Assembly (NCBI GenBank): GCA_023460235.1
Contig: JAEWRE010000083.1
Location: 70,565 to 134,564, forward strand
Direction of reading: 5' to 3'
Source: Bacillota bacterium
Lineage (GTDB): Bacteria; Bacillota; Clostridia; TANB77; CAG-465
Length of the DNA: 64,000 nt
The notes beneath the pieces are model-generated. The model was not told the DNA's origin and did no database searches. It saw nothing but the letters and a program-made list of their open reading frames with translations. The translations under genes were made by a program, and so were the position numbers. This document shows, piece after piece, positions 1-64,000 of this stretch (positions within the stretch are counted from its first letter, which is position 1; every line of letters starts with the position of its first letter).

Positions 1-180
1 CTTCATCATGCATTATCTTATGACATGCTTCAACGCATTCATCACATATAAATATGCCATCTGGTCCTTCAATTAGTTTATTTACTTCTTGCCTTAGTCT
101 ACCACAAAAAGAACAGAATATCATATCATGTACAAATTTATCATATCTTTCTTTTTCTTCATCTTTGCCTTTTCTTGCCA
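1..180 (-). CDS. clpX: ATP-dependent Clp protease ATP-binding subunit ClpX, N-terminal fragment (gene continues beyond window start)
   Basis: Minus-strand translation from 180 reads MARKGKDEEKERYDKFVHDMIFCSFCGRLRQEVNKLIEGPDGIFICDECVEACHKIMHDE, a C4 zinc-finger ClpX N-domain. It lies directly downstream of clpP in the conserved tig-clpP-clpX order. Not in the ORF table because it is truncated by the window edge. Confidence 0.8.
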
Positions 181-184
181 TTAA

Positions 185-796
185 TTATTTCCCCTTAGTT
201 ATTTCATCTATATTAGACATTATTTCATCAACAAGTCCATATTCCTTTGCTTCTTGAGCAGTTAAAAAATTATCTCTATCTGTATCTTTTTCAACTTGTT
301 CTAAAGGTTTTCCAGTTCTTTCACTTAAAATTGTATTTAGTTTTTCTCTAGTCTTTATAATGTGTTCAGCATGTATTTTTATATCACTTGCTTGACCTTG
401 AGCACCACCTAATGGTTGATGTATCATTACAGTAGAATTAGGTAGAGCATATCTCTTTCCTTTTTTACCTGCTGTAAGTAGGAATGCTCCCATACTAGCA
501 GCCATTCCAACACAAATTGTACATACATCAGATTTAATATATTGCATTGTATCAAATATACCAAATCCAGCACTAACACTTCCACCTGGACTATTTATAT
601 ATAGGTATATATCTTTTCCTGGATCTTCAGCATCTAAGAAAAGAAGCTGCGCAATAACTAAAGATGCTGTAACATCGTTTACTTCATCAGAAAGAAATAT
701 AATTCTTTCTTTTAAAAGTCTTGAGTAAATGTCATAAGAGCGTTCACCTTTACTAGTTTGTTCTATTACCATTGGTACTAAACTATTATTTATCAT
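185..796 (-). CDS. clpP: ATP-dependent Clp protease proteolytic subunit
   Basis: 203 aa with canonical ClpP motifs ([27 protein letters not shown]). Follows tig. Confidence 0.95.
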
Positions 797-833
797 AAAA
801 ATAACCTCCTTTATATATAATAAAAATTATATA

Positions 834-2120
834 TTATTTTTCAATTGTATTTTCTACAACTGTATTTATTGCTTTTTCTTGAATTAAACTTTCTTTAACA
901 TATTTTCTTACATTAGGATTTGATTTAAAATCAGTTGTTGAACCGTCTTTTGCATAATTTGCATATAATTCATCTATTTTTGCATCAATTTCAGAATCAT
1001 CAGCAGTTATATTTTCTGCTTTTGCAACAAAATCAAGAGCAAGTTTTAATTTTATATCTTTTATAGCTTCAGGCTCTAATGTTTTTTGAAATTCATCCTT
1101 TGTTGCTCCAACATATTGGCAATACATATCAATTGACATACCTTGGTAAGCAAGATTTTGTGCCATTTGTTCTAACATTCTAGAAGTTTCTTCAACCACC
1201 ATAGATTCAGGTATTTCAACTTCAGTATTTTCAACTAATTTTTCTGTTGCTTTATGTTCTTTTTCGTGTTCTGCTTGATGTTCTCTTTCGTGTTTAACTT
1301 TTTCTTCAACACTTTTTTTGTATTCTGCTAAAGTTTCAAATTCTGAAACATCTTTTGCAAATTCATCATCCAATTCTGGTAAAACTTTTTCTTTAATGCT
1401 AATTAATTTTACTTTAAATATTGAATCTTTTCCTGCAAGATCTGCACTATGATATTCTTCTGGGAATTTAACACTAATTTCTTTTTCTTCTCCAATTTTC
1501 ATACCAACTAATTGTTCTTCAAAACCGGGAATAAATTGTCCACTTCCTATTGTAAGTTCAAAGTTTTCACCTTTACCGCCTTCGAAAGCAACTCCATCAA
1601 CAAATCCTTCAAAATCAATTGTTGATATATCTTTTTCTTTTAAATCTCTATCTTCAACTGAAACAATTCTTGCATTTTTTTCTCTATCTTGTTCAATAGC
1701 AGTATCAATATCTTCAGCTTTAACTGTAGTATCAATTTTTTCTATTTCAAGACCTTTATATTTTGAAACTTTTGCTTCTGGTTTTACATATACAGTAACT
1801 GTAAATACTAAATTTTTACCTTTACCAATTTCTTTTACATCAAGTTCTGGTTTAGAAACGACTTCTAAGTTGTTCTCTTCAACTGCTTTTCTAAATTCAT
1901 CGTCAACTACATCTTCTATAACTGATTCATATAAAACACCTTCGCCATATACTTTTTCAACAACATTTCTTGGCACTTTACCATTTCTAAATCCTTGTAC
2001 CTTAAAATATTTTGCGTTTTTTGCAAACGATTTATCCAAAGCTTTATCAAATTCTTTGCTTTCCATTGTAAATTCTAATACAACTTTAGAATTTTCTTGT
2101 TTTTCAATCTTTACATTCAT
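834..2120 (-). CDS. tig: trigger factor (ribosome-associated chaperone/PPIase)
   Basis: 428 aa. N-terminal ribosome-binding signature FRNGKVP, central FKBP-like domain, acidic C-terminus. Conserved position upstream of clpP. Confidence 0.9.
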   Translation of the reverse strand: MNVKIEKQENSKVVLEFTMESKEFDKALDKSFAKNAKYFKVQGFRNGKVPRNVVEKVYGEGVLYESVIEDVVDDEFRKAVEENNLEVVSKPELDVKEIGKGKNLVFTVTVYVKPEAKVSKYKGLEIEKIDTTVKAEDIDTAIEQDREKNARIVSVEDRDLKEKDISTIDFEGFVDGVAFEGGKGENFELTIGSGQFIPGFEEQLVGMKIGEEKEISVKFPEEYHSADLAGKDSIFKVKLISIKEKVLPELDDEFAKDVSEFETLAEYKKSVEEKVKHEREHQAEHEKEHKATEKLVENTEVEIPESMVVEETSRMLEQMAQNLAYQGMSIDMYCQYVGATKDEFQKTLEPEAIKDIKLKLALDFVAKAENITADDSEIDAKIDELYANYAKDGSTTDFKSNPNVRKYVKESLIQEKAINTVVENTIEK

Positions 2121-2166
2121 TTTTTAATCCTCCATTATAATATTATATTGTTCTTTTAACCATTAT

Positions 2167-2194
2167 ATTATATCATAAATATATAAATTTTCAA
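2167..2194 (-). promoter_or_regulatory. putative sigma-A promoter for tig (TTGAAA -16- TGaTATAAT on minus strand)
   Basis: Reverse complement of 2167-2194 gives TTGAAA, a 16-nt spacer and an extended -10 TGATATAAT, about 45 nt upstream of the tig RBS GGAGG. Confidence 0.35.
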
Positions 2195-2220
2195 CCGGTT
2201 TTATAAAAATATAATTTAAA

Positions 2221-2256
2221 AAGACATCAAACCGCTATAAGATTTGATATCTTTTC
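2221..2256. terminator. hairpin terminator downstream of the GH94 gene (likely bidirectional)
   Basis: agacatcaaa / tttgatatct stem (9/10 bp, the mismatch can pair as G-U on one strand) flanked by T/A runs on both sides. Confidence 0.45.
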
Positions 2257-2264
2257 TTAAAATT

Positions 2265-4313
2265 TTATTTATTTGTTAAATAATCTTCTATTATTTTATA
2301 CATCCAAGCAGATGATCCTGTATACCAAGTCCATCCACCACGACCAATATGATTAGGATTAGAATATATATCCGCTGCAACAACAAATGGCTCAACCATG
2401 TATATATCTGCGATTTCTTTATTATCGCTATGAGATATTGGATTTATCAGTTGTAATATATCAGTTCCCTTTTTATAATCTTCCATCTCAAAATATGCTT
2501 TTGCAAGCCATGTAGCTGCGTGAGTATATTGACCACCATTTTCCCTTGTTCCTGGAACATAAGCTTTAATATACCCTGGATTATTTTTAGGATTATCAAA
2601 GGCAGGATATAATAGTTTTACAATTTTATTCTTTTTATCAACTAAATATTTTTCTGCACTTTTTAAACTTCGCTCTAATTCATCATGAACATCTGGATAT
2701 TCTTTCATCGCTATAACTGCCCAAGCTTGTGATATTAAATCAATTTTACACTCTTTATTTTTATTAGATCCTAAAACTTCTCCATTTTCAAAAAATGCTC
2801 TAACAAAATGGTCACCATCCCAAGTATGATCAATTATACTATGTTTAAATATATGCCTTTGTTTCTCACATAATTTTATCATTTCTTCATCATTTTTTAT
2901 TTTAGCTACATTTGCAAATCTCTTTAAGACATCCATCATAAAAAATGTAAGCCAAACAGATTCACCTCTTATATTACTAAAACCATCATTCCAATCACCA
3001 TCACCTATTTCAAGTAATCCGTTAGTTGGATTTATTCTAGATAAACCATACATTATTGTCTTCTTAGCGTGGTCATAAATACTATCATCTTTTTCTATAT
3101 TTTTAAAAACATCATAATATTCTCTTCTACCATTCATTGGTTTATCTTCTAAATATTTAGTTCTAATATCAAGAATTGAATAGTCTTTTGTCTTTTCTAT
3201 ATATTCTGATAATACGTATGGAAGCCATAGATAATCATCACTAAAATATGTTCTTATACCAGCACTATTATGATCATGCCACCAATGAAGCACGTCACCT
3301 TTTTCAAATTGTTTACTTGAATGTAATATAATTTGACTTCTTGTTTTTTCAGGCATACCAGATATAAGAGCAAGTGTGTCTTGAAGTTGATCTCTAAATC
3401 CTATTGCACCACCAGATTGATAAAAACCTGATCTTGCATATAATCTACATACAACAGTTTGATAAAGCAGCCATCCATTTGCCATTATATCTAAATACTC
3501 AGTTCCAGTTTTAAAATTCCTCTTTACAATATTTTTCCAATATTCTTTTGTAATCTCAAATTCACTATCAACTACATCAATAGAATTATATTTATCTTTT
3601 ATATAACTTATATACTCTTCACCTTTATCTGTAGCTCCAAGTATAATTGCAAAAGAAATACTTTCTGATGGGCTAACCTTACCACTTATTTTCATTGTAT
3701 AAGTTTCTGTATCAAATTCATATTTGCAAGGATTATTACTGTCATTTACTAACATTAAAAAGGCAGTACAATCTGAAAATTCTAAGCTATAAGGATTTTT
3801 AAATTCTAGTATACCATTACTTACTCTATTAAGTATATAATTTGTATTTGTATCTTTAGCAACACCAAGTACTGGATCAAGAGTATATCCTATTTCAAAA
3901 CATCTTTCCTCATCATATTTATTTTCAATAGTTATTTTTTGAATTTTTATTGTATCTTCTTTTGGTACAAATATATCCATAGTCTTATTAAAGTTTTCAT
4001 CTTCTTCAATTAACTTAGCATAGCCAAATCCATATGTCAAATTGTAATTTTCTTCATATATACCGGTAAATTTTTCTCCTGGTTCAAAAGTAATCCAATC
4101 ATTGCACCAGTCAGTTAATTTATACTCTCTGCTATTTTTAAAATAGGTATATACGGTACCATAACTAGAAATTATAGTACCGAAGTTTTCATTTGCAATA
4201 ACATTACACCAAGGAAGAGGTGTTTTTGTATTTAAGATATGATATTCATCGCCATCTTGACTGAAACCACCATAAGTGTTAAATGCAATTAAATTATCAT
4301 TATTTATTTTCAT
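2265..4313 (-). CDS. GH94-family glycoside phosphorylase catalytic ((alpha/alpha)6-barrel) domain protein; C-terminal module of a split cyclic beta-1,2-glucan synthase-like enzyme
   Basis: Start set at the ATG at 4313 (MKINNDN...) 6 nt after GAGGAGG. The ORF table starts at TTG 4328. The start overlaps the stop of the upstream 1869-aa ORF by 14 nt (ATGA-type coupling). The protein carries GH94-barrel-like segments (ISGMPEKTRSQIILHSSKQFEKGDVLHWWHDH, GGWTWYTGSSAWMY). Confidence 0.65.
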   Translation of the reverse strand: MKINNDNLIAFNTYGGFSQDGDEYHILNTKTPLPWCNVIANENFGTIISSYGTVYTYFKNSREYKLTDWCNDWITFEPGEKFTGIYEENYNLTYGFGYAKLIEEDENFNKTMDIFVPKEDTIKIQKITIENKYDEERCFEIGYTLDPVLGVAKDTNTNYILNRVSNGILEFKNPYSLEFSDCTAFLMLVNDSNNPCKYEFDTETYTMKISGKVSPSESISFAIILGATDKGEEYISYIKDKYNSIDVVDSEFEITKEYWKNIVKRNFKTGTEYLDIMANGWLLYQTVVCRLYARSGFYQSGGAIGFRDQLQDTLALISGMPEKTRSQIILHSSKQFEKGDVLHWWHDHNSAGIRTYFSDDYLWLPYVLSEYIEKTKDYSILDIRTKYLEDKPMNGRREYYDVFKNIEKDDSIYDHAKKTIMYGLSRINPTNGLLEIGDGDWNDGFSNIRGESVWLTFFMMDVLKRFANVAKIKNDEEMIKLCEKQRHIFKHSIIDHTWDGDHFVRAFFENGEVLGSNKNKECKIDLISQAWAVIAMKEYPDVHDELERSLKSAEKYLVDKKNKIVKLLYPAFDNPKNNPGYIKAYVPGTRENGGQYTHAATWLAKAYFEMEDYKKGTDILQLINPISHSDNKEIADIYMVEPFVVAADIYSNPNHIGRGGWTWYTGSSAWMYKIIEDYLTNK

Positions 4314-7300
4314 CAACATCCTCCTCAATATATTCTTCTGAAAAATCCTCTTTATCTGATTTCACAACTTCAACATCATTACACAAGAATTCACTTATAT
4401 CTTGTATATACTTTCTAGATAAAAACGAAAGTAATTCTATTTCATTCTTATCTAATGAACTAATATTTAATAAATATATATTTCCTCTTGAATAATCCAT
4501 AAATACTGCTCTATCCAAACGTTCTTTTATATATCTATATATTGGTCCGTTTTTTATATCTTTTTCATCAATTAGTAAAATAATATCAATATCAAGTCTT
4601 CTATTTTTTACATAATCCATAAAGGCAATAGTTTCATTTACAATTCCAGCATTTTCAATTTTATTTACATAAACAAGTAATATAGGTAAATCTCCTGATA
4701 TAGAATATTTCCAAAGTAATGATTGATTTATATTTGAATTCCAGAATTTATCACTATCTTGAATATTTCTTTTAAATAATATTTCTTTTATTATATTATT
4801 ATATATATTGGCTCTACCAGGTTCAAGTTTTAAGTACCTTGAGACTACACTATTTAATTCTCTTGAAAGTTTAAATTGATTTTCAATTCCTCTAATATCT
4901 AAATTAATTACAGCAGTTGAAATTCTATATTTACTATCATCAACACCTGTTATACAATAGAATTCTTGTCTTTCATGAGGGTCTAAAATTATATTTGCTC
5001 TATATGAAAGAACTGGCCATAGTGGGTATTTTGAAACATCTGAACCATATGAATCTGTTGTTGTATTTATTAATTTATTTTTATCAGTTTCCATTTCTTT
5101 TTCTAAATCAATTCCAACTAATCTTGAATATACATAAAGATCAGCATCGTTTTCATTTTTTTTCCTTTTACTAGCAACTAATATATCAAGTTCATTATCA
5201 TAGTATGTTTCTATTTGTAAATTATTAAACGAAGGATGAACAATATTAGTCATATAATCTGTCATAGATGGTTCAATATATGTATTTATCAATATTTCTC
5301 TTTTTTCACAACTATTATTATATATACTAACTTTCTTTATTTCAGCGTTATATTCAGGTGATAGGAATACTGTAGTAGTAGTTTCAATATCTTCATCTTC
5401 AATATAATATTCTACCGCATTTAGCATTGAATTAAATACAGTCTTAGTAGTATTCTTATTGTTTAAAGAATATATATCTGAATTTGTAGCATTAACAGTT
5501 CTTCCTGTAGATTTATCAGTAATATATATATAGTTTCCTGTAGTAGAAAGATCTGTAAATCTTTGTTTGTTTACTATTTTATCTTTAAATCTTAAGAAGT
5601 TAGCTCCATTATTTGTAATGATTGAAGAAAGTTCAGCACCCTTTAACATTGCAATATTTAACTCACCATTAAATTCAACAACTTCATCTTCATTTTTTCT
5701 TTCAAATATACTTGAATTAATAAATGTTGTATATTTTTCAATATTTTTTGGTTTAAATTTAGTGTATTGATCATCATTATTTTTTTGAACTTTTTCAATA
5801 TTCTTTTCTCTTTCCTTAAGTAGTAATTCTACAGCTTTTATATCTGGATTTGAATGAAATCTTTCTTTAATAACGCCATTGTTTATATAGTTATTTATAG
5901 AAGATAAAATCATTCCTTGATGATGTGCCATATATGTTTTTACTACTTCATATTTCGTATTATTATCAATATGTTGTTTTGTAAAGTCTATTGATTCATA
6001 AAAACCATATGAAGAATATGCTCCAATTTTTTTCAACCTTTTAATGTTTGCATATACTTCTTGAGGTGCAAAATCTATCATTAATAAAGAGGAGTATGGA
6101 GATACAACCATATAATTGTTAAGTCCTCTCTTAAGTCCAAGCCATGGTATTCCAAATTCTCTATATTGATAATTAAGTTCATTATCTTTAACAGCAAATG
6201 CTGATTCTGATATTCCCCATGGCACATTGTTTCTTTTTGCATATTTTATTTGGCTATATTTAGTAAAAAATAAAGATTGGTCAATTAAAGTGTGTGGGTA
6301 TGATTTGTTGAATATATTTGGCATAAAGTATTCAAAAGCGGTACCACTCCAAGATATAAGTCCTTTATATCCATCAACTTTTATTAAGTTTCTAGATAGT
6401 GCAAACCAATGTTTGGAAGTTATTTGTCTTGTAGCAATTGCAACTAAACTAGTAATTCTACTTTCAGACATTAACATATCATAATAACTATCTAGCAATT
6501 TTCCACTTTCCTGATCATAACCAATTGAAAATAGGTTTCTTGTTGTATCATATAATACTTTAAAGTTTGTTTCAGTTAGTATTTTATCTATTGAATCTAA
6601 TAATGTATCTATTTTAGGATCATATTCAGTTTGTTCCCTTTGACTGTATATACTAGTATCTTTTAACGATAATAGGAATTCTTTTGCAACAAGTAAACAA
6701 GCAATAAAATTACCGCTATCAACTGTTGAAACAAATCTAGGCCTTAATGGTTCTAATGTTTTTATATTGTACCAATTATATAAATGACCATTCCATTTTT
6801 CAAGTTTTTCTATTGTATTAAAAATATTAAGTAATTTATTTAAAGCTTCCTCTTCATTTATAAATTTCAGATCATAAGCACAAATTATTGATTGTACTCC
6901 AAATCCAATATTAGTTGAAGATGTTCTATTTGCAAGTTTATATCTTCTATTTTCTTGAAAATTATCAGTAGGTAAGTAATTATTAATTGGGCTCATTACA
7001 GTATCAAAAAATGTCCATGTTCTTTTTGCAACTTCAATAATTTCTTCATCTTGCTCTTTTTCAAGTATGGCTGTTCTTCCAAGTAAATGATCTTTTCCAA
7101 GTAAATATGCAACAAGAGGTGCAATTATAAAGAAAAGCCCTATAAAATCTTTAAATTCAATATATGCTTTCATATTAACAAATGTAAAATCGCTAGGAAT
7201 ACAAATTATCAATAATCCAAAGATGAGATTTGAAATCATATTTTTATAATAATATATAATGCTGTCTTTTGTCTTTTTTTCTAAGACTTCAGCTGTTGTC

Positions 7301-9909
7301 CATTGTAATAGATGTTTTTTAGTAATTAACATTCTATATAAAGAAATAGTAAATGCAGAAACACATACGCAGAACTTATACGGCATTGTTATAAAGTTAA
7401 AACACATAGTTAAAAGTTCCGCTTGAACTCCATGAATTATAGGTATATACTGCAATTCTTTAGTATGTCGAACTCTTCCAAATAAAAGAGTATCAAGTAT
7501 TGATATTATACTTCCAAAGTTTATAGCTAAAAAAGTCACAATAATTGCTGCAAAGAAACATTTAGCTGATATAAATAACGATAACACTATTGCAAGCATA
7601 GCAAATACATCAAGTGTAGGTCTCCTTAAATTATCAAAGATCTTCCATTTTGATAATAAATTTAATTTTGATCTAGGACTAATTAGCCATCTAATTATTT
7701 GTACGTCTCCTCTATACCACCTATGATTTCTTTTCATATATGCAATGTAGCTACTTGGGAAACCATCTTGTAATTCTATATCACTAGCAAGGCCTGCTCT
7801 AATAATAGAGCCTTCAAGTAAATCATGGCTTAATACTAAATTCTCCGGTATTTGTTTTGAAACAAGATCTTCAAATAATTTTATATCATATATTCCTTTA
7901 CCACAAAATATTGCTTCGCCAAAAATATCTTGATAAACATCAGAAACAGCTGTAGTATAGATATCTATTCCACCAAATCCGCCAAATATTTTTGAAAATA
8001 TAGATTTATTAGCCGCTTCTATATCAAGACCAACAGATGGCTGAATTAATCCATATCCTTTAACAACAATTCCCTTTTTCTCATCAACTATAGGTTGATT
8101 TAGAGGATGTGAAATTATTGATACAAGATCTTTTGCAGTGTTAAGTGATAACTGAGTGTCTTCGTCAATAGTTATAGCATATTTAGCATTAACCACATCT
8201 TTATAAATAATTGTCGCAATTTTATCTATCTCTTCTTCTTTTATTTCACCAAGAACTATCCTATTAAATTGTAAAAGAGCTCCTCTTTTTCTTTCCCAGC
8301 CCATATAACAATTTTCACTTTTTGAATAAACACGTTTTCTATACATAAAGTTAAATAATATATGATCGGCTTCATATTTACTATTTAGTTCATCAAGTTT
8401 TTCTTTTGCATAGCTTAATATTTTATTATCAATGTCCAAAAATTGTTTATCACTAGATATACAATCACCAAGTAACATATAATACATGTTTTCTGTTCTA
8501 TTTGCAAGATAAGTTACTTCCATCTTTTTTATCATTACATCAAGCTTTTCTATTGAAGTAATCATAGTAGGTATTACTACGTATGTAGGATACTTAGCAT
8601 CTATTGTTTTAGCAAAATCAAATCGTGGAAGAATTTCTGGAATCATGAATTTTCTTATTGCATAATTTATAATCTTTCCAAAAACTTCTACATAAAATAC
8701 GAACAAGAAAATCATTGATAATACTATCTGCCAAATTTCAGTAAACAATGTTGTATATGCAGTAGTTATTACCGTAAATTCCAATGCTAAGATTAAAATT
8801 GATACTATATATATTTGAGGTTTTATTTTATTAATTACTTTATTTTCAAATAAATTAAGCATGTAAGGTTTTCCAAGTTCCTTTTTTAAAAGGTATCTCA
8901 TTTCACCTATCAAGAAAAAACCTATATGCATTTTATATTTTTTAGAACAATCAACTGCTTTTCTTGCAACATATACTTCAGAAAAGTTATATTTTTTAGC
9001 AAGTTTAATTATATAATTTCTATATCTATTTTTAGTTTTATAATCACATTTTCTAAATTCATCTGTATAGTCATCTCTTAAGGCTTCATCAACCTTATTT
9101 ACTTTTTCAAAAATTTCTCTAAAGTTTATTCCTTGTAACTGTTTATATGAAAGTATTGCTTTACCTATATAGTCTGTTGTCTTAGCAACTTCCATATGTT
9201 CTTTTACTATAGCTTCATCAATTGTAAAGCCTATTTTCTCTGCTTCTTTTGATAGTATACTAAAGTATTTCTCACCTTTTACTCCTAGTTCTTTTAATCT
9301 ATATGCCATATATTCTACAAAAGCTGTATTTGTGCTTTTGATTTTAGTTGTATCAAGCATATATTCTCTAAAATCTCGAAAATTTTTAAGTTCTTTATAT
9401 AATTCTTTTATAATGTTCTCATCTTCATATTCACCTAAAATTATATTTTCGACTTGAATCTTTTTTAATTGAGAATTTGTTGTATTCATAGCAATTCTTG
9501 CGATGAATTTAAGAAGAGCAATTTTTAGCATAATCATAAACAAATTTAACTCTTCAGAAGTGAGATATGATAATTTTTGATGCTCTTTTAAGCATTCATA
9601 TATATTATTTTGATCAACATAACCAGAATAATTTTCAACTAATTCATATGCTAAATAAAATATACTTATATATTTTTTTCCATCATATGTCTTAACTATT
9701 GGTAGTTTTTTATTTTTTAAATTAACTTCAGAATATTTAATTTCTTGATAAGCTTCTTGAATAATATACATATTATCAAGTAGCCATTGACCTGCTGAAT
9801 GTATTTGAATTTTTAAATCAGTACTTTTTTCTAATATCTTATATGTATCATATATGATATCATAATTTGCTCTAGCTTCCTTAAAAATCCCATGTAGTGT
9901 ATTTTTCAT
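4300..9909 (-). CDS. cyclic beta-1,2-glucan synthase-like membrane glycosyltransferase (GT84-type domain between TM segments) with GH94 N-terminal beta-sandwich region
   Basis: 1869 aa. TM pair near residue 370-420, then a GT-A domain with DxD (ITIDEDTQ) and QxxRW-like (KRNHRWYRGDVQI) motifs, 4-6 further TM helices, then a roughly 900-aa soluble C-terminal region. This topology matches Cgs/NdvB. Confidence 0.65.
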   Translation of the reverse strand: MKNTLHGIFKEARANYDIIYDTYKILEKSTDLKIQIHSAGQWLLDNMYIIQEAYQEIKYSEVNLKNKKLPIVKTYDGKKYISIFYLAYELVENYSGYVDQNNIYECLKEHQKLSYLTSEELNLFMIMLKIALLKFIARIAMNTTNSQLKKIQVENIILGEYEDENIIKELYKELKNFRDFREYMLDTTKIKSTNTAFVEYMAYRLKELGVKGEKYFSILSKEAEKIGFTIDEAIVKEHMEVAKTTDYIGKAILSYKQLQGINFREIFEKVNKVDEALRDDYTDEFRKCDYKTKNRYRNYIIKLAKKYNFSEVYVARKAVDCSKKYKMHIGFFLIGEMRYLLKKELGKPYMLNLFENKVINKIKPQIYIVSILILALEFTVITTAYTTLFTEIWQIVLSMIFLFVFYVEVFGKIINYAIRKFMIPEILPRFDFAKTIDAKYPTYVVIPTMITSIEKLDVMIKKMEVTYLANRTENMYYMLLGDCISSDKQFLDIDNKILSYAKEKLDELNSKYEADHILFNFMYRKRVYSKSENCYMGWERKRGALLQFNRIVLGEIKEEEIDKIATIIYKDVVNAKYAITIDEDTQLSLNTAKDLVSIISHPLNQPIVDEKKGIVVKGYGLIQPSVGLDIEAANKSIFSKIFGGFGGIDIYTTAVSDVYQDIFGEAIFCGKGIYDIKLFEDLVSKQIPENLVLSHDLLEGSIIRAGLASDIELQDGFPSSYIAYMKRNHRWYRGDVQIIRWLISPRSKLNLLSKWKIFDNLRRPTLDVFAMLAIVLSLFISAKCFFAAIIVTFLAINFGSIISILDTLLFGRVRHTKELQYIPIIHGVQAELLTMCFNFITMPYKFCVCVSAFTISLYRMLITKKHLLQWTTAEVLEKKTKDSIIYYYKNMISNLIFGLLIICIPSDFTFVNMKAYIEFKDFIGLFFIIAPLVAYLLGKDHLLGRTAILEKEQDEEIIEVAKRTWTFFDTVMSPINNYLPTDNFQENRRYKLANRTSSTNIGFGVQSIICAYDLKFINEEEALNKLLNIFNTIEKLEKWNGHLYNWYNIKTLEPLRPRFVSTVDSGNFIACLLVAKEFLLSLKDTSIYSQREQTEYDPKIDTLLDSIDKILTETNFKVLYDTTRNLFSIGYDQESGKLLDSYYDMLMSESRITSLVAIATRQITSKHWFALSRNLIKVDGYKGLISWSGTAFEYFMPNIFNKSYPHTLIDQSLFFTKYSQIKYAKRNNVPWGISESAFAVKDNELNYQYREFGIPWLGLKRGLNNYMVVSPYSSLLMIDFAPQEVYANIKRLKKIGAYSSYGFYESIDFTKQHIDNNTKYEVVKTYMAHHQGMILSSINNYINNGVIKERFHSNPDIKAVELLLKEREKNIEKVQKNNDDQYTKFKPKNIEKYTTFINSSIFERKNEDEVVEFNGELNIAMLKGAELSSIITNNGANFLRFKDKIVNKQRFTDLSTTGNYIYITDKSTGRTVNATNSDIYSLNNKNTTKTVFNSMLNAVEYYIEDEDIETTTTVFLSPEYNAEIKKVSIYNNSCEKREILINTYIEPSMTDYMTNIVHPSFNNLQIETYYDNELDILVASKRKKNENDADLYVYSRLVGIDLEKEMETDKNKLINTTTDSYGSDVSKYPLWPVLSYRANIILDPHERQEFYCITGVDDSKYRISTAVINLDIRGIENQFKLSRELNSVVSRYLKLEPGRANIYNNIIKEILFKRNIQDSDKFWNSNINQSLLWKYSISGDLPILLVYVNKIENAGIVNETIAFMDYVKNRRLDIDIILLIDEKDIKNGPIYRYIKERLDRAVFMDYSRGNIYLLNISSLDKNEIELLSFLSRKYIQDISEFLCNDVEVVKSDKEDFSEEYIEEDVDENK

Positions 9910-10092
9910 ATTAACTCAAACCCCTCCAATTATTATTATCATTTATTTTTAAATTATATAATAAAGAAAAAAAAATTGCAACAAAAATGAGAATATAAAG
10001 TTATTTTTTGATTTTATATGATGTAATATGTCAAAAAAGATAGATACACCATATTACATAGTATATCCATCTTCAATTATTAATATTTACAT

Positions 10093-11028
10093 TTATATAT
10101 CAAATTTCAAATCAAAAATCATTTCTTGTTCTTGATCATATTCAAGTTTAAAATTTCTCCGTAAATAATGAATAAATTCTTTCATATTTTTTGATTCAAA
10201 CTCATTTACTAAAACGTATATAGCACCATTACAATCATTGCAAAATATGTTTATTTGTAATGCGCTAAGTAGTATTCCATTATATTGGTAAATCTGTTTT
10301 AAAATTTTAACACTTTGAATATTAGATAATTTTTTTATTGACTTTAATATTTCAAAAAATACACTGTTTCGAAAAGATATCTTAATAGTTTTATCTTCTT
10401 CAAAAAATACATTACTGCTAACATATTCATTTAAATTTAAAAGAAATATCTTAAATAATATTTTTCTAAAAGAAATCAAAAATGGGCTTTTAAACATCTT
10501 CTCACTCGTTTCTAATTCAGCTAATACCTTCGTTTCACTAGTATCAATTGATGGAATAAATATCTTTTCTACCCCTTTTCCATTTATTCCATGCATTCCA
10601 TAGGATAAATTACCTTTTACTCTAGAAAAAGCAGAAATTTCCCCAACATTTTTAAATTTGAAATTATAATATGATATTTTACATTCAAGAGTTGCTTTTC
10701 TATTAGACTTACCTAATTTTTTAATCTTATCTAAAAGAAAATTATTATTTATTCCATCTAATATTTTACTATCAATAGCATCGTCTTTCATATCATTATT
10801 ATAATATACTAATTCAAGACCAGACTCAGTAACTAGTTTTATTTCTACTTTAAACATAGAACAATGCAGATGTTCACAAATAGCCTTAAGACCAAATTTT
10901 GATGTTAGAAAATCATATTCAATATCACTTTTTTTTACTCTAATTACCAACATGTCTTTTAAAAACTTAGGATTAATATTGAATACAGAAAAAATATCAC
11001 TTATTTTTTTATCCCATTTTCCATACAC
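10093..11028 (-). CDS. hypothetical protein (311 aa, soluble, Lys/Asn-rich)
   Basis: Long ORF with consistent AT-rich codon usage and no recognisable motif. Sits between typA and the Cgs-like genes. Confidence 0.45.
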   Translation of the reverse strand: MYGKWDKKISDIFSVFNINPKFLKDMLVIRVKKSDIEYDFLTSKFGLKAICEHLHCSMFKVEIKLVTESGLELVYYNNDMKDDAIDSKILDGINNNFLLDKIKKLGKSNRKATLECKISYYNFKFKNVGEISAFSRVKGNLSYGMHGINGKGVEKIFIPSIDTSETKVLAELETSEKMFKSPFLISFRKILFKIFLLNLNEYVSSNVFFEEDKTIKISFRNSVFFEILKSIKKLSNIQSVKILKQIYQYNGILLSALQINIFCNDCNGAIYVLVNEFESKNMKEFIHYLRRNFKLEYDQEQEMIFDLKFDI

Positions 11029-11235
11029 TAAGGCATTTATAATTATCCCTCCCTCTCAATTAAAAAAGTGGTTTACAAGAATTTATAATATATTATTGTA
11101 TCAATATTTTATAAATGTATCAATATTTTTGCTAAAATTAGACAATATTATTTATTATTTTAACTGATATAAACACATAACAATTAATATTTTGTTTTAC
11201 AACCTCACTAATAACAATATTGAATTTCAAGTAAT

Positions 11236-11269
11236 ATTAAAAAATTCCCAGTTATATATAACTAGGAAT
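11236..11269 (-). terminator. rho-independent terminator after typA
   Basis: Minus-strand hairpin aattcctagttata/tataactgggaatt (14-bp stem with one G-U) followed by a U-run. Confidence 0.5.
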
Positions 11270-11281
11270 TTTAATTTATTA

Positions 11282-13093
11282 TTATTTTCTGCTTTCTCTG
11301 TTTCTTTGACTTGGATCAAGTGTTCTTTTTCTAAGTCTAATATTTATAGGTGTAACTTCAACAAGTTCATCATCAGAAATAAATTCAATTGATTGTTCCA
11401 ATGTAAGTTTTTTAGGTGGAACAAGTTTTAATGCATCGTCACTTCCAGATGCTCTTGTATTTGTTAAGTGTTTTTCTTTACATACGTTAATTGTTAAATC
11501 TTCACTTCTAGAGTTTTCTCCAACAATCATACCAACATAAACTTCTGTACCTGCGCCAATAAATAAAGCTGATCTTTCTTGTGCTTGGAAAAGTCCATAA
11601 GTAGTTGATTTACCTTGTTCAAATACTATAACTGCTCCTCTTTGACGAGTTACAATTTCTCCTCTATCTTTTTCATAACCTGCAAAGCTATGGTTCATAA
11701 TACCATTTCCTTTTGTATCAGTCATGAATTCTCCTCTGTAACCTATAAGACCACGAGCTGGAATTTTAAATTCAAGTCTTGTAAATCCTACTTGAGAATT
11801 TGAAGGCATCATGTTAGTCATTTCACCTTTTCTGTAACCTATTTTTTCCATAACAACACCAACATATTCTTCTGGTATATCTATTGTTAAGTTTTCCATC
11901 GGTTCGCATTTAACGCCATCAACTGTTTTAAATATAACTGTAGGACGAGATACTAATAATTCATATCCTTCTCTTCTCATATTTTCTATTAATATTGAAA
12001 GATGTAATTCACCTCTGCCTGATACCTTAAAACTATCAGCAGTATCAGTATCTTCAACTCTTAAAGATACATTAGTTTCTAACTCTTTATATAGTCTATC
12101 TCTTATGTGTCTTGAAGTAATTAATTTCCCTTCTTTACCTGCAAAAGGTCCATTGTTTACACTAAATGTCATAGAAACAGTTGGTTCATCAATATCAACA
12201 AATTCAACTGGTTCTGGGCTATTAGGGTCTGCAATTGTTTCACCAATGTTTATACCTTCTACACCGTTTACTGCAACAATATCACCACAATATGCTTCTT
12301 CAACTTCTACTCTTTTAAGACCTGAGTATGTGAATAATTTTCCAATTTTTATATTTTGAATGCTACCGTCTTTTTTGCAAAGTGCAACTTGTTGAGCATT
12401 TTTAATTGTTCCTCTAGTTATTCTACCAATACCAACTCTTCCTGTATATTCATCAGAGTCAATATTTGTAACTAATAATTGTAAAGGTTCATCTTTATCA
12501 CCCTTAGGTTCTGGAACAGTATTTATAATTGTATCAAATAATGGTTGCATATCACTATTATCATCTTCAAGTGATAATCTTGCAAATCCATTTTTTCCTG
12601 ATGCATAAACAACTTTAAAATCAAGCTGTTCATCACTAGCATTTAAGTCCATGAAAAGCTCTAAAACTTCATCTACAACTTCAACTGGTCTTGCACCTGG
12701 TCTATCAATTTTATTTACAACAACTATAGGTACTAAATCTAAAGCTAAAGCTTTGCTTAGAACGAATCTTGTTTGAGGCATTGGTCCATCAAAAGCGTCT
12801 ACTAAAAGTACAACACCATCTACCATTTTTAATACTCTTTCAACTTCTCCACCAAAATCAGCATGCCCTGGAGTATCAACTATATTTATTTTTATATCTT
12901 TATACTGTATAGCAGTATTCTTAGATAATATTGTTATTCCTCTTTCTTTTTCAATATCATTTGAGTCCATAACACGTTCTGCAACTTGTTCATTTTCTCT
13001 AAATGTTCCACTTTGTCTAAGTAGTGCATCAACTAAAGTAGTTTTACCATGATCAACGTGAGCTATTATGGCTACATTTCTTAAATTTTTCAT
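11282..13093 (-). CDS. typA: translational GTPase TypA/BipA
   Basis: 603 aa. G1 AHVDHGKTT, G3 DTPGH, G4 NKID. EF-G-like domain order without domain IV. Confidence 0.95.
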   Translation of the reverse strand: MKNLRNVAIIAHVDHGKTTLVDALLRQSGTFRENEQVAERVMDSNDIEKERGITILSKNTAIQYKDIKINIVDTPGHADFGGEVERVLKMVDGVVLLVDAFDGPMPQTRFVLSKALALDLVPIVVVNKIDRPGARPVEVVDEVLELFMDLNASDEQLDFKVVYASGKNGFARLSLEDDNSDMQPLFDTIINTVPEPKGDKDEPLQLLVTNIDSDEYTGRVGIGRITRGTIKNAQQVALCKKDGSIQNIKIGKLFTYSGLKRVEVEEAYCGDIVAVNGVEGINIGETIADPNSPEPVEFVDIDEPTVSMTFSVNNGPFAGKEGKLITSRHIRDRLYKELETNVSLRVEDTDTADSFKVSGRGELHLSILIENMRREGYELLVSRPTVIFKTVDGVKCEPMENLTIDIPEEYVGVVMEKIGYRKGEMTNMMPSNSQVGFTRLEFKIPARGLIGYRGEFMTDTKGNGIMNHSFAGYEKDRGEIVTRQRGAVIVFEQGKSTTYGLFQAQERSALFIGAGTEVYVGMIVGENSRSEDLTINVCKEKHLTNTRASGSDDALKLVPPKKLTLEQSIEFISDDELVEVTPINIRLRKRTLDPSQRNRESRK

Positions 13094-13305
13094 TTTTATC
13101 TTCCTTCCTATAAATTAAACGTAAAAATTAATGTAAAAAATAAATAACCTAAATAATATGATAGTTAGGCTATACAATAATTACATAACATCTCATAATA
13201 TTTTACACTAATATGATCAATTTGTCAACCAAAATAGAGAAATTTGTCATATATATTTTTATATTATTATGCTTATGTTTATAAATAATATTAATTTTAT
13301 AAAAA

Positions 13306-13340
13306 AAGAAACTTAAGATACATAATATCCTAAGTCTCTC
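13306..13340 (-). terminator. putative terminator after the SSB-like gene
   Basis: Imperfect hairpin gagacttagga...tcttaagtttc followed by a T-run on the minus strand. Confidence 0.35.
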
Positions 13341-13358
13341 TGCTATTTTTATTATAGA

Positions 13359-14015
13359 TTATAATTGTTCAAAAATTCCTTTTATAGAAAATTCATAAGC
13401 AGTCATTTTTTGAAACATGCCATCAATTTGTTTGTCATAAGTTCTAGATTGTAACCTGCCATCAAAATTTACCCGTTTACCTACTTCAAAATATTCATAA
13501 GGATCCCTTGCTAGATTTCCCCACATAATGCAGGGTATATAGTACGAATAACCCAAAATACTATTTACAGCTACTAAAACATCCCTAATTTCTCTTCCAA
13601 GTGGTGTTTTTCTATATTCTCCAAGCTTTACCGTTGTGCCAAATATTTCCCCTGAATTTGTAAACATATTAACAATTGTATTTGGGATAAAGGATTCCTC
13701 TATGTATTCTTCAACTTCACTTGCGAAGACATATATAAGTAATACCCTCTTTTTTCCATTAAACTTGTTCTCACTTCTAATTTCACCATCAATTATATAT
13801 TTATCCAATAATCGAGGTTTAATTTCTCTTAAAATATCAACTTTTATCCTTACTTGTAGCTTATCAATTGTAAGACTCTTCCGAAAAACATCAAATGTGA
13901 ACTCATAATAATGAAATTTATCTTTTTCATCATACCTAAGCTCAGGTTCACTCATTATTTGTCCAATGAGTGTAATCTCACTTTTATCCTCAAATACATT
14001 TTCTTTGTAGCTCAT
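13359..14015 (-). CDS. SSB-like OB-fold protein (two OB-like halves; C-terminal half resembles single-stranded DNA-binding protein)
   Basis: 218 aa. The C-terminal segment REIRDVLVAVNS...YYIPCIMWGNLARDPYEYFEVGKRVNFDGRLQSRTY follows the SSB OB-fold pattern (WGxLA..., xGRLqxRxY). There is no acidic C-terminal tail. Confidence 0.45.
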   Translation of the reverse strand: MSYKENVFEDKSEITLIGQIMSEPELRYDEKDKFHYYEFTFDVFRKSLTIDKLQVRIKVDILREIKPRLLDKYIIDGEIRSENKFNGKKRVLLIYVFASEVEEYIEESFIPNTIVNMFTNSGEIFGTTVKLGEYRKTPLGREIRDVLVAVNSILGYSYYIPCIMWGNLARDPYEYFEVGKRVNFDGRLQSRTYDKQIDGMFQKMTAYEFSIKGIFEQL

Positions 14016-14248
14016 ACAGTTCCTCCTTTAGTGTAATAAATAATTATACTTATCATTATACAAAATTGTTACAATATAAATTGTATATCAATCAAATATT
14101 TTAGTCAAATAGTTTTTAGAATTTCGACAGAATGCAACATTATTTGCAAATAGTTGTTTTTTTATGTAAATTGTGTTATAATAATTTTGTAACATTAATC
14201 CATTATATCTTGTTTATATTAAAATAAAGAGAAAAGAGGAATTTATTC

Positions 14249-14452
14249 ATGACTAAAAAAGATAAAATGACACCAGCAATATTCATATCTATATTTATTT
14301 CTTCACTTTCAATATTAATTTCTATCACCAGTTTTGTAATATTTAACTGCATTAATCAAGATTCAACATTAACTGAAAAACAAAACAATATAAATGAGGA
14401 AATAGTAGCAGAAGCACATTGCACAGATCATTTTCAATTTATCTACAAATAA
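14249..14452 (+). CDS. small membrane protein (67 aa, one TM helix)
   Basis: RBS AAAGAGGAA 7 nt upstream of the ATG. An extended -10 TGTTATAAT lies upstream. Ends at a strong bidirectional terminator. Confidence 0.35.
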   Translation: MTKKDKMTPAIFISIFISSLSILISITSFVIFNCINQDSTLTEKQNNINEEIVAEAHCTDHFQFIYK

Positions 14453-14459
14453 AATAAAA

Positions 14460-14510
14460 ACACCTTTAAAATATTATCCAAATTTAGATAACGTTTTAAA
14501 GGTATTTTTT
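14460..14510. terminator. bidirectional rho-independent terminator
   Basis: acctttaaaa / ttttaaaggt 10-bp stem with T-runs on both sides. Sits between the convergent 14249..14452(+) and plsC(-). Confidence 0.55.
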
Positions 14511-14514
14511 ATAA

Positions 14515-15126
14515 TTAAATGTTTACATTTAGATTATATATTATATCAACCAAATTAATAGAAAATTCTTTTAATTTTTCTTTATCTTTAGCAATTTCAT
14601 CAGTAACATATATAGGTTTTCCATATATAATTTTGACTTTAGAAAATAATTTTGCATTTTTTGATATATATACAGGAACAATTGGAACATTTGCCTTATT
14701 TGCAATAAATGCTGGGCCAGTTTTTCCAACTCCACGCTCCACATTTCTTTTTATTCTATGTCCTTCTGGGAAAATCAATAATTTCTTTTTTCCATCACCT
14801 TCAAAAAGATTTATAGCATGCATTATGCTTTTTATATCTTTTTCACCTCTATGTATTGGAAATACATCAAAAAAATTATATATTTTTGCAATAATTGGAT
14901 TTTTAAATAATTCAGCTTTTGCCATAATGTTTACACCTTGTGTTCTTGCATATATCCATGCAGGCTCAACAGTGTTTGAATGATTTGGACATATAATACA
15001 TTTATCCAAATTTTCTTCATTTTGCTTATTTATAAATTTAACTCTATATAATATTTTGCAAAATACAATATATATAATTCCTTTTACTAAATTTTGAAAA
15101 AACTTTTTCATATTAAGCAATTTCAA
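14515..15126 (-). CDS. plsC: 1-acyl-sn-glycerol-3-phosphate acyltransferase
   Basis: 203 aa. Acyltransferase motifs PNHSNTVEP (HX4D-like block) and FPEGHR (FPEGTR block). Overlaps the 3' end of cmk. Confidence 0.75.
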   Translation of the reverse strand: MKLLNMKKFFQNLVKGIIYIVFCKILYRVKFINKQNEENLDKCIICPNHSNTVEPAWIYARTQGVNIMAKAELFKNPIIAKIYNFFDVFPIHRGEKDIKSIMHAINLFEGDGKKKLLIFPEGHRIKRNVERGVGKTGPAFIANKANVPIVPVYISKNAKLFSKVKIIYGKPIYVTDEIAKDKEKLKEFSINLVDIIYNLNVNI

Positions 15127-15799
15127 CCCTTTCTTTTAGTAGGTCAATAACTATACTTGTTGTCTCTTCTATTGTAAGTGAAGATGTATCTACTTCTATT
15201 GCATCATCTGCTTTTTTTAAAGGAGATTCTTTTCTTGTAGTATCTTGAATATCTCTATTAATAAGTTCTTGTTCTAACTCTTCTAAATTTATAACATTTC
15301 CTTTTGCTTCTAATTCTTTTTTTCTTCTTAATGCTCTTACTTTTGTAGATGCTGTAAGAAATATTTTAAGATCAGCATTTCTAAAGACTACCGTACCAAT
15401 GTCTCTCCCATCGAGTACGACACTTGAAACTTCTCCCATTTTTCTTTGCTGATAAACCATTTTATCTCTTATACATTTATATTTTGAAATATTTGATGCT
15501 CCCATTGAAACTTCATTTTCTCTTATTCTTTCTGATACATCAATATTATTTAAATATACTTTCATTGACTCATTTTCATATTTTATATTAATGTTAAGTT
15601 CATTTACAAATTTAATTGCATTTTCTTCATTAATCTCTATATTATTATTTAAAAAATATACTGCACATGCCCTATACATTGCACCTGTGTCAATATATGT
15701 TATTCCTAATTTTTTTGATATAGCTTTTGCAAGTGTTGACTTTCCTGATGCAGATGGTCCATCAATTGCAATAATATAATTTTTGCTCATTTTTATCAC
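15113..15799 (-). CDS. cmk: cytidylate kinase
   Basis: P-loop IAIDGPSASGKST followed by a CMP-binding region. Typical Cmk length. Confidence 0.9.
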   Translation of the reverse strand: MIKMSKNYIIAIDGPSASGKSTLAKAISKKLGITYIDTGAMYRACAVYFLNNNIEINEENAIKFVNELNINIKYENESMKVYLNNIDVSERIRENEVSMGASNISKYKCIRDKMVYQQRKMGEVSSVVLDGRDIGTVVFRNADLKIFLTASTKVRALRRKKELEAKGNVINLEELEQELINRDIQDTTRKESPLKKADDAIEVDTSSLTIEETTSIVIDLLKERVEIA

Positions 15800-15894
15800 C
15801 TTTTATCTTCCCTCTATTTATTTTTAATCTAAAATATGATATCATATATATTAGAAAAAGTAAAGAAAAAAAGATTATAAAGAGGTGAAAAACC

Positions 15895-16422
15895 ATGGCA
15901 AGAGATTTAGAGATATTTGACAATAAGATAATAGTTTTATATATATTAGAAAATTCTACAAAACCACTAACAGTACCACAAATTGCAAAGTTTTGTGAAG
16001 AATTTGAAGATATAACCTATTTTGATATTTGTGGTTATATTGAAATTTTAAAATCAAACAATTACATTGATGAAATTTTTGAAGGTGGAAATACTTTATA
16101 TAAATTAAAAGAACACGGGAGTGCTACTCTAAAAGAATTACTTGAATTAATACCAGGCGTTAACTTATATAATTTAAAGAAAATAATAAATAAAAATGTG
16201 GCAGAAATAAAGACAGAATATGATATTGATACTATAATTATACCAATAAAATCAGAAGAATACAAAGTGTCATGTTATATAAAAGATGGAAATGATGAGC
16301 TAGTTAATATTTCAATATATGCTGGTGATAAAGCTCAAGCTAAGAAAATTTCTAAAAATTGGACTAATAATGCTGAAGAAATATATTCAAAATTACTTGA
16401 AATGATAACAAAGGATGAATAG
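15895..16422 (+). CDS. hypothetical cytoplasmic protein (175 aa)
   Basis: Good RBS context (aagaggtgaaaaaccATG). Own terminator downstream. No confident domain assignment. Confidence 0.45.
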   Translation: MARDLEIFDNKIIVLYILENSTKPLTVPQIAKFCEEFEDITYFDICGYIEILKSNNYIDEIFEGGNTLYKLKEHGSATLKELLELIPGVNLYNLKKIINKNVAEIKTEYDIDTIIIPIKSEEYKVSCYIKDGNDELVNISIYAGDKAQAKKISKNWTNNAEEIYSKLLEMITKDE

Positions 16423-16490
16423 GTTATTAGGTTGATTTATATATCATTAAAAAAATGTTTTAATGTTAATTTAATTTTCATTTTACACAA

Positions 16491-16522
16491 AAAAGTGCTT
16501 ATAATTTCTAAGCACTTTTTTA
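16491..16522 (+). terminator. rho-independent terminator
   Basis: aagtgctta / taagcactt stem followed by TTTTTTAT. Confidence 0.55.
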
Positions 16523-16590
16523 TATTTACTTATTTAGATTATTCTTAAATTTTAATAAATTCATAAAAATAGTTTTAATTATTAAATATT

Positions 16591-16644
16591 AATTCGATTA
16601 ATAATAGAATCTAGAATCTAAAAATTCGATTTATAATCGAATTT
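16591..16644. promoter_or_regulatory. operator-like repeats abutting the serS -35: palindrome AAATTCGAT-ttata-ATCGAATTT plus an upstream third half-site AATTCGATT and a TAGAATC direct repeat
   Basis: Perfect 9-bp inverted repeat at 16622-16644 that ends 3 nt before the serS -35 hexamer. Another half-site copy at 16591-16599. TAGAATCTAGAATCTA at 16608-16621. Confidence 0.3.
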
Positions 16645-16647
16645 TAC

Positions 16648-16676
16648 TTGAATTTTCTAATATATTATAATATAAT
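16648..16676 (+). promoter_or_regulatory. sigma-A promoter of serS (TTGAAT -17- TATAAT)
   Basis: TTGAAT at 16648-16653, 17-nt spacer, TATAAT at 16671-16676, about 32 nt before the serS ATG. Confidence 0.45.
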
Positions 16677-16708
16677 AAAGTGTATTGATAATATGAGGAG
16701 TGAATTTT

Positions 16709-17986
16709 ATGTTAGATATAAAATATATTAGAGAAAATAGTAGTTTAGTTAAAGAAGCTGCTGTAAATAAGTTAGTAAATATTGATATTGATAGATTACT
16801 TCAAGTTGACGAAAAACTTCGTGAATTAAACCAAGAAGTAGATGTATTAAGAGAAGAAAGAAATAAATTATCAGGTATAATACCTACTCTATCTGGTGAA
16901 GAAAAACAAAATCAAATAAATTACGTAAAAGACTTAAAAGATAAAATTGCTACAATCGATGAAAAAATTTCTCCTGTTAAAGAAGAATTTGATTCTTTGA
17001 TGTATCAAGTTCCTTCTGTTCCATTTGATGAAGTTCCTCTTGGAAAAACAGATGAAGAAAATGTTGAAATAAAAAAAGTTGGAGAAATTCCTACGTTTAA
17101 TTTTGAAATTAAAGATCATATAGATTTAGCAGAATCTCTTGATTTAGTAGACGTACCAAGAGCTGTTAAAATTGCTGGTTCAAGATCTTACTTTTTAAAA
17201 AATGAAGCTGTATTACTTGAAATGGCTTTAGCTAGATATGTAATTGATAAGTTAATGAAAAAAGGATTTGTACCTATGGAAGTTCCCGTTATGGTTAAAG
17301 AACAAGCTATGTATGGAACTAGTTACTTTCCTGGTGGACGAGATCAAGCTTATGCTATAACAGAAGATGAACTTTATTTAGTTGGTACTTCTGAAGTTGC
17401 AATGGTTTCATATCACAGTGGTGAAACTTTCGAAAGTACTGAAGTATTACCTAAAATGTATTGTGGATATTCAAATTGTTTTAGACGTGAAGCTGGTACT
17501 TATGGAAAAGATACTAGAGGATTATATCGAGTTCATCAATTTACAAAAATTGAACAAGTTATACTTTGTGAAGCAGATTATGATAAACAATATGCTCTTC
17601 ATGATTTCTTATTAAATAATGCAGAAGAAATTATGCAGGATTTAAAAATACCTTATAGAGTTGTAAAAGTTTGTACTGGTGATATGGGTCTTGGTCAAGT
17701 AAGAAAACATGATATTGAAGCATGGATGCCGAGTCGTGGAAAATATAGTGAAACTCATTCTTGCTCTTCATTTAATGATTTCCAATCAAGAAGAAGTAAT
17801 ATAAAATACAAAGATAAAAATGGAGAGACAAAATATTGTTATACTTTAAACAATACTGCTATTGCATCACCTAGAATACTTATTCCATTACTTGAATTAT
17901 ATCAAAATGAAGATGGTACAGTTAATATACCAGAAGTTTTAATTCCATATATGGGTGGTATGACAAAAATAGAAAAGAAAAAATAA
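16709..17986 (+). CDS. serS: seryl-tRNA synthetase
   Basis: Class II aaRS motifs with an N-terminal coiled-coil arm. Begins MLDIKYIRENS with AGGAG 7 nt upstream. The ORF table starts 3 codons earlier at GTG 16700. Confidence 0.95.
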   Translation: MLDIKYIRENSSLVKEAAVNKLVNIDIDRLLQVDEKLRELNQEVDVLREERNKLSGIIPTLSGEEKQNQINYVKDLKDKIATIDEKISPVKEEFDSLMYQVPSVPFDEVPLGKTDEENVEIKKVGEIPTFNFEIKDHIDLAESLDLVDVPRAVKIAGSRSYFLKNEAVLLEMALARYVIDKLMKKGFVPMEVPVMVKEQAMYGTSYFPGGRDQAYAITEDELYLVGTSEVAMVSYHSGETFESTEVLPKMYCGYSNCFRREAGTYGKDTRGLYRVHQFTKIEQVILCEADYDKQYALHDFLLNNAEEIMQDLKIPYRVVKVCTGDMGLGQVRKHDIEAWMPSRGKYSETHSCSSFNDFQSRRSNIKYKDKNGETKYCYTLNNTAIASPRILIPLLELYQNEDGTVNIPEVLIPYMGGMTKIEKKK

Positions 17987-17995
17987 ACACTTTTT

Positions 17996-18027
17996 AGAGA
18001 GATACCTACTAAAATGGTATCTCTTTT
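17996..18027 (+). terminator. hairpin between serS and engB (terminator/attenuator)
   Basis: agagagatacc / ggtatctct stem then TTTT. The engB RBS follows directly. Confidence 0.4.
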
Positions 18028-18047
18028 GAAAATGAAAGGAAGAAAAA

Positions 18048-18629
18048 ATGTTTAATAATATGAAATTTATAACTTCAGTTTTTACTAAAGATAAAATAGT
18101 TCAAACTGATTTAAAACAAATAGTATTAGTTGGTAAATCAAATGTTGGTAAGTCTTCATTTATAAATTCCATTGCAAATCAAAAAAGGCTTGCCAAGGTT
18201 GGTCAAACTCCTGGAAAAACTAAATGTCTTAATTATTATTTAGTAAATGATAATTTCTATATAGTAGATTTACCGGGATATGGATATTCAACTATGTCTG
18301 CTACAGAAAAGAAAAATACTGCTGAGTTGATTGAAAAGTATATTACTAACAATCAAAATATAGCTCATATATTTTTCTTAGTTGATATACGTCATAAACC
18401 GACTGCTAATGATAGAGATATGTATGATTGGCTTTTAAGTAAGCAAATAGATTTTTCAATTGTTGCAACTAAAGCAGATAAAATAGCAAAGACTAAAGTT
18501 GATTCTTATCTTATGGATATAACTAAAACGTTATTTGCAAAAGAAGAAATACTGCCTTTTTCAAATGAAACAAAATTAAATGTTGATACTATTGAAAAAA
18601 TAATAATAGAAAAAATAAGTAATGAGTAG
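18048..18629 (+). CDS. engB: ribosome biogenesis GTP-binding protein YsxC/EngB
   Basis: G1 GKSNVGKSS, G3 DLPGYG, G4 TKADK. EngB-like length. Confidence 0.85.
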   Translation: MFNNMKFITSVFTKDKIVQTDLKQIVLVGKSNVGKSSFINSIANQKRLAKVGQTPGKTKCLNYYLVNDNFYIVDLPGYGYSTMSATEKKNTAELIEKYITNNQNIAHIFFLVDIRHKPTANDRDMYDWLLSKQIDFSIVATKADKIAKTKVDSYLMDITKTLFAKEEILPFSNETKLNVDTIEKIIIEKISNE

Positions 18630-18650
18630 TAATAAAACTACTCATTACTT
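18617..18650. terminator. bidirectional hairpin terminator
   Basis: Perfect 13-bp inverted repeat aagtaatgagtag / ctactcattactt with an 8-nt loop, between convergent genes. Confidence 0.55.
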
Positions 18651-18658
18651 AATTTAAT

Positions 18659-19201
18659 TTATTCTCGTATACTTCTTTCTCTTCTTAAGCTTTTTATTTT
18701 CTTATTCATATAAAACACACCAATTATAAGTAAAATACTAACTACTAAGCATGCAATGCTTGCTGTAAGTGAAACTGAATTTTTTGTTTTTAAATATGAT
18801 CCAAAATTATTACTAGAGTTAATTATATTAAGTGGTAGTGGTATAGCCAATATTATTTTAATATTATTATATTGTTTTATTTTCATATCCAAATCAGAAA
18901 AAAGTTCAAATTCTCCATCAGCAGACTTTTTTCTAAGATATATCCAATTTGACATTGTAGCTACATGCTCTATACCAAGTTCTTCTAAAAACTTTATATA
19001 TTTAATATTTTCTATATTTGATGGTGAACTATCTAGTAATTGTATTCTATATGTATATTCGCCGTCTTTACCATCTTCAAATGTATACTTCATAAAATTA
19101 ACTGAAACAAGTTGTAGTCCTATTGCAGACATCTCATTTAACCAATTTTCTTCTTTTTCATATTCCCATGAAAAAAACCATTTATATTTAACGTATTTCA
19201 C
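18659..19201 (-). CDS. DUF2812-like membrane protein (PadR-associated)
   Basis: 180 aa with a C-terminal TM helix. Translationally overlaps the upstream PadR gene by 1 nt, the usual PadR/DUF2812 pairing. Confidence 0.55.
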   Translation of the reverse strand: MKYVKYKWFFSWEYEKEENWLNEMSAIGLQLVSVNFMKYTFEDGKDGEYTYRIQLLDSSPSNIENIKYIKFLEELGIEHVATMSNWIYLRKKSADGEFELFSDLDMKIKQYNNIKIILAIPLPLNIINSSNNFGSYLKTKNSVSLTASIACLVVSILLIIGVFYMNKKIKSLRRERSIRE

Positions 19202-19518
19202 TATTTTATACCCCCTATAACATCTTTACCATTTGCATATAGTTCTTTAAGCCTTTTTAACTCTCTTTCCATAACTTCCTTACCAGTTTCTGTAATTATA
19301 TATTCTTTTTTTCTAGACGTATCATCATCATTAAATAAAATTATCCATCTTTTAGCTAATAATGTATTTATGGCACCATATAAAGTGCCCGCAGCTAATA
19401 TAACCCTATTTTTGCTTAAAATCATAACATTTTGCATAATTCCATATCCATGATTAGGTTTATATAGTGATAAAAGTATATAATATACAGCTTCTGTTAG
19501 TGCAATATTTTCATTCAT
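19201..19518 (-). CDS. PadR-family transcriptional regulator
   Basis: 105 aa. Winged-HTH PadR signature (YYILLSL...HGYGI...LYGAINTLL). Confidence 0.8.
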   Translation of the reverse strand: MNENIALTEAVYYILLSLYKPNHGYGIMQNVMILSKNRVILAAGTLYGAINTLLAKRWIILFNDDDTSRKKEYIITETGKEVMERELKRLKELYANGKDVIGGIK

Positions 19519-19840
19519 TATATCTCCTTACGTTATATCGTTTAACGATATAACTATTATACATTAATTATATCTACTAGTCAACATATTTATAACAAAA
19601 AGTAAAATAAAATTATAAAAATGGAAATATATAAAATATTCCTATCTTTATAATCTTTAATTTTATGATTAACTTTTTATTATTGAGTGTCTTGCAATTC
19701 TCCTCTTTATTTTCAAATCTTGGATTAAATTTATGTAAAATAAAGGGTGCTTGTTGCAATTTATTAGCACTTAATTAATAATTCTTGTATAAAATAAAAG
19801 ATAGTAATTTTTTTACTATCTTTTAACTAACTAATATTAT

Positions 19841-20575
19841 CTAACATTTTTTAGAATCATCACAACTTATATCATCACTATCATTATTACTAAACATTTT
19901 ATCTAAATATCCTGTGTATATACCTTTTAATTCTTTAATCTGATCTTCAGTAAGTGAAACTTTAACATCTGTCTGTGCATCAAGTGTCCCATTATGTACC
20001 CCTATTACTTTACCATTTTTTACAAAAATTACAGTTGGTAAATATAGCCTCTTTATGGTAGGATCATTTAACCCATAATATACATCTAAATAATCATATA
20101 ATATTGAAACAAGTTCATTATATTCCTCTGTTCCCGCTTTATCAACTACTATATTACCATTTTCGTCTAGGTGTTTTGAATCTCTTATTTCTCTTGCATC
20201 ATAATATAATACTTGATGTAAACTTGAATAATTAGATACTACGTCAATAAATGGAGAAATCATTGTCCTACACCAAGGACACTCAGGAAATCCCAAATAA
20301 ATAACTCCTGTACCATTTTTTAAAGTATTTATTACTTCAGTAATATTAGAGTACTTTATTTTATTTGTACCACTAATATTTACATTAATATATTCATTAG
20401 TTCCATCATCTTTTTTCTTACTATTTAAAGTTTCATATTCGTTTTTAAATTTTATTTCATCTGAATTAGAAAAGTTTCCCTTGTTTTCCTTACTATTTAT
20501 TACAATTAAATATATAATAGATACTACTGCAACTAAAAGTATTATAGCAATAGTAATTTTTTGTTTTTTATTCAT
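19841..20575 (-). CDS. membrane-anchored thioredoxin-fold protein (CPWC active site)
   Basis: N-terminal TM anchor, then a thioredoxin fold with FPECPWCRTM. Confidence 0.7.
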   Translation of the reverse strand: MNKKQKITIAIILLVAVVSIIYLIVINSKENKGNFSNSDEIKFKNEYETLNSKKKDDGTNEYINVNISGTNKIKYSNITEVINTLKNGTGVIYLGFPECPWCRTMISPFIDVVSNYSSLHQVLYYDAREIRDSKHLDENGNIVVDKAGTEEYNELVSILYDYLDVYYGLNDPTIKRLYLPTVIFVKNGKVIGVHNGTLDAQTDVKVSLTEDQIKELKGIYTGYLDKMFSNNDSDDISCDDSKKC

Positions 20576-20623
20576 AACACACCTCTTTAAATATATTAAT
20601 AAACATTTGTTTTAAGCTAACAA

Positions 20624-21703
20624 TTAAAGTATCTTTCCTCCACCAAGTACATAGTCATCGATATAAAATACAATTGCCTGTCCTGGAGTAATAGCTCTTT
20701 GTGACTCTTCAAATTCAACTCTTAATACATCTTCATTATCAGTTTTGTATATAGTTGCATTTGATTCCGTAGCACCATATCTTATTTTAGCTTTAACTTT
20801 AATTGGTTCTGTTATACTATCAATTAATATTAAATTAATTTCATTTGCAAATACTTCTTTAGTATAAAGTTCTTTTTCTGATCCTACAATCACTTCATTT
20901 TTTTCTTTATTAAGCTTAATAACGTAAAGAGGATCTTTACTTGATATTCCAAGTCCTCTTCTTTGACCTATTGTATAATTTATAAGTCCATCATGTGATT
21001 TTAATCTTTTACCATTTGTGTCAACTATACTTCCACTTTTTAATTTTATATTTATATTTTCCTTTAAAAATCTAACATAGTCATTATCAGGTATAAAACA
21101 TATTTCTTGACTATCTGGTTTAGTAGCAACATTTAAACCATAGTCAGCTGCTATCTTTCTTATTTCATCTTTAGTCTCAAAATCACCAAGAGGAAATATA
21201 ACATTCGCAATAATTTCCTTAGGAACGTTGTATAGTACATATGATTGATCTTTCTTTAATGACTTAGACTTTTTTAGTACATATCTATTATATTTTTCAT
21301 CATATTCAGTTTTAGCATAATGTCCTGTTGCAATATAATCTATTCCAAGCTCTTTTGCCTTTTCATACATTAATTCAAACTTCATATATTTATTACATTC
21401 AATGCATGGATTTGGTGTTTTAGCATCTAAATATTTTTCAGTAAAATCTTTTATTACTTTTTCTTTAAATTCTTCTTTAAAGTTTAATACATAATGAGGT
21501 ATACCCAACTTATTGCATACTCTTTTTGCATCAAGAGTTGAAGATAAATTACAACATCCACCTTGGCAATCATCATACTTTTCATCTTCCCAAAGTTTCA
21601 TTGTAGCACCTATTACTTCGTATCCTTGATTTTGTAATAATATGGCTGATACTGAACTATCTACACCTCCACTCATTCCAAGTAAAACTTTTTTCTTTTC
21701 CAA
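20624..21703 (-). CDS. mnmA: tRNA-specific 2-thiouridylase
   Basis: PP-loop SGGVDSS. MnmA-like length. Paired with a cysteine desulfurase upstream. Confidence 0.9.
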   Translation of the reverse strand: MEKKKVLLGMSGGVDSSVSAILLQNQGYEVIGATMKLWEDEKYDDCQGGCCNLSSTLDAKRVCNKLGIPHYVLNFKEEFKEKVIKDFTEKYLDAKTPNPCIECNKYMKFELMYEKAKELGIDYIATGHYAKTEYDEKYNRYVLKKSKSLKKDQSYVLYNVPKEIIANVIFPLGDFETKDEIRKIAADYGLNVATKPDSQEICFIPDNDYVRFLKENINIKLKSGSIVDTNGKRLKSHDGLINYTIGQRRGLGISSKDPLYVIKLNKEKNEVIVGSEKELYTKEVFANEINLILIDSITEPIKVKAKIRYGATESNATIYKTDNEDVLRVEFEESQRAITPGQAIVFYIDDYVLGGGKIL

Positions 21704-21807
21704 TTTTTTTCCTACTTTCTACTTACCTTTTATTATTATATCATTTTATAAATAAATTGTAAACTACAATTTTAAATATAAAAACTGCATATTAAATATG
21801 CAGTAAA

Positions 21808-22944
21808 TTATCTTAACCTATTTATTATTTTAATTACAGATTTAACTAAGAATTCTACATCTTCCATAGTATTATCGTTTCCAAAAGAAATTCTAAGTGA
21901 AGATTTTGCAAGTTCGTCATTAAGATTAATTGCTTTTAATACATGGGATGGTTCAAGACTACCTGATGTACATGCACTTCCACTAGAAGCACAAATCCCA
22001 ATTAAATCTAAATTAAATAGTAATGAATCCCCTTTTATACCTTTAAAAGAAAAATTTGCATTTCCTGGTAGTCTTTTATCCCTATCCCCATTTAGATAGC
22101 TTTCTGGTATTGATTTTTCAATCATACTTATGTAATAATCTCTCATTTCTTCTAGATGCTCAATATTGTGTGTTATATTATCATTTGCAATTTGAGCTGC
22201 TTTTGCAAATCCTACTATTCCAGCAACATTTTCAGTACCTGCTCTTTTATTTCTTTCTTGATGTCCACCATTTATTATTTTATCAAATTTAATTCCACTC
22301 TTTACATATAATGCCCCTACACCTTTTGGACCATATATCTTATGTGCGGATATTGACATCATATCAAAACCTAATTCTTTTACATCAATCTTTGTATTTC
22401 CAAAGGTTTGTACTGCATCAGTATGAAATACTACATTATGTTTCTTACAGATATCACTTATTTCTTTTACTGGTTCAATAGTTCCAATTTCATTATTTGC
22501 AAACATTATAGTTACTAAAATAGTATTTTCTTTTATTGCATTTTCAAGTTCTCTTAAATCAACTATACCACATTCATCTACATTTAAATATGTAATTTCA
22601 AATCCTTGAGTTTCTAAAAATTCACAAGTTTCCAAAACAGCATGATGTTCTATTTTTGAAGTAATGATATGATTTCCTTTATGTTTATTTGCATAAGCAT
22701 AACCTTTTATAGCAATATTATCAGCTTCACTCCCACTACCAGTAAAATATATTTCTAAAGGATTACAATTGATTATTTCAGCAATTTTTTCACGTGCATC
22801 TTCAATAGTGTTTTTTGCTTTTTGACCTAAACTATATAATGAAGAGGGGTTCCCATACTCCTCACTCAAATATGGAACCATAGCATCTAATACTTCTTTT
22901 TTTACTTTAGTTGTGGCTGCATGATCAAAATATTTAATATCCAT
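21808..22944 (-). CDS. cysteine desulfurase (class V aminotransferase, NifS/IscS-like)
   Basis: PLP-lysine region SISAHKIYGPKGVGALY and active-site loop SSGSACTSGS. Confidence 0.85.
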   Translation of the reverse strand: MDIKYFDHAATTKVKKEVLDAMVPYLSEEYGNPSSLYSLGQKAKNTIEDAREKIAEIINCNPLEIYFTGSGSEADNIAIKGYAYANKHKGNHIITSKIEHHAVLETCEFLETQGFEITYLNVDECGIVDLRELENAIKENTILVTIMFANNEIGTIEPVKEISDICKKHNVVFHTDAVQTFGNTKIDVKELGFDMMSISAHKIYGPKGVGALYVKSGIKFDKIINGGHQERNKRAGTENVAGIVGFAKAAQIANDNITHNIEHLEEMRDYYISMIEKSIPESYLNGDRDKRLPGNANFSFKGIKGDSLLFNLDLIGICASSGSACTSGSLEPSHVLKAINLNDELAKSSLRISFGNDNTMEDVEFLVKSVIKIINRLR

Positions 22945-22968
22945 AATAAATCCTTTCTAAATATAATT

Positions 22969-23886
22969 TTACAAAAATAAATAACTAAAAATTTCTAATA
23001 TTATTCCTGAAGTAACTGCTATTAAATACATTATTCCTGCAATTTTTATATTTTCTTTTTTATCCTCATTTACTTTAAATAACACGGCAAGACCTACTCC
23101 TGCTCCTGAAACAAGTCCAGCAATTATTGAAGCAAATGTTATATTTCCTGCTAAATAAAGTTGTGTTAATAGTATTGATGAAGCACAATTTGGTATCATC
23201 CCTATTAATGCGACTATTATTGGTTGATATACACTTCCTGTTAACAATAAGGAAGAAAGTCTATCTTCACCAATTAGATATATAATAAAATTTAATATAA
23301 AACTAAATATAATTATATAAATAAAAATGTTTACTGTATGTTTTAGAGCAGATCTAAATATTCCATGCTCTTCACAATCACAATCTGAATCACTACACAT
23401 ATGATGTATATGTTCTTCAATCTCATCATCTTGTTTTATATTAACTTTTGTTAACTTTTTATTATTTGCTTTAGTTATAACTATATCAATTATAGTACCC
23501 GCTATAACTGCTATAATTACTTTTATAATTAGTATTTTTAATATATCTGGTAAACTACCTGGACTTGATAAAAGTATGGGTATAGCTTCATCAGATGTAG
23601 AAACGAATACAGCAACAAGTGTTCCTAAAGTAATTATTCTACCTGCATATAGATTAGCAGCTGTTACTGAAAATCCACATTGTGGTATTGTTCCAAGTAA
23701 TGCTCCTATAAAATTACCAAATTTCCCTGATTTCTTTAAAGCATTGTTTATCTTATCTGATCTTTTATGCTCAATATATTCTATTATTATGTATGACAAT
23801 AGTAAAAACGGTAACATTTTTACTGAATCGATTAGAGTATCTAAAATTAATTCTTTCACGTTATTCCCCCACAAACTCATGTACAT
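22969..23886 (-). CDS. putative permease of the DUF318/ArsP-like family with internal duplication and a His/Cys-rich loop
   Basis: Two homologous halves, each with a GxIPxC(G/A)xS motif (GTIPQCGFS / GMIPNCASS), separated by HIHHMCSDSDCDCEEHG. Confidence 0.45.
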   Translation of the reverse strand: MYMSLWGNNVKELILDTLIDSVKMLPFLLLSYIIIEYIEHKRSDKINNALKKSGKFGNFIGALLGTIPQCGFSVTAANLYAGRIITLGTLVAVFVSTSDEAIPILLSSPGSLPDILKILIIKVIIAVIAGTIIDIVITKANNKKLTKVNIKQDDEIEEHIHHMCSDSDCDCEEHGIFRSALKHTVNIFIYIIIFSFILNFIIYLIGEDRLSSLLLTGSVYQPIIVALIGMIPNCASSILLTQLYLAGNITFASIIAGLVSGAGVGLAVLFKVNEDKKENIKIAGIMYLIAVTSGIILEIFSYLFL

Positions 23887-23983
23887 TAAATTATACTATA
23901 ACAAGTAAATAAAGTCAATAATAGTGATAATTTATACTAAAATATTACATAAAAATGGTCCACTTAAAAAAGTGAACCATTTC

Positions 23984-24193
23984 TTAAGGCTTATCATATA
24001 CTTTGGGATATCTTTTATAAAATATCTTCATGCACACTATAAGACATATAGGAAATAATAACAATTCAATTATAAACATTACTTTCCCTAGCAACCATTT
24101 TATAAACTTAAATATAAAATCCGCTGTTGTCTTGAGTACCATTTTAAGACCATAAGTCAATTCTTTACTGTACCGTATTATACATTTTTTCAT
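23984..24193 (-). CDS. small hydrophobic protein (69 aa)
   Basis: RBS AGAAGGGAG 10 nt upstream of the ATG. One or two TM helices. Confidence 0.3.
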   Translation of the reverse strand: MKKCIIRYSKELTYGLKMVLKTTADFIFKFIKWLLGKVMFIIELLLFPICLIVCMKIFYKRYPKVYDKP

Positions 24194-24217
24194 ACTGACT
24201 TAAACTCCCTTCTTTTT

Positions 24218-24304
24218 TTATTTTGTTGAAGGAATTATGAATAATATAAAATAGCACATTACCATTCTCAAAGAGTATTCAAACTTGTCAATAATTTTTT
24301 TCAT
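24218..24304 (-). CDS. candidate 28-aa micro-ORF (MKKIIDKFEYSLRMVMCYFILFIIPSTK)
   Basis: Strong RBS AAGGAGTGA 5 nt upstream of the ATG. Stop lies 24 nt before the next gene's ATG. Not in the ORF table because it is under 60 aa. Confidence 0.2.
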   Translation of the reverse strand: MKKIIDKFEYSLRMVMCYFILFIIPSTK

Positions 24305-24387
24305 ACTATCACTCCTTCAAATATTTTGGAATATACCGGTTATTTTGTTATAGATATTATACTACTTTTTTTCAAATAATGCAAATA

Positions 24388-24612
24388 TTATTCAGTATCG
24401 GTATTTTTTTCTGTATTATTTGTAGTGTTTTGTCTATTTGTATCACTATTTTTATCTCTATTTGGTGGACCCATTCTTTTATCGTTTTGATTAATATTTC
24501 TAAATTTCTCTGGAATATTTACACTTTCATTTTTATATTTTACTAACAATATTCCTGTAATTATATTTGTAATTAGCAGCACTACAATAATTATATTTTT
24601 AATTTTTTTCAT
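24388..24612 (-). CDS. small membrane-anchored protein (74 aa) with an Asn/Thr-rich tail
   Basis: AGGAGG RBS, N-terminal TM helix, low-complexity C-terminus. Confidence 0.35.
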   Translation of the reverse strand: MKKIKNIIIVVLLITNIITGILLVKYKNESVNIPEKFRNINQNDKRMGPPNRDKNSDTNRQNTTNNTEKNTDTE

Positions 24613-24689
24613 GTCATCCTCCTAAAATATATTTATACTTCATACTATTTTGTTATTCAACTATAATTACTTATTTCACCAAAGTTTCA

Positions 24690-24730
24690 CAAAAAAGCTA
24701 GATAAGTTAATATCTAGCTTTCTTTTTTTT
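24690..24730. terminator. bidirectional hairpin terminator
   Basis: aagctagata / tatctagctt 10-bp stem with a T-run on the plus side and an A-run upstream. Confidence 0.5.
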
Positions 24731-25025
24731 CACCTATAGCTTTAAATTCACCTTTATTGGTTTTTATTGCAGCCTCTAGTTTATTTTCTAATATCTCACA
24801 TTCCATATCATAAGCAATTTTGCCAACTATTGATTCGATTTCACCATTAAATTTACCTACATTTCCATCCATCTTGCCATCTACTCTTAAAAATTCATTC
24901 CCATCAAAACTAATAGTACATGCAACATCATCAATACCTGTTCTTGTAAAAAATGCATTACCTTTTTTCTTGCCTATTAAAGTATCAACTGAAATATCAT
25001 AATTTCCATCAATCATAAATATCAA
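24714..25025 (-). CDS. hypothetical protein (103 aa), possibly bactofilin-like
   Basis: Short Gly/Asp-punctuated repeats (DGNEF..DGKMDGNVGKFNGEI). Weak assignment. Confidence 0.35.
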   Translation of the reverse strand: MIFMIDGNYDISVDTLIGKKKGNAFFTRTGIDDVACTISFDGNEFLRVDGKMDGNVGKFNGEIESIVGKIAYDMECEILENKLEAAIKTNKGEFKAIGEKKES

Positions 25026-25086
25026 CTCACTTCTTATATATTTATATTATAATTAATGGTATTTTATGAGTAGATTTGAATTTTTG

Positions 25087-25764
25087 TTATATTTTCGGCA
25101 TAATCTCTAATAATATTGTATTTAATTTATTAATTGCAATGTCTAGAAAATCTCTAAATTCAACAGCATTTCCACTATCTGATATAGCTCTTATAGAGCA
25201 AAATTCAACGTTGTTTTGATTACATACGTGACATATACTTGCGCTTTCCATATCAACTGCAATTATATTGTCAAAATTTTCTCTTAAAATATTCAGTTGT
25301 TCTTTTTTATCAACAAATTTATCAGATGAAGCAATGACTCCAAGTACAGCATTATCTTTTTCTTCTAAATGTTCATATATTTTTTTACTTATAGCCTCAC
25401 TACATGGCATATATACTTTATTAATACCAAAAATATATCCAAGTTCATAGCCAAGTGATGTTGTATCAGAATCAAATTCAACAGTTGAAGTAGATATTGC
25501 AATACCTCCTAAATTAAGTTTATCTGATACCCCACCTGCAACACCAACATTGATAATTAATTTAGGCTTATATTTTAATATCATTGTTTGAGTACAGATT
25601 GCAGAATTTACCTTTCCTTCAGAACACTTTGAAAGTACAACAGGAATATTGTTTATTTTACCAGTATAAAAATAAATATCTGATATTTTTGTAGTCTTTA
25701 AATTTGTTATTTCAGATTTTAATTTTTCTACTTCTTCATCCATAGCTCCGATTATACCAATCAT
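25087..25764 (-). CDS. mtnN: 5'-methylthioadenosine/S-adenosylhomocysteine nucleosidase
   Basis: MIGIIGAMDEE start and PNP/UDP-phosphorylase-fold motifs. Confidence 0.9.
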   Translation of the reverse strand: MIGIIGAMDEEVEKLKSEITNLKTTKISDIYFYTGKINNIPVVLSKCSEGKVNSAICTQTMILKYKPKLIINVGVAGGVSDKLNLGGIAISTSTVEFDSDTTSLGYELGYIFGINKVYMPCSEAISKKIYEHLEEKDNAVLGVIASSDKFVDKKEQLNILRENFDNIIAVDMESASICHVCNQNNVEFCSIRAISDSGNAVEFRDFLDIAINKLNTILLEIMPKI

Positions 25765-25765
25765 T

Positions 25766-27175
25766 TTATACCTCCTTATTTCTTATATATTCTTTTTGTT
25801 CTTTTGACATCTTTTCTGTTGCATAGCTCAACAATATGCTAGGCAATTTTTTATTATTATTTTTCTCTTTAAGATATTTGATTATAGCATCATTATCTTT
25901 TTTATATATTTCCCTTAAAACCCATCCTGTTGCTTTTTGAAATAGATGATAATCTTCATATATAACTAAATCACAAATATATAATGGTAACTCAGTATCA
26001 GAATCTCTTACTAAAGTTAAAAGAGACACTATTCCAATTCTTCTTACCCACATTCTATCATCATTTATATATTTAAGTATGACTTCTTTTTTATCGTCAT
26101 TACTAAGTTTTAAAAGATATTTTCCAACTATATTTGGTCCAACTTCATCAGTTAAATCCCAATTATTTATATATGTAATATTTTGCCATACAAAATCTAC
26201 AATATTTTTCATCTCTTCTAAATCATTTTCTCTAGAAATTATCTCGTTTATACAAAATATTGCAAACCTTCTATAATCATGATACTTTGAAGTAATAAAT
26301 TTTTGAAGAACATTAATATCTAAGTATTTGTACCACTTTCTTGCTACTAAACGTATATCTGGTACACTTATACCAAGCAAAATATCTCCTTCTCCATATC
26401 CACCAGGTATTATCTGTAATATCTTTGTATCTAATTCAAGATTACCGTTTCTTGGAGATAGTTCAATTGAATTTATTATATTAATTTCAAGTATTCTTCT
26501 ATATAATATGTCTAATGTAGAGTCTTTTGTTAAATAACTTCCAATAACTAAATTATCACATAATCTACGGATAGGCTCAGATATAGTATCAAAGTTTATA
26601 CCACCATCTACCTGAATTATTTTGTCTCCAAATTTTTCTTTTGCATCTGATAATTTAAAACCAACATTTTCTATATATTCTTGACCACCATATCCTGGTT
26701 CAACACTCATAACTAATAACAAATCAAATACATCTATATACTTACCTAAAGTAGCCATATTGGTTTCTGGTTTTATAGAAACACCAATTGTTATATTTCT
26801 TTCTTTTATACTTTTAACTTTCTTTTTTAAATATGTTAGTGCTTTTTCAAATTCTTTTATTTCTCTATGAATAGTAACATTATCAGCACCGTATTCAATA
26901 GCTTTATCTATATATCCATCTTCTATTGGGTTTTCAACCATTAAATGTACATCTACAAAGAATCCAAACTCTTTTACTACTTTTATTTTTTCAAGATCAA
27001 CTCCAGTATTTGATACAAATTTTCCATCCATAACATCAAAATGTACATTAATATTAAGTAGGTCTTGAATTTTAGTACTTATTTTTTCAAGTCTTGAATT
27101 TACTTCTTTTACTTTATTTAAGAAGCTCTCTAACTGCTCAACATTTAATATTGATATAGATATAGTTTTAGCCAT
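25766..27175 (-). CDS. rpe: ribulose-phosphate 3-epimerase fused to a C-terminal DNA-alkylation-repair (AlkD-like HEAT-repeat) domain
   Basis: N-terminal roughly 225 aa carry Rpe motifs (HFDVMDGKFV, VDVHLMV, LVMSVEPGYGGQ, VDGGIN). C-terminal roughly 240 aa match the AlkD/DNA_alkylation family (DDRMWVRRIGIVSL, ATGWVLREI). Overlaps mtnN by 1 nt. Confidence 0.7.
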   Translation of the reverse strand: MAKTISISILNVEQLESFLNKVKEVNSRLEKISTKIQDLLNINVHFDVMDGKFVSNTGVDLEKIKVVKEFGFFVDVHLMVENPIEDGYIDKAIEYGADNVTIHREIKEFEKALTYLKKKVKSIKERNITIGVSIKPETNMATLGKYIDVFDLLLVMSVEPGYGGQEYIENVGFKLSDAKEKFGDKIIQVDGGINFDTISEPIRRLCDNLVIGSYLTKDSTLDILYRRILEINIINSIELSPRNGNLELDTKILQIIPGGYGEGDILLGISVPDIRLVARKWYKYLDINVLQKFITSKYHDYRRFAIFCINEIISRENDLEEMKNIVDFVWQNITYINNWDLTDEVGPNIVGKYLLKLSNDDKKEVILKYINDDRMWVRRIGIVSLLTLVRDSDTELPLYICDLVIYEDYHLFQKATGWVLREIYKKDNDAIIKYLKEKNNNKKLPSILLSYATEKMSKEQKEYIRNKEV

Positions 27176-27196
27176 GTTTTTTCTCCCTCTTAATTT

Positions 27197-28108
27197 TTAT
27201 TTATATTTTTTATCTTCTTTTTCTTTTAATTTTTCATAAATATATATGTATCTATTGTATCTTTCCTTATCTATTATGCCATCTTTTACTTTTCTTTTTA
27301 TATCACATACTGTTTCATCTTCTTTTATATGAGTACAGTCAGCATAATCGCATTTTGAATTATAGAACTCAGGATAATAGTTTTTTAACTCTTTTGCTTC
27401 CACATCATATAACTCATAACTTGAAAAACCAGGTGTATCTAATATATATGTGTCTTTTTTTATTTGATATAGTTTTACATATTTTGTAGTATGCCTGCCT
27501 CTATTATTTTTATCACTTACTGAATTAATTTCTATATTTTCTTCATTTACAATTTCCATAGTAATACTTGATTTGCCAACACCCGAATTTCCTGAAAATG
27601 CAGAAGTTTGGTTTAATATTTTATTTATTAATTCATCAATACCTATTTTTTCTTTCGCACTAGTATATATAATTTCAATTCCAATTTTTGAATATACGTC
27701 ATTGATATACTTTATATTTATATCAACCTGTTCATTTTGTATATCAATTTTATTTACACAAATTATGGGATTTATATTATGGGCAAAGCAAAATGCTATT
27801 TGTTTATCAAGTAACATATAATCAGGTTCTGGATTAAATATAGATAATACTATAACAAGATTATCTATATTTGATACGGGAGGTCTTATTAATTCATTTT
27901 TTCTTTTTTCAACTTCTTGTATTACAAATCTATCATAAAGTTTTTCAACTATTACGATATCTCCTACTAAAATATTTGTTTTTTTCTTTATATTTCCTCT
28001 TGTAAATACATCAATTATCTCATTTTGCTTATCATTTTCAATTAATTTAACTATATATTTATCAAGTAATATCTCTGTTATTTTTCCTCTTAGCATATTA
28101 TTTTTCAT
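27197..28108 (-). CDS. rsgA: ribosome small-subunit-dependent GTPase A
   Basis: Circularly permuted GTPase (G4 NKID before G1 GNSGVGKSS) with C-terminal Zn-finger cysteines. Conserved rsgA-rpe neighbourhood. Confidence 0.9.
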   Translation of the reverse strand: MKNNMLRGKITEILLDKYIVKLIENDKQNEIIDVFTRGNIKKKTNILVGDIVIVEKLYDRFVIQEVEKRKNELIRPPVSNIDNLVIVLSIFNPEPDYMLLDKQIAFCFAHNINPIICVNKIDIQNEQVDINIKYINDVYSKIGIEIIYTSAKEKIGIDELINKILNQTSAFSGNSGVGKSSITMEIVNEENIEINSVSDKNNRGRHTTKYVKLYQIKKDTYILDTPGFSSYELYDVEAKELKNYYPEFYNSKCDYADCTHIKEDETVCDIKRKVKDGIIDKERYNRYIYIYEKLKEKEDKKYK

Positions 28109-28196
28109 TATTAAATTTACTCCTAATTATATTTTTAGTATATCATTTTATAATAAATATAGCAAGAAAAAATATTAATTAAATTTGATTTTTTTC

Positions 28197-28225
28197 TTGA
28201 CAATGTTTATATATTATTGTATAAT
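28197..28225 (+). promoter_or_regulatory. consensus sigma-A promoter of the tRNA gene (TTGACA -17- TATAAT)
   Basis: Perfect -35 and -10 hexamers with a 17-nt spacer, 20 nt before the tRNA 5' end. Confidence 0.6.
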
Positions 28226-28245
28226 TAAGTACGTTGAAGGTATTT

Positions 28246-28322
28246 GGCGGCATAGCTTAGTTGGCTAGAGCGTTCGGTTCATACCCGAAAGGTCACAGGT
28301 TCGACTCCCGTTGCCGCTACCA
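28246..28322 (+). tRNA. tRNA-Met (anticodon CAT; elongator type by similarity to Bacillus tRNA-Met)
   Basis: 77-nt cloverleaf GGCGGCATAGCTTAGTTGGCTAGAGC...GGTTCATACCCG...GGTTCGACTCCC...ACCA with a CAT anticodon loop and encoded CCA. Confidence 0.9.
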
Positions 28323-28386
28323 TTTAAATGTAAAATATACATTCAATGTATATATTTTCATTTAATTTTATTTTTTAACACACATT

Positions 28387-28410
28387 CAAGACTTAGGTCT
28401 TGATTTTTTT
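28387..28410 (+). terminator. rho-independent terminator of the tRNA transcript
   Basis: caagac-tta-ggtcttg hairpin followed by ATTTTTTT. Confidence 0.6.
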
Positions 28411-28418
28411 ATACAACA

Positions 28419-28451
28419 TAGAATGAGGATGATAAAATCATCCTCATTCTA
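28419..28451. repeat. perfect 15-bp inverted repeat with a 3-nt loop (tagaatgaggatgat aaa atcatcctcattcta)
   Basis: Seen directly. No flanking U-run on either strand. Lies between the tRNA terminator and the end of a minus-strand gene. Confidence 0.5.
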
Positions 28452-28468
28452 TAAAAACCAATATTCTT

Positions 28469-29002
28469 TTATAGATTTTCCTTAAGAAAATCTATTAGTA
28501 TCGGTAGCTTTTTTATCCCAACACCTCTAACAATACTCAAAACTTTTTTCGGATTGTTAACTGCATCATCTAGTAATTGTCTTATAAAAATATAATTGAC
28601 ACGCCATGCATCATCTATTATATCTTTGAGTTTACTAGGAGCTTTAACCTCATTTAATGATATTAAAGTAAATGGCTTATGTTCAGGGTCAGCTTCTAGA
28701 AGCCTTTTATCAATACCAGCAATTATATCTTTTTTTAGCAACAGGGAGTCTTTAATTAAATTATCATTCATATCATAGAAAGATATAAAAAACATATCTT
28801 CAAAGTTTGGAATTATAATATTAAATTCTAATAACTCCTTATATACTTCTAATATCATATTAGTCTCAATACTTCTAATTTGCCGTTCTTCTGAAATGTC
28901 ATCTTTTAATTTTTTAAACAACTCCATTAAGTATACTTCTCTTTTATTTGATAATAATTCAACACTTAGTTCCCTTAAAGCATCATTAACTTTGCTAGTC
29001 AT
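28469..29002 (-). CDS. hypothetical protein (177 aa) with a C-terminal helix-hairpin-helix-like motif
   Basis: C-terminal LSIVRGVGIKKLPILIDFL resembles an HhH motif (LxxIxGIGxxxAxxI). The rest is unassigned. Confidence 0.4.
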   Translation of the reverse strand: MTSKVNDALRELSVELLSNKREVYLMELFKKLKDDISEERQIRSIETNMILEVYKELLEFNIIIPNFEDMFFISFYDMNDNLIKDSLLLKKDIIAGIDKRLLEADPEHKPFTLISLNEVKAPSKLKDIIDDAWRVNYIFIRQLLDDAVNNPKKVLSIVRGVGIKKLPILIDFLKENL

Positions 29003-29185
29003 ACTTTTTAAAATCCTCCTTATTTATTTTGATTCAGACACTGTATTTATACATGTACTATTATATCACGCCATCGTAATTATGTAAAGTAGGAGCTTTA
29101 TTTCATTATTCATATTTTGGATATATTATAATAAAAAAGATATTCACATCACTGAATACCTCTTAACTTACAAATATCATATTAT

Positions 29186-30004
29186 TTAATTTAAATAATT
29201 TTCTAAAAATCTAACAACTCCATCTTCATCATTAGATAATGCTATATAATCAGCTGACTCTTTTATAACATCTAGTGCATTTCCCATTGCAACACCAACA
29301 CCAGAATTTTTGATCATATCTATATCATTTAATCCATCACCAAATGCTATTATATCTTCATTTGCGATCCCTTCAATGTCTGAAATTTTCTTAATACTGT
29401 TATATTTTGAAATATTATCATTAAATACCTCAATCCATTTTCTATCACTAAATGAATCTTGCATAGTAACAAATTTAAGCTCACTAAATTGTTTTCTTAA
29501 TTTATCTGTTAATTCATAAATATTGTCTTTTTGTTTAAGTACTATATTTATGTGAAATGTTTCTAATTCTTGTTCCAAAATGTCTTCTTTATTCTTAAAT
29601 AATTTTACAAAGTCATCTATATTATAATAACTTTCTGCAAGTTTGTTATAATATGTTAAATCACAAAAATCAATATATTCGAATTCATCTTTATTATATA
29701 TTGAAGAGATGTGGTCAACATATTTTTTATCTATACCACTTTTAAAAATATATTCTTTATTTGCCATGTCATAGATTGTACTACCAGAATCTGATATAAC
29801 ATAGTCTGCAAAATCTGCCCCATCACATACATCAATAGCTGATCTATGAATTCTTCCTGTTGCAATTACAACTGTATGACCTGAATTCTTTAAATTTCTT
29901 AAATATTCTTTTGTATATTCAGAACATTTGTTATTTTTCTTTAAAAATGTTCCATTTAAAAGTGTTCCGTCTAAGTCTGTTACTATTAATTTAGTTTTTT
30001 TCAT
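29186..30004 (-). CDS. Cof-type HAD-IIB family hydrolase
   Basis: DLDGTLL motif I and GDGLNDIDM motif IV. Start likely MKKTKLIV. The ORF table extends 12 codons further upstream to 30040. Confidence 0.8.
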   Translation of the reverse strand: MKKTKLIVTDLDGTLLNGTFLKKNNKCSEYTKEYLRNLKNSGHTVVIATGRIHRSAIDVCDGADFADYVISDSGSTIYDMANKEYIFKSGIDKKYVDHISSIYNKDEFEYIDFCDLTYYNKLAESYYNIDDFVKLFKNKEDILEQELETFHINIVLKQKDNIYELTDKLRKQFSELKFVTMQDSFSDRKWIEVFNDNISKYNSIKKISDIEGIANEDIIAFGDGLNDIDMIKNSGVGVAMGNALDVIKESADYIALSNDEDGVVRFLENYLN

Positions 30005-30132
30005 AATGCCCCCTATAGCCCTGTAAATATATCTATTCACCCATTAAACATGAGTAAGTAACTCCAAATCATTATATCAAATATATTTATCAAAGTAAAG
30101 AGAAAGTGTGTAATTGTATACACACTTTCTCT

Positions 30133-30624
30133 TTATTTATTTTTAAAATAATTACTTTCTTTTTGCAAGTTATAAAATCCTATTTGTCTTTCAGCTTCAT
30201 AAGCGACTATCGCTACACTATTAGAAAGATTAAGTGATCTTAATCCTTCTTTCATAGGAATTCTTACTGCATGATCAAAATTATCTAAAATATAATTTTC
30301 TGGAAGACCTCTACTTTCAGGACCAAATATTAAGTATGAATCTTTAGTATAATTTGCTTCAGTGTAATACTTTTCTGATTTAGTACTTAATAAATAAAAA
30401 TCATCTGTATTAACTTTATTTTTGAAGTCTTCCAAATTTTCATAAATAATTATATCTAGTTTATCCCAATAATCAAGTCCTGCACGTCTAACTGCTTTTT
30501 CTGATATATCAAATCCAAGTGGCTTTACAAGATGAAGTTTTGCTCCAATTGCAGCACAAGTTCTTGCAATATTACCAGTATTTTGTGGTATTTCTGGTTC
30601 AACTAAAACTATATTTAATGCCAT
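30133..30624 (-). CDS. trmL: tRNA (cytidine/uridine-2'-O-)-methyltransferase TrmL (SpoU/TrmH class)
   Basis: 163 aa SPOUT fold. EIPQNTGNIARTCAA and C-terminal knot motifs. Confidence 0.85.
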   Translation of the reverse strand: MALNIVLVEPEIPQNTGNIARTCAAIGAKLHLVKPLGFDISEKAVRRAGLDYWDKLDIIIYENLEDFKNKVNTDDFYLLSTKSEKYYTEANYTKDSYLIFGPESRGLPENYILDNFDHAVRIPMKEGLRSLNLSNSVAIVAYEAERQIGFYNLQKESNYFKNK

Positions 30625-30625
30625 C

Positions 30626-32692
30626 TTAGTTTCTCCTTAAAGCCACAATTGGATCCATTTTAGCAGCTTTAACAGAAGGTATTATTCCAGCAATTGCTGA
30701 AAGTATGACACATGCAAGTACTAATACACCAGTTGCTGATACACTAAGTACTGCAATGTTTACATTACCAATATTCATACCATATGATGTTATAATGTTA
30801 GAAACCATTTTGTTTACTACTTCACAGAATAAGTTAGTTATAAATATTCCTATTATACCTGAAAGAAGTCCAATTATTATAGATTCTGATAAGAAAATAT
30901 TTCTTATATCTTTGCTTCGTGCTCCAATTGCTCTTAAGATACCTATCTCTGATATTCTTTCTATAACAGATATAAATACTACAATTCCAATCATTAGAAC
31001 TGCTACTACAATTGAAATACTTGAAAATCCAATTAAAACGTTTCTTATAACTTTAAGTACTGTATCTACACTATTAAACATTGTAGTTGCTGCTCCTTCA
31101 ACTTTATATTTTGTTTGAGTAGCATTTATTTCATTAATAGTATTTTTTATTTCATCAATACTTAGATTTTTATCAACATACATATATACTTGATAAAATT
31201 TCATATCTTCTTTTTTCTTCTCAAATAATTCTTCATATAGTTTTAATGTATCCATACTATATTGATACATAGAATAGCCCATTGTGTTTACTGATGTAAT
31301 ACCAACAATCTTAAAATCTAATATTTTATTTTCATCGCTCTCTTGACCATAACTAGAATTAGGGCCAAACTTAGCATAAATGTTCTTTCCAATTAAATCT
31401 TCAATCTTCATTGAACTATTATCACCAATTAAATATTCAGCTGTATTAAGTGAAACTACAATTTCTTTTTCATTTTCTGGCTTTTTGCCAAGAGTTAAGT
31501 CACCTTCAACATTTTCATATGGTTCAAATCCATTCATTGTAGTAAATGATGCACTTTCAACTTCAGTTGTCTTTGCTCTACTTTCACTTAAAGAGAATTC
31601 ACTAAAGAAAGTTCTCATTACATCAGTTGGTACAGCCCAGTAGTGAGTTATATTACCATTAGAAGATTTTATATTTTCAATATCTGAATAGCTAAATGTT
31701 TTCATTTCTTGCATAGATGAGAATATTTCTGAAGAAGACTTATCATCATCTGATGTTTTTTGAGATACCATCAACATATTAGTAGGCATCATACTATCAA
31801 TTTGTGCTTTAGCTATTTTCATAGTTCCATTTGAAAGTGCAAGTGCCATTCCAACACCAATTATTCCTATTGACATTCCTATTGCTGTTGCAATAGTCCT
31901 TGCTTTTCTTCCAAAAATATTTTTTAAAGAATATTTAAACGCTTTAAAAAAGCTCATAGAAGATTTAGTAAATTCTTTTGAAGTATTTTCTTCATTTCTT
32001 GTTTCTATTTTTTCTTCTTCTTTTTTATTTTCTTCAATACTTATAACTTTTCCATCTTCCATTTTTATTATTGAATCTGCATATTCATTTGCAAGTTCAT
32101 CAGAATGGGTAATTATAATTACAAGTTTTGTTTTTGAAAGTTCTCTTAAAAGTTCCATTACTTCTAAGCTCATTTTCGTATCAAGTGCGCCTGTTGGTTC
32201 ATCTGCAAGTATTATATCTGGATCATTTATTAATGCTCTTGCGATAGCAACTCTTTGCTTTTGACCACCAGATAAAACATTTACTTTTCTTTTTGCAAAT
32301 TTATCTAGCTCAACTTTTTTTAATGTGTCCATTATTTTTTCTTTCTTTTCTTTTGAATTAGAAAGACTAAGTGCAACTTTTACATTATCATAAGCACTAA
32401 ATTTATTTATTAGATAAAATTGTTGAAATATAAACCCTATTGTGTTTTTTCTATAACTATCTAAATCTCTATCTTTGAAGTTTTTAAGTGATTTACCATT
32501 TATAACTACGTCACCTTCAAAATCACTATCTAAGGCTCCAACAATATTCATTAAAGTTGTTTTTCCACTACCAGATGGTCCAAGTATACAAACAATACCT
32601 TTTTCATTGATTTCAAAGTTTACATTATCTAATGCTTTGAAATTTTCATTTTTCATTTTATATATTTTTGATTTTATATCTACTTTTAACAT
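30626..32692 (-). CDS. fused ABC transporter ATPase + FtsX/MacB-type permease
   Basis: N-terminal Walker A GPSGSGKTT, signature LSGGQKQRVAIARAL, Walker B ILADEPTGALD. C-terminal 4-TM FtsX permease with a large extracytoplasmic domain. Confidence 0.8.
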   Translation of the reverse strand: MLKVDIKSKIYKMKNENFKALDNVNFEINEKGIVCILGPSGSGKTTLMNIVGALDSDFEGDVVINGKSLKNFKDRDLDSYRKNTIGFIFQQFYLINKFSAYDNVKVALSLSNSKEKKEKIMDTLKKVELDKFAKRKVNVLSGGQKQRVAIARALINDPDIILADEPTGALDTKMSLEVMELLRELSKTKLVIIITHSDELANEYADSIIKMEDGKVISIEENKKEEEKIETRNEENTSKEFTKSSMSFFKAFKYSLKNIFGRKARTIATAIGMSIGIIGVGMALALSNGTMKIAKAQIDSMMPTNMLMVSQKTSDDDKSSSEIFSSMQEMKTFSYSDIENIKSSNGNITHYWAVPTDVMRTFFSEFSLSESRAKTTEVESASFTTMNGFEPYENVEGDLTLGKKPENEKEIVVSLNTAEYLIGDNSSMKIEDLIGKNIYAKFGPNSSYGQESDENKILDFKIVGITSVNTMGYSMYQYSMDTLKLYEELFEKKKEDMKFYQVYMYVDKNLSIDEIKNTINEINATQTKYKVEGAATTMFNSVDTVLKVIRNVLIGFSSISIVVAVLMIGIVVFISVIERISEIGILRAIGARSKDIRNIFLSESIIIGLLSGIIGIFITNLFCEVVNKMVSNIITSYGMNIGNVNIAVLSVSATGVLVLACVILSAIAGIIPSVKAAKMDPIVALRRN

Positions 32693-32704
32693 GTTGCCCC
32701 CTCC

Positions 32705-34855
32705 TTACTCATCTCTTAGCGCGTCAATTACATGCATTTTAGTTGCTTTCTTTGAAGGGAAATAACCAGCAAGTGCAGAAACTAATGCACTAAATGCAAT
32801 TATAATAATTATTGTTGCTAGAGGGAATGTAATATTTTCTGTGAATGGTACAGTTGAAATAGGTATAGTAATAATTCCAGGTAAATCTAAATTTAATACT
32901 TTAGATATTACTTTTTCAAGTATTGGTGCAAGTCCAAAAGAAATTATTAATCCAAGTATTCCTGAAAATACACCCATTAATATAGCTTCACTTTCAAATA
33001 TTCTTATTACATCTTTATTTCTTCCACCAACAGCCTTAATAATTCCAATTTCAACTTTTCTTTCAACTATACTTGAATATAGAACTATTGAAGTCATAAT
33101 TGAAGATACTACAAGTGCTATTACAATGAATACACTTATTACAATTTGAGCCATAAGTATTAATTGAGCAAATATGTTTTTTACTACAATTGCTACGTTA
33201 AGTGCAGAGTATCCAGCCTTTTGAGAACCAGATCCCATTATAGAGATTTTACCTGCTCCGCCTTTTGCTTCATCACTTATGTAGTCTGAAACTGCTTTAG
33301 TATCATTTACATCTTTTACAGTAACTTCGTAAAATGCTGAATTTTTAGTTACTAAATCATATACTGTATCTCCAGTAGGTACTTTTATCTCTTTTAACCA
33401 TTCTACAGCATCATCATAAACATAATATAACGCTTGTATTCCAATGTCTAATTCATTTACAACACCAGATACCGTAAATTCTCTTTCAAATGTTAAATTT
33501 GAATCTTCTATACCATAAGTAATAACAACTTTCTTACCTATTATTTTAGTTAAATCATCTGTACTCAAATCAATACTTTTAAGTAGTTTACGAGCAGTTG
33601 ACTGATTTACTAGTACTTCATAATTTCCTTTTTTGGGTAAATTTCCATCAACATTTTCTTTTAAGAATTCTAAATTATTCTCATTAGCAAGAGAGTATAT
33701 CATTGTGTTAGAAAGATTATATGCTGTTTTATCTGCTCCATTTGTTTTTTCATCACTAATTCTAACTTTTGATGAGTTAAAACTAACAAATTGTCTTACA
33801 TCAGTAACATTTGATTTTATATACTCATCATTTAATAATTTATCATAATCACTTAAATTTTTAGTATACTCAATTTTATCTTTACCATTATCATCTTTTT
33901 TCATATCTGATTTTTCAAGAACAAGGACATTAGCTGTTCCAAATTTATTTAATTGCTTATCAATGTATATATTTGAACCATTTCCAAGACCAGTTATAAG
34001 GGTAAAACCTATTATACCAACACATCCTGCAAGTGTAGTAATTGCAACTCTTCCTTTTTTCTTTAACATATTTCTAAGAGAAAGCTTAAATGCCTCTCTA
34101 AATGACATGCTAGTATCTTTTTTCTTTAAAGTAGATTCAGCACTATTTATCTTTTCTTCAGTTATAACAGTATCGCTTTCAATTTTACCATCTCTAACCT
34201 TTATAATTCTACTTGAATATTCTTCTGCAAGTGCATTATTATGTGTAACCATTATAACTAGTTTTTCTTTAGCTATCTCTTTTATTAGCTCCATTATTTG
34301 CTTACCAGTCTTTTGATCAAGTGCACCTGTTGGTTCATCGGCTAGTATTATATCTGGATCATTAGCTAATGCTCTTGCAATAGCTACTCTTTGTTTTTGT
34401 CCACCTGATAGTTCAGATGGTCTATGATTTATATGATTTTCTAAACCAACTTTTTTTAGTAATTCTCTTGCTCTTTCTTTTCTTTTAGAATAGCTAAGAC
34501 CAATTAAATTCATAACTATTTCTACATTTTCAAGAGCAGTTAAATGCTCAATTAAATTAAAGTTTTGAAAAACAAAACCAATATTATTTTTTCTATATAA
34601 ATCCCAATCTTTCTTTTTAAATTTCTTTGAAGTTTTATTTCCAATCACAAGTTCACCACTTGTTGGAAAATCAAGGCCTGCAATAATATTTAGTAAAGTT
34701 GATTTACCACTACCAGACGGTCCTACAATAGAAACAAATTCTCCTTTTTCAAAAGAAAAATTTACATTTTCAAGTGCAACAAATTCTTCCTTTTTGCTTA
34801 TTTTAAAACTTTTTTTTACATTTTTTAATTCTAATATCATACTTCTCCTCTCCAT
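32705..34855 (-). CDS. fused ABC transporter ATPase + FtsX/MacB-type permease (paralog of downstream gene)
   Basis: Same architecture and motifs as 30626..32692 (GPSGSGKST, LSGGQKQRVAIARAL). 12-nt gap to the paralog. Confidence 0.8.
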   Translation of the reverse strand: MERRSMILELKNVKKSFKISKKEEFVALENVNFSFEKGEFVSIVGPSGSGKSTLLNIIAGLDFPTSGELVIGNKTSKKFKKKDWDLYRKNNIGFVFQNFNLIEHLTALENVEIVMNLIGLSYSKRKERARELLKKVGLENHINHRPSELSGGQKQRVAIARALANDPDIILADEPTGALDQKTGKQIMELIKEIAKEKLVIMVTHNNALAEEYSSRIIKVRDGKIESDTVITEEKINSAESTLKKKDTSMSFREAFKLSLRNMLKKKGRVAITTLAGCVGIIGFTLITGLGNGSNIYIDKQLNKFGTANVLVLEKSDMKKDDNGKDKIEYTKNLSDYDKLLNDEYIKSNVTDVRQFVSFNSSKVRISDEKTNGADKTAYNLSNTMIYSLANENNLEFLKENVDGNLPKKGNYEVLVNQSTARKLLKSIDLSTDDLTKIIGKKVVITYGIEDSNLTFEREFTVSGVVNELDIGIQALYYVYDDAVEWLKEIKVPTGDTVYDLVTKNSAFYEVTVKDVNDTKAVSDYISDEAKGGAGKISIMGSGSQKAGYSALNVAIVVKNIFAQLILMAQIVISVFIVIALVVSSIMTSIVLYSSIVERKVEIGIIKAVGGRNKDVIRIFESEAILMGVFSGILGLIISFGLAPILEKVISKVLNLDLPGIITIPISTVPFTENITFPLATIIIIIAFSALVSALAGYFPSKKATKMHVIDALRDE

Positions 34856-34872
34856 TTAAACAATATTTTAAT

Positions 34873-34901
34873 ATTATAGCATATAAATATAACATATTCA
34901 A
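34873..34901 (-). promoter_or_regulatory. putative promoter of the ABC pair (TTGAAT -17- TATAAT on minus strand)
   Basis: Reverse complement shows TTGAAT, a 17-nt spacer and TATAAT, followed by the RBS GGAGAGGAG. Divergent from the plus-strand promoter at 34927. Confidence 0.45.
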
Positions 34902-34926
34902 ACATTTTGTATAATATTAAACTAGG

Positions 34927-34955
34927 TTGACATAAGAACAAAAATGTGATATAAT
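34927..34955 (+). promoter_or_regulatory. consensus sigma-A promoter (TTGACA -17- TGaTATAAT) for 35006..35479
   Basis: Perfect hexamers plus an extended -10 TG. Confidence 0.5.
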
Positions 34956-35005
34956 TTATCTATATATGTTATAAATTAATTAGCTATAAAAAATAATTTT
35001 ATTTT

Positions 35006-35479
35006 ATGGGAGGATTTATTATTATGGAAAAAAATATTGTAAAGTATCAAAGGCTAAGATTGGTTTTTTTAATTTTTTTTATTATCTTTGAAGGATTTGC
35101 AATTGGAGGTATATTACTTTATTTTGTTTTTTTTGATAAAGATATTCATTACGCTATAATTCCGTTTCTCATCATTTTATTATTTTCAATAGTATTACTT
35201 GTATTTTTAAAGGTAGATGATTTCTGCGGGGATAAGATAATTGTAAACGTTATCGAAATCATAAAAAATAATTTGAAAGCTTCCGACCTACCTATAAAGT
35301 TTGAAATGATAACTAATGATTCTGAACTTGTATTTAGCATAACAAATTTAAATTACCAAGAAATTTTTGAAAAAGCTTTTGAAACTATTGATTCAATAGT
35401 CTCTTCTAACAAGGTGAAAAATGATATTAGCGGTTCAATATTCATTTATTTAGCTGGTAGAAAACTACCACTATACTAA
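35006..35479 (+). CDS. hypothetical membrane protein (157 aa, 2 TM)
   Basis: RBS GGGAGG 8 nt before the ATG. Hydrophobic N-terminal half. Confidence 0.5.
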   Translation: MGGFIIMEKNIVKYQRLRLVFLIFFIIFEGFAIGGILLYFVFFDKDIHYAIIPFLIILLFSIVLLVFLKVDDFCGDKIIVNVIEIIKNNLKASDLPIKFEMITNDSELVFSITNLNYQEIFEKAFETIDSIVSSNKVKNDISGSIFIYLAGRKLPLY

Positions 35480-35504
35480 TCTAAATTTATAAAAAGTACT
35501 AAAA

Positions 35505-35538
35505 AAGTTACTGAGATTAATTTCCCAGTAACTTTTTT
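35505..35538. terminator. bidirectional hairpin terminator
   Basis: agttactg / cagtaact stem followed by TTTTTAT. A-run upstream. Confidence 0.5.
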
Positions 35539-35564
35539 ATCATCTTTAAGTTTAAATAATTATA

Positions 35565-36230
35565 TTATAAATTAATCTTGCTATCAAGTACATTTCTATA
35601 TACTTCATATACCTTATCCCATGTCACTTGCCCTACTATGCCATCTATTGGAAGTCCAAATAGTTTTTGAAATTCGAATACTGCACTCTTAGTCTTAGGT
35701 CCAAATATTCCATCTACATTTAATTTTATAATTGATGGATATGCAGTAGATATTACATTTAAATATTCTTGTAAATCTGTAACATATTTTCCAGTACTTC
35801 CTTCACGAATTACGTTACTTGATACATCATATGAATCTTCTCCACCTATTCTATTTTGTAATATAGATGTTATTCTTACATCTTTACATTTTTCAGAATG
35901 TGTGACTTTTATTTTATTCCATGTTTTCTCATCAACTATACCAGTACATTCACAACCTGTGATTTCTTGGAATTGACTAACTGCTGTTTTAGTATTTCCT
36001 CCGAAATTTCCATCAATTGTGAGAATTAATATAGTTGGATAGATATGTGCAAGATCAAGTAGCATTGTTTGTAGATCTTCTACTTCTGGTCCACTATCCC
36101 CTTCTTGTAAAGGATTAAATCTACTTACATTTGAGTTATAATTGTTATTTTTACTCATATATTTTCTCATACTTAAGTTATTTCCGTTTCCATTTCCATT
36201 CATTCCGTTCCTTCTTCTCAAATTAATCAC
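35565..36230 (-). CDS. protein with two peptidoglycan-binding (PG_binding_1-like) domains and an Asn/Gly-rich N-terminus
   Basis: Two copies of the DxGxxVxxLQxxL...GxFGxxTxxAVxxFQ pattern. No signal peptide or catalytic domain recognised. Confidence 0.65.
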   Translation of the reverse strand: MINLRRRNGMNGNGNGNNLSMRKYMSKNNNYNSNVSRFNPLQEGDSGPEVEDLQTMLLDLAHIYPTILILTIDGNFGGNTKTAVSQFQEITGCECTGIVDEKTWNKIKVTHSEKCKDVRITSILQNRIGGEDSYDVSSNVIREGSTGKYVTDLQEYLNVISTAYPSIIKLNVDGIFGPKTKSAVFEFQKLFGLPIDGIVGQVTWDKVYEVYRNVLDSKINL

Positions 36231-36340
36231 CTTTCCTTACTACATAGTACATAATATGATGTACATACAGTTTTATGAATGTATAGCTTGATGTTTTAGT
36301 ATTTTAGTGATAAAATTATTAAGACAAGTGGAGGAAAAAA

Positions 36341-37228
36341 ATGAAGCATATAATATTAGTAAATCCTGTGTCTGGAAATCATAAAGGAATGAAAAAAGGT
36401 GAGATAGTAAAAAGATTACTAGCAAAAAATAATATAGAATCTGAAATATATACATCTGAATATCCATCTCACTTAACTGAAATAGCAAGAAGACTTGCAA
36501 ATGAATCAAAATGTAGGTTTTATTCTATTGGTGGAGATGGTACTTTAAATGAAGTGGTAACTGGAATAATTGGAACTGAATCAGAAATTGTTGTTGTTCC
36601 TTCTGGTACTGGTAATGATTTTATAAAATGTATTTCTAAGTATAATGGGATGAGAAAGATTGTACTTGAATCCTTAAAACATGAAAGTAAAAAAGTAGAT
36701 ATACTTAAAGTTAATAGAGATAAGTACTGTGTAAATATATTAAATTGTGGATTTGATGCGATGGTAGCAAAAAATGTAGATAACTTTAGAATATTTAGAT
36801 TTCTTACTGGAAAAATGAAATATAATTTATCTATTTTTAGTACTCTTTTATCTAATAGAAACTATAAATTTAAGATTAATATTAAAGATAAAAATAGTAT
36901 TAAAGGTTATTTTACATTCGTTGTGGTTGCAAATGGTAAATATTATGGTGGTGGAATATGTCCATGTCCTGACGCAAATATTTATGATGGAATTGCCGAC
37001 ATTTGCTATGCGGATTCTACAACTATTTCAAATAAAATTAAATTGTTGCCAAAGTATAAAAAAAGTGAACATATTGGGCTTGATAAAGTTCATATAGATA
37101 AAACAAACGAAATTAGTATTGTATCTACTAGAAAATTTCCAGTTAGTATAGATGGTGAAGTTTTTTATACCGATAAAATACATGCAAAAGTTATTAAAGA
37201 GGCTATAAACATAGTAACTATTTATTAA
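36341..37228 (+). CDS. diacylglycerol/lipid kinase family protein (DagK/YegS-like)
   Basis: DAGK catalytic motif IGGDGTLNEVVTGI and a C-terminal YegS-like domain. Confidence 0.85.
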   Translation: MKHIILVNPVSGNHKGMKKGEIVKRLLAKNNIESEIYTSEYPSHLTEIARRLANESKCRFYSIGGDGTLNEVVTGIIGTESEIVVVPSGTGNDFIKCISKYNGMRKIVLESLKHESKKVDILKVNRDKYCVNILNCGFDAMVAKNVDNFRIFRFLTGKMKYNLSIFSTLLSNRNYKFKINIKDKNSIKGYFTFVVVANGKYYGGGICPCPDANIYDGIADICYADSTTISNKIKLLPKYKKSEHIGLDKVHIDKTNEISIVSTRKFPVSIDGEVFYTDKIHAKVIKEAINIVTIY

Positions 37229-37252
37229 TTATACTATTAGACATAACATATT

Positions 37253-37283
37253 AAGAGAGAAAAATTAAACTAATTTCTCTCTT
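37253..37283. terminator. bidirectional terminator (perfect 10-bp stem aagagagaaa / tttctctctt)
   Basis: Seen directly. Overlaps the stop codon of the radical-SAM gene and follows the dagK-like gene. Confidence 0.55.
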
Positions 37284-38152
37284 TTTATATATCCGCATTT
37301 CCTGCAAAGTTCTTCACTAAATTTATTAGTTTTAAAACCATCTAACATTTTTTGTACTCTGTTACTGTTTAGTATTTCCTCAAAACCAATATCATCATTT
37401 AGTATATTTCCTAGATTAATATCACCATTATTATCTAGACAACAGGGCACAACTGTACCATCTACAAGTATACCTATCTGATCAACTAATCCATGACATT
37501 TTCCAATTATATTTTTTTCTTTTTCATTTATATCCGGCCATGCAAATTTACACTCTATATTTAAAAAAACTTTATCTTTTATCTTAATATTATTATTTAT
37601 ATTAAGCTTATCATATAAATCAAAAATACCAAATACTTCTTGTATCTTATCAACTATGTATTTATTTTGTAAAGTAATGTTATTATAATTATTTTCTATA
37701 TTCCAAAGTCTAAAAGCAATTATAGTATCAGAGTTTTCACTTATATATTTTGCAGCTTCTAAACATTCATCTAGTTTCTTAATTTGTATTTGATTAATTA
37801 CATCTTCAAAGCTATGAAGTGAAATATTTAATTGCCTCACTGAACTTTTAACAAGTTTTTCTTTATTTTGATTTAAAAGAGTTCCATTTGTAGTTATATT
37901 TACTTTCATATCATATTTTTTACATAAGTCTAGCATGCTATACAGTTCACTATGCATTAATGGCTCACCTTTTACATGTAGATATATATAGTCTGTATAA
38001 TCTTTTACTTTGATTAATATTTTTTCGAAATCACTTGATTTCATATACTCTTTTTTTCTATTTGTTTTAGGGCAAAAACTACAAGACATGTTACAGATAT
38101 TAGTTATTTCTATATACACCCTTTTAAATCTTTTTACTTTTTTACTATACAT
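37265..38152 (-). CDS. radical SAM protein with C-terminal SPASM/twitch-like Cys cluster
   Basis: CxxxCxxC (CNMSCSFCP) near the N-terminus. C-terminal CHGLVDQ...VVPCCLDNNGDINLGN...CRKCGY. Confidence 0.75.
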   Translation of the reverse strand: MYSKKVKRFKRVYIEITNICNMSCSFCPKTNRKKEYMKSSDFEKILIKVKDYTDYIYLHVKGEPLMHSELYSMLDLCKKYDMKVNITTNGTLLNQNKEKLVKSSVRQLNISLHSFEDVINQIQIKKLDECLEAAKYISENSDTIIAFRLWNIENNYNNITLQNKYIVDKIQEVFGIFDLYDKLNINNNIKIKDKVFLNIECKFAWPDINEKEKNIIGKCHGLVDQIGILVDGTVVPCCLDNNGDINLGNILNDDIGFEEILNSNRVQKMLDGFKTNKFSEELCRKCGYIKREKLV

Positions 38153-38285
38153 TAAATCTCCATTCTTAATACTATTTTATCTCTTTTATTTTATCATTTA
38201 TCTTTCAAGTTATCAAGCAAATTAAAGTGTTTCTTTTTTTCTAAAATACAAAAATAAGGTAAGCAATTCTTACCTTATTATTTAA

Positions 38286-39791
38286 TTATTCTTCTACTTC
38301 AAGTTCTTCATCTTCTAGATTTTCTCTAGGTTTTAATAATGGATAAAGAACCACATCACGGATATTATAGCTACTTGTTAAGAATTGTAAAAATCTATCA
38401 ATTCCAAGTCCCCAACCAGATATTGGTGGCATACCATATTCCATAGCTTTAATATATTCATGATCAATTGACATAGCTTCTTCATCGCCATTTTCTTTTA
38501 ATTTACTTTGTTCAAGTAATCTTGATTCTTGTTCTTCTGAATCAACAAGCTCTGAATAACCATTAATTATTTCTTGTCCATTAACTATTAATTGGAATCT
38601 ATCAGATAGATTTTTGTTTTCATCATTGCTTCTAGCAAGTGGTGAAAGATCAATTGGATGTTTAGTTAAGAAAGTAGGATTTATTATTTTAGGTCTACTT
38701 ACTTTTTTATATAATTGATCTATTAAATTTCCTCTACCTAATGATTCGATATTTTCTACTTCAATTTCAATATTGTTTCTTTTTATTTCTGCAAGTAAAG
38801 TTTCTGCAGTTTCAAATTTATCAATATCAATACCACAGTCCTTTATTAGAAGGTCCCTAAATGAAACATGTTCCCATTCAGTTCCAAAATCAATTTCTTT
38901 GTCACCAATAGTAACTTTTAAATTTCCATCAAAAAGTTTTCCAATAATATATGTTACCATTTCTTTCATAAGTATCATATTATCTTCATAATTATAATAT
39001 GCACTATATCCTTCTATCATAGTGAAATCTTGTAAGTGATTTACGCTTACGCCTTCATTTCTAAAGTCTCTTGCTATTTCAAATATATTTGTAAATCCAC
39101 CAACAATTAATTTTTTTAAAGTAAGTTCTGGTGATATTCTTAAATATACATCAATATCATAAGTGTTATGATGAGTTACAAATGGTCTAGCAGTAGCTCC
39201 AGAAGCTGTATTTTGAAGAACTGGAGTTTCAACTTCAATAAATGCTTTACTATCAAGAAAATCTCTCATTAACTTTATAAATTTTGATCTAAGTAAAAAT
39301 CTCTTTTTAGTTTCATCATTCATTATAAGATCAAGATGTCTTTCACGATATAAAGTTTCTTGATTTGTTATTCCATGAAATTTTTCTGGTAATGGTCTTA
39401 AAGACTTACCAAGGAATTTATATTTTGAAACTCTAATAGTTTTTTCACCAGTTTGAGTTATAAATATCTCACCAGTAACTCCTATAAAATCTCCAATATC
39501 AAGTGTTTCATGTATTTGAGCATATAATTCTTCTCCAACTTCATCTTTTTTTACACAAAGTTGAATTCTGCCTTCTACATCTCTTAAATCCAAGAAACTA
39601 ATCTTTCCCATCTTTCTTTTTGACATTACACGTCCAGCAACACTAACATTATTAGTTTCAGGTGCAAGTTGCATTGCTTGTTTTAATGTATGTGTATATT
39701 CAAATCTTTCTGGACGAACGTTAATTCCAAGTTCTTTTAATTTTGATACTTTCTCTTCACGTACCTTTCTTAGCTCATTAATTTCTCCCAC
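38286..39791 (-). CDS. lysS: lysyl-tRNA synthetase (class II)
   Basis: 501 aa. N-terminal OB anticodon-binding domain and class II motifs 1-3 (FRNEG, GLGIDR). Confidence 0.95.
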   Translation of the reverse strand: MGEINELRKVREEKVSKLKELGINVRPERFEYTHTLKQAMQLAPETNNVSVAGRVMSKRKMGKISFLDLRDVEGRIQLCVKKDEVGEELYAQIHETLDIGDFIGVTGEIFITQTGEKTIRVSKYKFLGKSLRPLPEKFHGITNQETLYRERHLDLIMNDETKKRFLLRSKFIKLMRDFLDSKAFIEVETPVLQNTASGATARPFVTHHNTYDIDVYLRISPELTLKKLIVGGFTNIFEIARDFRNEGVSVNHLQDFTMIEGYSAYYNYEDNMILMKEMVTYIIGKLFDGNLKVTIGDKEIDFGTEWEHVSFRDLLIKDCGIDIDKFETAETLLAEIKRNNIEIEVENIESLGRGNLIDQLYKKVSRPKIINPTFLTKHPIDLSPLARSNDENKNLSDRFQLIVNGQEIINGYSELVDSEEQESRLLEQSKLKENGDEEAMSIDHEYIKAMEYGMPPISGWGLGIDRFLQFLTSSYNIRDVVLYPLLKPRENLEDEELEVEE

Positions 39792-39815
39792 GTTCTTTCC
39801 TCCTACTTATGTATT

Positions 39816-40295
39816 TTATAATTTTTTAATTCCAACTATTTTGTATTTACTTATACCATTTGGTGTTTCAACTTCTACATCGTCACCTTTTTTCTTACCT
39901 ATTAAAGCTCTTCCTACTGGAGATTCATTTGAAATCTTGTTAGTATCGATGTCAACTTCAGTTGCTCCCACTATACCATAAGATACTTCTTCTTCAAACT
40001 CGTAATCATATACAGTTACTAATGTACCAACTCCTGCTTTTCTAGTTGAAACATCATCGTCATCAACTATTTTTGCAAGTCTTAAAGTATTTTCAATTTC
40101 TATAATTCTCGATTCAAGTAAAGCTTGTTCATTTTTTGCATCATCATATTCAGAATTTTCAGATATATCTCCAAATTCCCTCGCAACTTTTATTCTTTCA
40201 GCAACTTCCATTTTCTTTGGTCCTCTTAGATACTGTAATTCTTCTTCTAATTTTTTATAGCCTTCTGGTGTAAGCATTATATCTCTTTCTTCCAT
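39816..40295 (-). CDS. greA: transcription elongation factor GreA
   Basis: 159 aa. Coiled-coil with acidic tip (DISENSEYD) and an FKBP-like C-domain. AGGAGG RBS. Confidence 0.9.
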   Translation of the reverse strand: MEERDIMLTPEGYKKLEEELQYLRGPKKMEVAERIKVAREFGDISENSEYDDAKNEQALLESRIIEIENTLRLAKIVDDDDVSTRKAGVGTLVTVYDYEFEEEVSYGIVGATEVDIDTNKISNESPVGRALIGKKKGDDVEVETPNGISKYKIVGIKKL

Positions 40296-40345
40296 TTTAA
40301 TTTTCCTCCTAAATTAATTTTTTAATATATATTATACATTACTTG

Positions 40346-41269
40346 TCAAGAGACCTTATTGTCAGTGAATAACATATACCAAGCTCCAAGTTTATTTTGA
40401 CTAAAGTTATCAATATGTGCATTTAATCTTTCAAGTATTGTATTAATTTCAAATTTTGATTTTTTAAATTGCAGCATTTCTGGTACAATTTCATCCTCAT
40501 CTGGATTATTTATATCTATGTATTTTGATTCTTTTTTCAATATATACTTAGTTATAAAATCCAATTTTGATATTTTTGAATACATAGCGTAAACATCATA
40601 ATGTTGAATATTTTTTTTGCTTATTATTTCAATTGAAGTACCAAATTCTTTATTTATACTATCAATTTTATTCCTTAAACTAGTATGATCAATTTTACTT
40701 ATTCCATCCATCTTAAGAATATCAACAAATTTATACTTTGATATGTATTCAAGTAGTTTTTCCTGATTATAATCACTTATATCATTTAATATCATAAGTA
40801 TCTTTAGTTTATTTTTATTTACTTCATTTTCATCTATATAATTATTAATATATTGAATGTCATTTTTTACCATAGTATTATTTACTTCCACAACATTAAA
40901 TAGTATTTTTTCGTCTATATTAAAAAATTCAAGTATCTTTTTTCTATATAAAATATTATTATCAATTTCTTTACTAAATACAATATTTAATTTTTCAATT
41001 TTATTTAAATATTTTTTTATATAACTTTTTTTTATAAAATTACCTATTTTAATATTTAATTTATTGGTACCTTCTTTAAAAAATTCTTCATATAAATCAA
41101 TATACATTATTCTATTTAAATTGTTATCATTTATATAATCAACATACATTTTGAACTTTAAAATTCTTTCTTTAAAACTTTTAATTTTTTTTATTAATTT
41201 TAAAAGCTTATTTTTATCTTGAAATGATCCCTTATTTTCCTTATACATATCAACAAAAATAGTATTCAT
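40346..41269 (-). CDS. hypothetical protein (307 aa, soluble, Lys/Asn/Ile-rich) in the position usually held by CdaR/YbbR
   Basis: Directly follows cdaA on the same strand but has no TM anchor or recognisable YbbR repeats. Confidence 0.45.
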   Translation of the reverse strand: MNTIFVDMYKENKGSFQDKNKLLKLIKKIKSFKERILKFKMYVDYINDNNLNRIMYIDLYEEFFKEGTNKLNIKIGNFIKKSYIKKYLNKIEKLNIVFSKEIDNNILYRKKILEFFNIDEKILFNVVEVNNTMVKNDIQYINNYIDENEVNKNKLKILMILNDISDYNQEKLLEYISKYKFVDILKMDGISKIDHTSLRNKIDSINKEFGTSIEIISKKNIQHYDVYAMYSKISKLDFITKYILKKESKYIDINNPDEDEIVPEMLQFKKSKFEINTILERLNAHIDNFSQNKLGAWYMLFTDNKVS

Positions 41270-41324
41270 ATATTACCCCCATATGTACTAATACATACAA
41301 TGTATATATGAATATTTTTTAATT

Positions 41325-42188
41325 TTATGATTTATTTTTTACAATGTTTTTTAATACAGTACCATTTCTTGTTTTATCCATTTTTGCAAGTAATAATTCC
41401 TTTAACCTATCTCCAGAAAGCTCTCTTAACATTTTACCATTTTCTGCAAGTGATATAATGCCTGTCTCTTCAGAAACTACAACAACTAGTGCATCTGATA
41501 TTTCTGTAATTCCAACTGCAGCTCTATGTCTTGTCCCAAGATTTTTTGGAACTGACACTTCTGATGCAAGCGGCAAAATACATTTTGCTGCTAATATCTT
41601 TGTCTTATCTATTACTATTGCGCCATCATGCAAAGGCGTTCTTGGCATAAATATATTTTGTATAAGTTCAGATGATACTTTAGCAGAAAGATTTATACCT
41701 TCTCTTAAGATTTCAGCAATATTAGATTCTCTTTGAATTACTATTATAGCTCCAATCTTCTTTAATGACATAATTTCAACTGCTTTTACAATTTCAGAAA
41801 TTGAATGCTTAACCAAAATATTATCATCCATATCAAAAACATCTACAATTTTACTTCTACCTAATTTTTCAAAAACGTTTCTAAGCTCAGGTTGAAATAC
41901 AACAATAAGTAGCAAAACACCATAGGTCATAAAGTTAGTAAGTATGAAATCAAGAATTACCATATTTAGTACTTTAGATGCTATAAGTAGAACTAATAAC
42001 AATAAAAAGCCCTTAAATATTTGAACAGCTCTTGTTCCTCTTAACATTTTTAAAATATAATAAATTATAAATGTAACAATTGTAATATCCAAAATAAGAA
42101 TTACAATTCTATAAGGACTACTAATATCAAGTGTATCTTTTAGTCCATATAGAATGTCAACTATTTGAATCCATAAATTTTGAAACAT
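41325..42188 (-). CDS. cdaA: diadenylate cyclase (c-di-AMP synthase) CdaA
   Basis: Three N-terminal TM helices then a DAC domain (LHDGAIVI, GTRHRAA). Confidence 0.9.
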   Translation of the reverse strand: MFQNLWIQIVDILYGLKDTLDISSPYRIVILILDITIVTFIIYYILKMLRGTRAVQIFKGFLLLLVLLIASKVLNMVILDFILTNFMTYGVLLLIVVFQPELRNVFEKLGRSKIVDVFDMDDNILVKHSISEIVKAVEIMSLKKIGAIIVIQRESNIAEILREGINLSAKVSSELIQNIFMPRTPLHDGAIVIDKTKILAAKCILPLASEVSVPKNLGTRHRAAVGITEISDALVVVVSEETGIISLAENGKMLRELSGDRLKELLLAKMDKTRNGTVLKNIVKNKS

Positions 42189-42213
42189 AATTCCACCTCA
42201 TGTAAAGTCTATA

Positions 42214-42318
42214 CTAAACATTTTGAAGTGCAGAAATTAATGCTGCAAAAACTCCAAAAACCATAGAGAATATTATAATTCCTACAACTGTATAAGCAAC
42301 TATACCTTTTTTTCTCAA
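42214..42318 (-). CDS. candidate 34-aa hydrophobic micro-protein (LLRKKGIVAYTVVGIIIFSMVFGVFAALISALQNV) with TTG start
   Basis: RBS AGAGGTGAG 7 nt before the TTG. Single predicted TM helix. Fills the cdaA-glyQS gap. Under 60 aa, so absent from the ORF table. Confidence 0.25.
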   Translation of the reverse strand: MRKKGIVAYTVVGIIIFSMVFGVFAALISALQNV

Positions 42319-42330
42319 TAAACTCACCTC

Positions 42331-43713
42331 TTAAAATTCAAATTTATCTTTAAAATAATCTTCTAACTTAGAAATTTCGATTCTTTCTTGTTCCATTGTA
42401 TCTCTATTTCTAATAGTTACAGATTTATCATTTTCAGACTCAAAATCATAAGTAATTACGTATGGAGTACCAATTTCATCTTGTCTTCTATATCTTTTAC
42501 CTATACTTGCAGATTCATCATAATCAACAGTATATTTCTTTGATAAAGTTTCAAGAATCTCTTCTGCTCCGGCACTTAATTTCTTTGATAGCGGTAACAC
42601 AGCAATTTTTATTGGTGCAAGTGCTGGATGTAATTTTAATACAACTCTTGTATCATCCTCTGAAAGTTTTTCTTCTTCATATGCATTGCATAAAAACATA
42701 AGAAATAATCTATCAACACCAACAGCGGGTTCTATACAGTATGGTATATACTTTTCATTTGTTTCTGTATCTAAGTAAGTCATATCTGCTCCTGAAGCCT
42801 CCATATGACGTTTTAAATCATAATCTGTTCTATCAGCAATGCCCCATAGTTCTCCCCATCCGAAAGGAAACTTATATTCTATATCGGCAGTTGCGTTACT
42901 ATAAAAAGAAAGTTCTTCTTTAGTATGATCTCTAAGTCTTAGATTATTTGAAGATGCACCTAAATTAGTTAAAAACTTCATACAAGTTTCTTTCCAGTAT
43001 TCATGCCATTTTAGATCTTCACCAGGTTTACAGAAAAATTCTAATTCCATTTGTTCAAATTCTCTTATTCTAAATAAGAAGTTACCAGGAGTTATCTCAT
43101 TTCTAAAAGATTTGCCTTGTTGTCCAATACCCATTGGAAGCTTCCTTCTTGTAGTCCTTAAAACATTTTTAAAGTTTACAAACATTCCTTGTGCGGTTTC
43201 AGGTCTTAAATATATTTCAGCTTTTGAATCTTCAGTAACACCTTGAAATGTTTTAAACATCATATTGAACTGTCTAATGTCAGTAAAATTAAGTTTTCCA
43301 CATTCAGGACAAACTATATTATTTTCTTTAATATAATTAATAGTTTGCTCATTACTCCAACCATCAGCAATAATATCCTTATCATTTTTTGTAGCCCATT
43401 CTTCAATAAGTTTATCAGCTCTATGTCTTGTCTTACATTCTTTACAGTCAATAAGAGGATCAGAAAAACCACCAACATGCCCAGTAGTAATCCATACTTG
43501 AGGATTCATAAGTATAGCAGTGTCAACTGCTACGTTATATTTATTTTCTTGAATTATCTTTTTCATCCATGCTTTTTTTATGTTGTTTTTTAACTCAACA
43601 CCTAATGGACCATAATCCCATGAATTTGCAAGTCCACCGTAAATTTCAGAACCTGCATAAACATATCCTCTGTTTTTACATAAATTTACTATTGTGTCCA
43701 TTGAATTTACCAT
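42331..43713 (-). CDS. glyQS: glycyl-tRNA synthetase (alpha2 dimeric class II type)
   Basis: 460 aa. Class II motifs and a C-terminal anticodon-binding domain. AAAGGAG RBS. Confidence 0.95.
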
Positions 43714-43726
43714 TTTTCATTCTCCT

Positions 43727-44503
43727 TTATTTTAATTCTATGTCAAGATAATCTTTTACAATTTCTCCACTATTAAAAACTATATGTAGTTTTGAATCTT
43801 TTATGTAGAAATTTTCAAGTCCAGTTACTGCATAAGTATAATCTGATTCTTTTACTAATCTCTTTGATACAACATATTCTCTAACTTGAGAATTTATTTT
43901 AGTTTTATAATCTTTATCATACATATTTATAGCAATATCAGAAATTTTAATTAATTCTTTTGTAGCTAAATTAATATTATACGTATCAACTTTTTCAGTT
44001 GCATTCTTTTTACCTGCATCATCTACTAGACGTTGATTAACAGTAATTGACAATATTTTTTTACCAGATACAATATTATCATAAGCTTTATATGTAACCT
44101 TATAGGTAAAAGAATTGTTAACATTATTTCCTTTTATTGAAGAAAATAAATCATTATATTTTTTTTCAATATCTGCGTTTATAGTTTCAAGTTTTTCTCC
44201 ATTAACTGAAATAACAGGTATAGTTAAACTACACTTATTATTTTTATTTTCACTATCAGTTAAGACTTTATCTTCAACTTTATATGATATATCTGAAGCA
44301 TTAGCCATAGTTTGTTCTGATTCTTCATTTGTTAGATTAACTAAGCTTTGTGTTTCAGAACTACCCTTTCCTACTACTGGTGGGTTATTTTCATTAGATA
44401 AAGAATAATATATTATGCCTCCACCAATTATAACAAATAGCACGAAGGCTATAATAAATCCTTTTGAACTCTTTTTAGTTTCACTAAATCTCATAGTTTC
44501 CAT
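43727..44503 (-). CDS. membrane-anchored extracytoplasmic protein (DUF3298/DUF4163-like)
   Basis: N-terminal TM helix then a roughly 200-aa exported domain. Stop is 13 nt before the glyQS start. Confidence 0.5.
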   Translation of the reverse strand: METMRFSETKKSSKGFIIAFVLFVIIGGGIIYYSLSNENNPPVVGKGSSETQSLVNLTNEESEQTMANASDISYKVEDKVLTDSENKNNKCSLTIPVISVNGEKLETINADIEKKYNDLFSSIKGNNVNNSFTYKVTYKAYDNIVSGKKILSITVNQRLVDDAGKKNATEKVDTYNINLATKELIKISDIAINMYDKDYKTKINSQVREYVVSKRLVKESDYTYAVTGLENFYIKDSKLHIVFNSGEIVKDYLDIELK

Positions 44504-44592
44504 TTATAATTACACCTCGCGTATATTTTACTATATTTAATCTAATTTTTCAATGAAAATCTACATATTTTTTAATATAACTTAAATATTTA

Positions 44593-45411
44593 TTATGGAG
44601 CAATTGATTTTATATTTATAGTTATACCAAATAAATTTATACCAGTAGCAAAATCTACAGAATAAATAGCTGTATTCCTTATTTGAGAACTTATTTTGGG
44701 TATACTTTTCCCATATTTTATCTCAATATCAATATCTAGTTTCATTCCATTAATAAACTTTTGAGTGCTAACTCTAAATATTTTTGTAACGCCTTCAATT
44801 TTTAAAACTGAATGTCCAACTATACTATTTATAACTGAATCAGATATTATAAAATTACCAAGATAGCTATATGTTGGTCTAATTATTGTTTTTTCGCTAA
44901 AATCATGTTCTGTCTGATCATTCTTTATTTTTATTCCAAAAGTCTTTAATGCATCTAAAAAATATCCAGAAAATTGATTTTTAATTTCAAAGGTTGGAAC
45001 TGGTACAACATGTTTTCCTTCTTGAATTCTAGACCTTTTTGCCTCTTCTATTTGTTCTGGTGATGCTATATCTTCAATATTTATATACTTATATATTTTA
45101 CCTACATTAAGATTATTTGCAATTTTTTCAACCATATCATTTGAAGTTCCTAGTATTAAAAGCTTTGTTGGTTTTTCTTTTTTTAATGTATCAATTATTT
45201 CCTGTCTTCTTGTCTCATCTAAAAAACAAGCTGCTTTGACAGAAGCAATTTTACTTCCTTCTGTCTTAGCAGATTTACCAGCAATAACTTTAGTATTTTT
45301 TATAAGTATTGCATCATCAATTATATAATCAATTCCATTGCTTTTTGCAACAGATTGAGCATTGTAACTTTTTCCTGTACCAGTTTTACCTACAAATGCA
45401 TAAACTTGCAT
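44593..45411 (-). CDS. P-loop NTPase domain fused to Asp23/Gls24-like domain
   Basis: N-terminal Walker A GKTGTGKS. C-terminal roughly 110 aa resemble the Asp23 alkaline-shock family (YSYLGNFIISDSVINSIVGHSV...). Confidence 0.5.
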   Translation of the reverse strand: MQVYAFVGKTGTGKSYNAQSVAKSNGIDYIIDDAILIKNTKVIAGKSAKTEGSKIASVKAACFLDETRRQEIIDTLKKEKPTKLLILGTSNDMVEKIANNLNVGKIYKYINIEDIASPEQIEEAKRSRIQEGKHVVPVPTFEIKNQFSGYFLDALKTFGIKIKNDQTEHDFSEKTIIRPTYSYLGNFIISDSVINSIVGHSVLKIEGVTKIFRVSTQKFINGMKLDIDIEIKYGKSIPKISSQIRNTAIYSVDFATGINLFGITINIKSIAP

Positions 45412-45421
45412 TAAAACACCT

Positions 45422-47530
45422 CTATACTTTCATTAAGTCCTTTGCAGTTAAACTAAATTTACCATCTTCTTTACCAATTTCAGTAACTTTTACTAATATA
45501 TCATCGCCTACTTTAAGCACATCTTCTACTTTATTTACTCTCTCAGTAGAAATTTGTGATATATGTAAAAGGCCTTCTTTACCTGGTAGTACTTCAACTA
45601 GTGCACCAAATTGTAGTATTCTAGTAACTTTTCCCATGTAAACTTGATTTAATTCTACATCTCTAGTTAATGAATCAATTATTTGTATTGCTCTATCTAA
45701 TCTTTCTTGATCTGTTCCAGAAACAAATACTGTTCCATCATCTTCAATATCAATCTTAACTCCAGTTTCTTCTATTATTTTATTAATAGTTTTTCCACCA
45801 GCACCAATTACATCTCTAATTTTATCTGGATTTATTTTCATTGTTTCAATCTTAGGAGCAAATTTTGATAAATTAGCTCTTGGCTTATCAATTGCTTTTA
45901 ACATAACTTCATCTAAAATATATTCTCTAGCAACTTTTGTTTTTCTAAATGCTTCATCTATTATTTCATAAGTTAATCCATCAACTTTTATATCAACTTG
46001 TATAGCAGTTATACCTTTTTTAGTTCCTGCAACTTTAAAGTCCATATCACCAAAGAAATCTTCTATTCCTTGTATGTCTGTTACCATTATATAATCTGAT
46101 GTATCACCATCTTTTGTAAATAATCCAGTTGATATACCAGCAACAGGTGCTTTAATTGGAACACCTGCATCCATAAGTGCAAGAGTTGAACCGCATACGC
46201 TACCTTGAGAAGTTGAACCATTTGAACTTAAAACCTCAGATACCACCCTAATTGTATATGGGAATTCATCTTTAGAAGGTATAACTGGCTCTAAAGCTCT
46301 TTCTGCAAGTGCTCCATGTCCGATTTCACGTCTTCCAGGTCCACGAGAAGGTCTTGCTTCACCTACGCTATATGGTGGGAAGTTATAATGGTGCATATAT
46401 CTTTTTGATACTTCTTCATCAAGCCCATCAAAAGTTTGCTCATCAGCAATACTTCCAAGTGTTACCATTGAAAGGACTTGCGTTTGACCACGAGAGAATA
46501 ATGCACTTCCATGAACTCTATTAAATAATCCTACTTCTGCACTCAGATGTCTAATTTCATCTATTCCTCTTCCATCTACTCTTTCAGATTTTTCAACAAT
46601 AAGTTTTCTTACTGCTTTTTTCTCTGCTTTATATAGTGCTTCATTTATCATTGATTTATTTTTTTGATATTCTTCTTCACCATATTTTTTTATATATTCT
46701 TCTTTTACAAAAGAGTTTACTTCATCAATTGCTTGATCTCTACCATTTTTATTTGAAGAAATAACAGCTTCTTCAAATTTTTTACAAGCAATTTCTTCTA
46801 TAAATTCTGCTAAATCAGTAGGTACTGCAAAAGACTTATAGCTTGCTTTTTCTTTTCCAATTTCACTACGAATAGCTTTAATAAATTCACATACTTTTTT
46901 AATTTCGCTATGTGCAACTTTAATAGCTTCTAGCATAATTTCATCTGGCACTTCATTAGCTCCTGCTTCTATCATGCAAACTTTTTCATATGTAGCAGAA
47001 ACAGTAAGGTCAAGATCAGATTTTTCTCTTTGTTCTAAATTTGGATTAAGAACTATTTTTCCATCTACTAATCCAACTTTTATAGATCCAACAAGTGCGT
47101 CAAAAGGTATATCTGATATGTTAAGTGCGATAGATGCACCAAGTGAAGCTGGTACTTCTGGTAAAACATCAGGATCAACAGCAAGTACAAGAGCATTTAT
47201 TGAAGTATCATTTCTATAATCCTTTGGAAATAAAGGACGCATTGGTCTATCAATAACACGAGAAACAAGAACTGCTTTTGTAGTAGGTTTTCCTTCTCTT
47301 TTTATATATCCTCCAGGTATTTTACCAACAGCATAAAGTCTTTCTTCATAATCAACTGATAATGGTAAAAAATCAATTCCTTCTTTTGCTTCTTTAGACA
47401 TAGTAACATTTACTATAACAGCTGTATCGCCATATCTAACTAAACAAGATCCATTTGCAAGTTCAGCCATTTTACCTGTTTCAACAATTAAAGGTCTGCC
47501 TGCATATTCCATTTCAAACTTTTTATACAT
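45422..47530 (-). CDS. pnp: polynucleotide phosphorylase
   Basis: Two RNase PH domains, KH and S1. Start set at MYKKFEMEY (ATG 47530) with AGGAGG 8 nt upstream. The ORF table extends 25 codons further to 47605. Confidence 0.95.
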   Translation of the reverse strand: MYKKFEMEYAGRPLIVETGKMAELANGSCLVRYGDTAVIVNVTMSKEAKEGIDFLPLSVDYEERLYAVGKIPGGYIKREGKPTTKAVLVSRVIDRPMRPLFPKDYRNDTSINALVLAVDPDVLPEVPASLGASIALNISDIPFDALVGSIKVGLVDGKIVLNPNLEQREKSDLDLTVSATYEKVCMIEAGANEVPDEIMLEAIKVAHSEIKKVCEFIKAIRSEIGKEKASYKSFAVPTDLAEFIEEIACKKFEEAVISSNKNGRDQAIDEVNSFVKEEYIKKYGEEEYQKNKSMINEALYKAEKKAVRKLIVEKSERVDGRGIDEIRHLSAEVGLFNRVHGSALFSRGQTQVLSMVTLGSIADEQTFDGLDEEVSKRYMHHYNFPPYSVGEARPSRGPGRREIGHGALAERALEPVIPSKDEFPYTIRVVSEVLSSNGSTSQGSVCGSTLALMDAGVPIKAPVAGISTGLFTKDGDTSDYIMVTDIQGIEDFFGDMDFKVAGTKKGITAIQVDIKVDGLTYEIIDEAFRKTKVAREYILDEVMLKAIDKPRANLSKFAPKIETMKINPDKIRDVIGAGGKTINKIIEETGVKIDIEDDGTVFVSGTDQERLDRAIQIIDSLTRDVELNQVYMGKVTRILQFGALVEVLPGKEGLLHISQISTERVNKVEDVLKVGDDILVKVTEIGKEDGKFSLTAKDLMKV

Positions 47531-47558
47531 AAAATTCCTCCTTAAATTAACTATGTAT

Positions 47559-47628
47559 GAGAGGCGGTAATAATAATTTCTAGATATTATTTGCAATATA
47601 CCCACAAATTATTACTACAACTGCCTCT
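47559..47628 (-). promoter_or_regulatory. long imperfect stem-loop in the pnp 5' leader
   Basis: GAGAGGCGGTAATAATAATTT pairs with AAATTATTACTACAACTGCCTCT (internal bulge), between the predicted promoter and the pnp RBS. Confidence 0.4.
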
Positions 47629-47642
47629 AAAAATATATGTTA

Positions 47643-47671
47643 ATTATACTATATTTAAATAAATAGTTCAA
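47643..47671 (-). promoter_or_regulatory. putative sigma-A promoter of pnp (TTGAAC -17- TATAAT on minus strand)
   Basis: Seen in the reverse complement. Confidence 0.45.
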
Positions 47672-47738
47672 TAGAATTAAAAAAAATAGTTAAATAGTAT
47701 AAAATTTCCATATTATGTAAATTATTTAAGTAAAAATA

Positions 47739-47767
47739 TTGTTTTTTATGTTAACTAGTGATATAAT
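47739..47767 (+). promoter_or_regulatory. putative promoter (TTGTTT -17- TGaTATAAT) for 47837..48265
   Basis: Extended -10 with TG. Weak -35. Confidence 0.35.
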
Positions 47768-47836
47768 TGTATTATGTAAACAATCGACAATTTGTCAGTT
47801 AATTTAATGACGAGGATTACAAAGGAGGAAACTACA

Positions 47837-48265
47837 ATGCTAACTACACTTATGACGAGATATGAAGATGATTTTTGTAATGCATTAACCGAAGCTATTC
47901 CAAGTATTATACCAATGGAAGATGTACATGGGTTGCTGTATAGTTTGGAAGATTATAATGGCGAGTGCATAATAAACTTTAAAAATCAAAAAAATGTAAC
48001 TGTACTGGTCTACAGATTAGAAGAAAAATGTAATCTTAGAGAATTCATAGCAAAAAAAGCTCCACAGGTTGCGAGTGAACGTGGACATTTAAAAAATCTT
48101 TTTAAAGATATGTTTATCAAAAAATACATAACCCCCAAAAAAGTGCAGCTTGTAGCTATGAATACCAATAAACACCATATAACAAAAAGGGATAAAGGAA
48201 TTGACAAAGTATACGATTTATCAGCAAAAGCATACAATTTTAAAAAACAGGTTGCTATGCTGTGA
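47837..48265 (+). CDS. hypothetical protein (142 aa)
   Basis: ATG at 47837 preceded by AAAGGAGG with 8-nt spacing. The ORF table begins 15 codons earlier at 47792. The opposite-strand ORF 48010..48300 is judged spurious. Confidence 0.5.
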   Translation: MLTTLMTRYEDDFCNALTEAIPSIIPMEDVHGLLYSLEDYNGECIINFKNQKNVTVLVYRLEEKCNLREFIAKKAPQVASERGHLKNLFKDMFIKKYITPKKVQLVAMNTNKHHITKRDKGIDKVYDLSAKAYNFKKQVAML

Positions 48266-48271
48266 ACAAAC

Positions 48272-48318
48272 AAACGTGACAGTAGTGTAAAATTTAACAC
48301 TCTGCCACGTTTACTTTT
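48272..48318. terminator. imperfect hairpin terminator between convergent genes
   Basis: aaacgtgacagtagtgt ... acactctgccacgttt then ACTTTTTA. Confidence 0.4.
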
Positions 48319-49358
48319 TATATTATTTCTTTTTTCATTATCAATTGTATTTTCCCTTCGCTTTCTGCTATATTTAAATTTTTAATTGATAATATTATTT
48401 TCTTAATAAGATACATATCACTCTTATTTAATTCACTTACCTTTTCATTTATAATATCAAAATACCAATTACCTTCATCTTCGGTTAACATCAAATCTAC
48501 TTTTGAAGTTTGACCTGGAATTCCCATTATTCTAATTATTATTTCACAGATTATAAGTATAGTGTCATTTACACTTCCATTTAAATAGCTATTATCTTTT
48601 AGAGATATTTTGCTATTAAAAGGTACGTTTTTCATTTTCGATTCATTTTTTATTATTAATTCTATTACATCCATTATATCTCTATCTGTCATAATGTAAC
48701 TACTATTGTTTTGAGTTTGTCCTATAATTGAAGTTAAAACTTTATCTATTTTTTCTAAAGAATCTCTGTTTTTTGAATAAAAACCACTTAATTTTTCTAA
48801 ACTTTGTTTTTCAATTACATCTGTTGCAGTTTGTACTAACATATTTGTAACTTCAATTCCAGCACTTATTGCAAGTAAATTTGATTTTATTTCTTGAGCT
48901 ACTCCTGTAATTAAGCTTCCTATTGCAGTTGTTCTATATTTTGACATTTCAATCTCATTTTGTTGATTAAATATTTTAACTGCAGACATAAGTTCTAAAT
49001 TAAGTCTTGATATACCTTCTGTTTTGTCATAATAATTTTGTATATTTAATTTTTTCATCATATCTATAGGAGGCTTTTGACCAGAAAATCCAGTTTGTAA
49101 TATTATTATTAATTCTTGATTTGTTTTTCTTATCTCAGTTATAACTTCTTCTCCATTAAGACCAGGCATGAAATAATCAAGTAATGCTATTTGATATTTG
49201 TCAGTTCTCAACTCTGCAAGTGCAGCGTCTCCATCTGTAACTTTCTTTACATTATATCCTAATTGTTTTAAAAACTCATATGTCATTGTTAAATAATCTA
49301 AATCGTCGTCAGCCAGTAGTACACTAATATTTTTTACTAATTCATCAAATGTTACCAT
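48318..49358 (-). CDS. response-regulator receiver (REC) domain fused to a degenerate histidine-kinase-like domain (H-box His replaced by Gln)
   Basis: N-terminal REC (LLADDD, D at the LLDYFMPG region, K-containing GFSGQKP). Then GVAQEIKSNL where HisKA proteins have GVAHEIRNPL, and a C-terminal region with N/G-box-like GHKL features (NGSVND, IMGIPGQTS). Confidence 0.55.
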   Translation of the reverse strand: MVTFDELVKNISVLLADDDLDYLTMTYEFLKQLGYNVKKVTDGDAALAELRTDKYQIALLDYFMPGLNGEEVITEIRKTNQELIIILQTGFSGQKPPIDMMKKLNIQNYYDKTEGISRLNLELMSAVKIFNQQNEIEMSKYRTTAIGSLITGVAQEIKSNLLAISAGIEVTNMLVQTATDVIEKQSLEKLSGFYSKNRDSLEKIDKVLTSIIGQTQNNSSYIMTDRDIMDVIELIIKNESKMKNVPFNSKISLKDNSYLNGSVNDTILIICEIIIRIMGIPGQTSKVDLMLTEDEGNWYFDIINEKVSELNKSDMYLIKKIILSIKNLNIAESEGKIQLIMKKEII

Positions 49359-49475
49359 ATATAAATCTCCTTATTTATCTTTTTTATAATTATATAATAT
49401 ATTAAAAAAAAAGGAAAGAGTTTTAACTAAAAACTTTCCCTTTTAACATATTTATATCAAATTACCAGTATCTAA

Positions 49476-50294
49476 CTAAAAAATGAAAAACTTTACAAGT
49501 ATGATTATTGCAATTATTACTCTGTAGTATGCAAATAAAGCAAAGTCATTTTTCTTAATGTAATTTAATAAGAACTTAATACTTACTACTCCTACTATTG
49601 CTGAAACTACTACTCCAATAATTAAAGGAAGTATATCACTTGAACTTAATAATTCTGGAACTTTAGTTATTGCAGCACCAAATATTATTGGAACTGAAAG
49701 TAAAAAAGTAAATTTAGCAGCAGCCTCTCTTGAAACACCAACAAGACGTGCAGTTAAAATTGTTGTTCCAGATCTAGAAAAGCCCGGTATTACTGCAAAT
49801 GCTTGTGATATTCCTATAAGTAATGTTTGTTTTAATGTTAAATCTTCAAATTTTGTATCTTTATCTTTGTATTTTTTTTCTGCCCATTTATCTCCAAGAA
49901 AAATTAGTACACCCATGACTGCAAGTAGTAAGGCAATTATCCAAATATTATTTTGTGTTCCAAACATAGCATCAATTTTATCTTCAAATAGCTTTCCAAT
50001 AAGTGCTCCTGGTATTGTTGCTAAAACTAAATACCAAAACATTCTATTATTAAATGAATCTTTTTTATGAACTATCTTGTCAAAAGCACCCTTAAATAAA
50101 TTAAACCAGTCTCTCCAGAAAAATATTAAAACTGCAATTAAAGTTCCTACATGTAGAGCAACATCAAAAGCCATAGAATGTTCTGGCCAATTAAACAAGT
50201 AAGGTACTAATTTAAGATGTGCAGAACTAGAAATAGGCAAAAATTCACCTATACCTTGAACTATTCCTAATATTATTGATTGAAATATATCCAT
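49476..50294 (-). CDS. uppP: undecaprenyl-diphosphatase
   Basis: BacA/UppP signature GxxQGxxEFLPISSSAHL and PGxSRSGxTI. 8 TM helices. Confidence 0.9.
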   Translation of the reverse strand: MDIFQSIILGIVQGIGEFLPISSSAHLKLVPYLFNWPEHSMAFDVALHVGTLIAVLIFFWRDWFNLFKGAFDKIVHKKDSFNNRMFWYLVLATIPGALIGKLFEDKIDAMFGTQNNIWIIALLLAVMGVLIFLGDKWAEKKYKDKDTKFEDLTLKQTLLIGISQAFAVIPGFSRSGTTILTARLVGVSREAAAKFTFLLSVPIIFGAAITKVPELLSSSDILPLIIGVVVSAIVGVVSIKFLLNYIKKNDFALFAYYRVIIAIIILVKFFIF

Positions 50295-50306
50295 ATTTAT
50301 TTCCTC

Positions 50307-51326
50307 CTAATCAATTACTTTTGTTGATATTAATAGATTATCCGTTGTACGCAAATATATCTTATTGCCTTTTAAAGCTTCAAAACTAACATATTTTGAA
50401 AGTCTACCAATTCTTTTATATGGTTCACTTGAGGCAACATTTATTATATAATTGGGGTATATAAGATATACACCATAATTGTTATAATAGGTTTTTACTA
50501 AGTCTGTATCACTTAAATCTATTTTTTCAGTTATTTTGTTATTTTTTACTTTATAAACAGTATCTTTTTTATTTTTACTTAAAAAATACAAATTATCATC
50601 TTCATCGATACCGATCATTTCAACTTTTTCTTTGAAAATATTAAGACTACTACTTCCATAATAAACATTATAGTTTTCGTCTTCATAATATACCATATCC
50701 TTATGTTGTAACATTATCATTTTGTTATATACACTTCCAGATTTAATAAGTGAAATGTTGTTAAATAAATCTACTCTATATATAGAATTTTTTTCTGTAG
50801 TACCGTTTTTTGTTTGAACATTAAAATAAATTATATTGATTATTGGTGACATATTCATATCTTTTATAGCAACAAAATTATTAACGCTTATTTCATTATA
50901 TTTATTTTTTTGTTTGTTATCAATTTGATAAGTTTTTAAAACAATTTTTGATACATTTGTTGTTTTACTCTCTGTAAAATAAAGTATCATATTTTTATCA
51001 TATAGTAATTTAATATAGCATATATTTCCATCTTCTATTGTTGTAACATTTTTTCCATCGCTTATATTATTAATATATATTTTTGAATCCTTTAAATATA
51101 CATAGTATTTATTATTATGTGAATATTCAATGTTTTCTACATCATTTGGTAAAACAATTTTTGTTATTGATTTTATTTCTTCTTTACTCGCCGAAACCGG
51201 TGAATTACCTATAATACTAGTCTGACTAAGTTTATATATAAAATTATCTAAAATCGCAAGTGATGAAGTTGTAAGTATTGTACCAACGAAAAAAAACACC
51301 GCAATATACATGAAAAACTTTTTCAT
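50307..51326 (-). CDS. hypothetical exported protein (339 aa)
   Basis: N-terminal signal/anchor. Tyr/Asn-rich, beta-rich composition. Confidence 0.5.
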   Translation of the reverse strand: MKKFFMYIAVFFFVGTILTTSSLAILDNFIYKLSQTSIIGNSPVSASKEEIKSITKIVLPNDVENIEYSHNNKYYVYLKDSKIYINNISDGKNVTTIEDGNICYIKLLYDKNMILYFTESKTTNVSKIVLKTYQIDNKQKNKYNEISVNNFVAIKDMNMSPIINIIYFNVQTKNGTTEKNSIYRVDLFNNISLIKSGSVYNKMIMLQHKDMVYYEDENYNVYYGSSSLNIFKEKVEMIGIDEDDNLYFLSKNKKDTVYKVKNNKITEKIDLSDTDLVKTYYNNYGVYLIYPNYIINVASSEPYKRIGRLSKYVSFEALKGNKIYLRTTDNLLISTKVID

Positions 51327-51343
51327 TTTTCCCTCTCTTTCAA

Positions 51344-52297
51344 TTATTTAGTAATTATAAAAGCTGTTGGTACATATCTTTCTCCCATTATATCACTAGG
51401 ATTATTGATTAAATTACCATCATATATCATTGTGCTTGAAGCTCCACCATCTAAATTAAAAGCGTTATAAGCTCCATATTGTAAAAATATATCCTGTACA
51501 TTTTTTAAAGTAGCTCCGATACTACCTGCTTGTCTTCCATCTATAACAAGCATAAGTATTGTACCATCTTTTTTCTGACCAATAGCAGTTCTTGGTTGGA
51601 TTCCCCATCCTCCATCACCACTTTTTATAGTAGGATTTCCATTTAAAATTATAACTGGTCCAAAAGTTACTGCACTTACAAAATTTAACTCTTTCATTTT
51701 CGAATATGTCATAGAATTTGATACAATCATTCTATTTTTATTATCAAGTCCAACAATTTTATATGATCCACTTGTACTACCACTCTTCAACTGTCCATCT
51801 TGGATTATAATTCCACTTGCTTTTCCACCAGTACCTAATGCATCATCTTCAAATCCACCAGCATTTATTCCACCAATTGCATCATAATATTCTACAATTT
51901 GAGTTGTAGTTGAACCTACTTTGCCAAGCTTTGGTGCTGCAACTAATTTAACTCTAGATGGATCATTTACAATCAGTAAATAGCCTTTAAAGGTTTTAGA
52001 ACTTACATCTACTAGTTCTATTCCATCTTTATTCATATTACTTACTTGTATATCTTCAACTTGAGTATCATCTAAAGTTTCCTCTGGCCTACTATTTTTT
52101 AATATTTCTTGTATTTTTTCATCACTTAAAAACAAAGTTGCAAAATATTGATGTGACATTGTAGTCATAGCTGTTGTAACTATCATATCTCTTGTATTTG
52201 TAAATGGTCCATAGAAAATTAATGCAATAGCAAGTAATGGCATAAATATTATCTCAAACAGGAAAAATCCTGCAAATATCTTCAATTTCTTTTTCAT
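51344..52297 (-). CDS. phosphodiester glycosidase family protein (NAGPA/DUF2233-like), membrane-anchored
   Basis: GGINAGGF, TGGKASGIIIQDG and AFNLDGGASSTM motifs. Confidence 0.6.
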   Translation of the reverse strand: MKKKLKIFAGFFLFEIIFMPLLAIALIFYGPFTNTRDMIVTTAMTTMSHQYFATLFLSDEKIQEILKNSRPEETLDDTQVEDIQVSNMNKDGIELVDVSSKTFKGYLLIVNDPSRVKLVAAPKLGKVGSTTTQIVEYYDAIGGINAGGFEDDALGTGGKASGIIIQDGQLKSGSTSGSYKIVGLDNKNRMIVSNSMTYSKMKELNFVSAVTFGPVIILNGNPTIKSGDGGWGIQPRTAIGQKKDGTILMLVIDGRQAGSIGATLKNVQDIFLQYGAYNAFNLDGGASSTMIYDGNLINNPSDIMGERYVPTAFIITK

Positions 52298-52445
52298 CTT
52301 ATTACCTCATAAAAAACATCTATAATATTTTATCAAACTTCAACATTTTTTGCAACTTAATATTTAGATTTTGTTGTTATTTTATTATATTTTATAAAAA
52401 AAAGAATGTACCATAATATTGATACACTCTTTTAAAAATTAACTT

Positions 52446-54863
52446 TTATTGCGTTTTATTATTATTGTATATGTCAACACCACCGTTATTTCCATCATCA
52501 GGTTTTTCTGTTGAAGGCTTACTTGTATGTATATCACAAGTTTCTGTTGGTAACATATATTGCCAATCTGCAGGTTTAACTGTAGGTACACTATCTCTTG
52601 TAATAAATGATTTTTCAACAGTAGATGGACAATACTGAGTTGCTATTTTACCGCTTTCAGTACAAATTCTAACAGTTTTATGAATATCACAAGTAGCAGT
52701 TGGAACTTTTCCTACAGCAACCAAATCAGTTAATGTTTGATCACCTCTTGGATCATTCCTACAAGCATCTGTTGCAACTTTACCTGATATTCTACAAAGT
52801 GCTGCAGTAGTTACACTACTTGGTTGTTCGAATTTCTTATTTGGTAATCCTTTTACTATTGTACTCATTACACTATTAAATTTTGTAATACTTACATATG
52901 GATAAGGTTTTCCAATAACTTTTGGTTTATCATATCCTTCCCATCCTGCAATAGAATAATATGGTGTAAATCCAGCAAACCATCTATCTTTATCATCATT
53001 TGTATTACCAGTTTTACCAGCAACATCAATTCCAGGAGTTTTAATATATCCATAAGCTGTACCATTAGCACTTGAAATAACTGATTGTAGGCAACTTGTT
53101 AACATATATGCTGTTGAATCAGCCATAACTCTTTTTGCTTCTGTTTTTGTAGATAATACTTCATTTCCATCATTATCAACAACTTTTGTGTAAAGTTTAG
53201 GTTCAATATATATACCACCATTTGCAATTGTTGCATAGGCACTTGCAAGTTCAAGTGGTGTAACACCGTCAGTAAGTCCGCCAAGAGCTAATGATGCTGA
53301 GTTTTTATCAGCTTCAACTAAACTTTTAAGCCCAGCATTTTTTGCAAAATTAAATGCATAGTTTATATCTACTAATCTGTTTGCTCTTACAGCTGGTAAA
53401 TTCATAGATTTGTTGATTGCATTTCTTACAGTAACATATCCATTAAATCCATTATAATAATTCTTTGGTGACCAATTCCCTATAGTAAGAGGACTATCAT
53501 CTAAACCAGATCCTGGTGAAAGCAATCCTTGTTCCATTGCAGGTCCATATGCACCAAATGGTTTCATAGTAGAACCTGGTTGTCTTTTAACAAGTGCACG
53601 ATTAAGAACTCTAGCACCAGTTTTTTCACCTGCACCACCTGTAAGTCCAACTACGTTTCCTGTTGAATTTTCTATTACAACCATTGCTCCTTGGAAGTCA
53701 TTTGCAAAAGTTTTGCTATCGTTATATGCATCATCAATTGCTTTTTGAACACTTGAATCTTGTGTTGTATATATTTTTAATCCTCCAGTAAGAAGCATTT
53801 TAGTTGCAAGACCTTTATTTATACCTTTTGCTTCCATAAGGTCATCTAATACTTGTTCATAAATAGCATCTACAAAGTAAGTTTGAACTGAGCTATCTGC
53901 CTGTACTTCTTCTTTTTTAAATGCAACTTCATATTTTAAAGCCTCATCATATTGTTGTTGATCAATTTTTTTAAGTTTTAGCATTTGATTTAATACTATT
54001 TTTTGTCTGTCTAAAAGTTTTTTCTTAGCTTCTTCACTTTTATATGGATTTGTTGATTCAGGTGATTGTATCTTAGCAGCAATTATAGCTGCTTCTGCCA
54101 CATTTAAATCTTTTACAGATTTTCCAAAATAGTTTTCAGATGCAACTTCTATACCATATGCCCCATCACCAAAATAAATAGTGTTTACATAAGCTTCAAA
54201 TATTTTTTCTTTAGACATCATTTTTTCAATCATTAAAGCTCTATACCATTCTCTTATTTTTCTTTGCCAAGAACTTTCTTTATCATCTTTTATATTTTTT
54301 ACAAGCTGTTGTGTTATTGTACTTCCACCAAAGTTTGAATCACCACGATTAATAACATAAGTTACAATAGCTCCGAGTGTTCTTTTTATATCTATACCAT
54401 TATGTGAGAAAAATCTTTCATCTTCAATAGATACAATTGCATCTACAACTGGTTTAGGCAAATCTTCATAATTTACCATTACTCTGTTTTCAGAATCAAA
54501 GAATGCACCAATTTGATTTGAGTCTTTGTCATATATAAAGCTTGTTTCATTTTGTAGTTCAATATCAGATAAGGCTAAACTATCTGTTTTACCAACTATA
54601 CCAGATATTACACCTACTACCACACCTGCACCTATTATACACAACGCAATAAATACAAATAGACAAATTCTAAAGATTTTCCATCCAGTCTTTTTACCTT
54701 TTTTATTTTTTTTACCTTTTCCTTTTTCATCAAAGGTTTTATCTCCATTATTTACAATTGGTACAACTTTAGTTCCTTGATCATTGTCACTCTTTTGTTT
54801 CTTTTTCAGAGATTTAAATTTAAGTTTATTAAATTTTCCCTTTGTTCTTTTTTTATCTTCCAT
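52446..54863 (-). CDS. bifunctional class A penicillin-binding protein (GT51 transglycosylase + transpeptidase)
   Basis: GT51 motifs EDERFFSHNGID and GGSTITQQLVKN. TPase SxxK (STMKP), SxN, KTG. Cys-rich repeated C-terminal extension. Confidence 0.9.
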   Translation of the reverse strand: MEDKKRTKGKFNKLKFKSLKKKQKSDNDQGTKVVPIVNNGDKTFDEKGKGKKNKKGKKTGWKIFRICLFVFIALCIIGAGVVVGVISGIVGKTDSLALSDIELQNETSFIYDKDSNQIGAFFDSENRVMVNYEDLPKPVVDAIVSIEDERFFSHNGIDIKRTLGAIVTYVINRGDSNFGGSTITQQLVKNIKDDKESSWQRKIREWYRALMIEKMMSKEKIFEAYVNTIYFGDGAYGIEVASENYFGKSVKDLNVAEAAIIAAKIQSPESTNPYKSEEAKKKLLDRQKIVLNQMLKLKKIDQQQYDEALKYEVAFKKEEVQADSSVQTYFVDAIYEQVLDDLMEAKGINKGLATKMLLTGGLKIYTTQDSSVQKAIDDAYNDSKTFANDFQGAMVVIENSTGNVVGLTGGAGEKTGARVLNRALVKRQPGSTMKPFGAYGPAMEQGLLSPGSGLDDSPLTIGNWSPKNYYNGFNGYVTVRNAINKSMNLPAVRANRLVDINYAFNFAKNAGLKSLVEADKNSASLALGGLTDGVTPLELASAYATIANGGIYIEPKLYTKVVDNDGNEVLSTKTEAKRVMADSTAYMLTSCLQSVISSANGTAYGYIKTPGIDVAGKTGNTNDDKDRWFAGFTPYYSIAGWEGYDKPKVIGKPYPYVSITKFNSVMSTIVKGLPNKKFEQPSSVTTAALCRISGKVATDACRNDPRGDQTLTDLVAVGKVPTATCDIHKTVRICTESGKIATQYCPSTVEKSFITRDSVPTVKPADWQYMLPTETCDIHTSKPSTEKPDDGNNGGVDIYNNNKTQ

Positions 54864-54883
54864 TTCTTCACCTCTATAAAAAT

Positions 54884-55255
54884 TTACCAGTCAAAAAATA
54901 TGTCTTCAAATTTCATTCTTATGTTTAAACTAATTTTTAATGCTTGTTTTACTTGTTCCATTGTTAACGAATCAAGAGAACAAACTTTAGATTTAAGTCT
55001 TGATTTATCAAGAGTTCTTAGCTGTTCAGCAAGAATTATAGAATCTTTATCTAGTCCACACATATTACTTTTTAAAGGTATATGAGTTGGCAATTTATTT
55101 TTTACTTTACTAGTTATTGGTAAAACAATAACAGTAGGACTATGTTTGTTTCCAATATTATTTTGTACAATCAAAACTGGCCTTACCCCATCTTGCTCAC
55201 TTCCAACAACTGGACCTAAATCAGCAAAAAATATATCTCCTCTTTTAATTTCCAA
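54884..55255 (-). CDS. mazF: MazF/EndoA(PemK)-family mRNA interferase toxin; TTG start
   Basis: 123 aa, nearly collinear with Bacillus EndoA (GDIFFADLGPVVGSEQDGVRPVLIVQNNIGN...SPTVIVLPITSK...LPTHIPL). RBS AAGGTG 7 nt before the TTG. No antitoxin ORF fits in the 62-nt upstream gap. Confidence 0.8.
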   Translation of the reverse strand: MEIKRGDIFFADLGPVVGSEQDGVRPVLIVQNNIGNKHSPTVIVLPITSKVKNKLPTHIPLKSNMCGLDKDSIILAEQLRTLDKSRLKSKVCSLDSLTMEQVKQALKISLNIRMKFEDIFFDW

Positions 55256-55317
55256 ATTATATACACCTTACTTTCACTATTATACACTCAATTTATAAAA
55301 AAATCAAATACTATCTA

Positions 55318-56043
55318 CTAAAAAACTGTATTAATTTCAAAAGAATTATAACTTATATCTATATATACCTTATTATCACTGTTATATACAAACATTTCAG
55401 TTGGTTTTGAAGTATCTTTATTTATTAACAATTCAATAGCTGATATTTTAATTCCATCTTTAACTAAATCAGAATATTCTTTACATATATCACAATCATT
55501 ATTTCCAAAAATGATTTTATAGCTTATCTTTTGATCCTCATCAACATTTTCAATTTTACAGCAGTTATCAATATTACCATTTATTATCTTTTTATATATT
55601 CCAATAAAAGTAGAAATACTCATTATATTTTCTTTTTTTACAATATAATCACTTAAATAAAATTCATTTTTTTGACTTTCATTTTTAATTTTAACTTGAT
55701 TATTTTCAATTAAATATGAAATTTTTTCATTATTTGCAGATAAGGTTTCAAACTTAAATCTTTCAGTATTATTTTTTTCATTTTTTGAATACCATTCTTT
55801 CATTTGATAATTATTAGTATTTTTGTTACTTTGTATTGTAATAGAATAATCAGCAAAGTATGATGTTATATCCATTATTGAATCTTTATTTAATACATTA
55901 CCTAAATTAAATCCATTTGAATCTTTATTTACTATATAAAATGTAGTAGCAATGAGTATGCAAGCAATCGTTATAGCAGTAATTATTATCATTATTATCT
56001 TTTTTTCTTTTAAAAAACCTAAATTTATACTTGTTATAAACAT
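55318..56043 (-). CDS. hypothetical membrane-anchored protein (241 aa)
   Basis: N-terminal TM helix, Asn/Lys-rich exported domain with CC..CDIC cysteines. Confidence 0.5.
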   Translation of the reverse strand: MFITSINLGFLKEKKIIMIIITAITIACILIATTFYIVNKDSNGFNLGNVLNKDSIMDITSYFADYSITIQSNKNTNNYQMKEWYSKNEKNNTERFKFETLSANNEKISYLIENNQVKIKNESQKNEFYLSDYIVKKENIMSISTFIGIYKKIINGNIDNCCKIENVDEDQKISYKIIFGNNDCDICKEYSDLVKDGIKISAIELLINKDTSKPTEMFVYNSDNKVYIDISYNSFEINTVF

Positions 56044-56103
56044 AAAAACTCCCCTATTAATATCATAATTAATTATATGATACTAATAGAGGAGTATGAT
56101 TTA

Positions 56104-57729
56104 TTATTTTATATATTTGCTTGATTTTATATCAGAAAGAGAATTCTTTAATTCATTTAATTTTTCTCTTATTTGTGCTAAATCATTTTCATCACCAGTA
56201 TGCTTTAATTCTGATTTAACACTATTTGTCATTTTATCCACATCTTCTTTTAAGAATGAAAGTAATTCAAGTATATCAAATCTAGTAGATTGATATGTAG
56301 ACTTAGTAGATCCGATAAGTTCTCCTTTTTCATTATATGATTCTTTATAGTCAGGTATAGTTGAAGAAATATTAAATTTATCAAAAATATATCCTTTTAA
56401 TGCTTGTTGAGCAGAATATTCGCCATGAACTATAAAAATATGTTTTGGTTTTGTAGTCATTTTATCTATCCAATTAAGAAGTCCATCTCTATCAGCATGA
56501 CCAGAAAATGCATCTAAATATCTTATTTCAGCATTAACAGCAATCTCTTCTCCAAATATTTTTACTATTTTTTCGCCTGATAATATTTTCTTACCAAGTG
56601 TTCCTTCAGCTTGGAATCCAACAAATAAAACTGTACATTCAGGTCTATACAAATTATGCTTTAAATGATGCTTTATTCTTCCAACTTCACACATTCCACT
56701 TGCTGAGATTATAATCTTAGGTGTTCTATCTTCATTTAATGCTTTTGACTCTTCAGCAGTACTTACAAAATGCAAATTATCAAATTCAAGAGGATTATCA
56801 CCTTTTAGTAAATACCTTAATGCATCATCATCATAATATTCAGGATTATCAATAAAAATATTAGTTGCATTTACGGCTAGAGGACTATCCACATAAACAG
56901 GTATTTTTTTAATTTTTTCTCCAACACCTTTCATAGCTGCATATCTATTAATTTCATATAATAATTCTTGAGTTCTTCCTACAGCAAAAGAAGGTATTAT
57001 TATATTTCCGCCTCTTTCTACAGTATCAAGTAAAATTTGAATAAAAGTATCACTTTGATCTTCAATATTTCCGTGAAGTCTATCTCCATATGTTGATTCC
57101 ATTACTAAATAATCAGCACCTTCAATAAATGTAGGGTCCTTAATTATTGGCATATCAGTATTACCAAGATCACCAGAAAATACTAATTTTTTTTCTTCGC
57201 CATCTTCTTTTAAATCAACTTCAACTATTGCAGATCCAAGCATATGTCCAGCATCAATTAATCTAAATGATAAATCATCACTGATTTTTATTTCATCTTC
57301 ATAATTTACACCTTCAAAAAGTTTCATTGAATCCAAACCATCTTGAGCTGTATACATTGGCTCTGTTTCTTTCTTTCCAGCTCTTTTTCTTTTTTTGTTT
57401 ATCCATTCTATTTCTTTTTCTTGTATATGTCCACTATCTGCAAGCATTATTTTACAAAGATCTACTGTAGCAGTAGTAGTATATATCTTACCAGTATATC
57501 CAGCCTTATATAACTTTGGTATTCTACCACTATGATCAATATGTGCATGAGTTAGTATTACAAAATCAATTTCATTTATATTAAACGGAAAATCTTCATA
57601 ATTTTGCATTTGATCAGTAAGTCTTCCTTGAAACATTCCACAATCAACTAGAAATTTTTTACCACAAGCTTCTACCATATGACATGAACCAGTTACTGTT
57701 CTTGCTGCACCATAAAAAGTTATTTTCAT
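56104..57729 (-). CDS. beta-CASP family metallo-beta-lactamase-fold ribonuclease (RNase J-like / CPSF-like)
   Basis: MBL HxHxDH motif (THAHIDHSG) and beta-CASP/RMMBL segments. Start set at MKITFYGAAR (ATG 57729) 8 nt after AAGGAGAT. The ORF table extends to 57786. Confidence 0.75.
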   Translation of the reverse strand: MKITFYGAARTVTGSCHMVEACGKKFLVDCGMFQGRLTDQMQNYEDFPFNINEIDFVILTHAHIDHSGRIPKLYKAGYTGKIYTTTATVDLCKIMLADSGHIQEKEIEWINKKRKRAGKKETEPMYTAQDGLDSMKLFEGVNYEDEIKISDDLSFRLIDAGHMLGSAIVEVDLKEDGEEKKLVFSGDLGNTDMPIIKDPTFIEGADYLVMESTYGDRLHGNIEDQSDTFIQILLDTVERGGNIIIPSFAVGRTQELLYEINRYAAMKGVGEKIKKIPVYVDSPLAVNATNIFIDNPEYYDDDALRYLLKGDNPLEFDNLHFVSTAEESKALNEDRTPKIIISASGMCEVGRIKHHLKHNLYRPECTVLFVGFQAEGTLGKKILSGEKIVKIFGEEIAVNAEIRYLDAFSGHADRDGLLNWIDKMTTKPKHIFIVHGEYSAQQALKGYIFDKFNISSTIPDYKESYNEKGELIGSTKSTYQSTRFDILELLSFLKEDVDKMTNSVKSELKHTGDENDLAQIREKLNELKNSLSDIKSSKYIK

Positions 57730-57850
57730 ATTATCTATCTCCTTACTATCTTTAGTATGCACATATTTTATACCAAATAAAAACAATTTTCAATATATTT
57801 TTTAAAATTATATTTCAAACATAAACCTTTCTATTTTAGATTTATATTGA

Positions 57851-57887
57851 ATTTTTAAAAATGGAATGAGTTTTAATTCATTCCATT
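57851..57887 (-). terminator. rho-independent terminator after the large surface-protein gene
   Basis: aatggaatga / tcattccatt 10-bp stem then UUUUUAAAAA on the minus strand. Confidence 0.55.
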
Positions 57888-57922
57888 TTTATAGTTATAT
57901 ATTTTTATTTTTTATATTCTTT

Positions 57923-60900
57923 TTACAAAGCAGCTGAAACTACCAAAACAGGACGGAATCCATAACTACCATCAGCATTACCAGTTCCACCAGGGTAACA
58001 GTCAAAAGCAAACAAGCCTGCTGTAGCTGAACCATAGCAATAGTCTCCACGTCCAAAAAATGGTCCATAAACAATTTCACTTGAATTTGGCATAAAAGAT
58101 TGATCTCCATACCATGAGGAATTAATCTTTATAGTATTGGCATCAATTTTAAGACCTCCATTTGCTGATGTTTCATAAACTGCATCACCTTTTTTACTTG
58201 AATTTGCTGAATAGTTTGCTACATAATCATCAGTTGCACCTTTAGTATATATATCTTTATACTGTGCTGCTGAATTTACTAAGCTTGAACCATATGTTGT
58301 TAAATCACTACTTCCATTATTAACATAAGCTGCTGTGTATTCATCTGCACCACCACTCATGTCATATACTCCATACATGTTTCCTGTAGTACTAGCATTT
58401 ACTCCATAAGTAACATTATTATATGCATATGTATCTGCTGTACCACTTGCACTTACGCTAGTTCCAGCTTGACCAGTTATAAAACTTTTATTTGGGTTTA
58501 TCCAAACTTCACTATTTTTACCATAAATACTATTTGATAAATAAGCTGCTGCTCCCCATTCAATATTTTTCATAAGATGAGTATCAAATCCTGAACCACT
58601 TGTTCCCCATCCATATTTGCTATTTGTTTCCATATTTCTACATGCTGTAAACATTGCATCTATTTTTAAACTTCTTAATGATACTACATTTGGTTTTACA
58701 TCTACTGCTGTTGTTGTTCCACTCGCTTCAAATTTTGCTACCCATATTCCAGTAAGTTGTGTACTTCCAAATGTAAATGCAGTATGCATTGTATATCCAC
58801 TTGTAGTTGATGTACCTGTGCCACTTACAAAATTTACTGCTATTGTTTGAGCTGTTGATGTGTGTGGAGTTGGTATTTTGTACTCATATCTTGGTATCCA
58901 TACCCACATTGAACCATCTGCTGTTTGTGCATTTGCCCAATGTTTATTTGAATAATTGTACCAAGAAGAATCAGAGCTTGTAGTAGCTACAATATTTCCA
59001 TTTACATCCCATTTTATTGGAGTCATTCCTGGTGCTAACACAGGCGCATTAGCATTTGAAGTATCAGGTGTATCATTTATTTGGAAAACTACAGATTTTG
59101 TAATTGTAGCATTACCCAGATTATCATTTACTTTTATCCATAAATAATAATTACCTAGATTGGTATTTGTCAGAGTAGATCCACTTGTAAATGTGTTCCA
59201 ACCACTACTTGGAGTTGTACTGTTTTGTGTATCCCATACATATTGTAATGTACTTGTATTTACCCCACTTCCAGAATCATTAACAGTTACTATTGTGCTA
59301 GCTTGAGATGTAACTGTGCCACCATTTGTTCCAAATGCAACTGTAGGACTTGTTTTATCTATATTTACTACATATCCTGCACTCTCTGCTCCATTTGTAC
59401 CTACATTATTTACTGCTCTTGCTTTTATATATGTTGTTCCTTCTGTTGATACTACTATTTTATTTGTACTGTTGTATGTTTGCCATGCTCCATCATTTAT
59501 ATTGTACTCATATCTTGCTATTCCAGTTGATGTTACTTCATTTACTGTTAATGTTACATTGCTATTTGTCCATGTATTACTTGTTATTGTTCCTGTTATT
59601 ACTGGTGCTACTGGTATATCAGTATTTGTTGTCACACCACTTGACAATACTTCTCTTCTATTTCCTGCATTATCTACTAATAATACATGTAAATAATATA
59701 CTTCATTAGTACTTGATGTTACTGTTATTGTTTGTGTAGCACTTGTAAATACTTCTGCTGTGTTCCATATTTCTTCTGTATCTCCATATGGAGTTGATAC
59801 AGTTGAATATATATATTTACAGTTATTTAAATCCAGCCCACTTCCATTTGTATTGTCACTCATTGTTACTGTTGCTTGTACACTACTTGTTGTTGTAGTG
59901 CCTGGTATTGTTATATTTGCTTCATTTGGAACTGTTGTGTCTACTATTATTTTACCTGATGTTGATGATTTTTTGTTATTTGCTGAATCTACTGCAAGTA
60001 CATGTAAATAATATTCTCCATCTGTTGGTACTTCTAATGCCAGTGTAGCAACATTTCCAACATAGTCTGTTGCACTAAATGCTGTTGCTGTATTCCATGC
60101 AACATCTGTTTCTGTATAATTTGTTGATATTTTATCTATTATGTACTTACTTCCTGTTTTATTTATTCCACTTCCACCATCATTATCGCTTAATGTCACC
60201 GCTATAGGTGTTATAATTAAATTATTTGAGTAGTTTGACATTGATATTTGTGCTGCATTTGGTACCACTGAATCTACTGTTGATACTACTTTTATTTCTT
60301 TTTGCCTTACATCTGCCAAATTATCCATCTTCACTTCTACTTTTATATAATAAGTTTTATTTGCTTCTATTCCTTCTGTTATACTGTAACTTACCGTTGA
60401 ACTTTTTTCTTTTATCTCTTTTATATATGTTTCTGGATAACTTCCACTTGTATCTGATATATATATTCTATAGTAATCTATTTTACTTACATCTACAAAT
60501 GCTCCTGTTAGATTTACTGTTAAGTCTAAACTTGCTTCAGTTGGTACTACAGTTGCATCAATTTTAAAGTCTTTTGATTCTATTACTCCATCACACCATG
60601 ATGATTCTTTTTGGCTATCTCCAACATATACTAGTTCACCAGATATTACTTCCAATTTATCTGGATAATTAGTATTTTCCATTGATGTTATAATATCATC
60701 AATTTTTATTTCTTCATTTTTTTGCTTTGCACCATTTTCATATGAACCTGATTTATCTGCATTTAACAATTTCGCATCATAATTTCCATTAGTGTTTGAC
60801 ATTTTCCCTAACTCATATAATGACAAGTCACTTTTAAATGTGTCTACATCATTTAAAAACTTTGCTTTTTTAGCTGAATCAATTGGATTATTTTTACTCA

Positions 60901-60985
60901 AATTAAGTATTACTGCTCCAGCTAATATTATTATAACGATTATTGTTATAATTAATACTATTAATGAAATACCTTTCTTTTTCAC
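57923..60985 (-). CDS. large membrane-anchored surface protein: N-terminal signal-anchor, roughly 6 Ig-like repeats, C-terminal FGE-sulfatase/C-type-lectin-like domain
   Basis: 1020 aa, GTG start 6 nt after AGGAGG. N-terminus KKGISLIVLIITIIVIIILAGAVI. Repeats each contain SDNDGGSG/SDNTNGSG/NDSGSGV-type turns. The C-terminal roughly 300 aa align to the FGE-domain motif order (WVWIPRYEY ... IWVAKFEAS ... NIEWGAAAYLS ... GVYDMSGGADEYT ... FGRGDYCYGS ... YGFRPVL). Confidence 0.7.
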   Translation of the reverse strand: MKKKGISLIVLIITIIVIIILAGAVILNLSKNNPIDSAKKAKFLNDVDTFKSDLSLYELGKMSNTNGNYDAKLLNADKSGSYENGAKQKNEEIKIDDIITSMENTNYPDKLEVISGELVYVGDSQKESSWCDGVIESKDFKIDATVVPTEASLDLTVNLTGAFVDVSKIDYYRIYISDTSGSYPETYIKEIKEKSSTVSYSITEGIEANKTYYIKVEVKMDNLADVRQKEIKVVSTVDSVVPNAAQISMSNYSNNLIITPIAVTLSDNDGGSGINKTGSKYIIDKISTNYTETDVAWNTATAFSATDYVGNVATLALEVPTDGEYYLHVLAVDSANNKKSSTSGKIIVDTTVPNEANITIPGTTTTSSVQATVTMSDNTNGSGLDLNNCKYIYSTVSTPYGDTEEIWNTAEVFTSATQTITVTSSTNEVYYLHVLLVDNAGNRREVLSSGVTTNTDIPVAPVITGTITSNTWTNSNVTLTVNEVTSTGIARYEYNINDGAWQTYNSTNKIVVSTEGTTYIKARAVNNVGTNGAESAGYVVNIDKTSPTVAFGTNGGTVTSQASTIVTVNDSGSGVNTSTLQYVWDTQNSTTPSSGWNTFTSGSTLTNTNLGNYYLWIKVNDNLGNATITKSVVFQINDTPDTSNANAPVLAPGMTPIKWDVNGNIVATTSSDSSWYNYSNKHWANAQTADGSMWVWIPRYEYKIPTPHTSTAQTIAVNFVSGTGTSTTSGYTMHTAFTFGSTQLTGIWVAKFEASGTTTAVDVKPNVVSLRSLKIDAMFTACRNMETNSKYGWGTSGSGFDTHLMKNIEWGAAAYLSNSIYGKNSEVWINPNKSFITGQAGTSVSASGTADTYAYNNVTYGVNASTTGNMYGVYDMSGGADEYTAAYVNNGSSDLTTYGSSLVNSAAQYKDIYTKGATDDYVANYSANSSKKGDAVYETSANGGLKIDANTIKINSSWYGDQSFMPNSSEIVYGPFFGRGDYCYGSATAGLFAFDCYPGGTGNADGSYGFRPVLVVSAAL

Positions 60986-61017
60986 TTTAAGCCTCCTAGG
61001 TTAAAAATTACACAATA

Positions 61018-61046
61018 AGTATACATCCAAATTTTAGATAATTCAA
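61018..61046 (-). promoter_or_regulatory. putative promoter of the 57923..60985 gene (TTGAAT -17- TATACT, minus strand)
   Basis: Seen in the reverse complement, about 25 nt upstream of the RBS. Confidence 0.35.
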
Positions 61047-61149
61047 CTTTTTTTATTTGTGTAATATAAATGTTATTGATATGAAATATATGTGAAATAT
61101 GCAAAAATAGTAAGCAATTTAAAAATCACTTACTCTTTTTTATTTATTT

Positions 61150-61400
61150 TTATAAATAATCTTTAACCATCAGGGTAGCTCAAAATCCACAAGAAATTGA
61201 TCCAGTTGAACTCCTACATCATTAGATGAAAAACTAAAAATCCCATATGAAATACCAGTTGAATATATGCATCATGTATTATAAAGATCTCATATTCATC
61301 ATAAAGCCTTTAACGGATTTGTATAATACCATGATGAAAAATAATTAGATGTCATTTAATATAATGCATCAACCATTTTTAGAAGTGTTAGCACTGTAAT
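61150..61400. repeat. degenerate approximately 50-bp tandem repeats / pseudo-coding remnant in the spacer between the paralogs
   Basis: Units resemble GAAAT(TGAT/A)CCAGTTGAA(CTCCTA/TATATG)CATCAT...(A/T)GATGAAAAA(C/T)TAA. Both strands give short repeat-like peptide fragments interrupted by stops. Confidence 0.3.
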
Positions 61401-61462
61401 TATCTGTTGAAGTATGATTTGCATTCACATTATATACATATTTACTTTTACTGATATAAACT

Positions 61463-61510
61463 TATTTTTTTGTATTGAGAAAACGGAAGTAATCTTAAAA
61501 TTACTTCCGC
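61463..61510 (-). terminator. terminator after the upstream paralog
   Basis: aacggaagtaat / attacttccgc stem followed by UUUUCUC...AAAAAAA on the minus strand. Confidence 0.5.
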
Positions 61511-61540
61511 TTATACTAACTTTAATTAATTTTAAATCTT

Positions 61541-64000
61541 TTACTTGATATAAAGTACTACACGAAAACTAAGACTTGTTTCCATCCACGAAGATGTATC
61601 ATCATATGAACGATATGCTGTTGAAATATAACTACCACCAAAAGCATAACTACCACTACGATTAATATGAGCAACAGGTGAAATATTAAATAATTCATTA
61701 GTATGTTCTGATGCATTACCAGCTAAATCATATATATTTTTTGCCTTCCAATATTCACTATATCCTGATATTTGTAATGATTTATATCCTGATACATTTG
61801 CTGGTGCTGTTGAATCTTGATGATTACCCCAAGTTCTTGTATCTATTACACTTTTTCCAGAATTTTGTATCCATTTTAATGCTGTATCCCACTGTGTTCC
61901 TGTTACCATGTTTGTTCCCACATAAGTACTATTATATCCATAATTGCTTGCCATACTTTCTGATTGTGCTTTTGCTTCTTCATATTTTATATAATTCCAT
62001 AAATATCCATTATATGTTGCATTTCTTGTTGTTGACCAATTCGTTGTTGTTACATTTGTACTTTTTTTAACTGCTACACGTGTATTCCCTCCATTATAGT
62101 CAAATGCTGCCTCATATCTTCCTATATAAAAACCTTTATATTTACTTGCCATAGTATATTCATTATATCCACTTGGCAATGTATCATCCGCTAGTCTTGA
62201 ATCATTATATCCTATAAATTCAGTACACCATTTTGCATATGGTACATCGCTTCCATCTACTGGAACCCATACAAATTGGTTTCCATATGAATCTTGTATT
62301 ACCAAACCATTATTCCATCCTTGTGGTATTCCATTAGACAAATTCCAACTTGCATCAGTTGTGTTAACTGGACTGAATCCTGCTGGTATTACCGGATTAT
62401 TGTATGTTGGTGTTTTACCATTTATAGTTGTATTTTCATTTTTTGGTGTTCCCGGATTACCTTCTGTACCAGGTGTATTTGAAGTTGGATATTCTGCTAA
62501 TGTTATTGAAACTGTACTTGATGTTCCAACATTTCCTGCAATATCCGATACTCTTACTTTACAATTATATGTTCCTGAACTTACATTACTAAATGTATAG
62601 CTTGTTGCACTTGTTGCTGCAGTCCATGTTATACCATCATCTTTTGAATATTGATAACTTGATGCATTTATTCCGCTTCCTCCAACATCACTTGCTGATG
62701 CATTAACTATTAAATTAGTTCCTGAACTTCCACCATTTGAAGCTATGACACTTGGATTTGTTTTATCTATTCTAACTATATATCCTGTACTTTCTGCTCC
62801 GTTGACGGAAACATTATTTACAGCTCTTGCTTTTATGTATGATATTTGTTCTGTTGTTATTATTATTTTATTTGTGCTGTTATATGTTTGCCATGCTCCA
62901 TCATTTATATTATATTCATATCTTACAATTCCAGGAGAAGCTACTGTATTTACTGTTAATGTTACGTTGCCATTTGTCCAGGCATTACTTGTTACTGTTC
63001 CTGTTACCACTGGTGCTATTGGGGTATCTGTATTAGTTGTTACTCCACTAGATAACACTTCTCTTCTATTTCCAGCTTTATCTACTAATAAAACGTGTAA
63101 ATAATATATTTCATTTGTGCTTGATGTTAATGTTATTGTTTGTGTAGCACTTGTAAATACTGTAGCATTATTCCATATTGCTTCTGTATCTCCATATGGA
63201 GTTGAAGCAGTAGAATATATATATTTGCAATTAATTAAATCTAATCCACTTCCATTTATATTATCGCTCATTGCTACTGTTGCTTGTACGTTATTAGTAG
63301 CTGTACTGCTTGGAATTGTTATTGTTGGTTCACTTGGTGCTGTGGTATCTAATATTATTTTACTTGATGTCGCTGTTACTTTATTTGAGGAATTATCTAC
63401 AGATAATACATGTATATAATATTCTCCATCTGCTGAAACATCCATTGACATAGTTGCTACATTTCCTATAAAATTATCTGCTGTAAAATTTGTTGCAACA
63501 GTTCCCCAGATGTTATCTGTTTCACTATAATTGCTTGATGTATTATCTACTACATATTTACTTCCTGTTTTATTTATTCCACTTCCTCCATCATTATCTG
63601 TTAAAGTTATTGCTACTGGTGTTATAGTTAATGACTTAGAATAATTTGGTACTGATATTTGTGGTGCATTTGGTTTAACTGCATCTGCAACTGAAACCAC
63701 TTTTATTTCTTTTGTTCTCACATCTACTTCATTACTCATTTTCAAATCTACTATTATGTAGTAAGTTTGATTTGGTACTACACCTTCTGTTATATTAAAA
63801 TCTACTTTAGCACTTTGAGATGTTGTCTCAAAAGATGGTTGTGCTGGTCTTTCTCCACTTGCTGTTGCTAAGTAAATTTTGTAATAAGAAATTTTTCCTA
63901 TGTCTACTAATGTCCCACTTAATGAAACTGTTCCACTAATATGAGTAGTGTCAGGGACAGCAGATATATCTATTTTAAAATCTTTAGATTCTATTACTCC
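61541..64000 (-). CDS. large surface protein paralog (5' end beyond window): Ig-like repeat stalk + divergent C-terminal FGE-sulfatase/C-type-lectin-like domain
   Basis: The frame stays open to position 64000. The upstream translation GVIESKDFKIDISAVPDTTHISGTVSLSGTLVDIGKISYYKIYLA...YYIIVDLKMSNEVDVRTKEIKVVS matches residues about 135-230 of the downstream paralog. The ORF-table start at 63745 is an internal TTG. Confidence 0.7.
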   Translation of the reverse strand, partial: GVIESKDFKIDISAVPDTTHISGTVSLSGTLVDIGKISYYKIYLATASGERPAQPSFETTSQSAKVDFNITEGVVPNQTYYIIVDLKMSNEVDVRTKEIKVVSVADAVKPNAPQISVPNYSKSLTITPVAITLTDNDGGSGINKTGSKYVVDNTSSNYSETDNIWGTVATNFTADNFIGNVATMSMDVSADGEYYIHVLSVDNSSNKVTATSSKIILDTTAPSEPTITIPSSTATNNVQATVAMSDNINGSGLDLINCKYIYSTASTPYGDTEAIWNNATVFTSATQTITLTSSTNEIYYLHVLLVDKAGNRREVLSSGVTTNTDTPIAPVVTGTVTSNAWTNGNVTLTVNTVASPGIVRYEYNINDGAWQTYNSTNKIIITTEQISYIKARAVNNVSVNGAESTGYIVRIDKTNPSVIASNGGSSGTNLIVNASASDVGGSGINASSYQYSKDDGITWTAATSATSYTFSNVSSGTYNCKVRVSDIAGNVGTSSTVSITLAEYPTSNTPGTEGNPGTPKNENTTINGKTPTYNNPVIPAGFSPVNTTDASWNLSNGIPQGWNNGLVIQDSYGNQFVWVPVDGSDVPYAKWCTEFIGYNDSRLADDTLPSGYNEYTMASKYKGFYIGRYEAAFDYNGGNTRVAVKKSTNVTTTNWSTTRNATYNGYLWNYIKYEEAKAQSESMASNYGYNSTYVGTNMVTGTQWDTALKWIQNSGKSVIDTRTWGNHQDSTAPANVSGYKSLQISGYSEYWKAKNIYDLAGNASEHTNELFNISPVAHINRSGSYAFGGSYISTAYRSYDDTSSWMETSLSFRVVLYIK

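Follow-up and report, generated by a model that had tools for sequence, protein, structure and literature searches.

[quoted passage not shown] Few bacterial enzymes made as one chain are as large as Cgs, whose structure and mechanism became known only in 2024. We consider it probable that the two genes arose by gene fission and specify a functional two-subunit Cgs, with a phosphorylase pocket that is probably completed across both chains. The two-ORF layout, first proposed in a reading of the letters by themselves (the sequence-only reading), was recovered at the same coordinates, with both ORFs on the minus strand:

9953..9981, minus strand: putative promoter-like site TTGCAA-17-TATAAT, about 44 nt 5' of the ORF1 start (consensus match only)
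9921..9927, minus strand: Shine-Dalgarno GGAGGGG of ORF1, 11 nt 5' of ATG 9909, read from the sequence
4300..9909, minus strand: ORF1, ATG start, 1869 aa; predicted membrane-anchored large Cgs subunit
2265..4313, minus strand: ORF2, 682 aa from the ATG at 4313; predicted soluble small subunit
2218..2256, minus strand: putative terminator-like hairpin and T-run, 9 nt 3' of the ORF2 stop (consensus scan only)

The ORF2 start at ATG 4313 and its overlap with ORF1 stood as originally described, but the length given with them did not: 687 aa is reached only when the reading frame (2265..4328) is counted from its first TTG, against 682 aa from the ATG, which is also the start used in public gene calls (P0001, 682 aa). 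The 7645-nt two-gene region was found with 100% base identity in an ENA MAG scaffold and in the Logan assembly of run SRR13358388, two sources that possibly share one sample. A Ham1-like gene upstream was rejected as a member of the system, since relatives have a YbaK-type gene in its place.

ORF1 matched the solved Agrobacterium tumefaciens Cgs (Atu Cgs; PDB 8rf9/8rf0) with a phmmer E-value of 1e-233, residues 9-1782 of the query aligning with Atu 40-1916. Its modules run in the order N-terminal domain, GT84, transmembrane (TM) helices, GH189 cyclase, GP1 and Rossmann-like subdomain, and the boundaries were placed as follows:

8656..8814, minus strand: first TM helix pair, aa ~366-418 (Kyte-Doolittle scan; aligns with the Atu Cgs TM region)
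7630..8622, minus strand: GT84 glycosyltransferase domain, aa ~430-760 (residue-by-residue alignment to Atu Cgs)
7090..7617, minus strand: second TM block, aa ~765-940, about four helices (hydropathy scan and alignment to Atu Cgs)
5800..7032, minus strand: cyclase (CY, GH189) domain, aa ~960-1370 (phmmer against 8wy1, the TiCGS cyclization domain, E=1.7e-123)
4945..5652, minus strand: GP1, first GH94 beta-supersandwich, aa 1420-1655 (Pfam PF06165, E=3.9e-26; beta-sandwich in the model)
4384..4683, minus strand: Rossmann-fold-like subdomain (RFL), aa ~1743-1842 (strand/helix alternation in the AF2 model, concatenate residues 354-453)
4303..4380, minus strand: acidic C-terminal tail of ORF1, aa ~1844-1869 (predicted disordered; pLDDT <50 at concatenate residues 455-483)

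No Pfam or NCBIfam model covered the GT84 region, which drew weak MdoH matches alone (E=1.6e-4). Because the PDB search gives GT84 homology directly, we attribute this to a gap in the libraries rather than to absence of the domain, and the homology proposed for the large ORF holds on direct alignment to the solved Atu Cgs. Alignment and hydropathy also bore out the TM pair, the GT-A domain with its DxD and RW-type motifs and the further TM helices described in the sequence-only reading; two hydrophobic segments at ~366-418 and about four at ~773-937 fit a six-helix anchor around the GT domain, although the method is crude and the helix count approximate. GT84 residues D482, R540, D582/D584, D696 and R730/W731/R733 align with Atu D527, R586, D624/D626, D739 and R773/W774/R776 (functional-residue numbering from PMC10901819). 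Within these, the DxD motif is D582-E-D584, the RW motif is N728-H-R-W731 and D696, aligned with D739, is the predicted catalytic base. By alignment, the candidate primer tyrosine is Y651 in GGIDIYTT, which corresponds to Atu RGIDPY694 in the IF1-homology loop (primer Tyr Y694, PMC10901819).

The "large soluble region" attributed to ORF1 in the same reading is present, but it is not anonymous, comprising the GH189 cyclase, GP1 and the Rossmann-like subdomain. Predicted cyclase residues are S1061, D1064, E1149 (acid/base), E1235 (nucleophile) and H1329, of which E1149, E1235 and H1329 align with E1356 (acid/base), E1442 (nucleophile) and H1536, the catalytic residues of TiCGS (PMC10834661); a Pfam Glycoamylase match covers 1142-1355. 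The ORF1 cyclase does not have the ~120-140-aa four-helix insert found in the Atu and Ti enzymes, but we dropped this as a distinctive trait, as the insert is also absent from 16 of 68 fused homologues. GP1 is the equivalent of the Ndom1 of SOGP, and the RFL is the equivalent of Atu RFL 1847-2012 (described in PMC10901819). With GP1 and RFL sitting on ORF1, the split runs through the GH94 module itself.

ORF2 carries the remainder of that module: a GP2 beta-sandwich (aa ~8-200, GH94 supersandwich) followed by the GH94 (alpha/alpha)6 catalytic domain (258-678; Pfam PF17167, E=3.5e-99). It aligned with Atu Cgs 2025-2741 (phmmer E=1.8e-128, the value with cellobiose phosphorylase being 1.4e-47), scoring 433 bits against the Cgs C-terminus and at most 166 bits against any free GH94 enzyme. 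D308 and D443 are conserved, D443 being the predicted catalytic acid and the counterpart of Atu D2528, and the phosphate-site motif GGQYTHAA lies at 593-600. The sandwich on ORF2 is of the GP2/Ndom2 type only, the Ndom1-type GP1 being on ORF1. The phosphorylase barrel predicted from the letters was confirmed by PF17167 and by the Atu Cgs alignment, in which ORF1 and ORF2 together are collinear with the single-chain enzyme and keep all tested catalytic residues.

The break falls at the RFL/GP2 boundary (Atu ~2012-2040), in a segment of pLDDT <50 in the concatenated GP-region model. The junction sequence reads ...TATATTGAGGAGGATGTTGATGAAAATAAATAATGAT, and ORF2 lies in the +1 frame relative to ORF1. 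Two features mark the site:

4320..4326, minus strand: Shine-Dalgarno GAGGAGG of ORF2, inside the ORF1 coding sequence, in its acidic tail, 6 nt 5' of the ATG
4300..4313, minus strand: 14-nt stop/start overlap (ORF2 ATG 4313-4311, ORF1 TAA 4302-4300), the proposed coupling site

The same domain boundary was split in all 30 informative related loci (28 from 32 GTDB species loci, plus two metagenome loci), at ORF2 identities of 58-77%. The relative frame of the two genes varied by species (+1, +2 or 0) and the genes overlapped by up to 20 nt or stood up to 34 nt apart, yet each of the 30 had a GGAGG- or GAGG-like Shine-Dalgarno 6-13 nt (mostly 7-12) 5' of the ORF2 start. This supports the earlier proposal that the overlapping start and internal ribosome-binding site reflect a deliberate split and not a frameshift. 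ORF1-like genes encoded 1829-1876 aa where cleanly extracted. The 17 functional residues that were compared, the primer tyrosine among them, all occur here and are invariant in 23 species-level genomes. The best 120 ORF2 homologues, 65-77% identical, had lengths of 645-696 aa, with 119 falling in 678-696 aa, and the hundreds of proteins in the ORF2 cluster family are all of ~680 aa. As for whether orthologous loci are fused or split, nearly all homologues outside this clade (the window clade) are fused, at 2400-2990 aa.

Stand-alone representatives that turned out to derive from fused genes by fragmentation or frameshift were left out of the split count. One such case is P0324 (1250 aa; paired with P0455), which clusters at >=90% identity with a fused 2886-aa protein, and P0226 (paired with P0162) is probably another. 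Among related loci, the copy at L033 is broken up over different frames, and the ORF1 of L027 stops 129 nt early. Another locus, L038, holds an orphan 769-aa GP2-GP3 homologue with no adjacent Cgs gene, which indicates that a GP2-GP3 module can live on its own.

The Cgs of A. tumefaciens, Brucella and Sinorhizobium have the same module order (NTD, GT84, six-TM region, CY, GP1, RFL, GP2, GP3), and the UDP-binding and catalytic Asp, RW motif, primer Tyr, cyclase Glu and GH94 catalytic Asp are common to Atu Cgs and the window proteins. The modelled GP region superposes on Atu Cgs at a TM-score of 0.84-0.85, in an AF2 model of an artificial single-chain concatenate of the GP parts of ORF1 and ORF2, whose alignment was drawn from single-chain proteins. 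Whereas Atu Cgs is one chain of ~2800 aa, here there are two polypeptides (1869 and 682 aa) that part at the RFL/GP2 linker; the window enzyme departs from the one-polypeptide form (~2400-3000 aa) in gene organisation, not in module content. The four-helix insert that ORF1 lacks (~120 aa in the Atu CY domain) is implicated in dimerisation. Proteobacterial cyclic-glucan systems pair Cgs with a ChvA/NdvA/Cgt exporter that moves the glucan into the periplasm, whereas no ChvA/NdvA-type gene (ABC_membrane plus ABC_tran) was found in the ten largest ORFs that the window has besides ORF1 and ORF2; the sole transporter matches in that set were two MacB-type ABC_tran-MacB_PCD-FtsX proteins at 30626-34855, ~20 kb from the Cgs locus. 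The host belongs to the low-GC Clostridia of the gut and is assumed from its taxonomy to have no periplasm.

The sequence-only reading considered a Cgs in a Gram-positive genome noteworthy, which was overstated. TiCGS, from Thermoanaerobacter italicus, is likewise a Firmicute enzyme and has been characterised (8wy1, PMC10834661), homologues are common in Bacilli, Bacteroidales and Clostridia, and split forms occur in Lachnospiraceae and Thermohalobacter. The cyclase studied in TiCGS comprises residues 1005-1591 of a protein treated as single, with no split reported (PMC10834661); unlike ORF1, it has the helical insert. A literature search of incomplete coverage returned nothing specific on split Cgs or on Cgs in Clostridia.

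The split in Lachnospiraceae (Lacrimispora xylanisolvens WP_104438052.1, L. defluvii, L. aerotolerans, Herbinix and Mobilitalea) has the same layout and break, with a 1934-aa GT84-CY-GP1-RFL gene, a 5-nt gap with a Shine-Dalgarno, and a GP2-GP3 gene of 797-818 aa, 115-135 aa longer than ORF2. By sequence comparison it is of independent origin: it never groups with the window clade (0/100), its sister is a fused 2857-aa protein (100/100), and it is nested among fused proteins in 100/100 neighbour-joining bootstrap replicates. In Thermohalobacter berrensis (GCA_003609645.1), Cgs also occupies two adjacent co-directional genes, separated by a 9-nt gap, but the cut is one boundary earlier (CY/GP1; 1604 + 1247 aa), so the entire GH94 module is on one chain. 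Placing the window clade itself was harder. A first unrooted neighbour-joining tree of 146 sequences was too star-like to do so, and in a 64-sequence bootstrap tree the clade stood beside short fused forms at 42/100.

Free GH94 enzymes (LpSOGP 5h3z and cellobiose and chitobiose phosphorylases) share the N-domain, (alpha/alpha)6 domain, catalytic Asp and GGQYTH with ORF2, but their sequence similarity to it is far weaker than that of the Cgs C-terminus, and CBP has a C-terminal beta-domain that ORF2 does not. The GH94 substrate pocket lies between the beta-sandwich N-domain and the catalytic domain (PMC5309861), so the pocket here is probably shared by GP1 on ORF1 and GP3 on ORF2. In dimeric GH94 enzymes the pocket is completed by the beta-sandwich of another chain (PMC5309861), and we propose the same for ORF2. 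The partner in free dimers is a second copy, whereas for ORF2 it would be ORF1, a different protein.

We propose that the GT84 domain of ORF1 would take glucose from UDP-glucose, attach it to Tyr651 in the same domain and then extend a beta-1,2 chain, which the GH189 cyclase (E1149/E1235) would cut from the primer and close into a ring. ORF2, with GP2, the catalytic barrel and Asp443, would bind, with no covalent link, to the C-terminal GP1 and Rossmann-like subdomain of ORF1, restoring the rigid GP platform with which single-chain Cgs trims and guides the chain. The stop/start overlap and internal Shine-Dalgarno may couple translation, giving roughly 1:1 synthesis and assembly. Both the assembly of the two chains, suggested by sequence and by the concatenate model, and the enzymatic activity with its cyclic beta-1,2-glucan product, suggested by homology, are predictions. 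Removal of the C-terminal part of Atu Cgs (truncation 1-1846) abolishes function (PMC10901819), so ORF1 by itself is unlikely to suffice. The split would have arisen by fission of a fused gene in the disordered inter-domain linker, in an ancestor of this uncultured gut Clostridia lineage.

The +1 frame with a 14-nt overlap is the pattern expected from a 1-nt indel, and such artefacts exist in the Cgs family (P0324, L033 and L027), so the two ORFs might represent a Cgs gene that normally encodes one chain but was interrupted by a frameshift in sequencing or assembly, or that recently became a pseudogene. This is effectively refuted, its chance being close to nil. The sequence is identical in two assemblies (though possibly of one sample), frames and gaps differ among the 30 split loci while the Shine-Dalgarno and start codon are kept, the catalytic residues of both halves show no decay across the 23 genomes, and the hundreds of ORF2 family members share a length of ~680 aa. 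Programmed +1 ribosomal frameshifting is a further way of obtaining a fused full-length Cgs, with the two ORFs as the recoding signal: a slip at AAA/TAA (4305-4300) would join both frames exactly, and a stop codon with an upstream Shine-Dalgarno-like element resembles the prfB site. In prfB, however, that element is spaced 3 nt from the site, whereas here it is ~17 nt 5' of the putative slip codon AAA (4305-4303); what is conserved is a Shine-Dalgarno at initiation distance from the start codon. Moreover, no single slip could fuse the proteins of relatives with a +2 or in-frame-stop relation or gaps of up to 34 nt, and we regard frameshifting as very improbable.

Even with a true split, the genes might act independently, ORF1 as a self-sufficient synthase/cyclase and ORF2 as a free soluble phosphorylase of beta-1,2-oligoglucans (or other substrates) in catabolism or recycling. 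The GP catalytic Asp is dispensable for Cgs function in A. tumefaciens (PMC10901819), the orphan at L038 has no Cgs gene nearby, and "cellobiose phosphorylase" is one of the names that ORF2-type proteins bear in sources. Against this, ORF1-ORF2 adjacency and coupling are strict throughout the clade, ORF2 far better matches the Cgs C-terminus than any free enzyme (433 versus at most 166 bits), the pocket-completing Ndom1-type domain is on the other chain, and Atu Cgs without GP2-GP3 is non-functional (PMC10901819); we judge independent action improbable. Alternatively, the split could be ancestral, a GT84-cyclase protein and a separate GH94 phosphorylase having fused later in other lineages. 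The window clade and P0163 do lie on a long branch of an unrooted tree, and with attachment to fused proteins at only 42/100 the choice between fission and a retained unfused ancestor rests on parsimony. Yet ORF1 already has GP1 and RFL, so that the break cuts through the GH94 module and not between modules, nearly all other lineages are fused, and the independent Lachnospiraceae split, at this very site, branches from within fused proteins. An ancestral split is in our view decidedly improbable, and fission of a fused gene is the most likely origin of the two-subunit enzyme.

The split Cgs described here is a modest, incremental variation on a well-described enzyme. It is useful as a natural cut: the RFL/GP2 linker marks where Cgs divides without loss of any catalytic residue, expression and structural studies gain a shorter membrane subunit and a smaller soluble one, and whether the phosphorylase half serves mainly as a scaffold can be probed in a naturally divided enzyme. 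A more ambitious view, which we offer as speculation and think unlikely, is that a dissociable phosphorylase subunit tunes or switches glucan chain length or cyclisation in these uncultured, small-genome gut Clostridia, that the glucan, coming from a cell with neither a periplasm nor a linked ChvA-type exporter, is released or surface-exposed in the gut and may affect the host in the manner of the cyclic glucan of Brucella, and that recurrent, independent fission at the same linker in Clostridia reflects selection, not drift. The names given to ORF2-type proteins in sources (hypothetical protein, cellobiose phosphorylase or GH36-type hydrolase) mask a likely cyclic-glucan pathway in common gut Clostridia and cultured Lachnospiraceae, an annotation corrected here; the Lachnospiraceae small subunit, for example, has no annotation beyond "cellobiose phosphorylase" or "GH36-type glycosyl hydrolase domain-containing protein".

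[quoted passage not shown]

The cgs region, in window positions
185-796, clpP, beyond tig
834-2120, tig, beyond the ORF2 end
2256-2218, minus strand, terminator-like hairpin 3' of ORF2 (consensus match)
2265..4328, minus strand, ORF2 open frame (682 aa from the ATG at 4313)
4326-4320, minus strand, ORF2 Shine-Dalgarno (SD) GAGGAGG, 6 nt ahead of that ATG
4300..9909, minus strand, ORF1, ATG start, 1869 aa
9927-9921, minus strand, ORF1 SD GGAGGGG
9981-9953, minus strand, promoter-like site ahead of ORF1 (consensus match)
11282-13093, typA, on the far side of ORF1

The junction is GAGGAGG-ATGTTG-ATG-AAAATAAA-TAA, and the ORF1 stop (4302-4300) gives a 14-nt overlap with ORF2 in the +1 frame. The SD spacing and overlap described in the sequence-only reading are thus present in the sequence, and public gene calls choose the same ORF2 start; its location for ORF2 holds, with the 687-aa length corrected. 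This arrangement fits a self-contained bicistronic unit, flanked by typA and tig-clpP.

Pfam models matched both proteins, the proposed catalytic domain of ORF2 included.

Pfam domains
ORF1 1142-1355, Glycoamylase domain
ORF1 1420-1655, GH94 beta-supersandwich
ORF2, second GH94 supersandwich
ORF2 258-678, GH94 catalytic domain (E=3.5e-99)

No Pfam or NCBIfam model covered the GT84 region, which had weak MdoH matches only. In a search of solved structures, ORF1 matched Agrobacterium tumefaciens Cgs (Atu; 8rf9/8rf0) at E=1e-233 (query 9-1782 on target 40-1916), its middle region matched the Thermoanaerobacter italicus cyclization domain (Ti; 8wy1) at E=1.7e-123, and ORF2 matched the same Atu chain at E=1.8e-128 (target 2025-2741), against E=1.4e-47 for cellobiose phosphorylase, the best free GH94 enzyme. 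The pair is thus collinear with a complete Cgs. At the level of sequence comparison GT84/Cgs homology is unambiguous, and the Cgs-type identity proposed for both ORFs was borne out, as was the GT84 homology of ORF1. Counterparts were found for every functional residue named in PMC10901819 and PMC10834661.

Catalytic residues (numbering of Sedzicki et al., PMC10901819, which is that of the 8rf0 chain; cyclase, Tanaka et al., PMC10834661)
GT84: window D482, Atu D527
GT84: window R540, Atu R586
GT84: window D582/D584, Atu D624/D626
GT84 primer tyrosine: window Y651, Atu Y694
GT84 catalytic base: window D696, Atu D739
GT84 RW motif: window R730/W731/R733, Atu R773/W774/R776
Cyclase: window S1061/D1064, Atu S1101/D1104
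Cyclase acid/base: window E1149, Atu E1300 = Ti E1356
Cyclase nucleophile: window E1235, Ti E1442
Cyclase: window H1329, Ti H1536
ORF2 GH94: window D308, Atu D2393
ORF2 GH94 catalytic acid: window D443, Atu D2528

Alignment to Cgs and GH94 enzymes, the check suggested earlier, therefore found all tested residues kept in both ORFs. The tabulated residues are also unchanged across 23 species-level genomes of the window clade (related uncultured gut Clostridia with a split Cgs) despite identities to the window proteins of 47-80% (ORF1) and 58-77% (ORF2), a sign of purifying selection on the two genes. Unlike Atu Cgs, where a four-helix insert of about 120-140 aa is implicated in back-to-back dimers, the ORF1 cyclase domain (5800-7032; aa ~1075-1100) lacks this insert; 16/68 fused homologues share the short form, so the insert is a variable accessory.

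The best 120 ORF2 homologues from 5.8 billion clusters (65-77% identity) were all 645-696 aa long, with 119 in the range 678-696 aa. When one genome was scanned for each GTDB species, 32 loci emerged, and every one belonged to an uncultured 'Clostridia bacterium' MAG or to one of the gut bins Clostridium sp. CAG:465, CAG:1219 and CAG:921. At each of the 30 related loci with enough upstream sequence to judge, metagenome ones included, the end of an ORF1-like gene (1829-1876 aa in clean extractions) adjoins the start of an ORF2-like gene; orthologous loci in the window clade are split, not fused. The relative frame is mostly +1, several times +2, and 0 (an in-frame stop) in loci L013 and L027, and the junctions overlap by up to 20 nt or leave a gap of up to 34 nt; in all 30 that were inspected, a GGAGG/GAGG-type SD precedes the ORF2 start by 6-13 nt. 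Neither a one-base sequencing error nor a conserved programmed frameshift could produce such varied frames and gaps with a kept SD. The whole 7645-nt region is identical in two assemblies, possibly of one sample, and the synteny typA ... cgs pair ... tig-clpP-clpX is kept at 65% identity. Thus, on four lines of sequence evidence, we regard the split as real, as the earlier interpretation of a genuinely two-ORF Cgs had it. Two loci are irregular: in L033 (roe deer rumen MAG, ~2460-10050) the Cgs reading frames are broken across frames 1 and 3, and in L027 (7868-7998) the ORF1 stop lies 129 nt ahead of the ORF2 start. Pseudogene formation or faulty assembly could explain either case.

The C-terminal half of Atu Cgs comprises GP1, a Rossmann-fold-like insert (RFL, 1847-2012), GP2 and GP3 (PMC10901819). 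ORF1 extends about 87 residues beyond its match to Atu 1935, and the counterpart of ORF2 residue 8 is Atu 2044, which places the cut at the RFL-GP2 boundary. We folded ORF1 1390-1869 joined to ORF2 as an artificial concatenate; the input alignment was made from the GP halves of natural single-chain proteins. The model (mean pLDDT 75.7) runs from a sandwich through a helical linker, an alpha/beta subdomain, a disordered stretch and a second sandwich to an (alpha/alpha)6 barrel, and superposes on Atu Cgs with a TM-score of 0.84-0.85. The disordered stretch (455-483) consists of the last ~26 ORF1 residues and the first three of ORF2. The model thus shows predicted parts that fit the known fold, with the break in a flexible linker; being of an artificial fusion, it is compatible with a two-chain assembly and does not prove one.

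LpSOGP and dimeric GH94 enzymes have their substrate pocket between the catalytic domain and an N-domain sandwich, which SOGP supplies in cis and cellobiose phosphorylase through its partner subunit (PMC5309861). With the Ndom1-equivalent GP1 on ORF1 and the catalytic barrel on ORF2, the phosphorylase pocket is, by analogy, probably a composite of two chains. Atu Cgs can do without its GP catalytic Asp, but truncation at 1846 destroys function (PMC10901819), so the system here likely needs ORF2, if only as a scaffold. Coupled translation would help to keep synthesis of the two proteins equimolar. No ChvA/NdvA-type exporter was found in the 64-kb window among the ten largest other ORFs; the host, judging from its taxonomy, presumably has no periplasm.

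In a search of 50%-identity representatives, the whole window clade collapsed to one protein, P0014. The other matches were about 36-46% identical, except a 379-aa fragment at 60%, and most were fused proteins of 2400-2990 aa; the nearest fused proteins were short forms (~2500-2560 aa) from, among others, Bacilli and Bacteroidales MAGs. A profile search with scattered stand-alone proteins, followed by context look-ups, recovered further two-gene versions.

Two-gene Cgs outside the window clade's own loci
Lachnospiraceae: 1934 aa + 797-818 aa, 5-nt gap, break RFL-GP2, as in the window
'Clostridiales bacterium' MAG: 1768 aa + 679 aa, 2-nt gap, break as in the window
P0163 lineage: partial upstream gene + 669 aa, 28-nt gap, break as in the window
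Thermohalobacter berrensis (cultured): 1604 aa + 1247 aa, 9-nt gap, break CY (cyclase)-GP1, one boundary earlier

The Lachnospiraceae carriers are the cultured Lacrimispora xylanisolvens, L. defluvii and L. aerotolerans, and Herbinix and Mobilitalea MAGs. An NJ tree with bootstrapping, built from the ORF2-equivalent region, recovered both the window clade and the Lachnospiraceae split clade as monophyletic (100/100 each), with P0163 joining the former (98/100) and a fused 2857-aa protein as sister to the latter (100/100). As the two split clades never grouped together (0/100), there were apparently at least two independent fissions at the same linker. The sister placement of the window clade had only 42/100 support, so the direction of change there rests on parsimony and on the break running through a GH94 module.

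Cgs is well characterised, its structure included (PMC10901819); the founding GH189 member came from a Firmicute Cgs (PMC10834661), and CAZy yielded 1930 GT84 'intact CGSs' in one study (PMC12102758). Gram-positive Cgs is therefore not new, and the noteworthiness earlier attached to it was overstated. We found no description of a two-gene Cgs in the literature, of which our coverage was incomplete. ORF2-type proteins carry the source names 'hypothetical protein', 'cellobiose phosphorylase' and 'GH36-type glycosyl hydrolase domain-containing protein'; naming the Lachnospiraceae small subunit as either enzyme is probably a systematic mis-annotation. The locus appears to encode a known enzyme in a two-subunit form that looks functional and is fixed in evolution; it is one instance of a recurrent pattern of Cgs fission in Clostridia that seems not to have been described.

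Several individual loci had further features. Metagenome scaffold L039, which shares a protein cluster with Lacrimispora xylanisolvens WP_104438052.1, carries its pair at 9001-11394 and, upstream, 3191-8995 (1934 aa + 797 aa, 5-nt gap). In T. berrensis (L040; GCA_003609645.1, MCIB01000038.1, 1647-12744), an 820-aa NTP_transferase-Hexapep-PGM_PMM_I fusion protein, a possible source of the sugar nucleotide, is encoded ahead of the GT84-CY (1604 aa) and GP1-GP3 (1247 aa) genes. Locus L038 (9001-11310) encodes an orphan 769-aa GP2-GP3 homologue, a length that several clusters have exactly. The 9 kb on each side contain no gene for a Cgs large subunit, and the protein may be a Cgs C-terminus that became a free phosphorylase.

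Elsewhere in the window, the slot upstream of the cgs pair is variable, holding a 311-aa ORF (10093-11028, minus) with a weak partial Ham1/XTP-diphosphatase match (E=5.8e-6, residues 92-178) and, in 65%-identity relatives, a 162-aa YbaK-type tRNA_edit gene. A 218-aa SSB-family protein (13359-14015, minus) has an OB-fold match confined to residues 120-207, leaving the N-terminal ~120 aa outside it, and a below-cutoff match to NCBIfam PRK05813. The 1020-aa ORF at 57923-60985 (minus) matched no Pfam family at E<=1e-5, and for the adjacent 734-aa ORF (61541-63745, minus) a weak match to the Ig-like Big_13 was the sole one; the two could be surface proteins. A 469-aa protein (25766-27175, minus) is an unusual fusion of ribulose-phosphate 3-epimerase and DNA_alkylation repair domains, and 30626-32692 and 32705-34855 (minus) encode tandem MacB-type ABC transporters of 688 and 716 aa, each with ABC_tran-MacB_PCD-FtsX in one chain.

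What the first reader, a model, noticed from the sequence alone, without database searches (positions are those of the whole stretch)
54884..55255. MazF/EndoA-type endoribonuclease toxin with no adjacent antitoxin, placed between a membrane protein and PBP1A
The 123-aa protein is nearly collinear with Bacillus EndoA/MazF and keeps the catalytic Arg (GVRPV) and Thr (ITSK) positions. The gene immediately upstream on the same strand is a 241-aa membrane-anchored protein, not a MazE/RHH/AbrB-type antitoxin. The 62-nt gap cannot hold one. The toxin's stop lies 20 nt before the start of the class A PBP, so it looks operonic with cell-wall genes. An active toxin needs a neutraliser. The possibilities are a non-canonical antitoxin, an antitoxin in trans, or a regulatory role tied to envelope synthesis.
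Basis: partly seen in the sequence, partly recalled or inferred. Interest (0 to 1): 0.55.

Follow-up and report, generated by a model that had tools for sequence, protein, structure and literature searches.

The report
Antitoxin-less MazF RNase beside PBP1A
An intact MazF/EndoA-type RNA-cutting "toxin" sits alone, without its usual antitoxin gene, as the first gene of a conserved operon with a cell-wall synthase in a lineage of uncultured gut Clostridia. This adds a well-defined case to the growing evidence that such "toxins" can act as ordinary regulators.

Summary
Window 54884-55255 (minus strand, TTG start) encodes a 123-aa MazF/EndoA protein. It matches Pfam PemK at 2.5e-35, its predicted fold matches B. 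subtilis MazF (TM 0.87-0.92), and the catalytic Arg25 and Thr48 are kept. No MazE-like ORF exists in any frame of the 64-kb window.

The upstream 241-aa gene is an SsdC/YdcC-like membrane-anchored protein with an RseB/LolA fold. In Bacilli and some Clostridia this gene heads the order ssdC-alr-mazE-mazF. Here alr and mazE have dropped out, and mazF now sits 20 nt upstream of ponA.

About 30 related loci keep four features:
- the ssdC-like/mazF/PBP1A triad
- a conserved promoter directly upstream of mazF
- a TTG start codon
- a clade-specific C-terminal tail (R..F.DIF.DW)

dN/dS is about 0.1, so the gene is not decaying.

Lacking an antitoxin is not unusual. Only 15 of 87 related Clostridia/Bacilli loci have MazE, and a 2026 preprint reports no upstream antitoxin in about 25% of MazF-encoding Bacillota.

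Best reading: a domesticated, solitary, sequence-specific RNase co-expressed with PBP1A. A neutraliser encoded elsewhere in the genome cannot be excluded. This is a new variant of a known kind, of moderate interest.

The parts
54884..55255 (-). mazF/ndoA-type endoribonuclease gene, 123 aa, TTG start, stop codon included
   Evidence: ORF list. Pfam PemK 2.5e-35. PDB sequence matches. AF2 plus Foldseek TM 0.87-0.92 to B. subtilis MazF. R25/T48 invariant.
54887..54919 (-). codons 113-123: clade-specific C-terminal tail R-MKFEDIFFDW, ending in a C-terminal Trp
   Evidence: The tail [IL]R..[FI].[DE][ILF]F.[DN]W is conserved in 94 of the 120 best homologues. It is absent from MazE-linked and other orphan MazFs. 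AF2 gives a short helix at 116-119 with pLDDT 61-69.
55279..55307 (-). sigma-A-type promoter in the 62-nt gap: TTGATT, 17 nt, TATAAT
   Evidence: Consensus scan scores 10/12. TATTTG(C/A) followed by a 16-17 nt spacer and GTGTATAAT is invariant in 12 of 13 diverged loci, including loci where the -35 box overlaps the ssdC-like coding end. Its function as a promoter is inferred.
55264..55269 (-). Shine-Dalgarno AAGGTG, 8 nt before the TTG start
   Evidence: Read directly from the sequence. The equivalent GTAGGGG / GTGAGGA is conserved.
55318..56043 (-). ssdC/ydcC-like gene: N-terminal cytoplasmic peptide, TM anchor and extracytoplasmic RseB/LolA-like domain (241 aa)
   Evidence: Precomputed Pfam PF27667 YdcC. 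jackhmmer links it to the ORFs upstream of alr-mazE-mazF in Bacillales and Clostridium. AF2 (pLDDT 69.5) plus Foldseek gives RseB, LolA, MucB and GerS as top hits. Weak NCBIfam match to GerS-related.
52446..54863 (-). ponA: class A PBP (805 aa), second cistron, 20 nt after mazF
   Evidence: Pfam Transgly 8e-59 and Transpeptidase 3.5e-33. TIGR02074 PBP_1a_fam 2.5e-149, 498.5 bits, just below the 508.75-bit cut-off. Adjacency is conserved in all tail-clade loci.
52400..52433 (-). intrinsic terminator after ponA (end of the mazF-ponA unit)
   Evidence: Terminator scan: 14-bp stem followed by a T-run. Sequence read.
56048..56095 (-). 20-bp hairpin plus T-run between the beta-CASP gene and the ssdC-like gene (upstream boundary)
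   Evidence: Terminator scan. Sequence. The 3' arm contains the GGGGAG Shine-Dalgarno of the ssdC-like gene.
56104..57729 (-). CPSF-like beta-CASP metallo-beta-lactamase RNase (541 aa from the ATG; the ORF runs to 57786), a conserved neighbour
   Evidence: Pfam Beta-Casp 1e-41, RMMBL and Lactamase_B. Neighbour of the ssdC-like/mazF pair in L001, L002, L085, L086 and 11 metagenome loci, and directly downstream of mazF in L090.

Best explanation
This is the vertically inherited chromosomal EndoA/MazF orthologue of an uncultured, AT-rich (27% GC) Clostridia lineage, sitting in what remains of the ancestral ssdC(ydcC)-alr-mazE-mazF locus.

Shown:
- alr and mazE are gone.
- mazF is intact, catalytically complete and under strong purifying selection.
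- It is the promoter-proximal gene of a conserved mazF-ponA pair directly downstream of ssdC-like.
- The clade also carries a conserved sigma-A-like promoter, a conserved TTG start codon, a conserved 10-residue acidic/aromatic C-terminal tail, and clade-specific substitutions around the RNA groove and on helix 3 (G22D, deletion at position 52, E61P, D104K, Q108K, I114R).

Inferred:
- The protein no longer works as half of an addiction module. It works as a solitary, domesticated, sequence-specific endoribonuclease, probably cutting a U^ACAUA-like motif.
- It is made together with PBP1A and trims a defined set of mRNAs.
- Its harmfulness is limited by weak TTG initiation and by lineage-specific changes in the protein, and no co-transcribed antitoxin is involved.
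For: Identity and integrity. R25, T48 and S19-E20-Q21 are invariant in 120 homologues. dN/dS is 0.06-0.25, and 0.09-0.11 for the pairs where dS is not saturated.

Ancestral locus: the 241-aa protein is homologous to ORFs lying upstream of alr-mazE-mazF in L079, L080, L082, L053 and L050. L019 shows the intermediate order ydcC-alr-mazF.

No antitoxin: a MazE profile finds 15 upstream MazEs among 87 loci, but none in the window or in any tail-clade locus, in any frame. The 35-66 nt gaps are too short to hold one.

Conserved operon: the ssdC-like/mazF/PBP1A order holds in L001-L003, L085, L086 and L088, and in every one of the 21 metagenome loci with enough flank, except L092, whose upstream flank differs, even where the outer flanks differ. 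The promoter alignment is and the terminators.

Weak start codon: TTG is used in 5 of 6 plus 18 of 19 tail-clade loci, against 4 of 66 other orphan loci.

Literature: B. subtilis, Listeria and S. aureus MazF cut U^ACAUA and act as non-lethal regulators, and about 25% of MazF-encoding Bacillota lack an upstream antitoxin (bioRxiv 10.64898/2026.08.06.743204; PMC11780869). An S. aureus mazE mutant is viable (PMC9077811).
Against: In B. subtilis, MazF expressed alone affects growth at about 1% of the native operon's transcription level (bioRxiv 10.64898/2026.08.06.743204).

The promoter here looks strong and must also drive ponA.

UACAUA is not depleted in the window. There are 28 sites in 50 genes against 25 +/- 4 in synonymous shuffles, and 19 of the 50 genes carry a site. 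An unopposed enzyme with the ancestral specificity would therefore hit many mRNAs.

Only 64 kb of the genome could be searched, so a neutraliser encoded elsewhere is not excluded. No activity data exist for any member of this clade.
Confidence: 0.45

Rival explanations
1. A classical type II system split in two. A MazE-type or unrelated antitoxin is encoded elsewhere in the genome and neutralises this MazF in trans. The precedent is MrpC, reported as the neutraliser of the solitary MazF-mx of Myxococcus.
For: MazF alone is growth-inhibitory at low levels in B. subtilis (bioRxiv 10.64898/2026.08.06.743204). UACAUA sites are frequent and not depleted here. The trans-neutraliser precedent is reviewed in PMC4803016. 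Only 64 kb of the genome was searchable.
Against: No MazE-like ORF and no RHH, AbrB or HTH small protein was found in the 64-kb window. None was found within +/-5-6 kb in about 30 tail-clade loci. Unlinked toxin and antitoxin genes lose the stoichiometric co-expression on which type II systems depend (established knowledge of type II systems).
Confidence: 0.28
2. Control is built into the clade-specific parts. In one version, the acidic/aromatic C-terminal tail (FEDIFFDW-COOH) autoinhibits the enzyme, as a cis antitoxin comparable to EzeT. In the other version, it docks MazF onto the basic cytoplasmic segments of its two membrane-protein neighbours, so that MazF is sequestered at the membrane. 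Those segments are the conserved N-terminus M[FY]IKS[FIL]NL..K.KK of the SsdC-like protein and the 55-62-aa Lys-rich N-terminal tail of PBP1A.
For: The tail is strictly conserved and ends in an invariant Trp. In the loci sampled it occurs only together with PBP1A adjacency. In this clade the SsdC-like protein has replaced a lipoprotein signal peptide with a conserved cytoplasmic peptide plus a TM anchor. The acidic tail and the basic partner segments are complementary in charge. EzeT provides the precedent (PMC4803016).
Against: The tail is only about 10 residues long. Its pLDDT is 61-69 in the monomer model and no docking could be modelled. Basic residues next to a TM helix are expected from the positive-inside rule anyway. 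The PBP1A tails are low-complexity and not conserved in sequence. Many other orphan MazFs (alr-mazF in Lachnospiraceae, and Ruminococcus loci) have neither tail nor MazE, so the tail is not needed to live without an antitoxin. The co-varying K104, K108 and R114 on helix 3 suggest the tail simply packs back on helix 3.
Confidence: 0.15
3. The whole upstream 241-aa protein is a non-canonical antitoxin.
For: The gene pair is tightly conserved on the same strand with gaps of 3-66 nt.
Against: Apart from about 15 N-terminal residues and one TM helix, the protein is an extracytoplasmic RseB/LolA/GerS-like domain (B. subtilis SsdC topology in PMC7769602). MazF has no signal peptide, so the bulk of the protein and MazF lie on opposite sides of the membrane. 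The adjacency is inherited from the ancestral ssdC-alr-mazE-mazF order. mazF has its own promoter downstream of ssdC-like.
Confidence: 0.05
4. A decaying or enzymatically dead remnant of a TA module, tolerated because it is inactive.
For: The antitoxin has been lost. The start codon is the weak TTG. There are clade-specific substitutions near the beta1-beta2 loop (G22D) and in the beta3-beta4 loop.
Against: Every RNA-contacting or catalytic position checked is invariant in 120 homologues: S19, E20, Q21, R25, T48, H58, E77, Q78, R80, T81. dN/dS is about 0.1. The length is fixed at 123 aa. The promoter, Shine-Dalgarno and start codon are conserved.
Confidence: 0.03

Closest known systems
B. subtilis EndoA/MazF (NdoA, YdcE) with EndoAI/MazE, and the S. 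aureus and Listeria orthologues
   Same: Same protein family and fold, at 54-57% identity. The same catalytic Arg25 and Thr48 and the same RNA-contact motifs (GSEQ, EQxRT). The same ancestral chromosomal locus, marked by ssdC/ydcC upstream. Probably the same kind of U^ACAUA-type specificity (inferred).
   Different: No mazE and no alr. mazF is fused into a ponA operon and has its own promoter. The start codon is TTG. There is a 10-residue C-terminal tail, together with G22D, a deletion at position 52, E61P, D104K, Q108K and I114R.
Solitary MazF-mx of Myxococcus xanthus (MrpC reported as trans neutraliser), and the antitoxin-less mazF genes noted for Enterococci and others in bioRxiv 10.64898/2026.08.06.743204
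   Same: A MazF gene without a linked mazE, embedded in host physiology and not in a mobile addiction module.
   Different: Different MazF subfamily and phylum (MazF-mx). Here there is a defined conserved operon with a class A PBP and a lineage-specific tail. No neutraliser is known.
EzeT (E. coli zeta-toxin homologue with a cis-acting antitoxin domain)
   Same: An orphan toxin homologue carrying an extra segment in the same polypeptide.
   Different: EzeT has an 83-residue N-terminal antitoxin domain with demonstrated function. Here the extra segment is about 10 C-terminal residues of unknown role.
alr-mazF loci of Lachnospiraceae and other orphan mazF loci of Oscillospiraceae/Ruminococcus
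   Same: EndoA-type MazF with intact catalytic residues and no MazE within +/-6 kb.
   Different: Those proteins are 113-118 aa without the tail, mostly start with ATG or GTG, keep alr upstream (with the last codons of mazE surviving as the Shine-Dalgarno), and are not linked to PBP1A.

Membership tests
MazF/PemK endoribonuclease (Pfam PF02452) | Full-length match to the family profile above the curated cut-off | tested here: met
   121.4 bits against a cut-off of 23.1, profile positions 1-109 of 109
MazF/PemK endoribonuclease (Pfam PF02452) | MazF/CcdB-type beta-barrel fold with a C-terminal helix | tested here: met
   AF2 pLDDT 87.5. Foldseek TM 0.87-0.92 and rmsd 1.4-2.1 A to 1ne8, 4mdx and 7bxy.
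MazF/PemK endoribonuclease (Pfam PF02452) | Catalytic Arg25 and Thr48 (B. subtilis numbering) and the beta1-beta2 loop S-E-Q | tested here: met
   Present in the window protein (alignment). Invariant in A1 and A2 and in all 87 loci.
MazF/PemK endoribonuclease (Pfam PF02452) | Sequence-specific, ribosome-independent RNA cleavage leaving a 5'-OH | not testable with these tools
   Needs purified protein or in vivo end-mapping.
Type II toxin-antitoxin module mazEF | Co-transcribed antitoxin gene (RHH/CopG or AbrB type) directly upstream of, or overlapping, the toxin gene | tested here: not met
   The 62-nt gap has no ORF. A six-frame MazE profile search of the window finds nothing at E<=1, while the same search finds 15 MazEs in other loci. 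The same negative result holds in about 30 tail-clade loci.
Type II toxin-antitoxin module mazEF | Toxin neutralised by direct binding of a labile protein antitoxin | not testable with these tools
   No candidate partner was identified. The rest of the genome is not available.
Type II toxin-antitoxin module mazEF | Location on a mobile or accessory element (typical but not obligatory) | tested here: not met
   The neighbours are core genes: ClpP, trigger factor, BipA, Cmk, SerS, MnmA, RsgA, GreA, UppP, PBP1A. No PADLOC defence hit.
Chromosomal EndoA (ndoA) orthologue at the ssdC-alr-mazE-mazF locus of Bacillota | ssdC/ydcC homologue upstream on the same strand | tested here: met
   PF27667 precomputed. 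jackhmmer links it to the ydcC-position ORFs of L079, L080, L082, L053 and L050. RseB/LolA fold.
Chromosomal EndoA (ndoA) orthologue at the ssdC-alr-mazE-mazF locus of Bacillota | alr (alanine racemase) between ssdC and mazE/mazF | tested here: not met
   No alr homologue within +/-6 kb of the gene (alr profile search of locus L001, which is the window's own contig), while 35 other loci have one upstream.
Solitary MazF with a trans neutraliser (MazF-mx/MrpC type) | No mazE anywhere in the genome, and an unlinked protein that binds and inhibits MazF | tested here: inconclusive
   Absence is shown only for 64 kb.
Toxin with a cis-acting antitoxin segment (EzeT type) | Extra segment in the same polypeptide whose removal unmasks toxicity | tested here: inconclusive
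   A conserved 10-residue tail exists. Its position is uncertain (pLDDT 61-69) and its function is untestable here.

The most novel reading that the evidence does not exclude
In this Clostridia lineage the MazE antitoxin has been replaced by a membrane-tethering arrangement. The new acidic/aromatic C-terminal tail of MazF docks onto the cytoplasmic N-terminal segments of its two operon neighbours, the SsdC-like envelope protein and PBP1A. The RNase is then held inactive at the membrane and released when envelope synthesis is disturbed. That would be a toxin-derived RNase wired directly to cell-wall status without any dedicated antitoxin.
Probability: 0.08. Interest if true: 0.85.

Novelty: new variant of a known kind. 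Interest (0 to 1): 0.42.

Why it matters
MazF is the textbook "toxin" of type II toxin-antitoxin biology. Surveys usually discard toxins that lack a partner (for example PMC3879964). This finding defines a clean natural case: a whole lineage in which the EndoA orthologue has lived without a linked antitoxin long enough to acquire its own conserved promoter, a conserved weak start codon, a new C-terminal tail and a fixed partnership with a class A PBP, all under strong purifying selection.

That makes an open question directly testable. The question, raised in the 2026 Bacillota survey, is whether antitoxin-less MazFs are self-limited housekeeping regulators or depend on unlinked neutralisers. 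The case also suggests a link between mRNA cleavage and envelope synthesis.

It does not overturn current views. It extends the emerging picture of Gram-positive MazF as a precise post-transcriptional regulator.

Tried and rejected
1. Hidden antitoxin. ORFs of at least 30 aa on both strands around the gene, stop-to-stop frames upstream of mazF in 83 loci, intergenic small ORFs of the window and Pfam scans of 35 of the window's ORFs of 74 aa or more, the locus genes included all showed nothing antitoxin-like. The small ORFs upstream of orphan mazF genes look like non-coding junk.

2. Antisense or type I/III RNA control. No promoter-like site lies on the plus strand within or next to mazF, there are no repeats, and the gap is only 62 nt. 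Not pursued further.

3. Selection against cleavage sites. UACAU (88 observed against 86.8 +/- 6.8) and UACAUA (28 against 25.2 +/- 4.2) are not depleted relative to synonymous-codon shuffles. The mazF-ponA transcript has a single UACAUA, near the ponA 3' end. This is uninformative.

4. Tail as a MazE mimic. There is no sequence resemblance to MazE C-termini recovered from 15 loci. The AF2 monomer gives low confidence for the tail.

5. PBP1A N-terminal tail as antitoxin. It is Lys-rich, low-complexity and not conserved in sequence, and such tails are common in Firmicute class A PBPs (my own knowledge).

6. The search for related loci with a C-terminal-only alignment failed because no stretch was conserved enough. 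It was replaced by a degenerate DNA pattern for the tail.

The species itself was not recovered there.

8. The listing of cluster members gave no names or taxonomy.

9. PADLOC found no defence-system match.
Full report
OBSERVATION

The ORF at window 54884..55255 lies on the minus strand, starts with TTG and encodes 123 aa. An AAGGTG Shine-Dalgarno sits 8 nt upstream of the start. The protein matches Pfam PemK_toxin end to end (E=2.5e-35). It aligns over residues 2-112 with B. anthracis MoxT, B. cereus and B. subtilis EndoA/MazF and S. aureus MazF (E about 1e-35 to 1e-38).

An AlphaFold2 model built on 120 homologues has mean pLDDT 87.5. It superposes on B. subtilis YdcE/MazF (1ne8, 4mdx) at TM 0.87-0.92, rmsd 1.4-2.1 A and 54-57% identity. 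Arg25 (GVRPV) and Thr48 (ITSK) are present.

The upstream same-strand gene (55318..56043, 241 aa) ends 62 nt before mazF. The PBP1A ATG (54863) lies 20 nt after the mazF stop codon.

NO ANTITOXIN IN REACH

No minus-strand ORF of at least 30 aa lies in or overlaps the gap. I built a MazE profile by jackhmmer, starting from B. subtilis EndoAI (sequence from memory). I searched all stop-to-stop frames of 84 fetched loci plus the window. The search recovered MazE directly upstream of mazF in 13 loci, plus 2 weak Lactobacillaceae hits, but found nothing in the 64-kb window at E<=1.

Intergenic small ORFs of the window are hydrophobic or low-complexity. Pfam scans of 35 of the window's ORFs of 74 aa or more, the locus genes included, showed no RHH, AbrB or XRE antitoxin domain. 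They showed a core-genome neighbourhood instead: ClpP, trigger factor, BipA, Cmk, SerS, MnmA, IscS-like, RsgA, GreA and UppP. There is no PADLOC hit.

WHAT THE UPSTREAM GENE IS

The collection's precomputed annotation assigns the 241-aa protein and its three retrievable homologues to Pfam PF27667 (YdcC). My Pfam copy lacks this model.

An iterative search over the ORFs of all fetched loci links the protein to ORFs that lie upstream of alr-mazE-mazF in several loci:
- a Bacillales MAG (L079)
- Viridibacillus arvi (L080)
- Clostridium aestuarii (L082)
- L053 and L050

It also links to ORFs that lie directly upstream of mazF in other orphan loci.

Its AF2 model (pLDDT 69.5) has an N-terminal TM helix followed by a beta-rich domain. 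The best structural matches are RseB, LolA, MucB and the C. difficile GerS lipoprotein. There is also a weak NCBIfam match to GerS-related proteins. B. subtilis YdcC is SsdC, a MucB/RseB-like protein with one N-terminal TM segment and an extracellular domain (PMC7769602).

So the window holds the ancestral ssdC-alr-mazE-mazF locus with alr and mazE removed. L019 (ydcC-alr-mazF, no mazE) is an intermediate form. Because nearly all of the SsdC-like protein lies outside the cytoplasm, it is a poor antitoxin candidate.

A CONSERVED OPERON IN A DEFINED CLADE

A database search gave 5,896 MazF relatives. The best roughly 100 (63-81% identity) are almost all exactly 123-126 aa long. They end in [IL]R..[FI].[DE][ILF]F.[DN]W-COOH. 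This tail is absent from MazE-linked MazFs and from other orphan MazFs.

The order ssdC-like / mazF / class A PBP is kept in the following loci:
- the window's own contig (L001)
- an 81%-identical relative (L002)
- relatives at 71%, 66%, 64% and 63% identity (L003, L085, L086/87, L088/89)

In four of these lineages a beta-CASP RNase lies upstream. In two of them the outer flanks are entirely different.

A degenerate DNA pattern for the tail retrieved 21 metagenome loci. Every one with enough flank shows the same triad, except L092, which has a different upstream flank. Eleven have the beta-CASP gene, and none has MazE in any frame. Two apparent truncations were artefacts of my start-codon picker; the genes are intact.

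The gap in front of mazF aligns across 13 diverged loci. TATTTG(C/A), a 16-17 nt spacer and GTGTATAAT are essentially invariant. This holds both where the -35 box falls in the ssdC-like coding end and where, as in the window, it is intergenic. In the window this is TTGATT, 17 nt, TATAAT at 55307-55279.

Terminator-like hairpins lie upstream of ssdC-like (56095-56048) and after ponA (52433-52400), and none lies in between. TTG is the start codon in 5 of 6 plus 18 of 19 tail-clade loci, against 4 of 66 other orphan loci and 3 of 15 MazE-linked loci (three of those undetermined).

NOT DECAYING

G18, S19, E20, Q21, G23, R25, P26, T48, H58, E77, Q78, R80 and T81 are invariant in 120 homologues. dN/dS within the clade is 0.06-0.25, and 0.09-0.11 for the two pairs where dS is below 1.

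Clade-specific replacements relative to MazE-linked proteins, in B. subtilis numbering, are:
- G22D in the beta1-beta2 loop
- a one-residue deletion at position 52
- E61P
- D104K, Q108K, G112N/S and I114R on and after helix 3

The new basic residues on helix 3 arose together with the acidic tail. This suggests, by inference, that the tail packs back on helix 3. In the monomer model the tail forms a short helix (116-119) at pLDDT 61-69, so its position is not established.

HOW UNUSUAL IS THE MISSING ANTITOXIN?

Not very. The 87 loci classified were the 80 best matches from GTDB species genomes plus the fetched contigs. They break down as follows:
- 15 have MazE.
- About 27 have alr followed by an 80-140 nt gap and then mazF. 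These are mostly Lachnospiraceae and include the complete Blautia producta DSM 2950 genome.
- 12 have ssdC-like directly upstream.
- About 33 (Ruminococcus/Oscillospiraceae) have neither.

In the alr-mazF loci, the bases before the start codon (GGAGTGTGA) match the last codons of mazE in MazE-linked loci. This looks like a deletion scar that kept the Shine-Dalgarno.

A preprint of August 2026 surveyed about 3,300 Bacillota reference genomes (bioRxiv 10.64898/2026.08.06.743204). It reports:
- MazF in 80% of species
- a putative antitoxin upstream in only 75% of those
- "mazF only" next to alr in some
- an open question whether a non-adjacent regulator exists

The same work and PMC11780869 show that B. 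subtilis EndoA cuts the 6-nt motif U^ACAUA. The preprint further shows that MazF acts as a non-lethal stationary-phase regulator in B. subtilis and Listeria. An S. aureus mazE mutant is viable (PMC9077811). Earlier MazF surveys discarded toxins without a partner (PMC3879964). The solitary MazF-mx/MrpC case and the cis-antitoxin protein EzeT are the classical precedents (PMC4803016).

MECHANISM

Shown: an intact, selected EndoA orthologue without a linked antitoxin, promoter-proximal in a conserved mazF-ponA unit next to ssdC-like, with a conserved weak start codon and a new tail.

Inferred (confidence about 0.45): it is a domesticated solitary endoribonuclease, co-expressed with PBP1A. It is restrained by weak translation initiation and lineage-specific protein changes, and it acts on a defined set of transcripts.

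Three points argue against this reading:
- MazF alone is growth-inhibitory in B. subtilis at about 1% of native operon transcription (the same preprint).
- The promoter here looks strong.
- UACAUA is frequent and not depleted in this 27%-GC window: 28 sites against 25 +/- 4 expected, and 19 of 50 genes carry one.

For these reasons an unlinked neutraliser stays a serious rival (about 0.28); only 64 kb could be searched. Control through the tail, or tethering to the cytoplasmic segments of SsdC-like and PBP1A, is possible but weakly supported (about 0.15). In its favour, the tail co-occurs with PBP1A adjacency, and in this clade SsdC-like has replaced a lipoprotein signal with a conserved cytoplasmic peptide plus a TM anchor. 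Against it, many other orphan MazFs have no tail. The whole SsdC-like protein as antitoxin (about 0.05) and a dead toxin (about 0.03) are unlikely.

VERDICT

The finding is real and correctly described. It is a new variant of a known kind: a solitary EndoA-type MazF, here with a clade-specific tail, its own promoter, a TTG start and a fixed operon partnership with PBP1A. Interest is moderate. The absence of an antitoxin is now known to be common in Bacillota. This lineage nevertheless offers an unusually clean system for testing how an antitoxin-less MazF is tolerated and whether it is tied to envelope synthesis.

Noticed in passing
window 56104-57786 (-); also L001, L002, L085, L086, L090 and 11 of L091-L111: A CPSF-like beta-CASP metallo-beta-lactamase RNase is a conserved neighbour of the ssdC-like/mazF pair. 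Pfam Beta-Casp scores 1e-41 and RMMBL also matches; NCBIfam scores are below cut-off for aCPSF1 and Cas14. In the 131-aa MazF clade it lies directly downstream of mazF. PMC11780869 reports an unidentified 5'-end trimming activity on the 5'-OH products of EndoA cleavage in B. subtilis, so MazF and this beta-CASP RNase could work as a pair.
   Followed up: partly
window 56048-56095 (-): A 20-bp AT-rich hairpin with a GC clamp and a T-run ends the beta-CASP gene. Its 3' arm contains the GGGGAG Shine-Dalgarno of the ssdC-like gene, whose ATG is 5 nt further on. Read-through transcripts would therefore have the ribosome-binding site sequestered.
   Followed up: no
window 55996-56043 (-), N-terminus of the 241-aa protein; L002, L003, L006, L085, L086, L088: SsdC-like proteins of the tail clade carry a conserved cytoplasmic N-terminus (M[FY]IKS[FIL]NL..K.KK) plus a TM anchor. 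Homologues next to alr/mazE in other Firmicutes are lipoproteins with a lipobox.
   Followed up: partly
L023, L038, L039, L041, L062, L064, L072 and other alr-mazF loci, about 10-20 nt before the mazF start: Orphan alr-mazF loci of Lachnospiraceae keep GGAG(T/C)GTGA before the start codon. In MazE-linked loci the same bases are the last codons of mazE. This looks like a deletion scar that kept the Shine-Dalgarno.
   Followed up: partly
P0091-P0120 subset; L090:5001-5396: A second MazF clade of 130-132 aa has a different, basic amphipathic C-terminal extension (GLRGKxSFEEYIKYLKKK...). In the one locus examined (L090), a 221-aa SsdC-like gene lies 10 nt upstream and there is no MazE.
   Followed up: partly
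window 57923-60985 (-): A 1020-aa protein with a prepilin-like N-terminus (MKKKGISLIVLIITIIVIIILAG...) and an OmpL47-type beta-barrel domain. It is conserved upstream of the beta-CASP gene in L001.
   Followed up: no
window 49476-52297 (-): Downstream of ponA lie a phosphodiester glycosidase (NAGPA) domain protein, a 339-aa protein of unknown function and undecaprenyl-diphosphatase UppP. Together they make this an envelope-synthesis gene neighbourhood.
   Followed up: partly
window 4300-9909 (-) and 2265-4328 (-): A very large ORF (1869 aa) overlaps by 29 nt the start of a GH94 (cellobiose/chitobiose phosphorylase-like) gene. The large ORF was not examined.
   Followed up: no

Follow-up and report, generated by a model that had tools for sequence, protein, structure and literature searches.

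Two tandem genes for predicted pilin-like surface proteins with C-type-lectin-fold heads in an uncultured Clostridia-like bacterium

The window analysed here, a 64-kb stretch of DNA (64,000 nucleotides) from an uncultured Clostridia-like bacterium, contains a neighbouring gene pair that codes for long predicted surface proteins. Both genes are on the minus strand, as the preliminary description had reported. Gene 1 is complete with 1020 aa; the reading frame of gene 2 stays open between 61541 and the end of the window (64000), which gives 819 codons there, and its full length is 951 aa at 6590-9445 of the source contig (L043), residues 1-132 falling past the window end. The features are as follows.

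57923..60985, minus strand: gene 1, open reading frame and translation; 1020-aa modular protein with pilin-like module, five-domain stalk and head 1
60590..60985, minus strand: pilin-like module of gene 1, residues 1-132 (weak GspG match, hhalign, family profile)
59066..60589, minus strand: stalk of gene 1, residues 133-640 (Big_13 and Big_3_2, weak; NF047446, E 1.8e-10)
57926..59065, minus strand: head 1, residues 641-1020 of gene 1, TaqVP-like C-type-lectin/FGE-fold domain
57926..58072, minus strand: C-terminal end of head 1, ~49 residues that correspond to the variable region of diversity-generating retroelement (DGR) targets; presumed ligand-binding surface
60986..61540, minus strand: intergenic spacer of 555 nt, holding the gene 1 ribosome-binding site at 60992-60997
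61481..61512, minus strand: hairpin just 3' of the gene 2 stop codon, a possible terminator (32-nt inverted self-match)
61544..62413, minus strand: head 2, last 290 residues of gene 2, FGE/C-type-lectin fold of a second subfamily (AlphaFold2, Foldseek, profile)
62486..64000, minus strand: in-window part of the gene 2 stalk, frame open to 64000 (Big_13, E 3.5e-6, above cutoff)

Gene 1 starts with a GTG codon preceded by an AGGAGG ribosome-binding site. The spacer also contains a promoter-like site at 61046-61018, identified by consensus matches alone, which are no proof of function, and the hairpin was not called by a consensus terminator scan. On the source contig, genes 1 and 2 are part of a four-gene tandem array flanked by priA and the RNase J gene, and the genes around the array, which also include those for PBP1, PNPase and tRNA synthetases, are chromosomal housekeeping genes. 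The full extent of this array was not visible within the window to the earlier reader. Both proteins fall into a family of uncultured Clostridia and Bacilli that is very large and has received little study, and they are new variants within known protein kinds rather than a new system.

The stalk of each protein consists of five beta-sandwich domains of ~90-110 aa each with D-x-x-x-P linkers between them, in agreement with the Ig-like repeats noted previously; in gene 1 the fourth domain is of the OmpL47/CHB_HEX_C type, and an OmpL47-type match lies above cutoff. NF047446 in gene 1 (41.2 bits, cutoff 40) and Big_13 in gene 2 (27.9 bits, cutoff 27) pass their cutoffs, and the remaining Ig-family Pfam matches in the stalks are weak and sub-threshold. 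The stalk common to both genes (aa 133-548) is 67.5% identical at the protein level and 75.5% at the DNA level, with protein identities of 52, 62, 83, 75 and 25% for domains 1-5. The preliminary description had given 75-80% and 85-90%, respectively, for the stalks as a whole; these values hold for the central stalk only, identity of ~85% being confined to the central domains. Its example segment, 59461-59700 versus 62861-63110, is 85% identical in protein and 86% in DNA.

The N-terminal modules are 83% identical between the two genes on the source contig, which bears out the shared anchor proposed earlier, although the N-terminus of gene 2 lies outside the window and is not visible there. Synonymous divergence is uneven along the paralogs (pS 0.63 in the pilin module and 0.32-0.40 in stalk domains 3-4), and the heads have no detectable BLASTP similarity past gene 1 residue 764. 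Given that identity drops to 25% in the fifth stalk domain, this domain was exchanged along with the head, and the exchange breakpoint lies near gene 1 residue 548, after stalk domain 4. The notion of a conserved stalk with swapped heads is, therefore, correct for the heads but has to be extended to the last stalk domain. Gene 2 is not an assembly duplicate of gene 1, a possibility raised previously, since the copies have diverged throughout and the gene 1 protein is present in identical form on three public contigs.

The N-terminal module of each protein opens with a short basic leader that ends in an invariant Gly; a 22-residue hydrophobic helix and a small globular part come next. In gene 1 it reads MKKKG followed by ISLIVLIITIIVIIILAGAVIL..., with Val rather than Glu at position +5, and the helix motif is ISLIVL compared to FTLIEL in canonical pilins. 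A basic leader ending in Gly and followed by a hydrophobic helix of ~20 residues is the layout of a class III signal peptide (IPR012902). The Gly at -1 is invariant in the relatives (75/75) and ISLI-L is nearly invariant, whereas these 75 relatives are otherwise ~21-65%, and mostly ~30%, identical to the first sequence. Throughout the GISLIV subclass position +5 is Val, i.e. the Glu of canonical pilins is lacking. The PF07963 (N_methyl) profile has no match in gene 1 at E<=1, and the module matches GspG weakly; PF07963 is present, on the other hand, in head-1 relatives that are more distant and have GFTLIE. An hhalign comparison of GISLIV-type with canonical GFTLIE prepilin N-termini from the same head family gave a probability of 96.7% (E 3e-10, 72 columns). 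The N-terminal part of the family profile matched solved type IV pilins with E 2.6e-8, in a profile that includes canonical-prepilin members, whereas a GISLIV-rich profile alone reached just E 0.16 to geopilin. As judged from these comparisons, the anchor of both proteins is a degenerate type IV pilin-derived module that is homologous to true pilin modules. The label "membrane anchor" used in the preliminary description missed this origin, which is the main clue to display. Because Phe at +1 and Glu at +5 are replaced and PF07963 is without a match, processing by a prepilin peptidase is only putative.

A search with the module gave 1998 matches (~2000) among cluster representatives. In all 150 of these matches that were listed, from proteins of 82-1294 aa, the module is N-terminal, and 75 of the listed proteins are fusions to varied binding domains: BspA-type LRR, LRR_8, GBS Bsp-like, ALK/LTK glycine-rich, RCC1, ConA-like lectin, cadherin-like, discoidin, CBM_4_9, dockerin and FGE-sulfatase domains. 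This distribution suggests that the module serves to carry binding domains of many kinds.

AlphaFold2 models of the heads have pLDDT values of 94 (head 1) and 96 (head 2; 96.3) and adopt an FGE-type C-type-lectin fold, as had been proposed from the order of motifs. All these motifs are present (WVWIP/FVWVPV, EWGAAA/TQWDTAL, YDMSGG/YDLAGN and GFRPV/SFRVV), the first three pairs in aligned profile columns. The head size of ~300 aa given earlier fits head 2 with 290 residues but not head 1 with ~380. In structure, the nearest match of head 1 is TaqVP, a DGR variable protein; for head 2, Foldseek returned CarF, CalU17, TvpA, OvoA, TaqVP, PorK, PvdO and EgtB, and structural matches of the heads also include FGE and Mtd. 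By profile, PF03781 scores 17.5 bits in head 1, below the gathering threshold of 23.3, and has no match in head 2, while many relatives pass: head 2 has ~2800 homologs, many with PF03781 above threshold, and its family profile matches SUMF2 with E 1.3e-4.

Family members annotated as "SUMF1/EgtB/PvdO family nonheme iron enzyme" with PF03781, together with the structural matches to FGE, EgtB, OvoA and PvdO, raise the question of whether the heads are surface-tethered enzymes of this superfamily, e.g. sulfatase-maturing or sulfoxide-synthase-like. The catalytic, copper-binding cysteines of FGE form a CxxxxC pair near the C-terminus (Cys336/Cys341 in human FGE), and this pair is missing in all 183 aligned family sequences: CxxxxC was found in the last 90 residues of 0/87 head-1 and 0/96 head-2 family sequences, both window heads included, and this C-terminal region has no conserved Cys column. 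Moreover, the catalytic iron site of EgtB sits in a DinB domain, which is apparently absent here, and the top structural matches are non-enzymatic variable proteins. We consider an enzymatic function very improbable; the heads are, according to the models, of FGE/C-type-lectin fold without the FGE catalytic cysteines.

With an entropy of 2.36 bits, the C-terminal ~49 residues of head 1 vary more than any other part of the alignment of the family. Two distant relatives with ~30% identity, L024 and L040, are true DGR targets with a C-terminal variable region and a template repeat: in L024, 14/14 repeat mismatches are at template adenines, L040 is similar, and RVT_1 and bAvd were confirmed in the L024 cassette. 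The variable region of both maps to the same C-terminal segment as 57926..58072 in head 1. These relatives, the structural proximity of head 1 to TaqVP and the higher G+C content at the 3' end of gene 1 (0.43 in its final 150 nt compared to 0.32 in the whole gene) would fit a scenario in which genes 1 and 2 are active DGR targets whose C-terminal region is hypermutated by components at another genomic site, namely a reverse transcriptase and a template repeat. However, the 64-kb window contains no repeat of the 3' end of either head, apart from the stalk-to-stalk match between the genes; adenine-biased repeat pairs are absent from the window and L043 in a scan that was positive for L024 and L040; the reverse transcriptase motif GIPIG..SQ...YMDD is present in L024 and L040 only and absent from the window and L043; and neither a template repeat nor a DGR-type reverse transcriptase was found in the window or 10 kb beyond.

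Sequence divergence points in the same direction as these searches. Between gene 1 and a 90% identical ortholog in a related genome, i.e. orthologs 10% apart overall, dN/dS is 0.19, and the last 60 residues, which span the variable-region equivalent, are 92% identical with dN/dS 0.09. Hypervariability of the C-terminal region between gene 1 orthologs was not seen, and in the paralog comparisons dN/dS is below 1 in all alignable segments. Relative to the ortholog, gene 1 is under purifying selection, the C-terminal binding region included, and the earlier proposal of diversifying selection is not upheld in the comparisons in which selection is measurable. Ongoing DGR activity on this gene pair is thus highly unlikely, and the suggested link to DGR targets applies to the family but not to this locus. 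The best reading of these data is that the repertoire in this genome was diversified by tandem duplication and module exchange and not by a DGR.

The C-type-lectin fold is also used in phage receptor-binding proteins such as Mtd, and the pilin module weakly matches a PHROG family without assigned function (E 1.5e-4). Nevertheless, a tblastn search with head 1 against 50,697 phage records gave no match, the N-terminus is a membrane/pilin helix and not a tail-attachment domain, and the neighbours are the housekeeping genes listed above. We regard an origin of the two proteins as prophage- or phage-derived tail fibres as the least probable of the readings considered here.

In total, the preliminary description was partly confirmed in its observations and its interpretation was partly supported. 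We suggest that genes 1 and 2 probably code for modular pilin-like, cell-surface ligand-binding (adhesin-like) proteins that were diversified by duplication and module exchange; we infer surface display, ligand binding and the mode of anchoring from sequence. In this model, the N-terminal helix would insert into the membrane. Because Glu5 is absent, the protein would either cap a type 4 filament as its tip subunit or stay anchored in the membrane. The stalk, of ~20 nm if each domain spans ~4 nm, would place the head outside the cell wall, and the head would bind its ligand via its C-terminal strands, which in DGR variable proteins make up the variable surface for binding. Heads would have been swapped at the breakpoint after stalk domain 4, within the four-gene array.

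Within this model there is a sub-alternative that differs solely in the mode of display, namely that the proteins are plain type II membrane-anchored proteins in which the pilin-derived helix acts as a signal anchor that is not cleaved, filaments play no part and the Ig stalk alone takes the head through the wall. A crude regular-expression search of the window and ~776 kb of related loci found no motif of a type 4 filament ATPase, platform protein or prepilin peptidase, the neighbours of relatives are housekeeping genes, and none of the 46 sequences examined has pilus machinery nearby. Similarly, the loss of Phe1 and Glu5 and of a detectable PF07963 match, the many paralogs per genome, dozens where minor pilins are usually far fewer, and a five-domain stalk of the length that crossing a Gram-positive wall would need are consistent with a plain anchor. 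Such an anchor, however, would have no need of a Gly that never varies behind the basic leader, or of a helix that is nearly invariant over 20 residues; stand-alone module proteins of 134-172 aa, which is ordinary pilin size, occur, although some are possibly gene fragments; and most family members lack any stalk. Taking these points together, we give the plain anchor somewhat less than even weight.

Modular pilins, onto which adhesion modules have been grafted, are an established class; in Streptococcus sanguinis, PilB bears a vWA module and PilC one of the ConA-like lectin type (Raynaud et al. 2021, PMC8179133). The proteins described here resemble PilB and PilC in that, in a monoderm, a binding module has been grafted onto an N-terminal pilin module, and the likeness extends to relatives in which the same carrier is joined to ConA-like lectin, LRR or discoidin domains. 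They differ from modular pilins in their degenerate signal motif (ISLIV, without Glu5 and PF07963), in their only putative incorporation into a pilus, in the five-domain Ig-like stalk inserted before the head, and in their genomic setting, with dozens of paralogs scattered between housekeeping genes instead of grouped in a pil operon. The C-type-lectin/FGE fold is outside the 15 most frequent architectures in the main text of that study. Type 4 filament tip complexes are capped by a subunit that lacks Glu5 (Pelicic 2023, PMC10191384). GspK and other such capping pilins are, like the proteins here, large pilin-like subunits without Glu5 that are expected at the filament tip only; in GspK, however, the extra domain is an insertion and the gene is in the machinery operon, whereas here the binding modules are C-terminal and the genes dispersed.

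On the side of the heads, TaqVP of Thermus aquaticus (PDB 5VF4; PMC6328139) was crystallised as a 381-residue head only; the pilin module and stalk belong to the proteins described here, which in turn lack a template repeat, a reverse transcriptase and ortholog hypervariation. Treponema denticola TvpA and Bordetella phage Mtd have the same fold as both heads. TvpA sits on the cell surface as a lipoprotein, and its genome holds several paralogous targets (PMC5758913), a parallel to the multigene family described here. The anchoring is different, by a lipoprotein (TvpA) or a phage tail fibre (Mtd) compared to the pilin-like helix here, and the source of diversity at the present locus is paralogs and the exchange of modules. 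The DGR-diversified tips of Bacteroides type V pili (bioRxiv 10.1101/2024.11.15.621889) similarly combine variable ligand-binding heads with pilus-related carriers in gut anaerobes, and L024 and L040 are DGR targets like those tip components; the pilus system (type V versus type IV-like) and the phylum are different, and this locus has no DGR.

Combining the profile, structure and locus data, we find that the two giant genes at the end of the window are best described as encoding modular pilin-like surface binding proteins with heads of C-type-lectin/formylglycine-generating-enzyme (FGE) fold, and that they are best described as having diversified by duplication and module exchange. Both are members of a large family which, in other lineages, is diversified by diversity-generating retroelements (DGRs). 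Modular pilins and C-type-lectin-fold variable proteins are both known already, and the genes described here are a variant of both. Three public contigs carry the exact gene 1 protein, among them ENA ERZ28599292 scaffold_56 (143.9 kb; locus L043), on which the following tandem genes are found:

Tandem genes of the locus
57923-60985, minus strand: gene 1, 1020 aa, with a GTG start eight bases past an AGGAGG site
Stop at 61541, frame open to the window end, minus strand: gene 2, complete on L043 with 951 aa
L043 3184-6374, past the window end and upstream of gene 2: two more tandem paralogs of ~500 aa each, with a pilin-like module and a domain of the type of head 1 (the gene 1 head), without the Ig stalk

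The N-terminus of both short paralogs is the same as that of gene 2 and priA lies upstream of both. Together with genes 1 and 2 they therefore form a four-gene tandem array that runs from priA to the RNase J gene, and of which the window shows half. The second short paralog is frameshifted ~20-25 codons ahead of its annotated stop (L043 ~6300-6380), inside the equivalent of the DGR variable region, and another frame ends in SGYYGGGGATYGFRPVLLVDSTL and a stop, the ending expected for the family; either this copy is a pseudogene or a GGTGGTGGTGG run led to an assembly error. In the MAG STCSWMC_228, a priA homolog is followed by an array of five genes in tandem that share this N-terminal motif (L004 1347-14000); the location of the array next to priA seems to be conserved, with different gene content. 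In the spacer between genes 2 and 1 (61360-61400, minus strand), 'DNYSANTSKNG' near 61380 resembles 'ANYSANSSKKGD' of gene 1; a decayed head-1 remnant was rejected here as unsupported, the best local DNA alignment scoring 27 against 26.6 +/- 3.3 for shuffles. A self-BLAST of 57801-64000 against the window gave no invertible or shufflon-like elements, the sole inverted repeat of the region being a hairpin after gene 2.

The architecture of anchor, Ig-like stalk and head, and the C-type-lectin/FGE fold proposed for both heads, proved correct, the fold by AlphaFold2 models and Foldseek matches. Profiles were required for the fold assignment: in single-sequence Pfam searches head 1 gave a sub-threshold FGE-sulfatase match (E 0.0034) and head 2 none, and single-sequence searches of solved structures returned nothing useful. 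The head 1 family has >6500 homologs, usually of 500-600 aa, and the head 2 family ~2800, usually of ~430 aa, many of them with PF03781 and named 'SUMF1/EgtB/PvdO family'. The two family profiles match with a probability of 99.9% in an alignment that includes the heads over their first half, and the shared N-terminal module adds part of the score. The AlphaFold2 models built on the family alignments have pLDDT values of 94.1 (head 1) and 96.3 (head 2). In Foldseek searches of the PDB, the nearest structure to head 1 is the DGR variable protein TaqVP (E 5.7e-10), followed by Mtd, FGE and TvpA; head 2 matches CarF, CalU17, TvpA, OvoA, TaqVP, PorK, PvdO and EgtB.

FGE needs a CxxxxC cysteine pair. 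Because this pair occurs in none of the 183 aligned sequences of the two head families, the heads are best read as binding domains and not as enzymes. Thousands of proteins entered in databases as 'SUMF1/EgtB/PvdO family nonheme iron enzyme' probably bind ligands at the surface and lack enzymatic activity. Variability in the head-1 family is highest over the last ~40 residues (entropy 2.36 bits), and the variable, ligand-binding region of TaqVP, TvpA and Mtd sits at the matching C-terminal place (PMC6328139).

The two genes diverge unevenly along their length, as seen in a codon-aware alignment.

Protein identity of gene 1 and gene 2 by region (gene 1 residues)
N-terminal module, residues 1-132: 83%
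Stalk domain 1: 52%
Stalk domain 2: 62%
Stalk domain 3: 83%
Stalk domain 4: 75%
Stalk domain 5: 25%
Heads: ~31%, with a poor alignment

The preliminary description put the stalks at 75-80% protein and 85-90% DNA identity, which holds only for their best part (its example segment is at 85% and 86%); the whole common stalk (residues 133-548) is at 67.5% and 75.5%. The exchange point lies near residue 548, past stalk domain 4, and therefore the last Ig-like domain moved together with the head. The pS is also uneven along the genes (0.63 for the N-terminal module, 0.32-0.40 for stalk domains 3-4), which points to a mosaic history in which the central stalk would have undergone a later exchange. 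An assembly duplication would not leave copies as diverged as these.

The diversifying selection suggested for these genes found no support: Nei-Gojobori-type dN/dS is <1 in every window, in orthologs and paralogs alike, the head-against-head comparison being saturated and uninformative. The gene 1 ortholog in a MAG of the related species Bacillota bacterium OH_CBB_1 also has 1020 aa and is 90% identical; over window 57921-61212 and L001 9700-13002, the OH_CBB_1 locus, gene 1 is 90% identical at the DNA level with a pS of 0.23. The differences are evenly spread, with an overall dN/dS of 0.19 and a value of 0.09 for the last 60 residues. Thus, this pair is under purifying selection and has no hypervariable tip. 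Eight adjacent syntenic housekeeping genes (window 48316-57797 compared with L009 of OH_CBB_1) are ~77% identical with a pS of 0.47-0.64. The OH_CBB_1 ortholog is solitary, with uvrA, tRNA-methyltransferase and CAAX-protease genes on one side and a hydrolase gene on the other, and the syntenic site by the RNase J gene holds a different head-1 gene, cut off by the contig end. Because the pS of gene 1 is below that of the syntenic housekeeping genes and the ortholog is at a different locus, these data suggest a recent lateral transfer or relocation of gene 1; alternatively, that OH_CBB_1 contig may be mis-binned.

The proposed link to DGR targets stands for the family and falls at this locus. 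An adenine-bias repeat scan of 44 sequences gave two clear DGR cassettes, both in MAGs of uncultured Clostridia and both complete:

DGR cassettes, each with a target of pilin-like N-terminus and head-1-type domain, a template repeat, bAvd and a reverse transcriptase
L024 194-5239
L040 34-2932

The L024 target has 568 aa, a pilin-like N-terminus and a head of the head-1 type at ~30% identity. Its last 149 nt are repeated 200 nt downstream, with 14 of the 14 mismatches at adenines of the downstream copy, and the repeat is followed by genes for bAvd (E 3.6e-20) and a reverse transcriptase (RVT_1 E 3e-17; motif GIPIGNYTSQ...YMDD). The L040 cassette resembles it; in addition, L040 4839-6527 is a possible second DGR target. 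The head-1 protein family therefore includes DGR targets, and in the DGR-targeted relatives the variable region corresponds to the C-terminal segment of gene 1. A DGR at the locus itself was rejected: self-BLAST of 57801-64000 found no second copy of the 3' end of gene 1 or gene 2 in the window, and scans of the window and L043 gave no adenine-biased repeat and no DGR-type reverse transcriptase motif. Over their last 150 nt, the genes of head-1 type (window 57926-58075 and the L043 paralogs) have a G+C fraction of 0.38-0.43 compared with 0.31-0.33 for the whole genes, and the DGR-targeted L024 relative has 0.56 compared with 0.35. These G+C-rich ends could reflect Gly/Ala/Pro/Arg-rich sequence alone or the trace of a former variable region. 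In total, one scaffold follows two routes to binding diversity, paralog expansion and module swapping in this genome and DGR hypermutation in its relatives.

The membrane anchor of the preliminary description was under-interpreted, as profile alignment to canonical prepilin modules identifies it as a pilin-derived module. The N-terminus of gene 1, MKKKG|ISLIVLIITIIVIIILAGAVIL, keeps to the pattern FTLIEL that type IV prepilins have, but with Phe1 replaced by Ile and Glu5 by Val; PF07963 does not detect it and TIGR01710 (GspG) matches only at E 0.046. Remoter head-1 homologs have a canonical KGFTLIEL N-terminus with PF07963. The profile of 109 modules of this GISLIV type matches that of 46 canonical modules with a probability of 96.7% (E 3e-10), and a mixed family profile matches solved type IV pilins, including PilE1 (E 2.6e-8) and geopilin. 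Searching residues 1-135 of gene 1 against 1.84 billion cluster representatives returned 1998 proteins at E<=1e-3. Among the matches listed, the module is N-terminal in 150 of 150 proteins with lengths of 82-1294 aa, and stand-alone module proteins of 134-172 aa are present; in the 75 compared, the Gly never varies and the helix is almost invariant. The C-terminal parts of these 75 comprise BspA-type LRR, LRR_8, GBS Bsp-like repeats, ALK/LTK glycine-rich, RCC1 propellers, ConA-like lectin, cadherin-like, discoidin, CBM_4_9, dockerin, Ig-like and FGE-sulfatase domains. In L045, 374- and 389-aa genes with ALK/LTK glycine-rich domains (4784-7106) adjoin a head-1 relative, and this domain is elsewhere joined to the GISLIV-type module in other proteins.

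This combination of one module with varied C-terminal domains matches the 'modular pilin' design known from PilB and PilC of Streptococcus sanguinis (PMC8179133). A pilin-derived carrier module in ~2000 protein clusters thus presents many kinds of binding domain in never-cultured bacteria, and it connects modular type IV pilins with the C-type-lectin scaffold of DGR variable proteins, a link not found in searchable papers; outside most subscription journals, the literature on prepilins with FGE-sulfatase and on pilins with formylglycine and DGRs gave no description of the architecture seen here. In type 4 filaments, the subunit capping the tip complex is marked by its lack of Glu5 (PMC10191384). 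No pilus machinery was found in the window, beside the relatives or, by a crude motif scan, in the 776 kb of fetched loci. We consider it possible, if rather improbable, that the GISLIV-type Glu5-less module defines an undescribed display system, in which dozens of interchangeable 'cap' subunits per genome would compete for one type 4 filament tip or form their own anchoring structure, with a repertoire renewed by module exchange, interspecies lateral transfer and, in some lineages, DGR hypermutation. Such a system may range over uncultured Clostridia and Bacilli, each cap having a different head (C-type-lectin/FGE, LRR, lectin, discoidin, RCC1 and others). If true, it would be a combinatorial adhesin library on a pilin chassis, and a distinct display system of interchangeable tip adhesins, marked by the Glu5-less carrier module, is the possibility of greatest potential.

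The G+C content of the window is ~27% and the genes near genes 1 and 2 are all on the minus strand. A phage origin was rejected, as the only PHROGs match was weak and of unknown function, and phages yielded no tblastn match. The other large window genes scanned are of ordinary chromosomal kinds and encode trigger factor, BipA, PNPase, tRNA synthetases, PBP1 and ABC transporters. A PemK/MazF-type toxin gene at 54884-55255 (minus strand) is flanked by the genes for PBP1 and a YdcC-like protein. At 2265-9909 (minus strand), two ORFs, one of 1869 aa and one of 687 aa, have a 29-nt overlap and carry glucoamylase-like, GH94 supersandwich and GH94 catalytic domains between them; this looks like a giant cyclic beta-1,2-glucan-synthase-like gene split by a frameshift, or like two genes.
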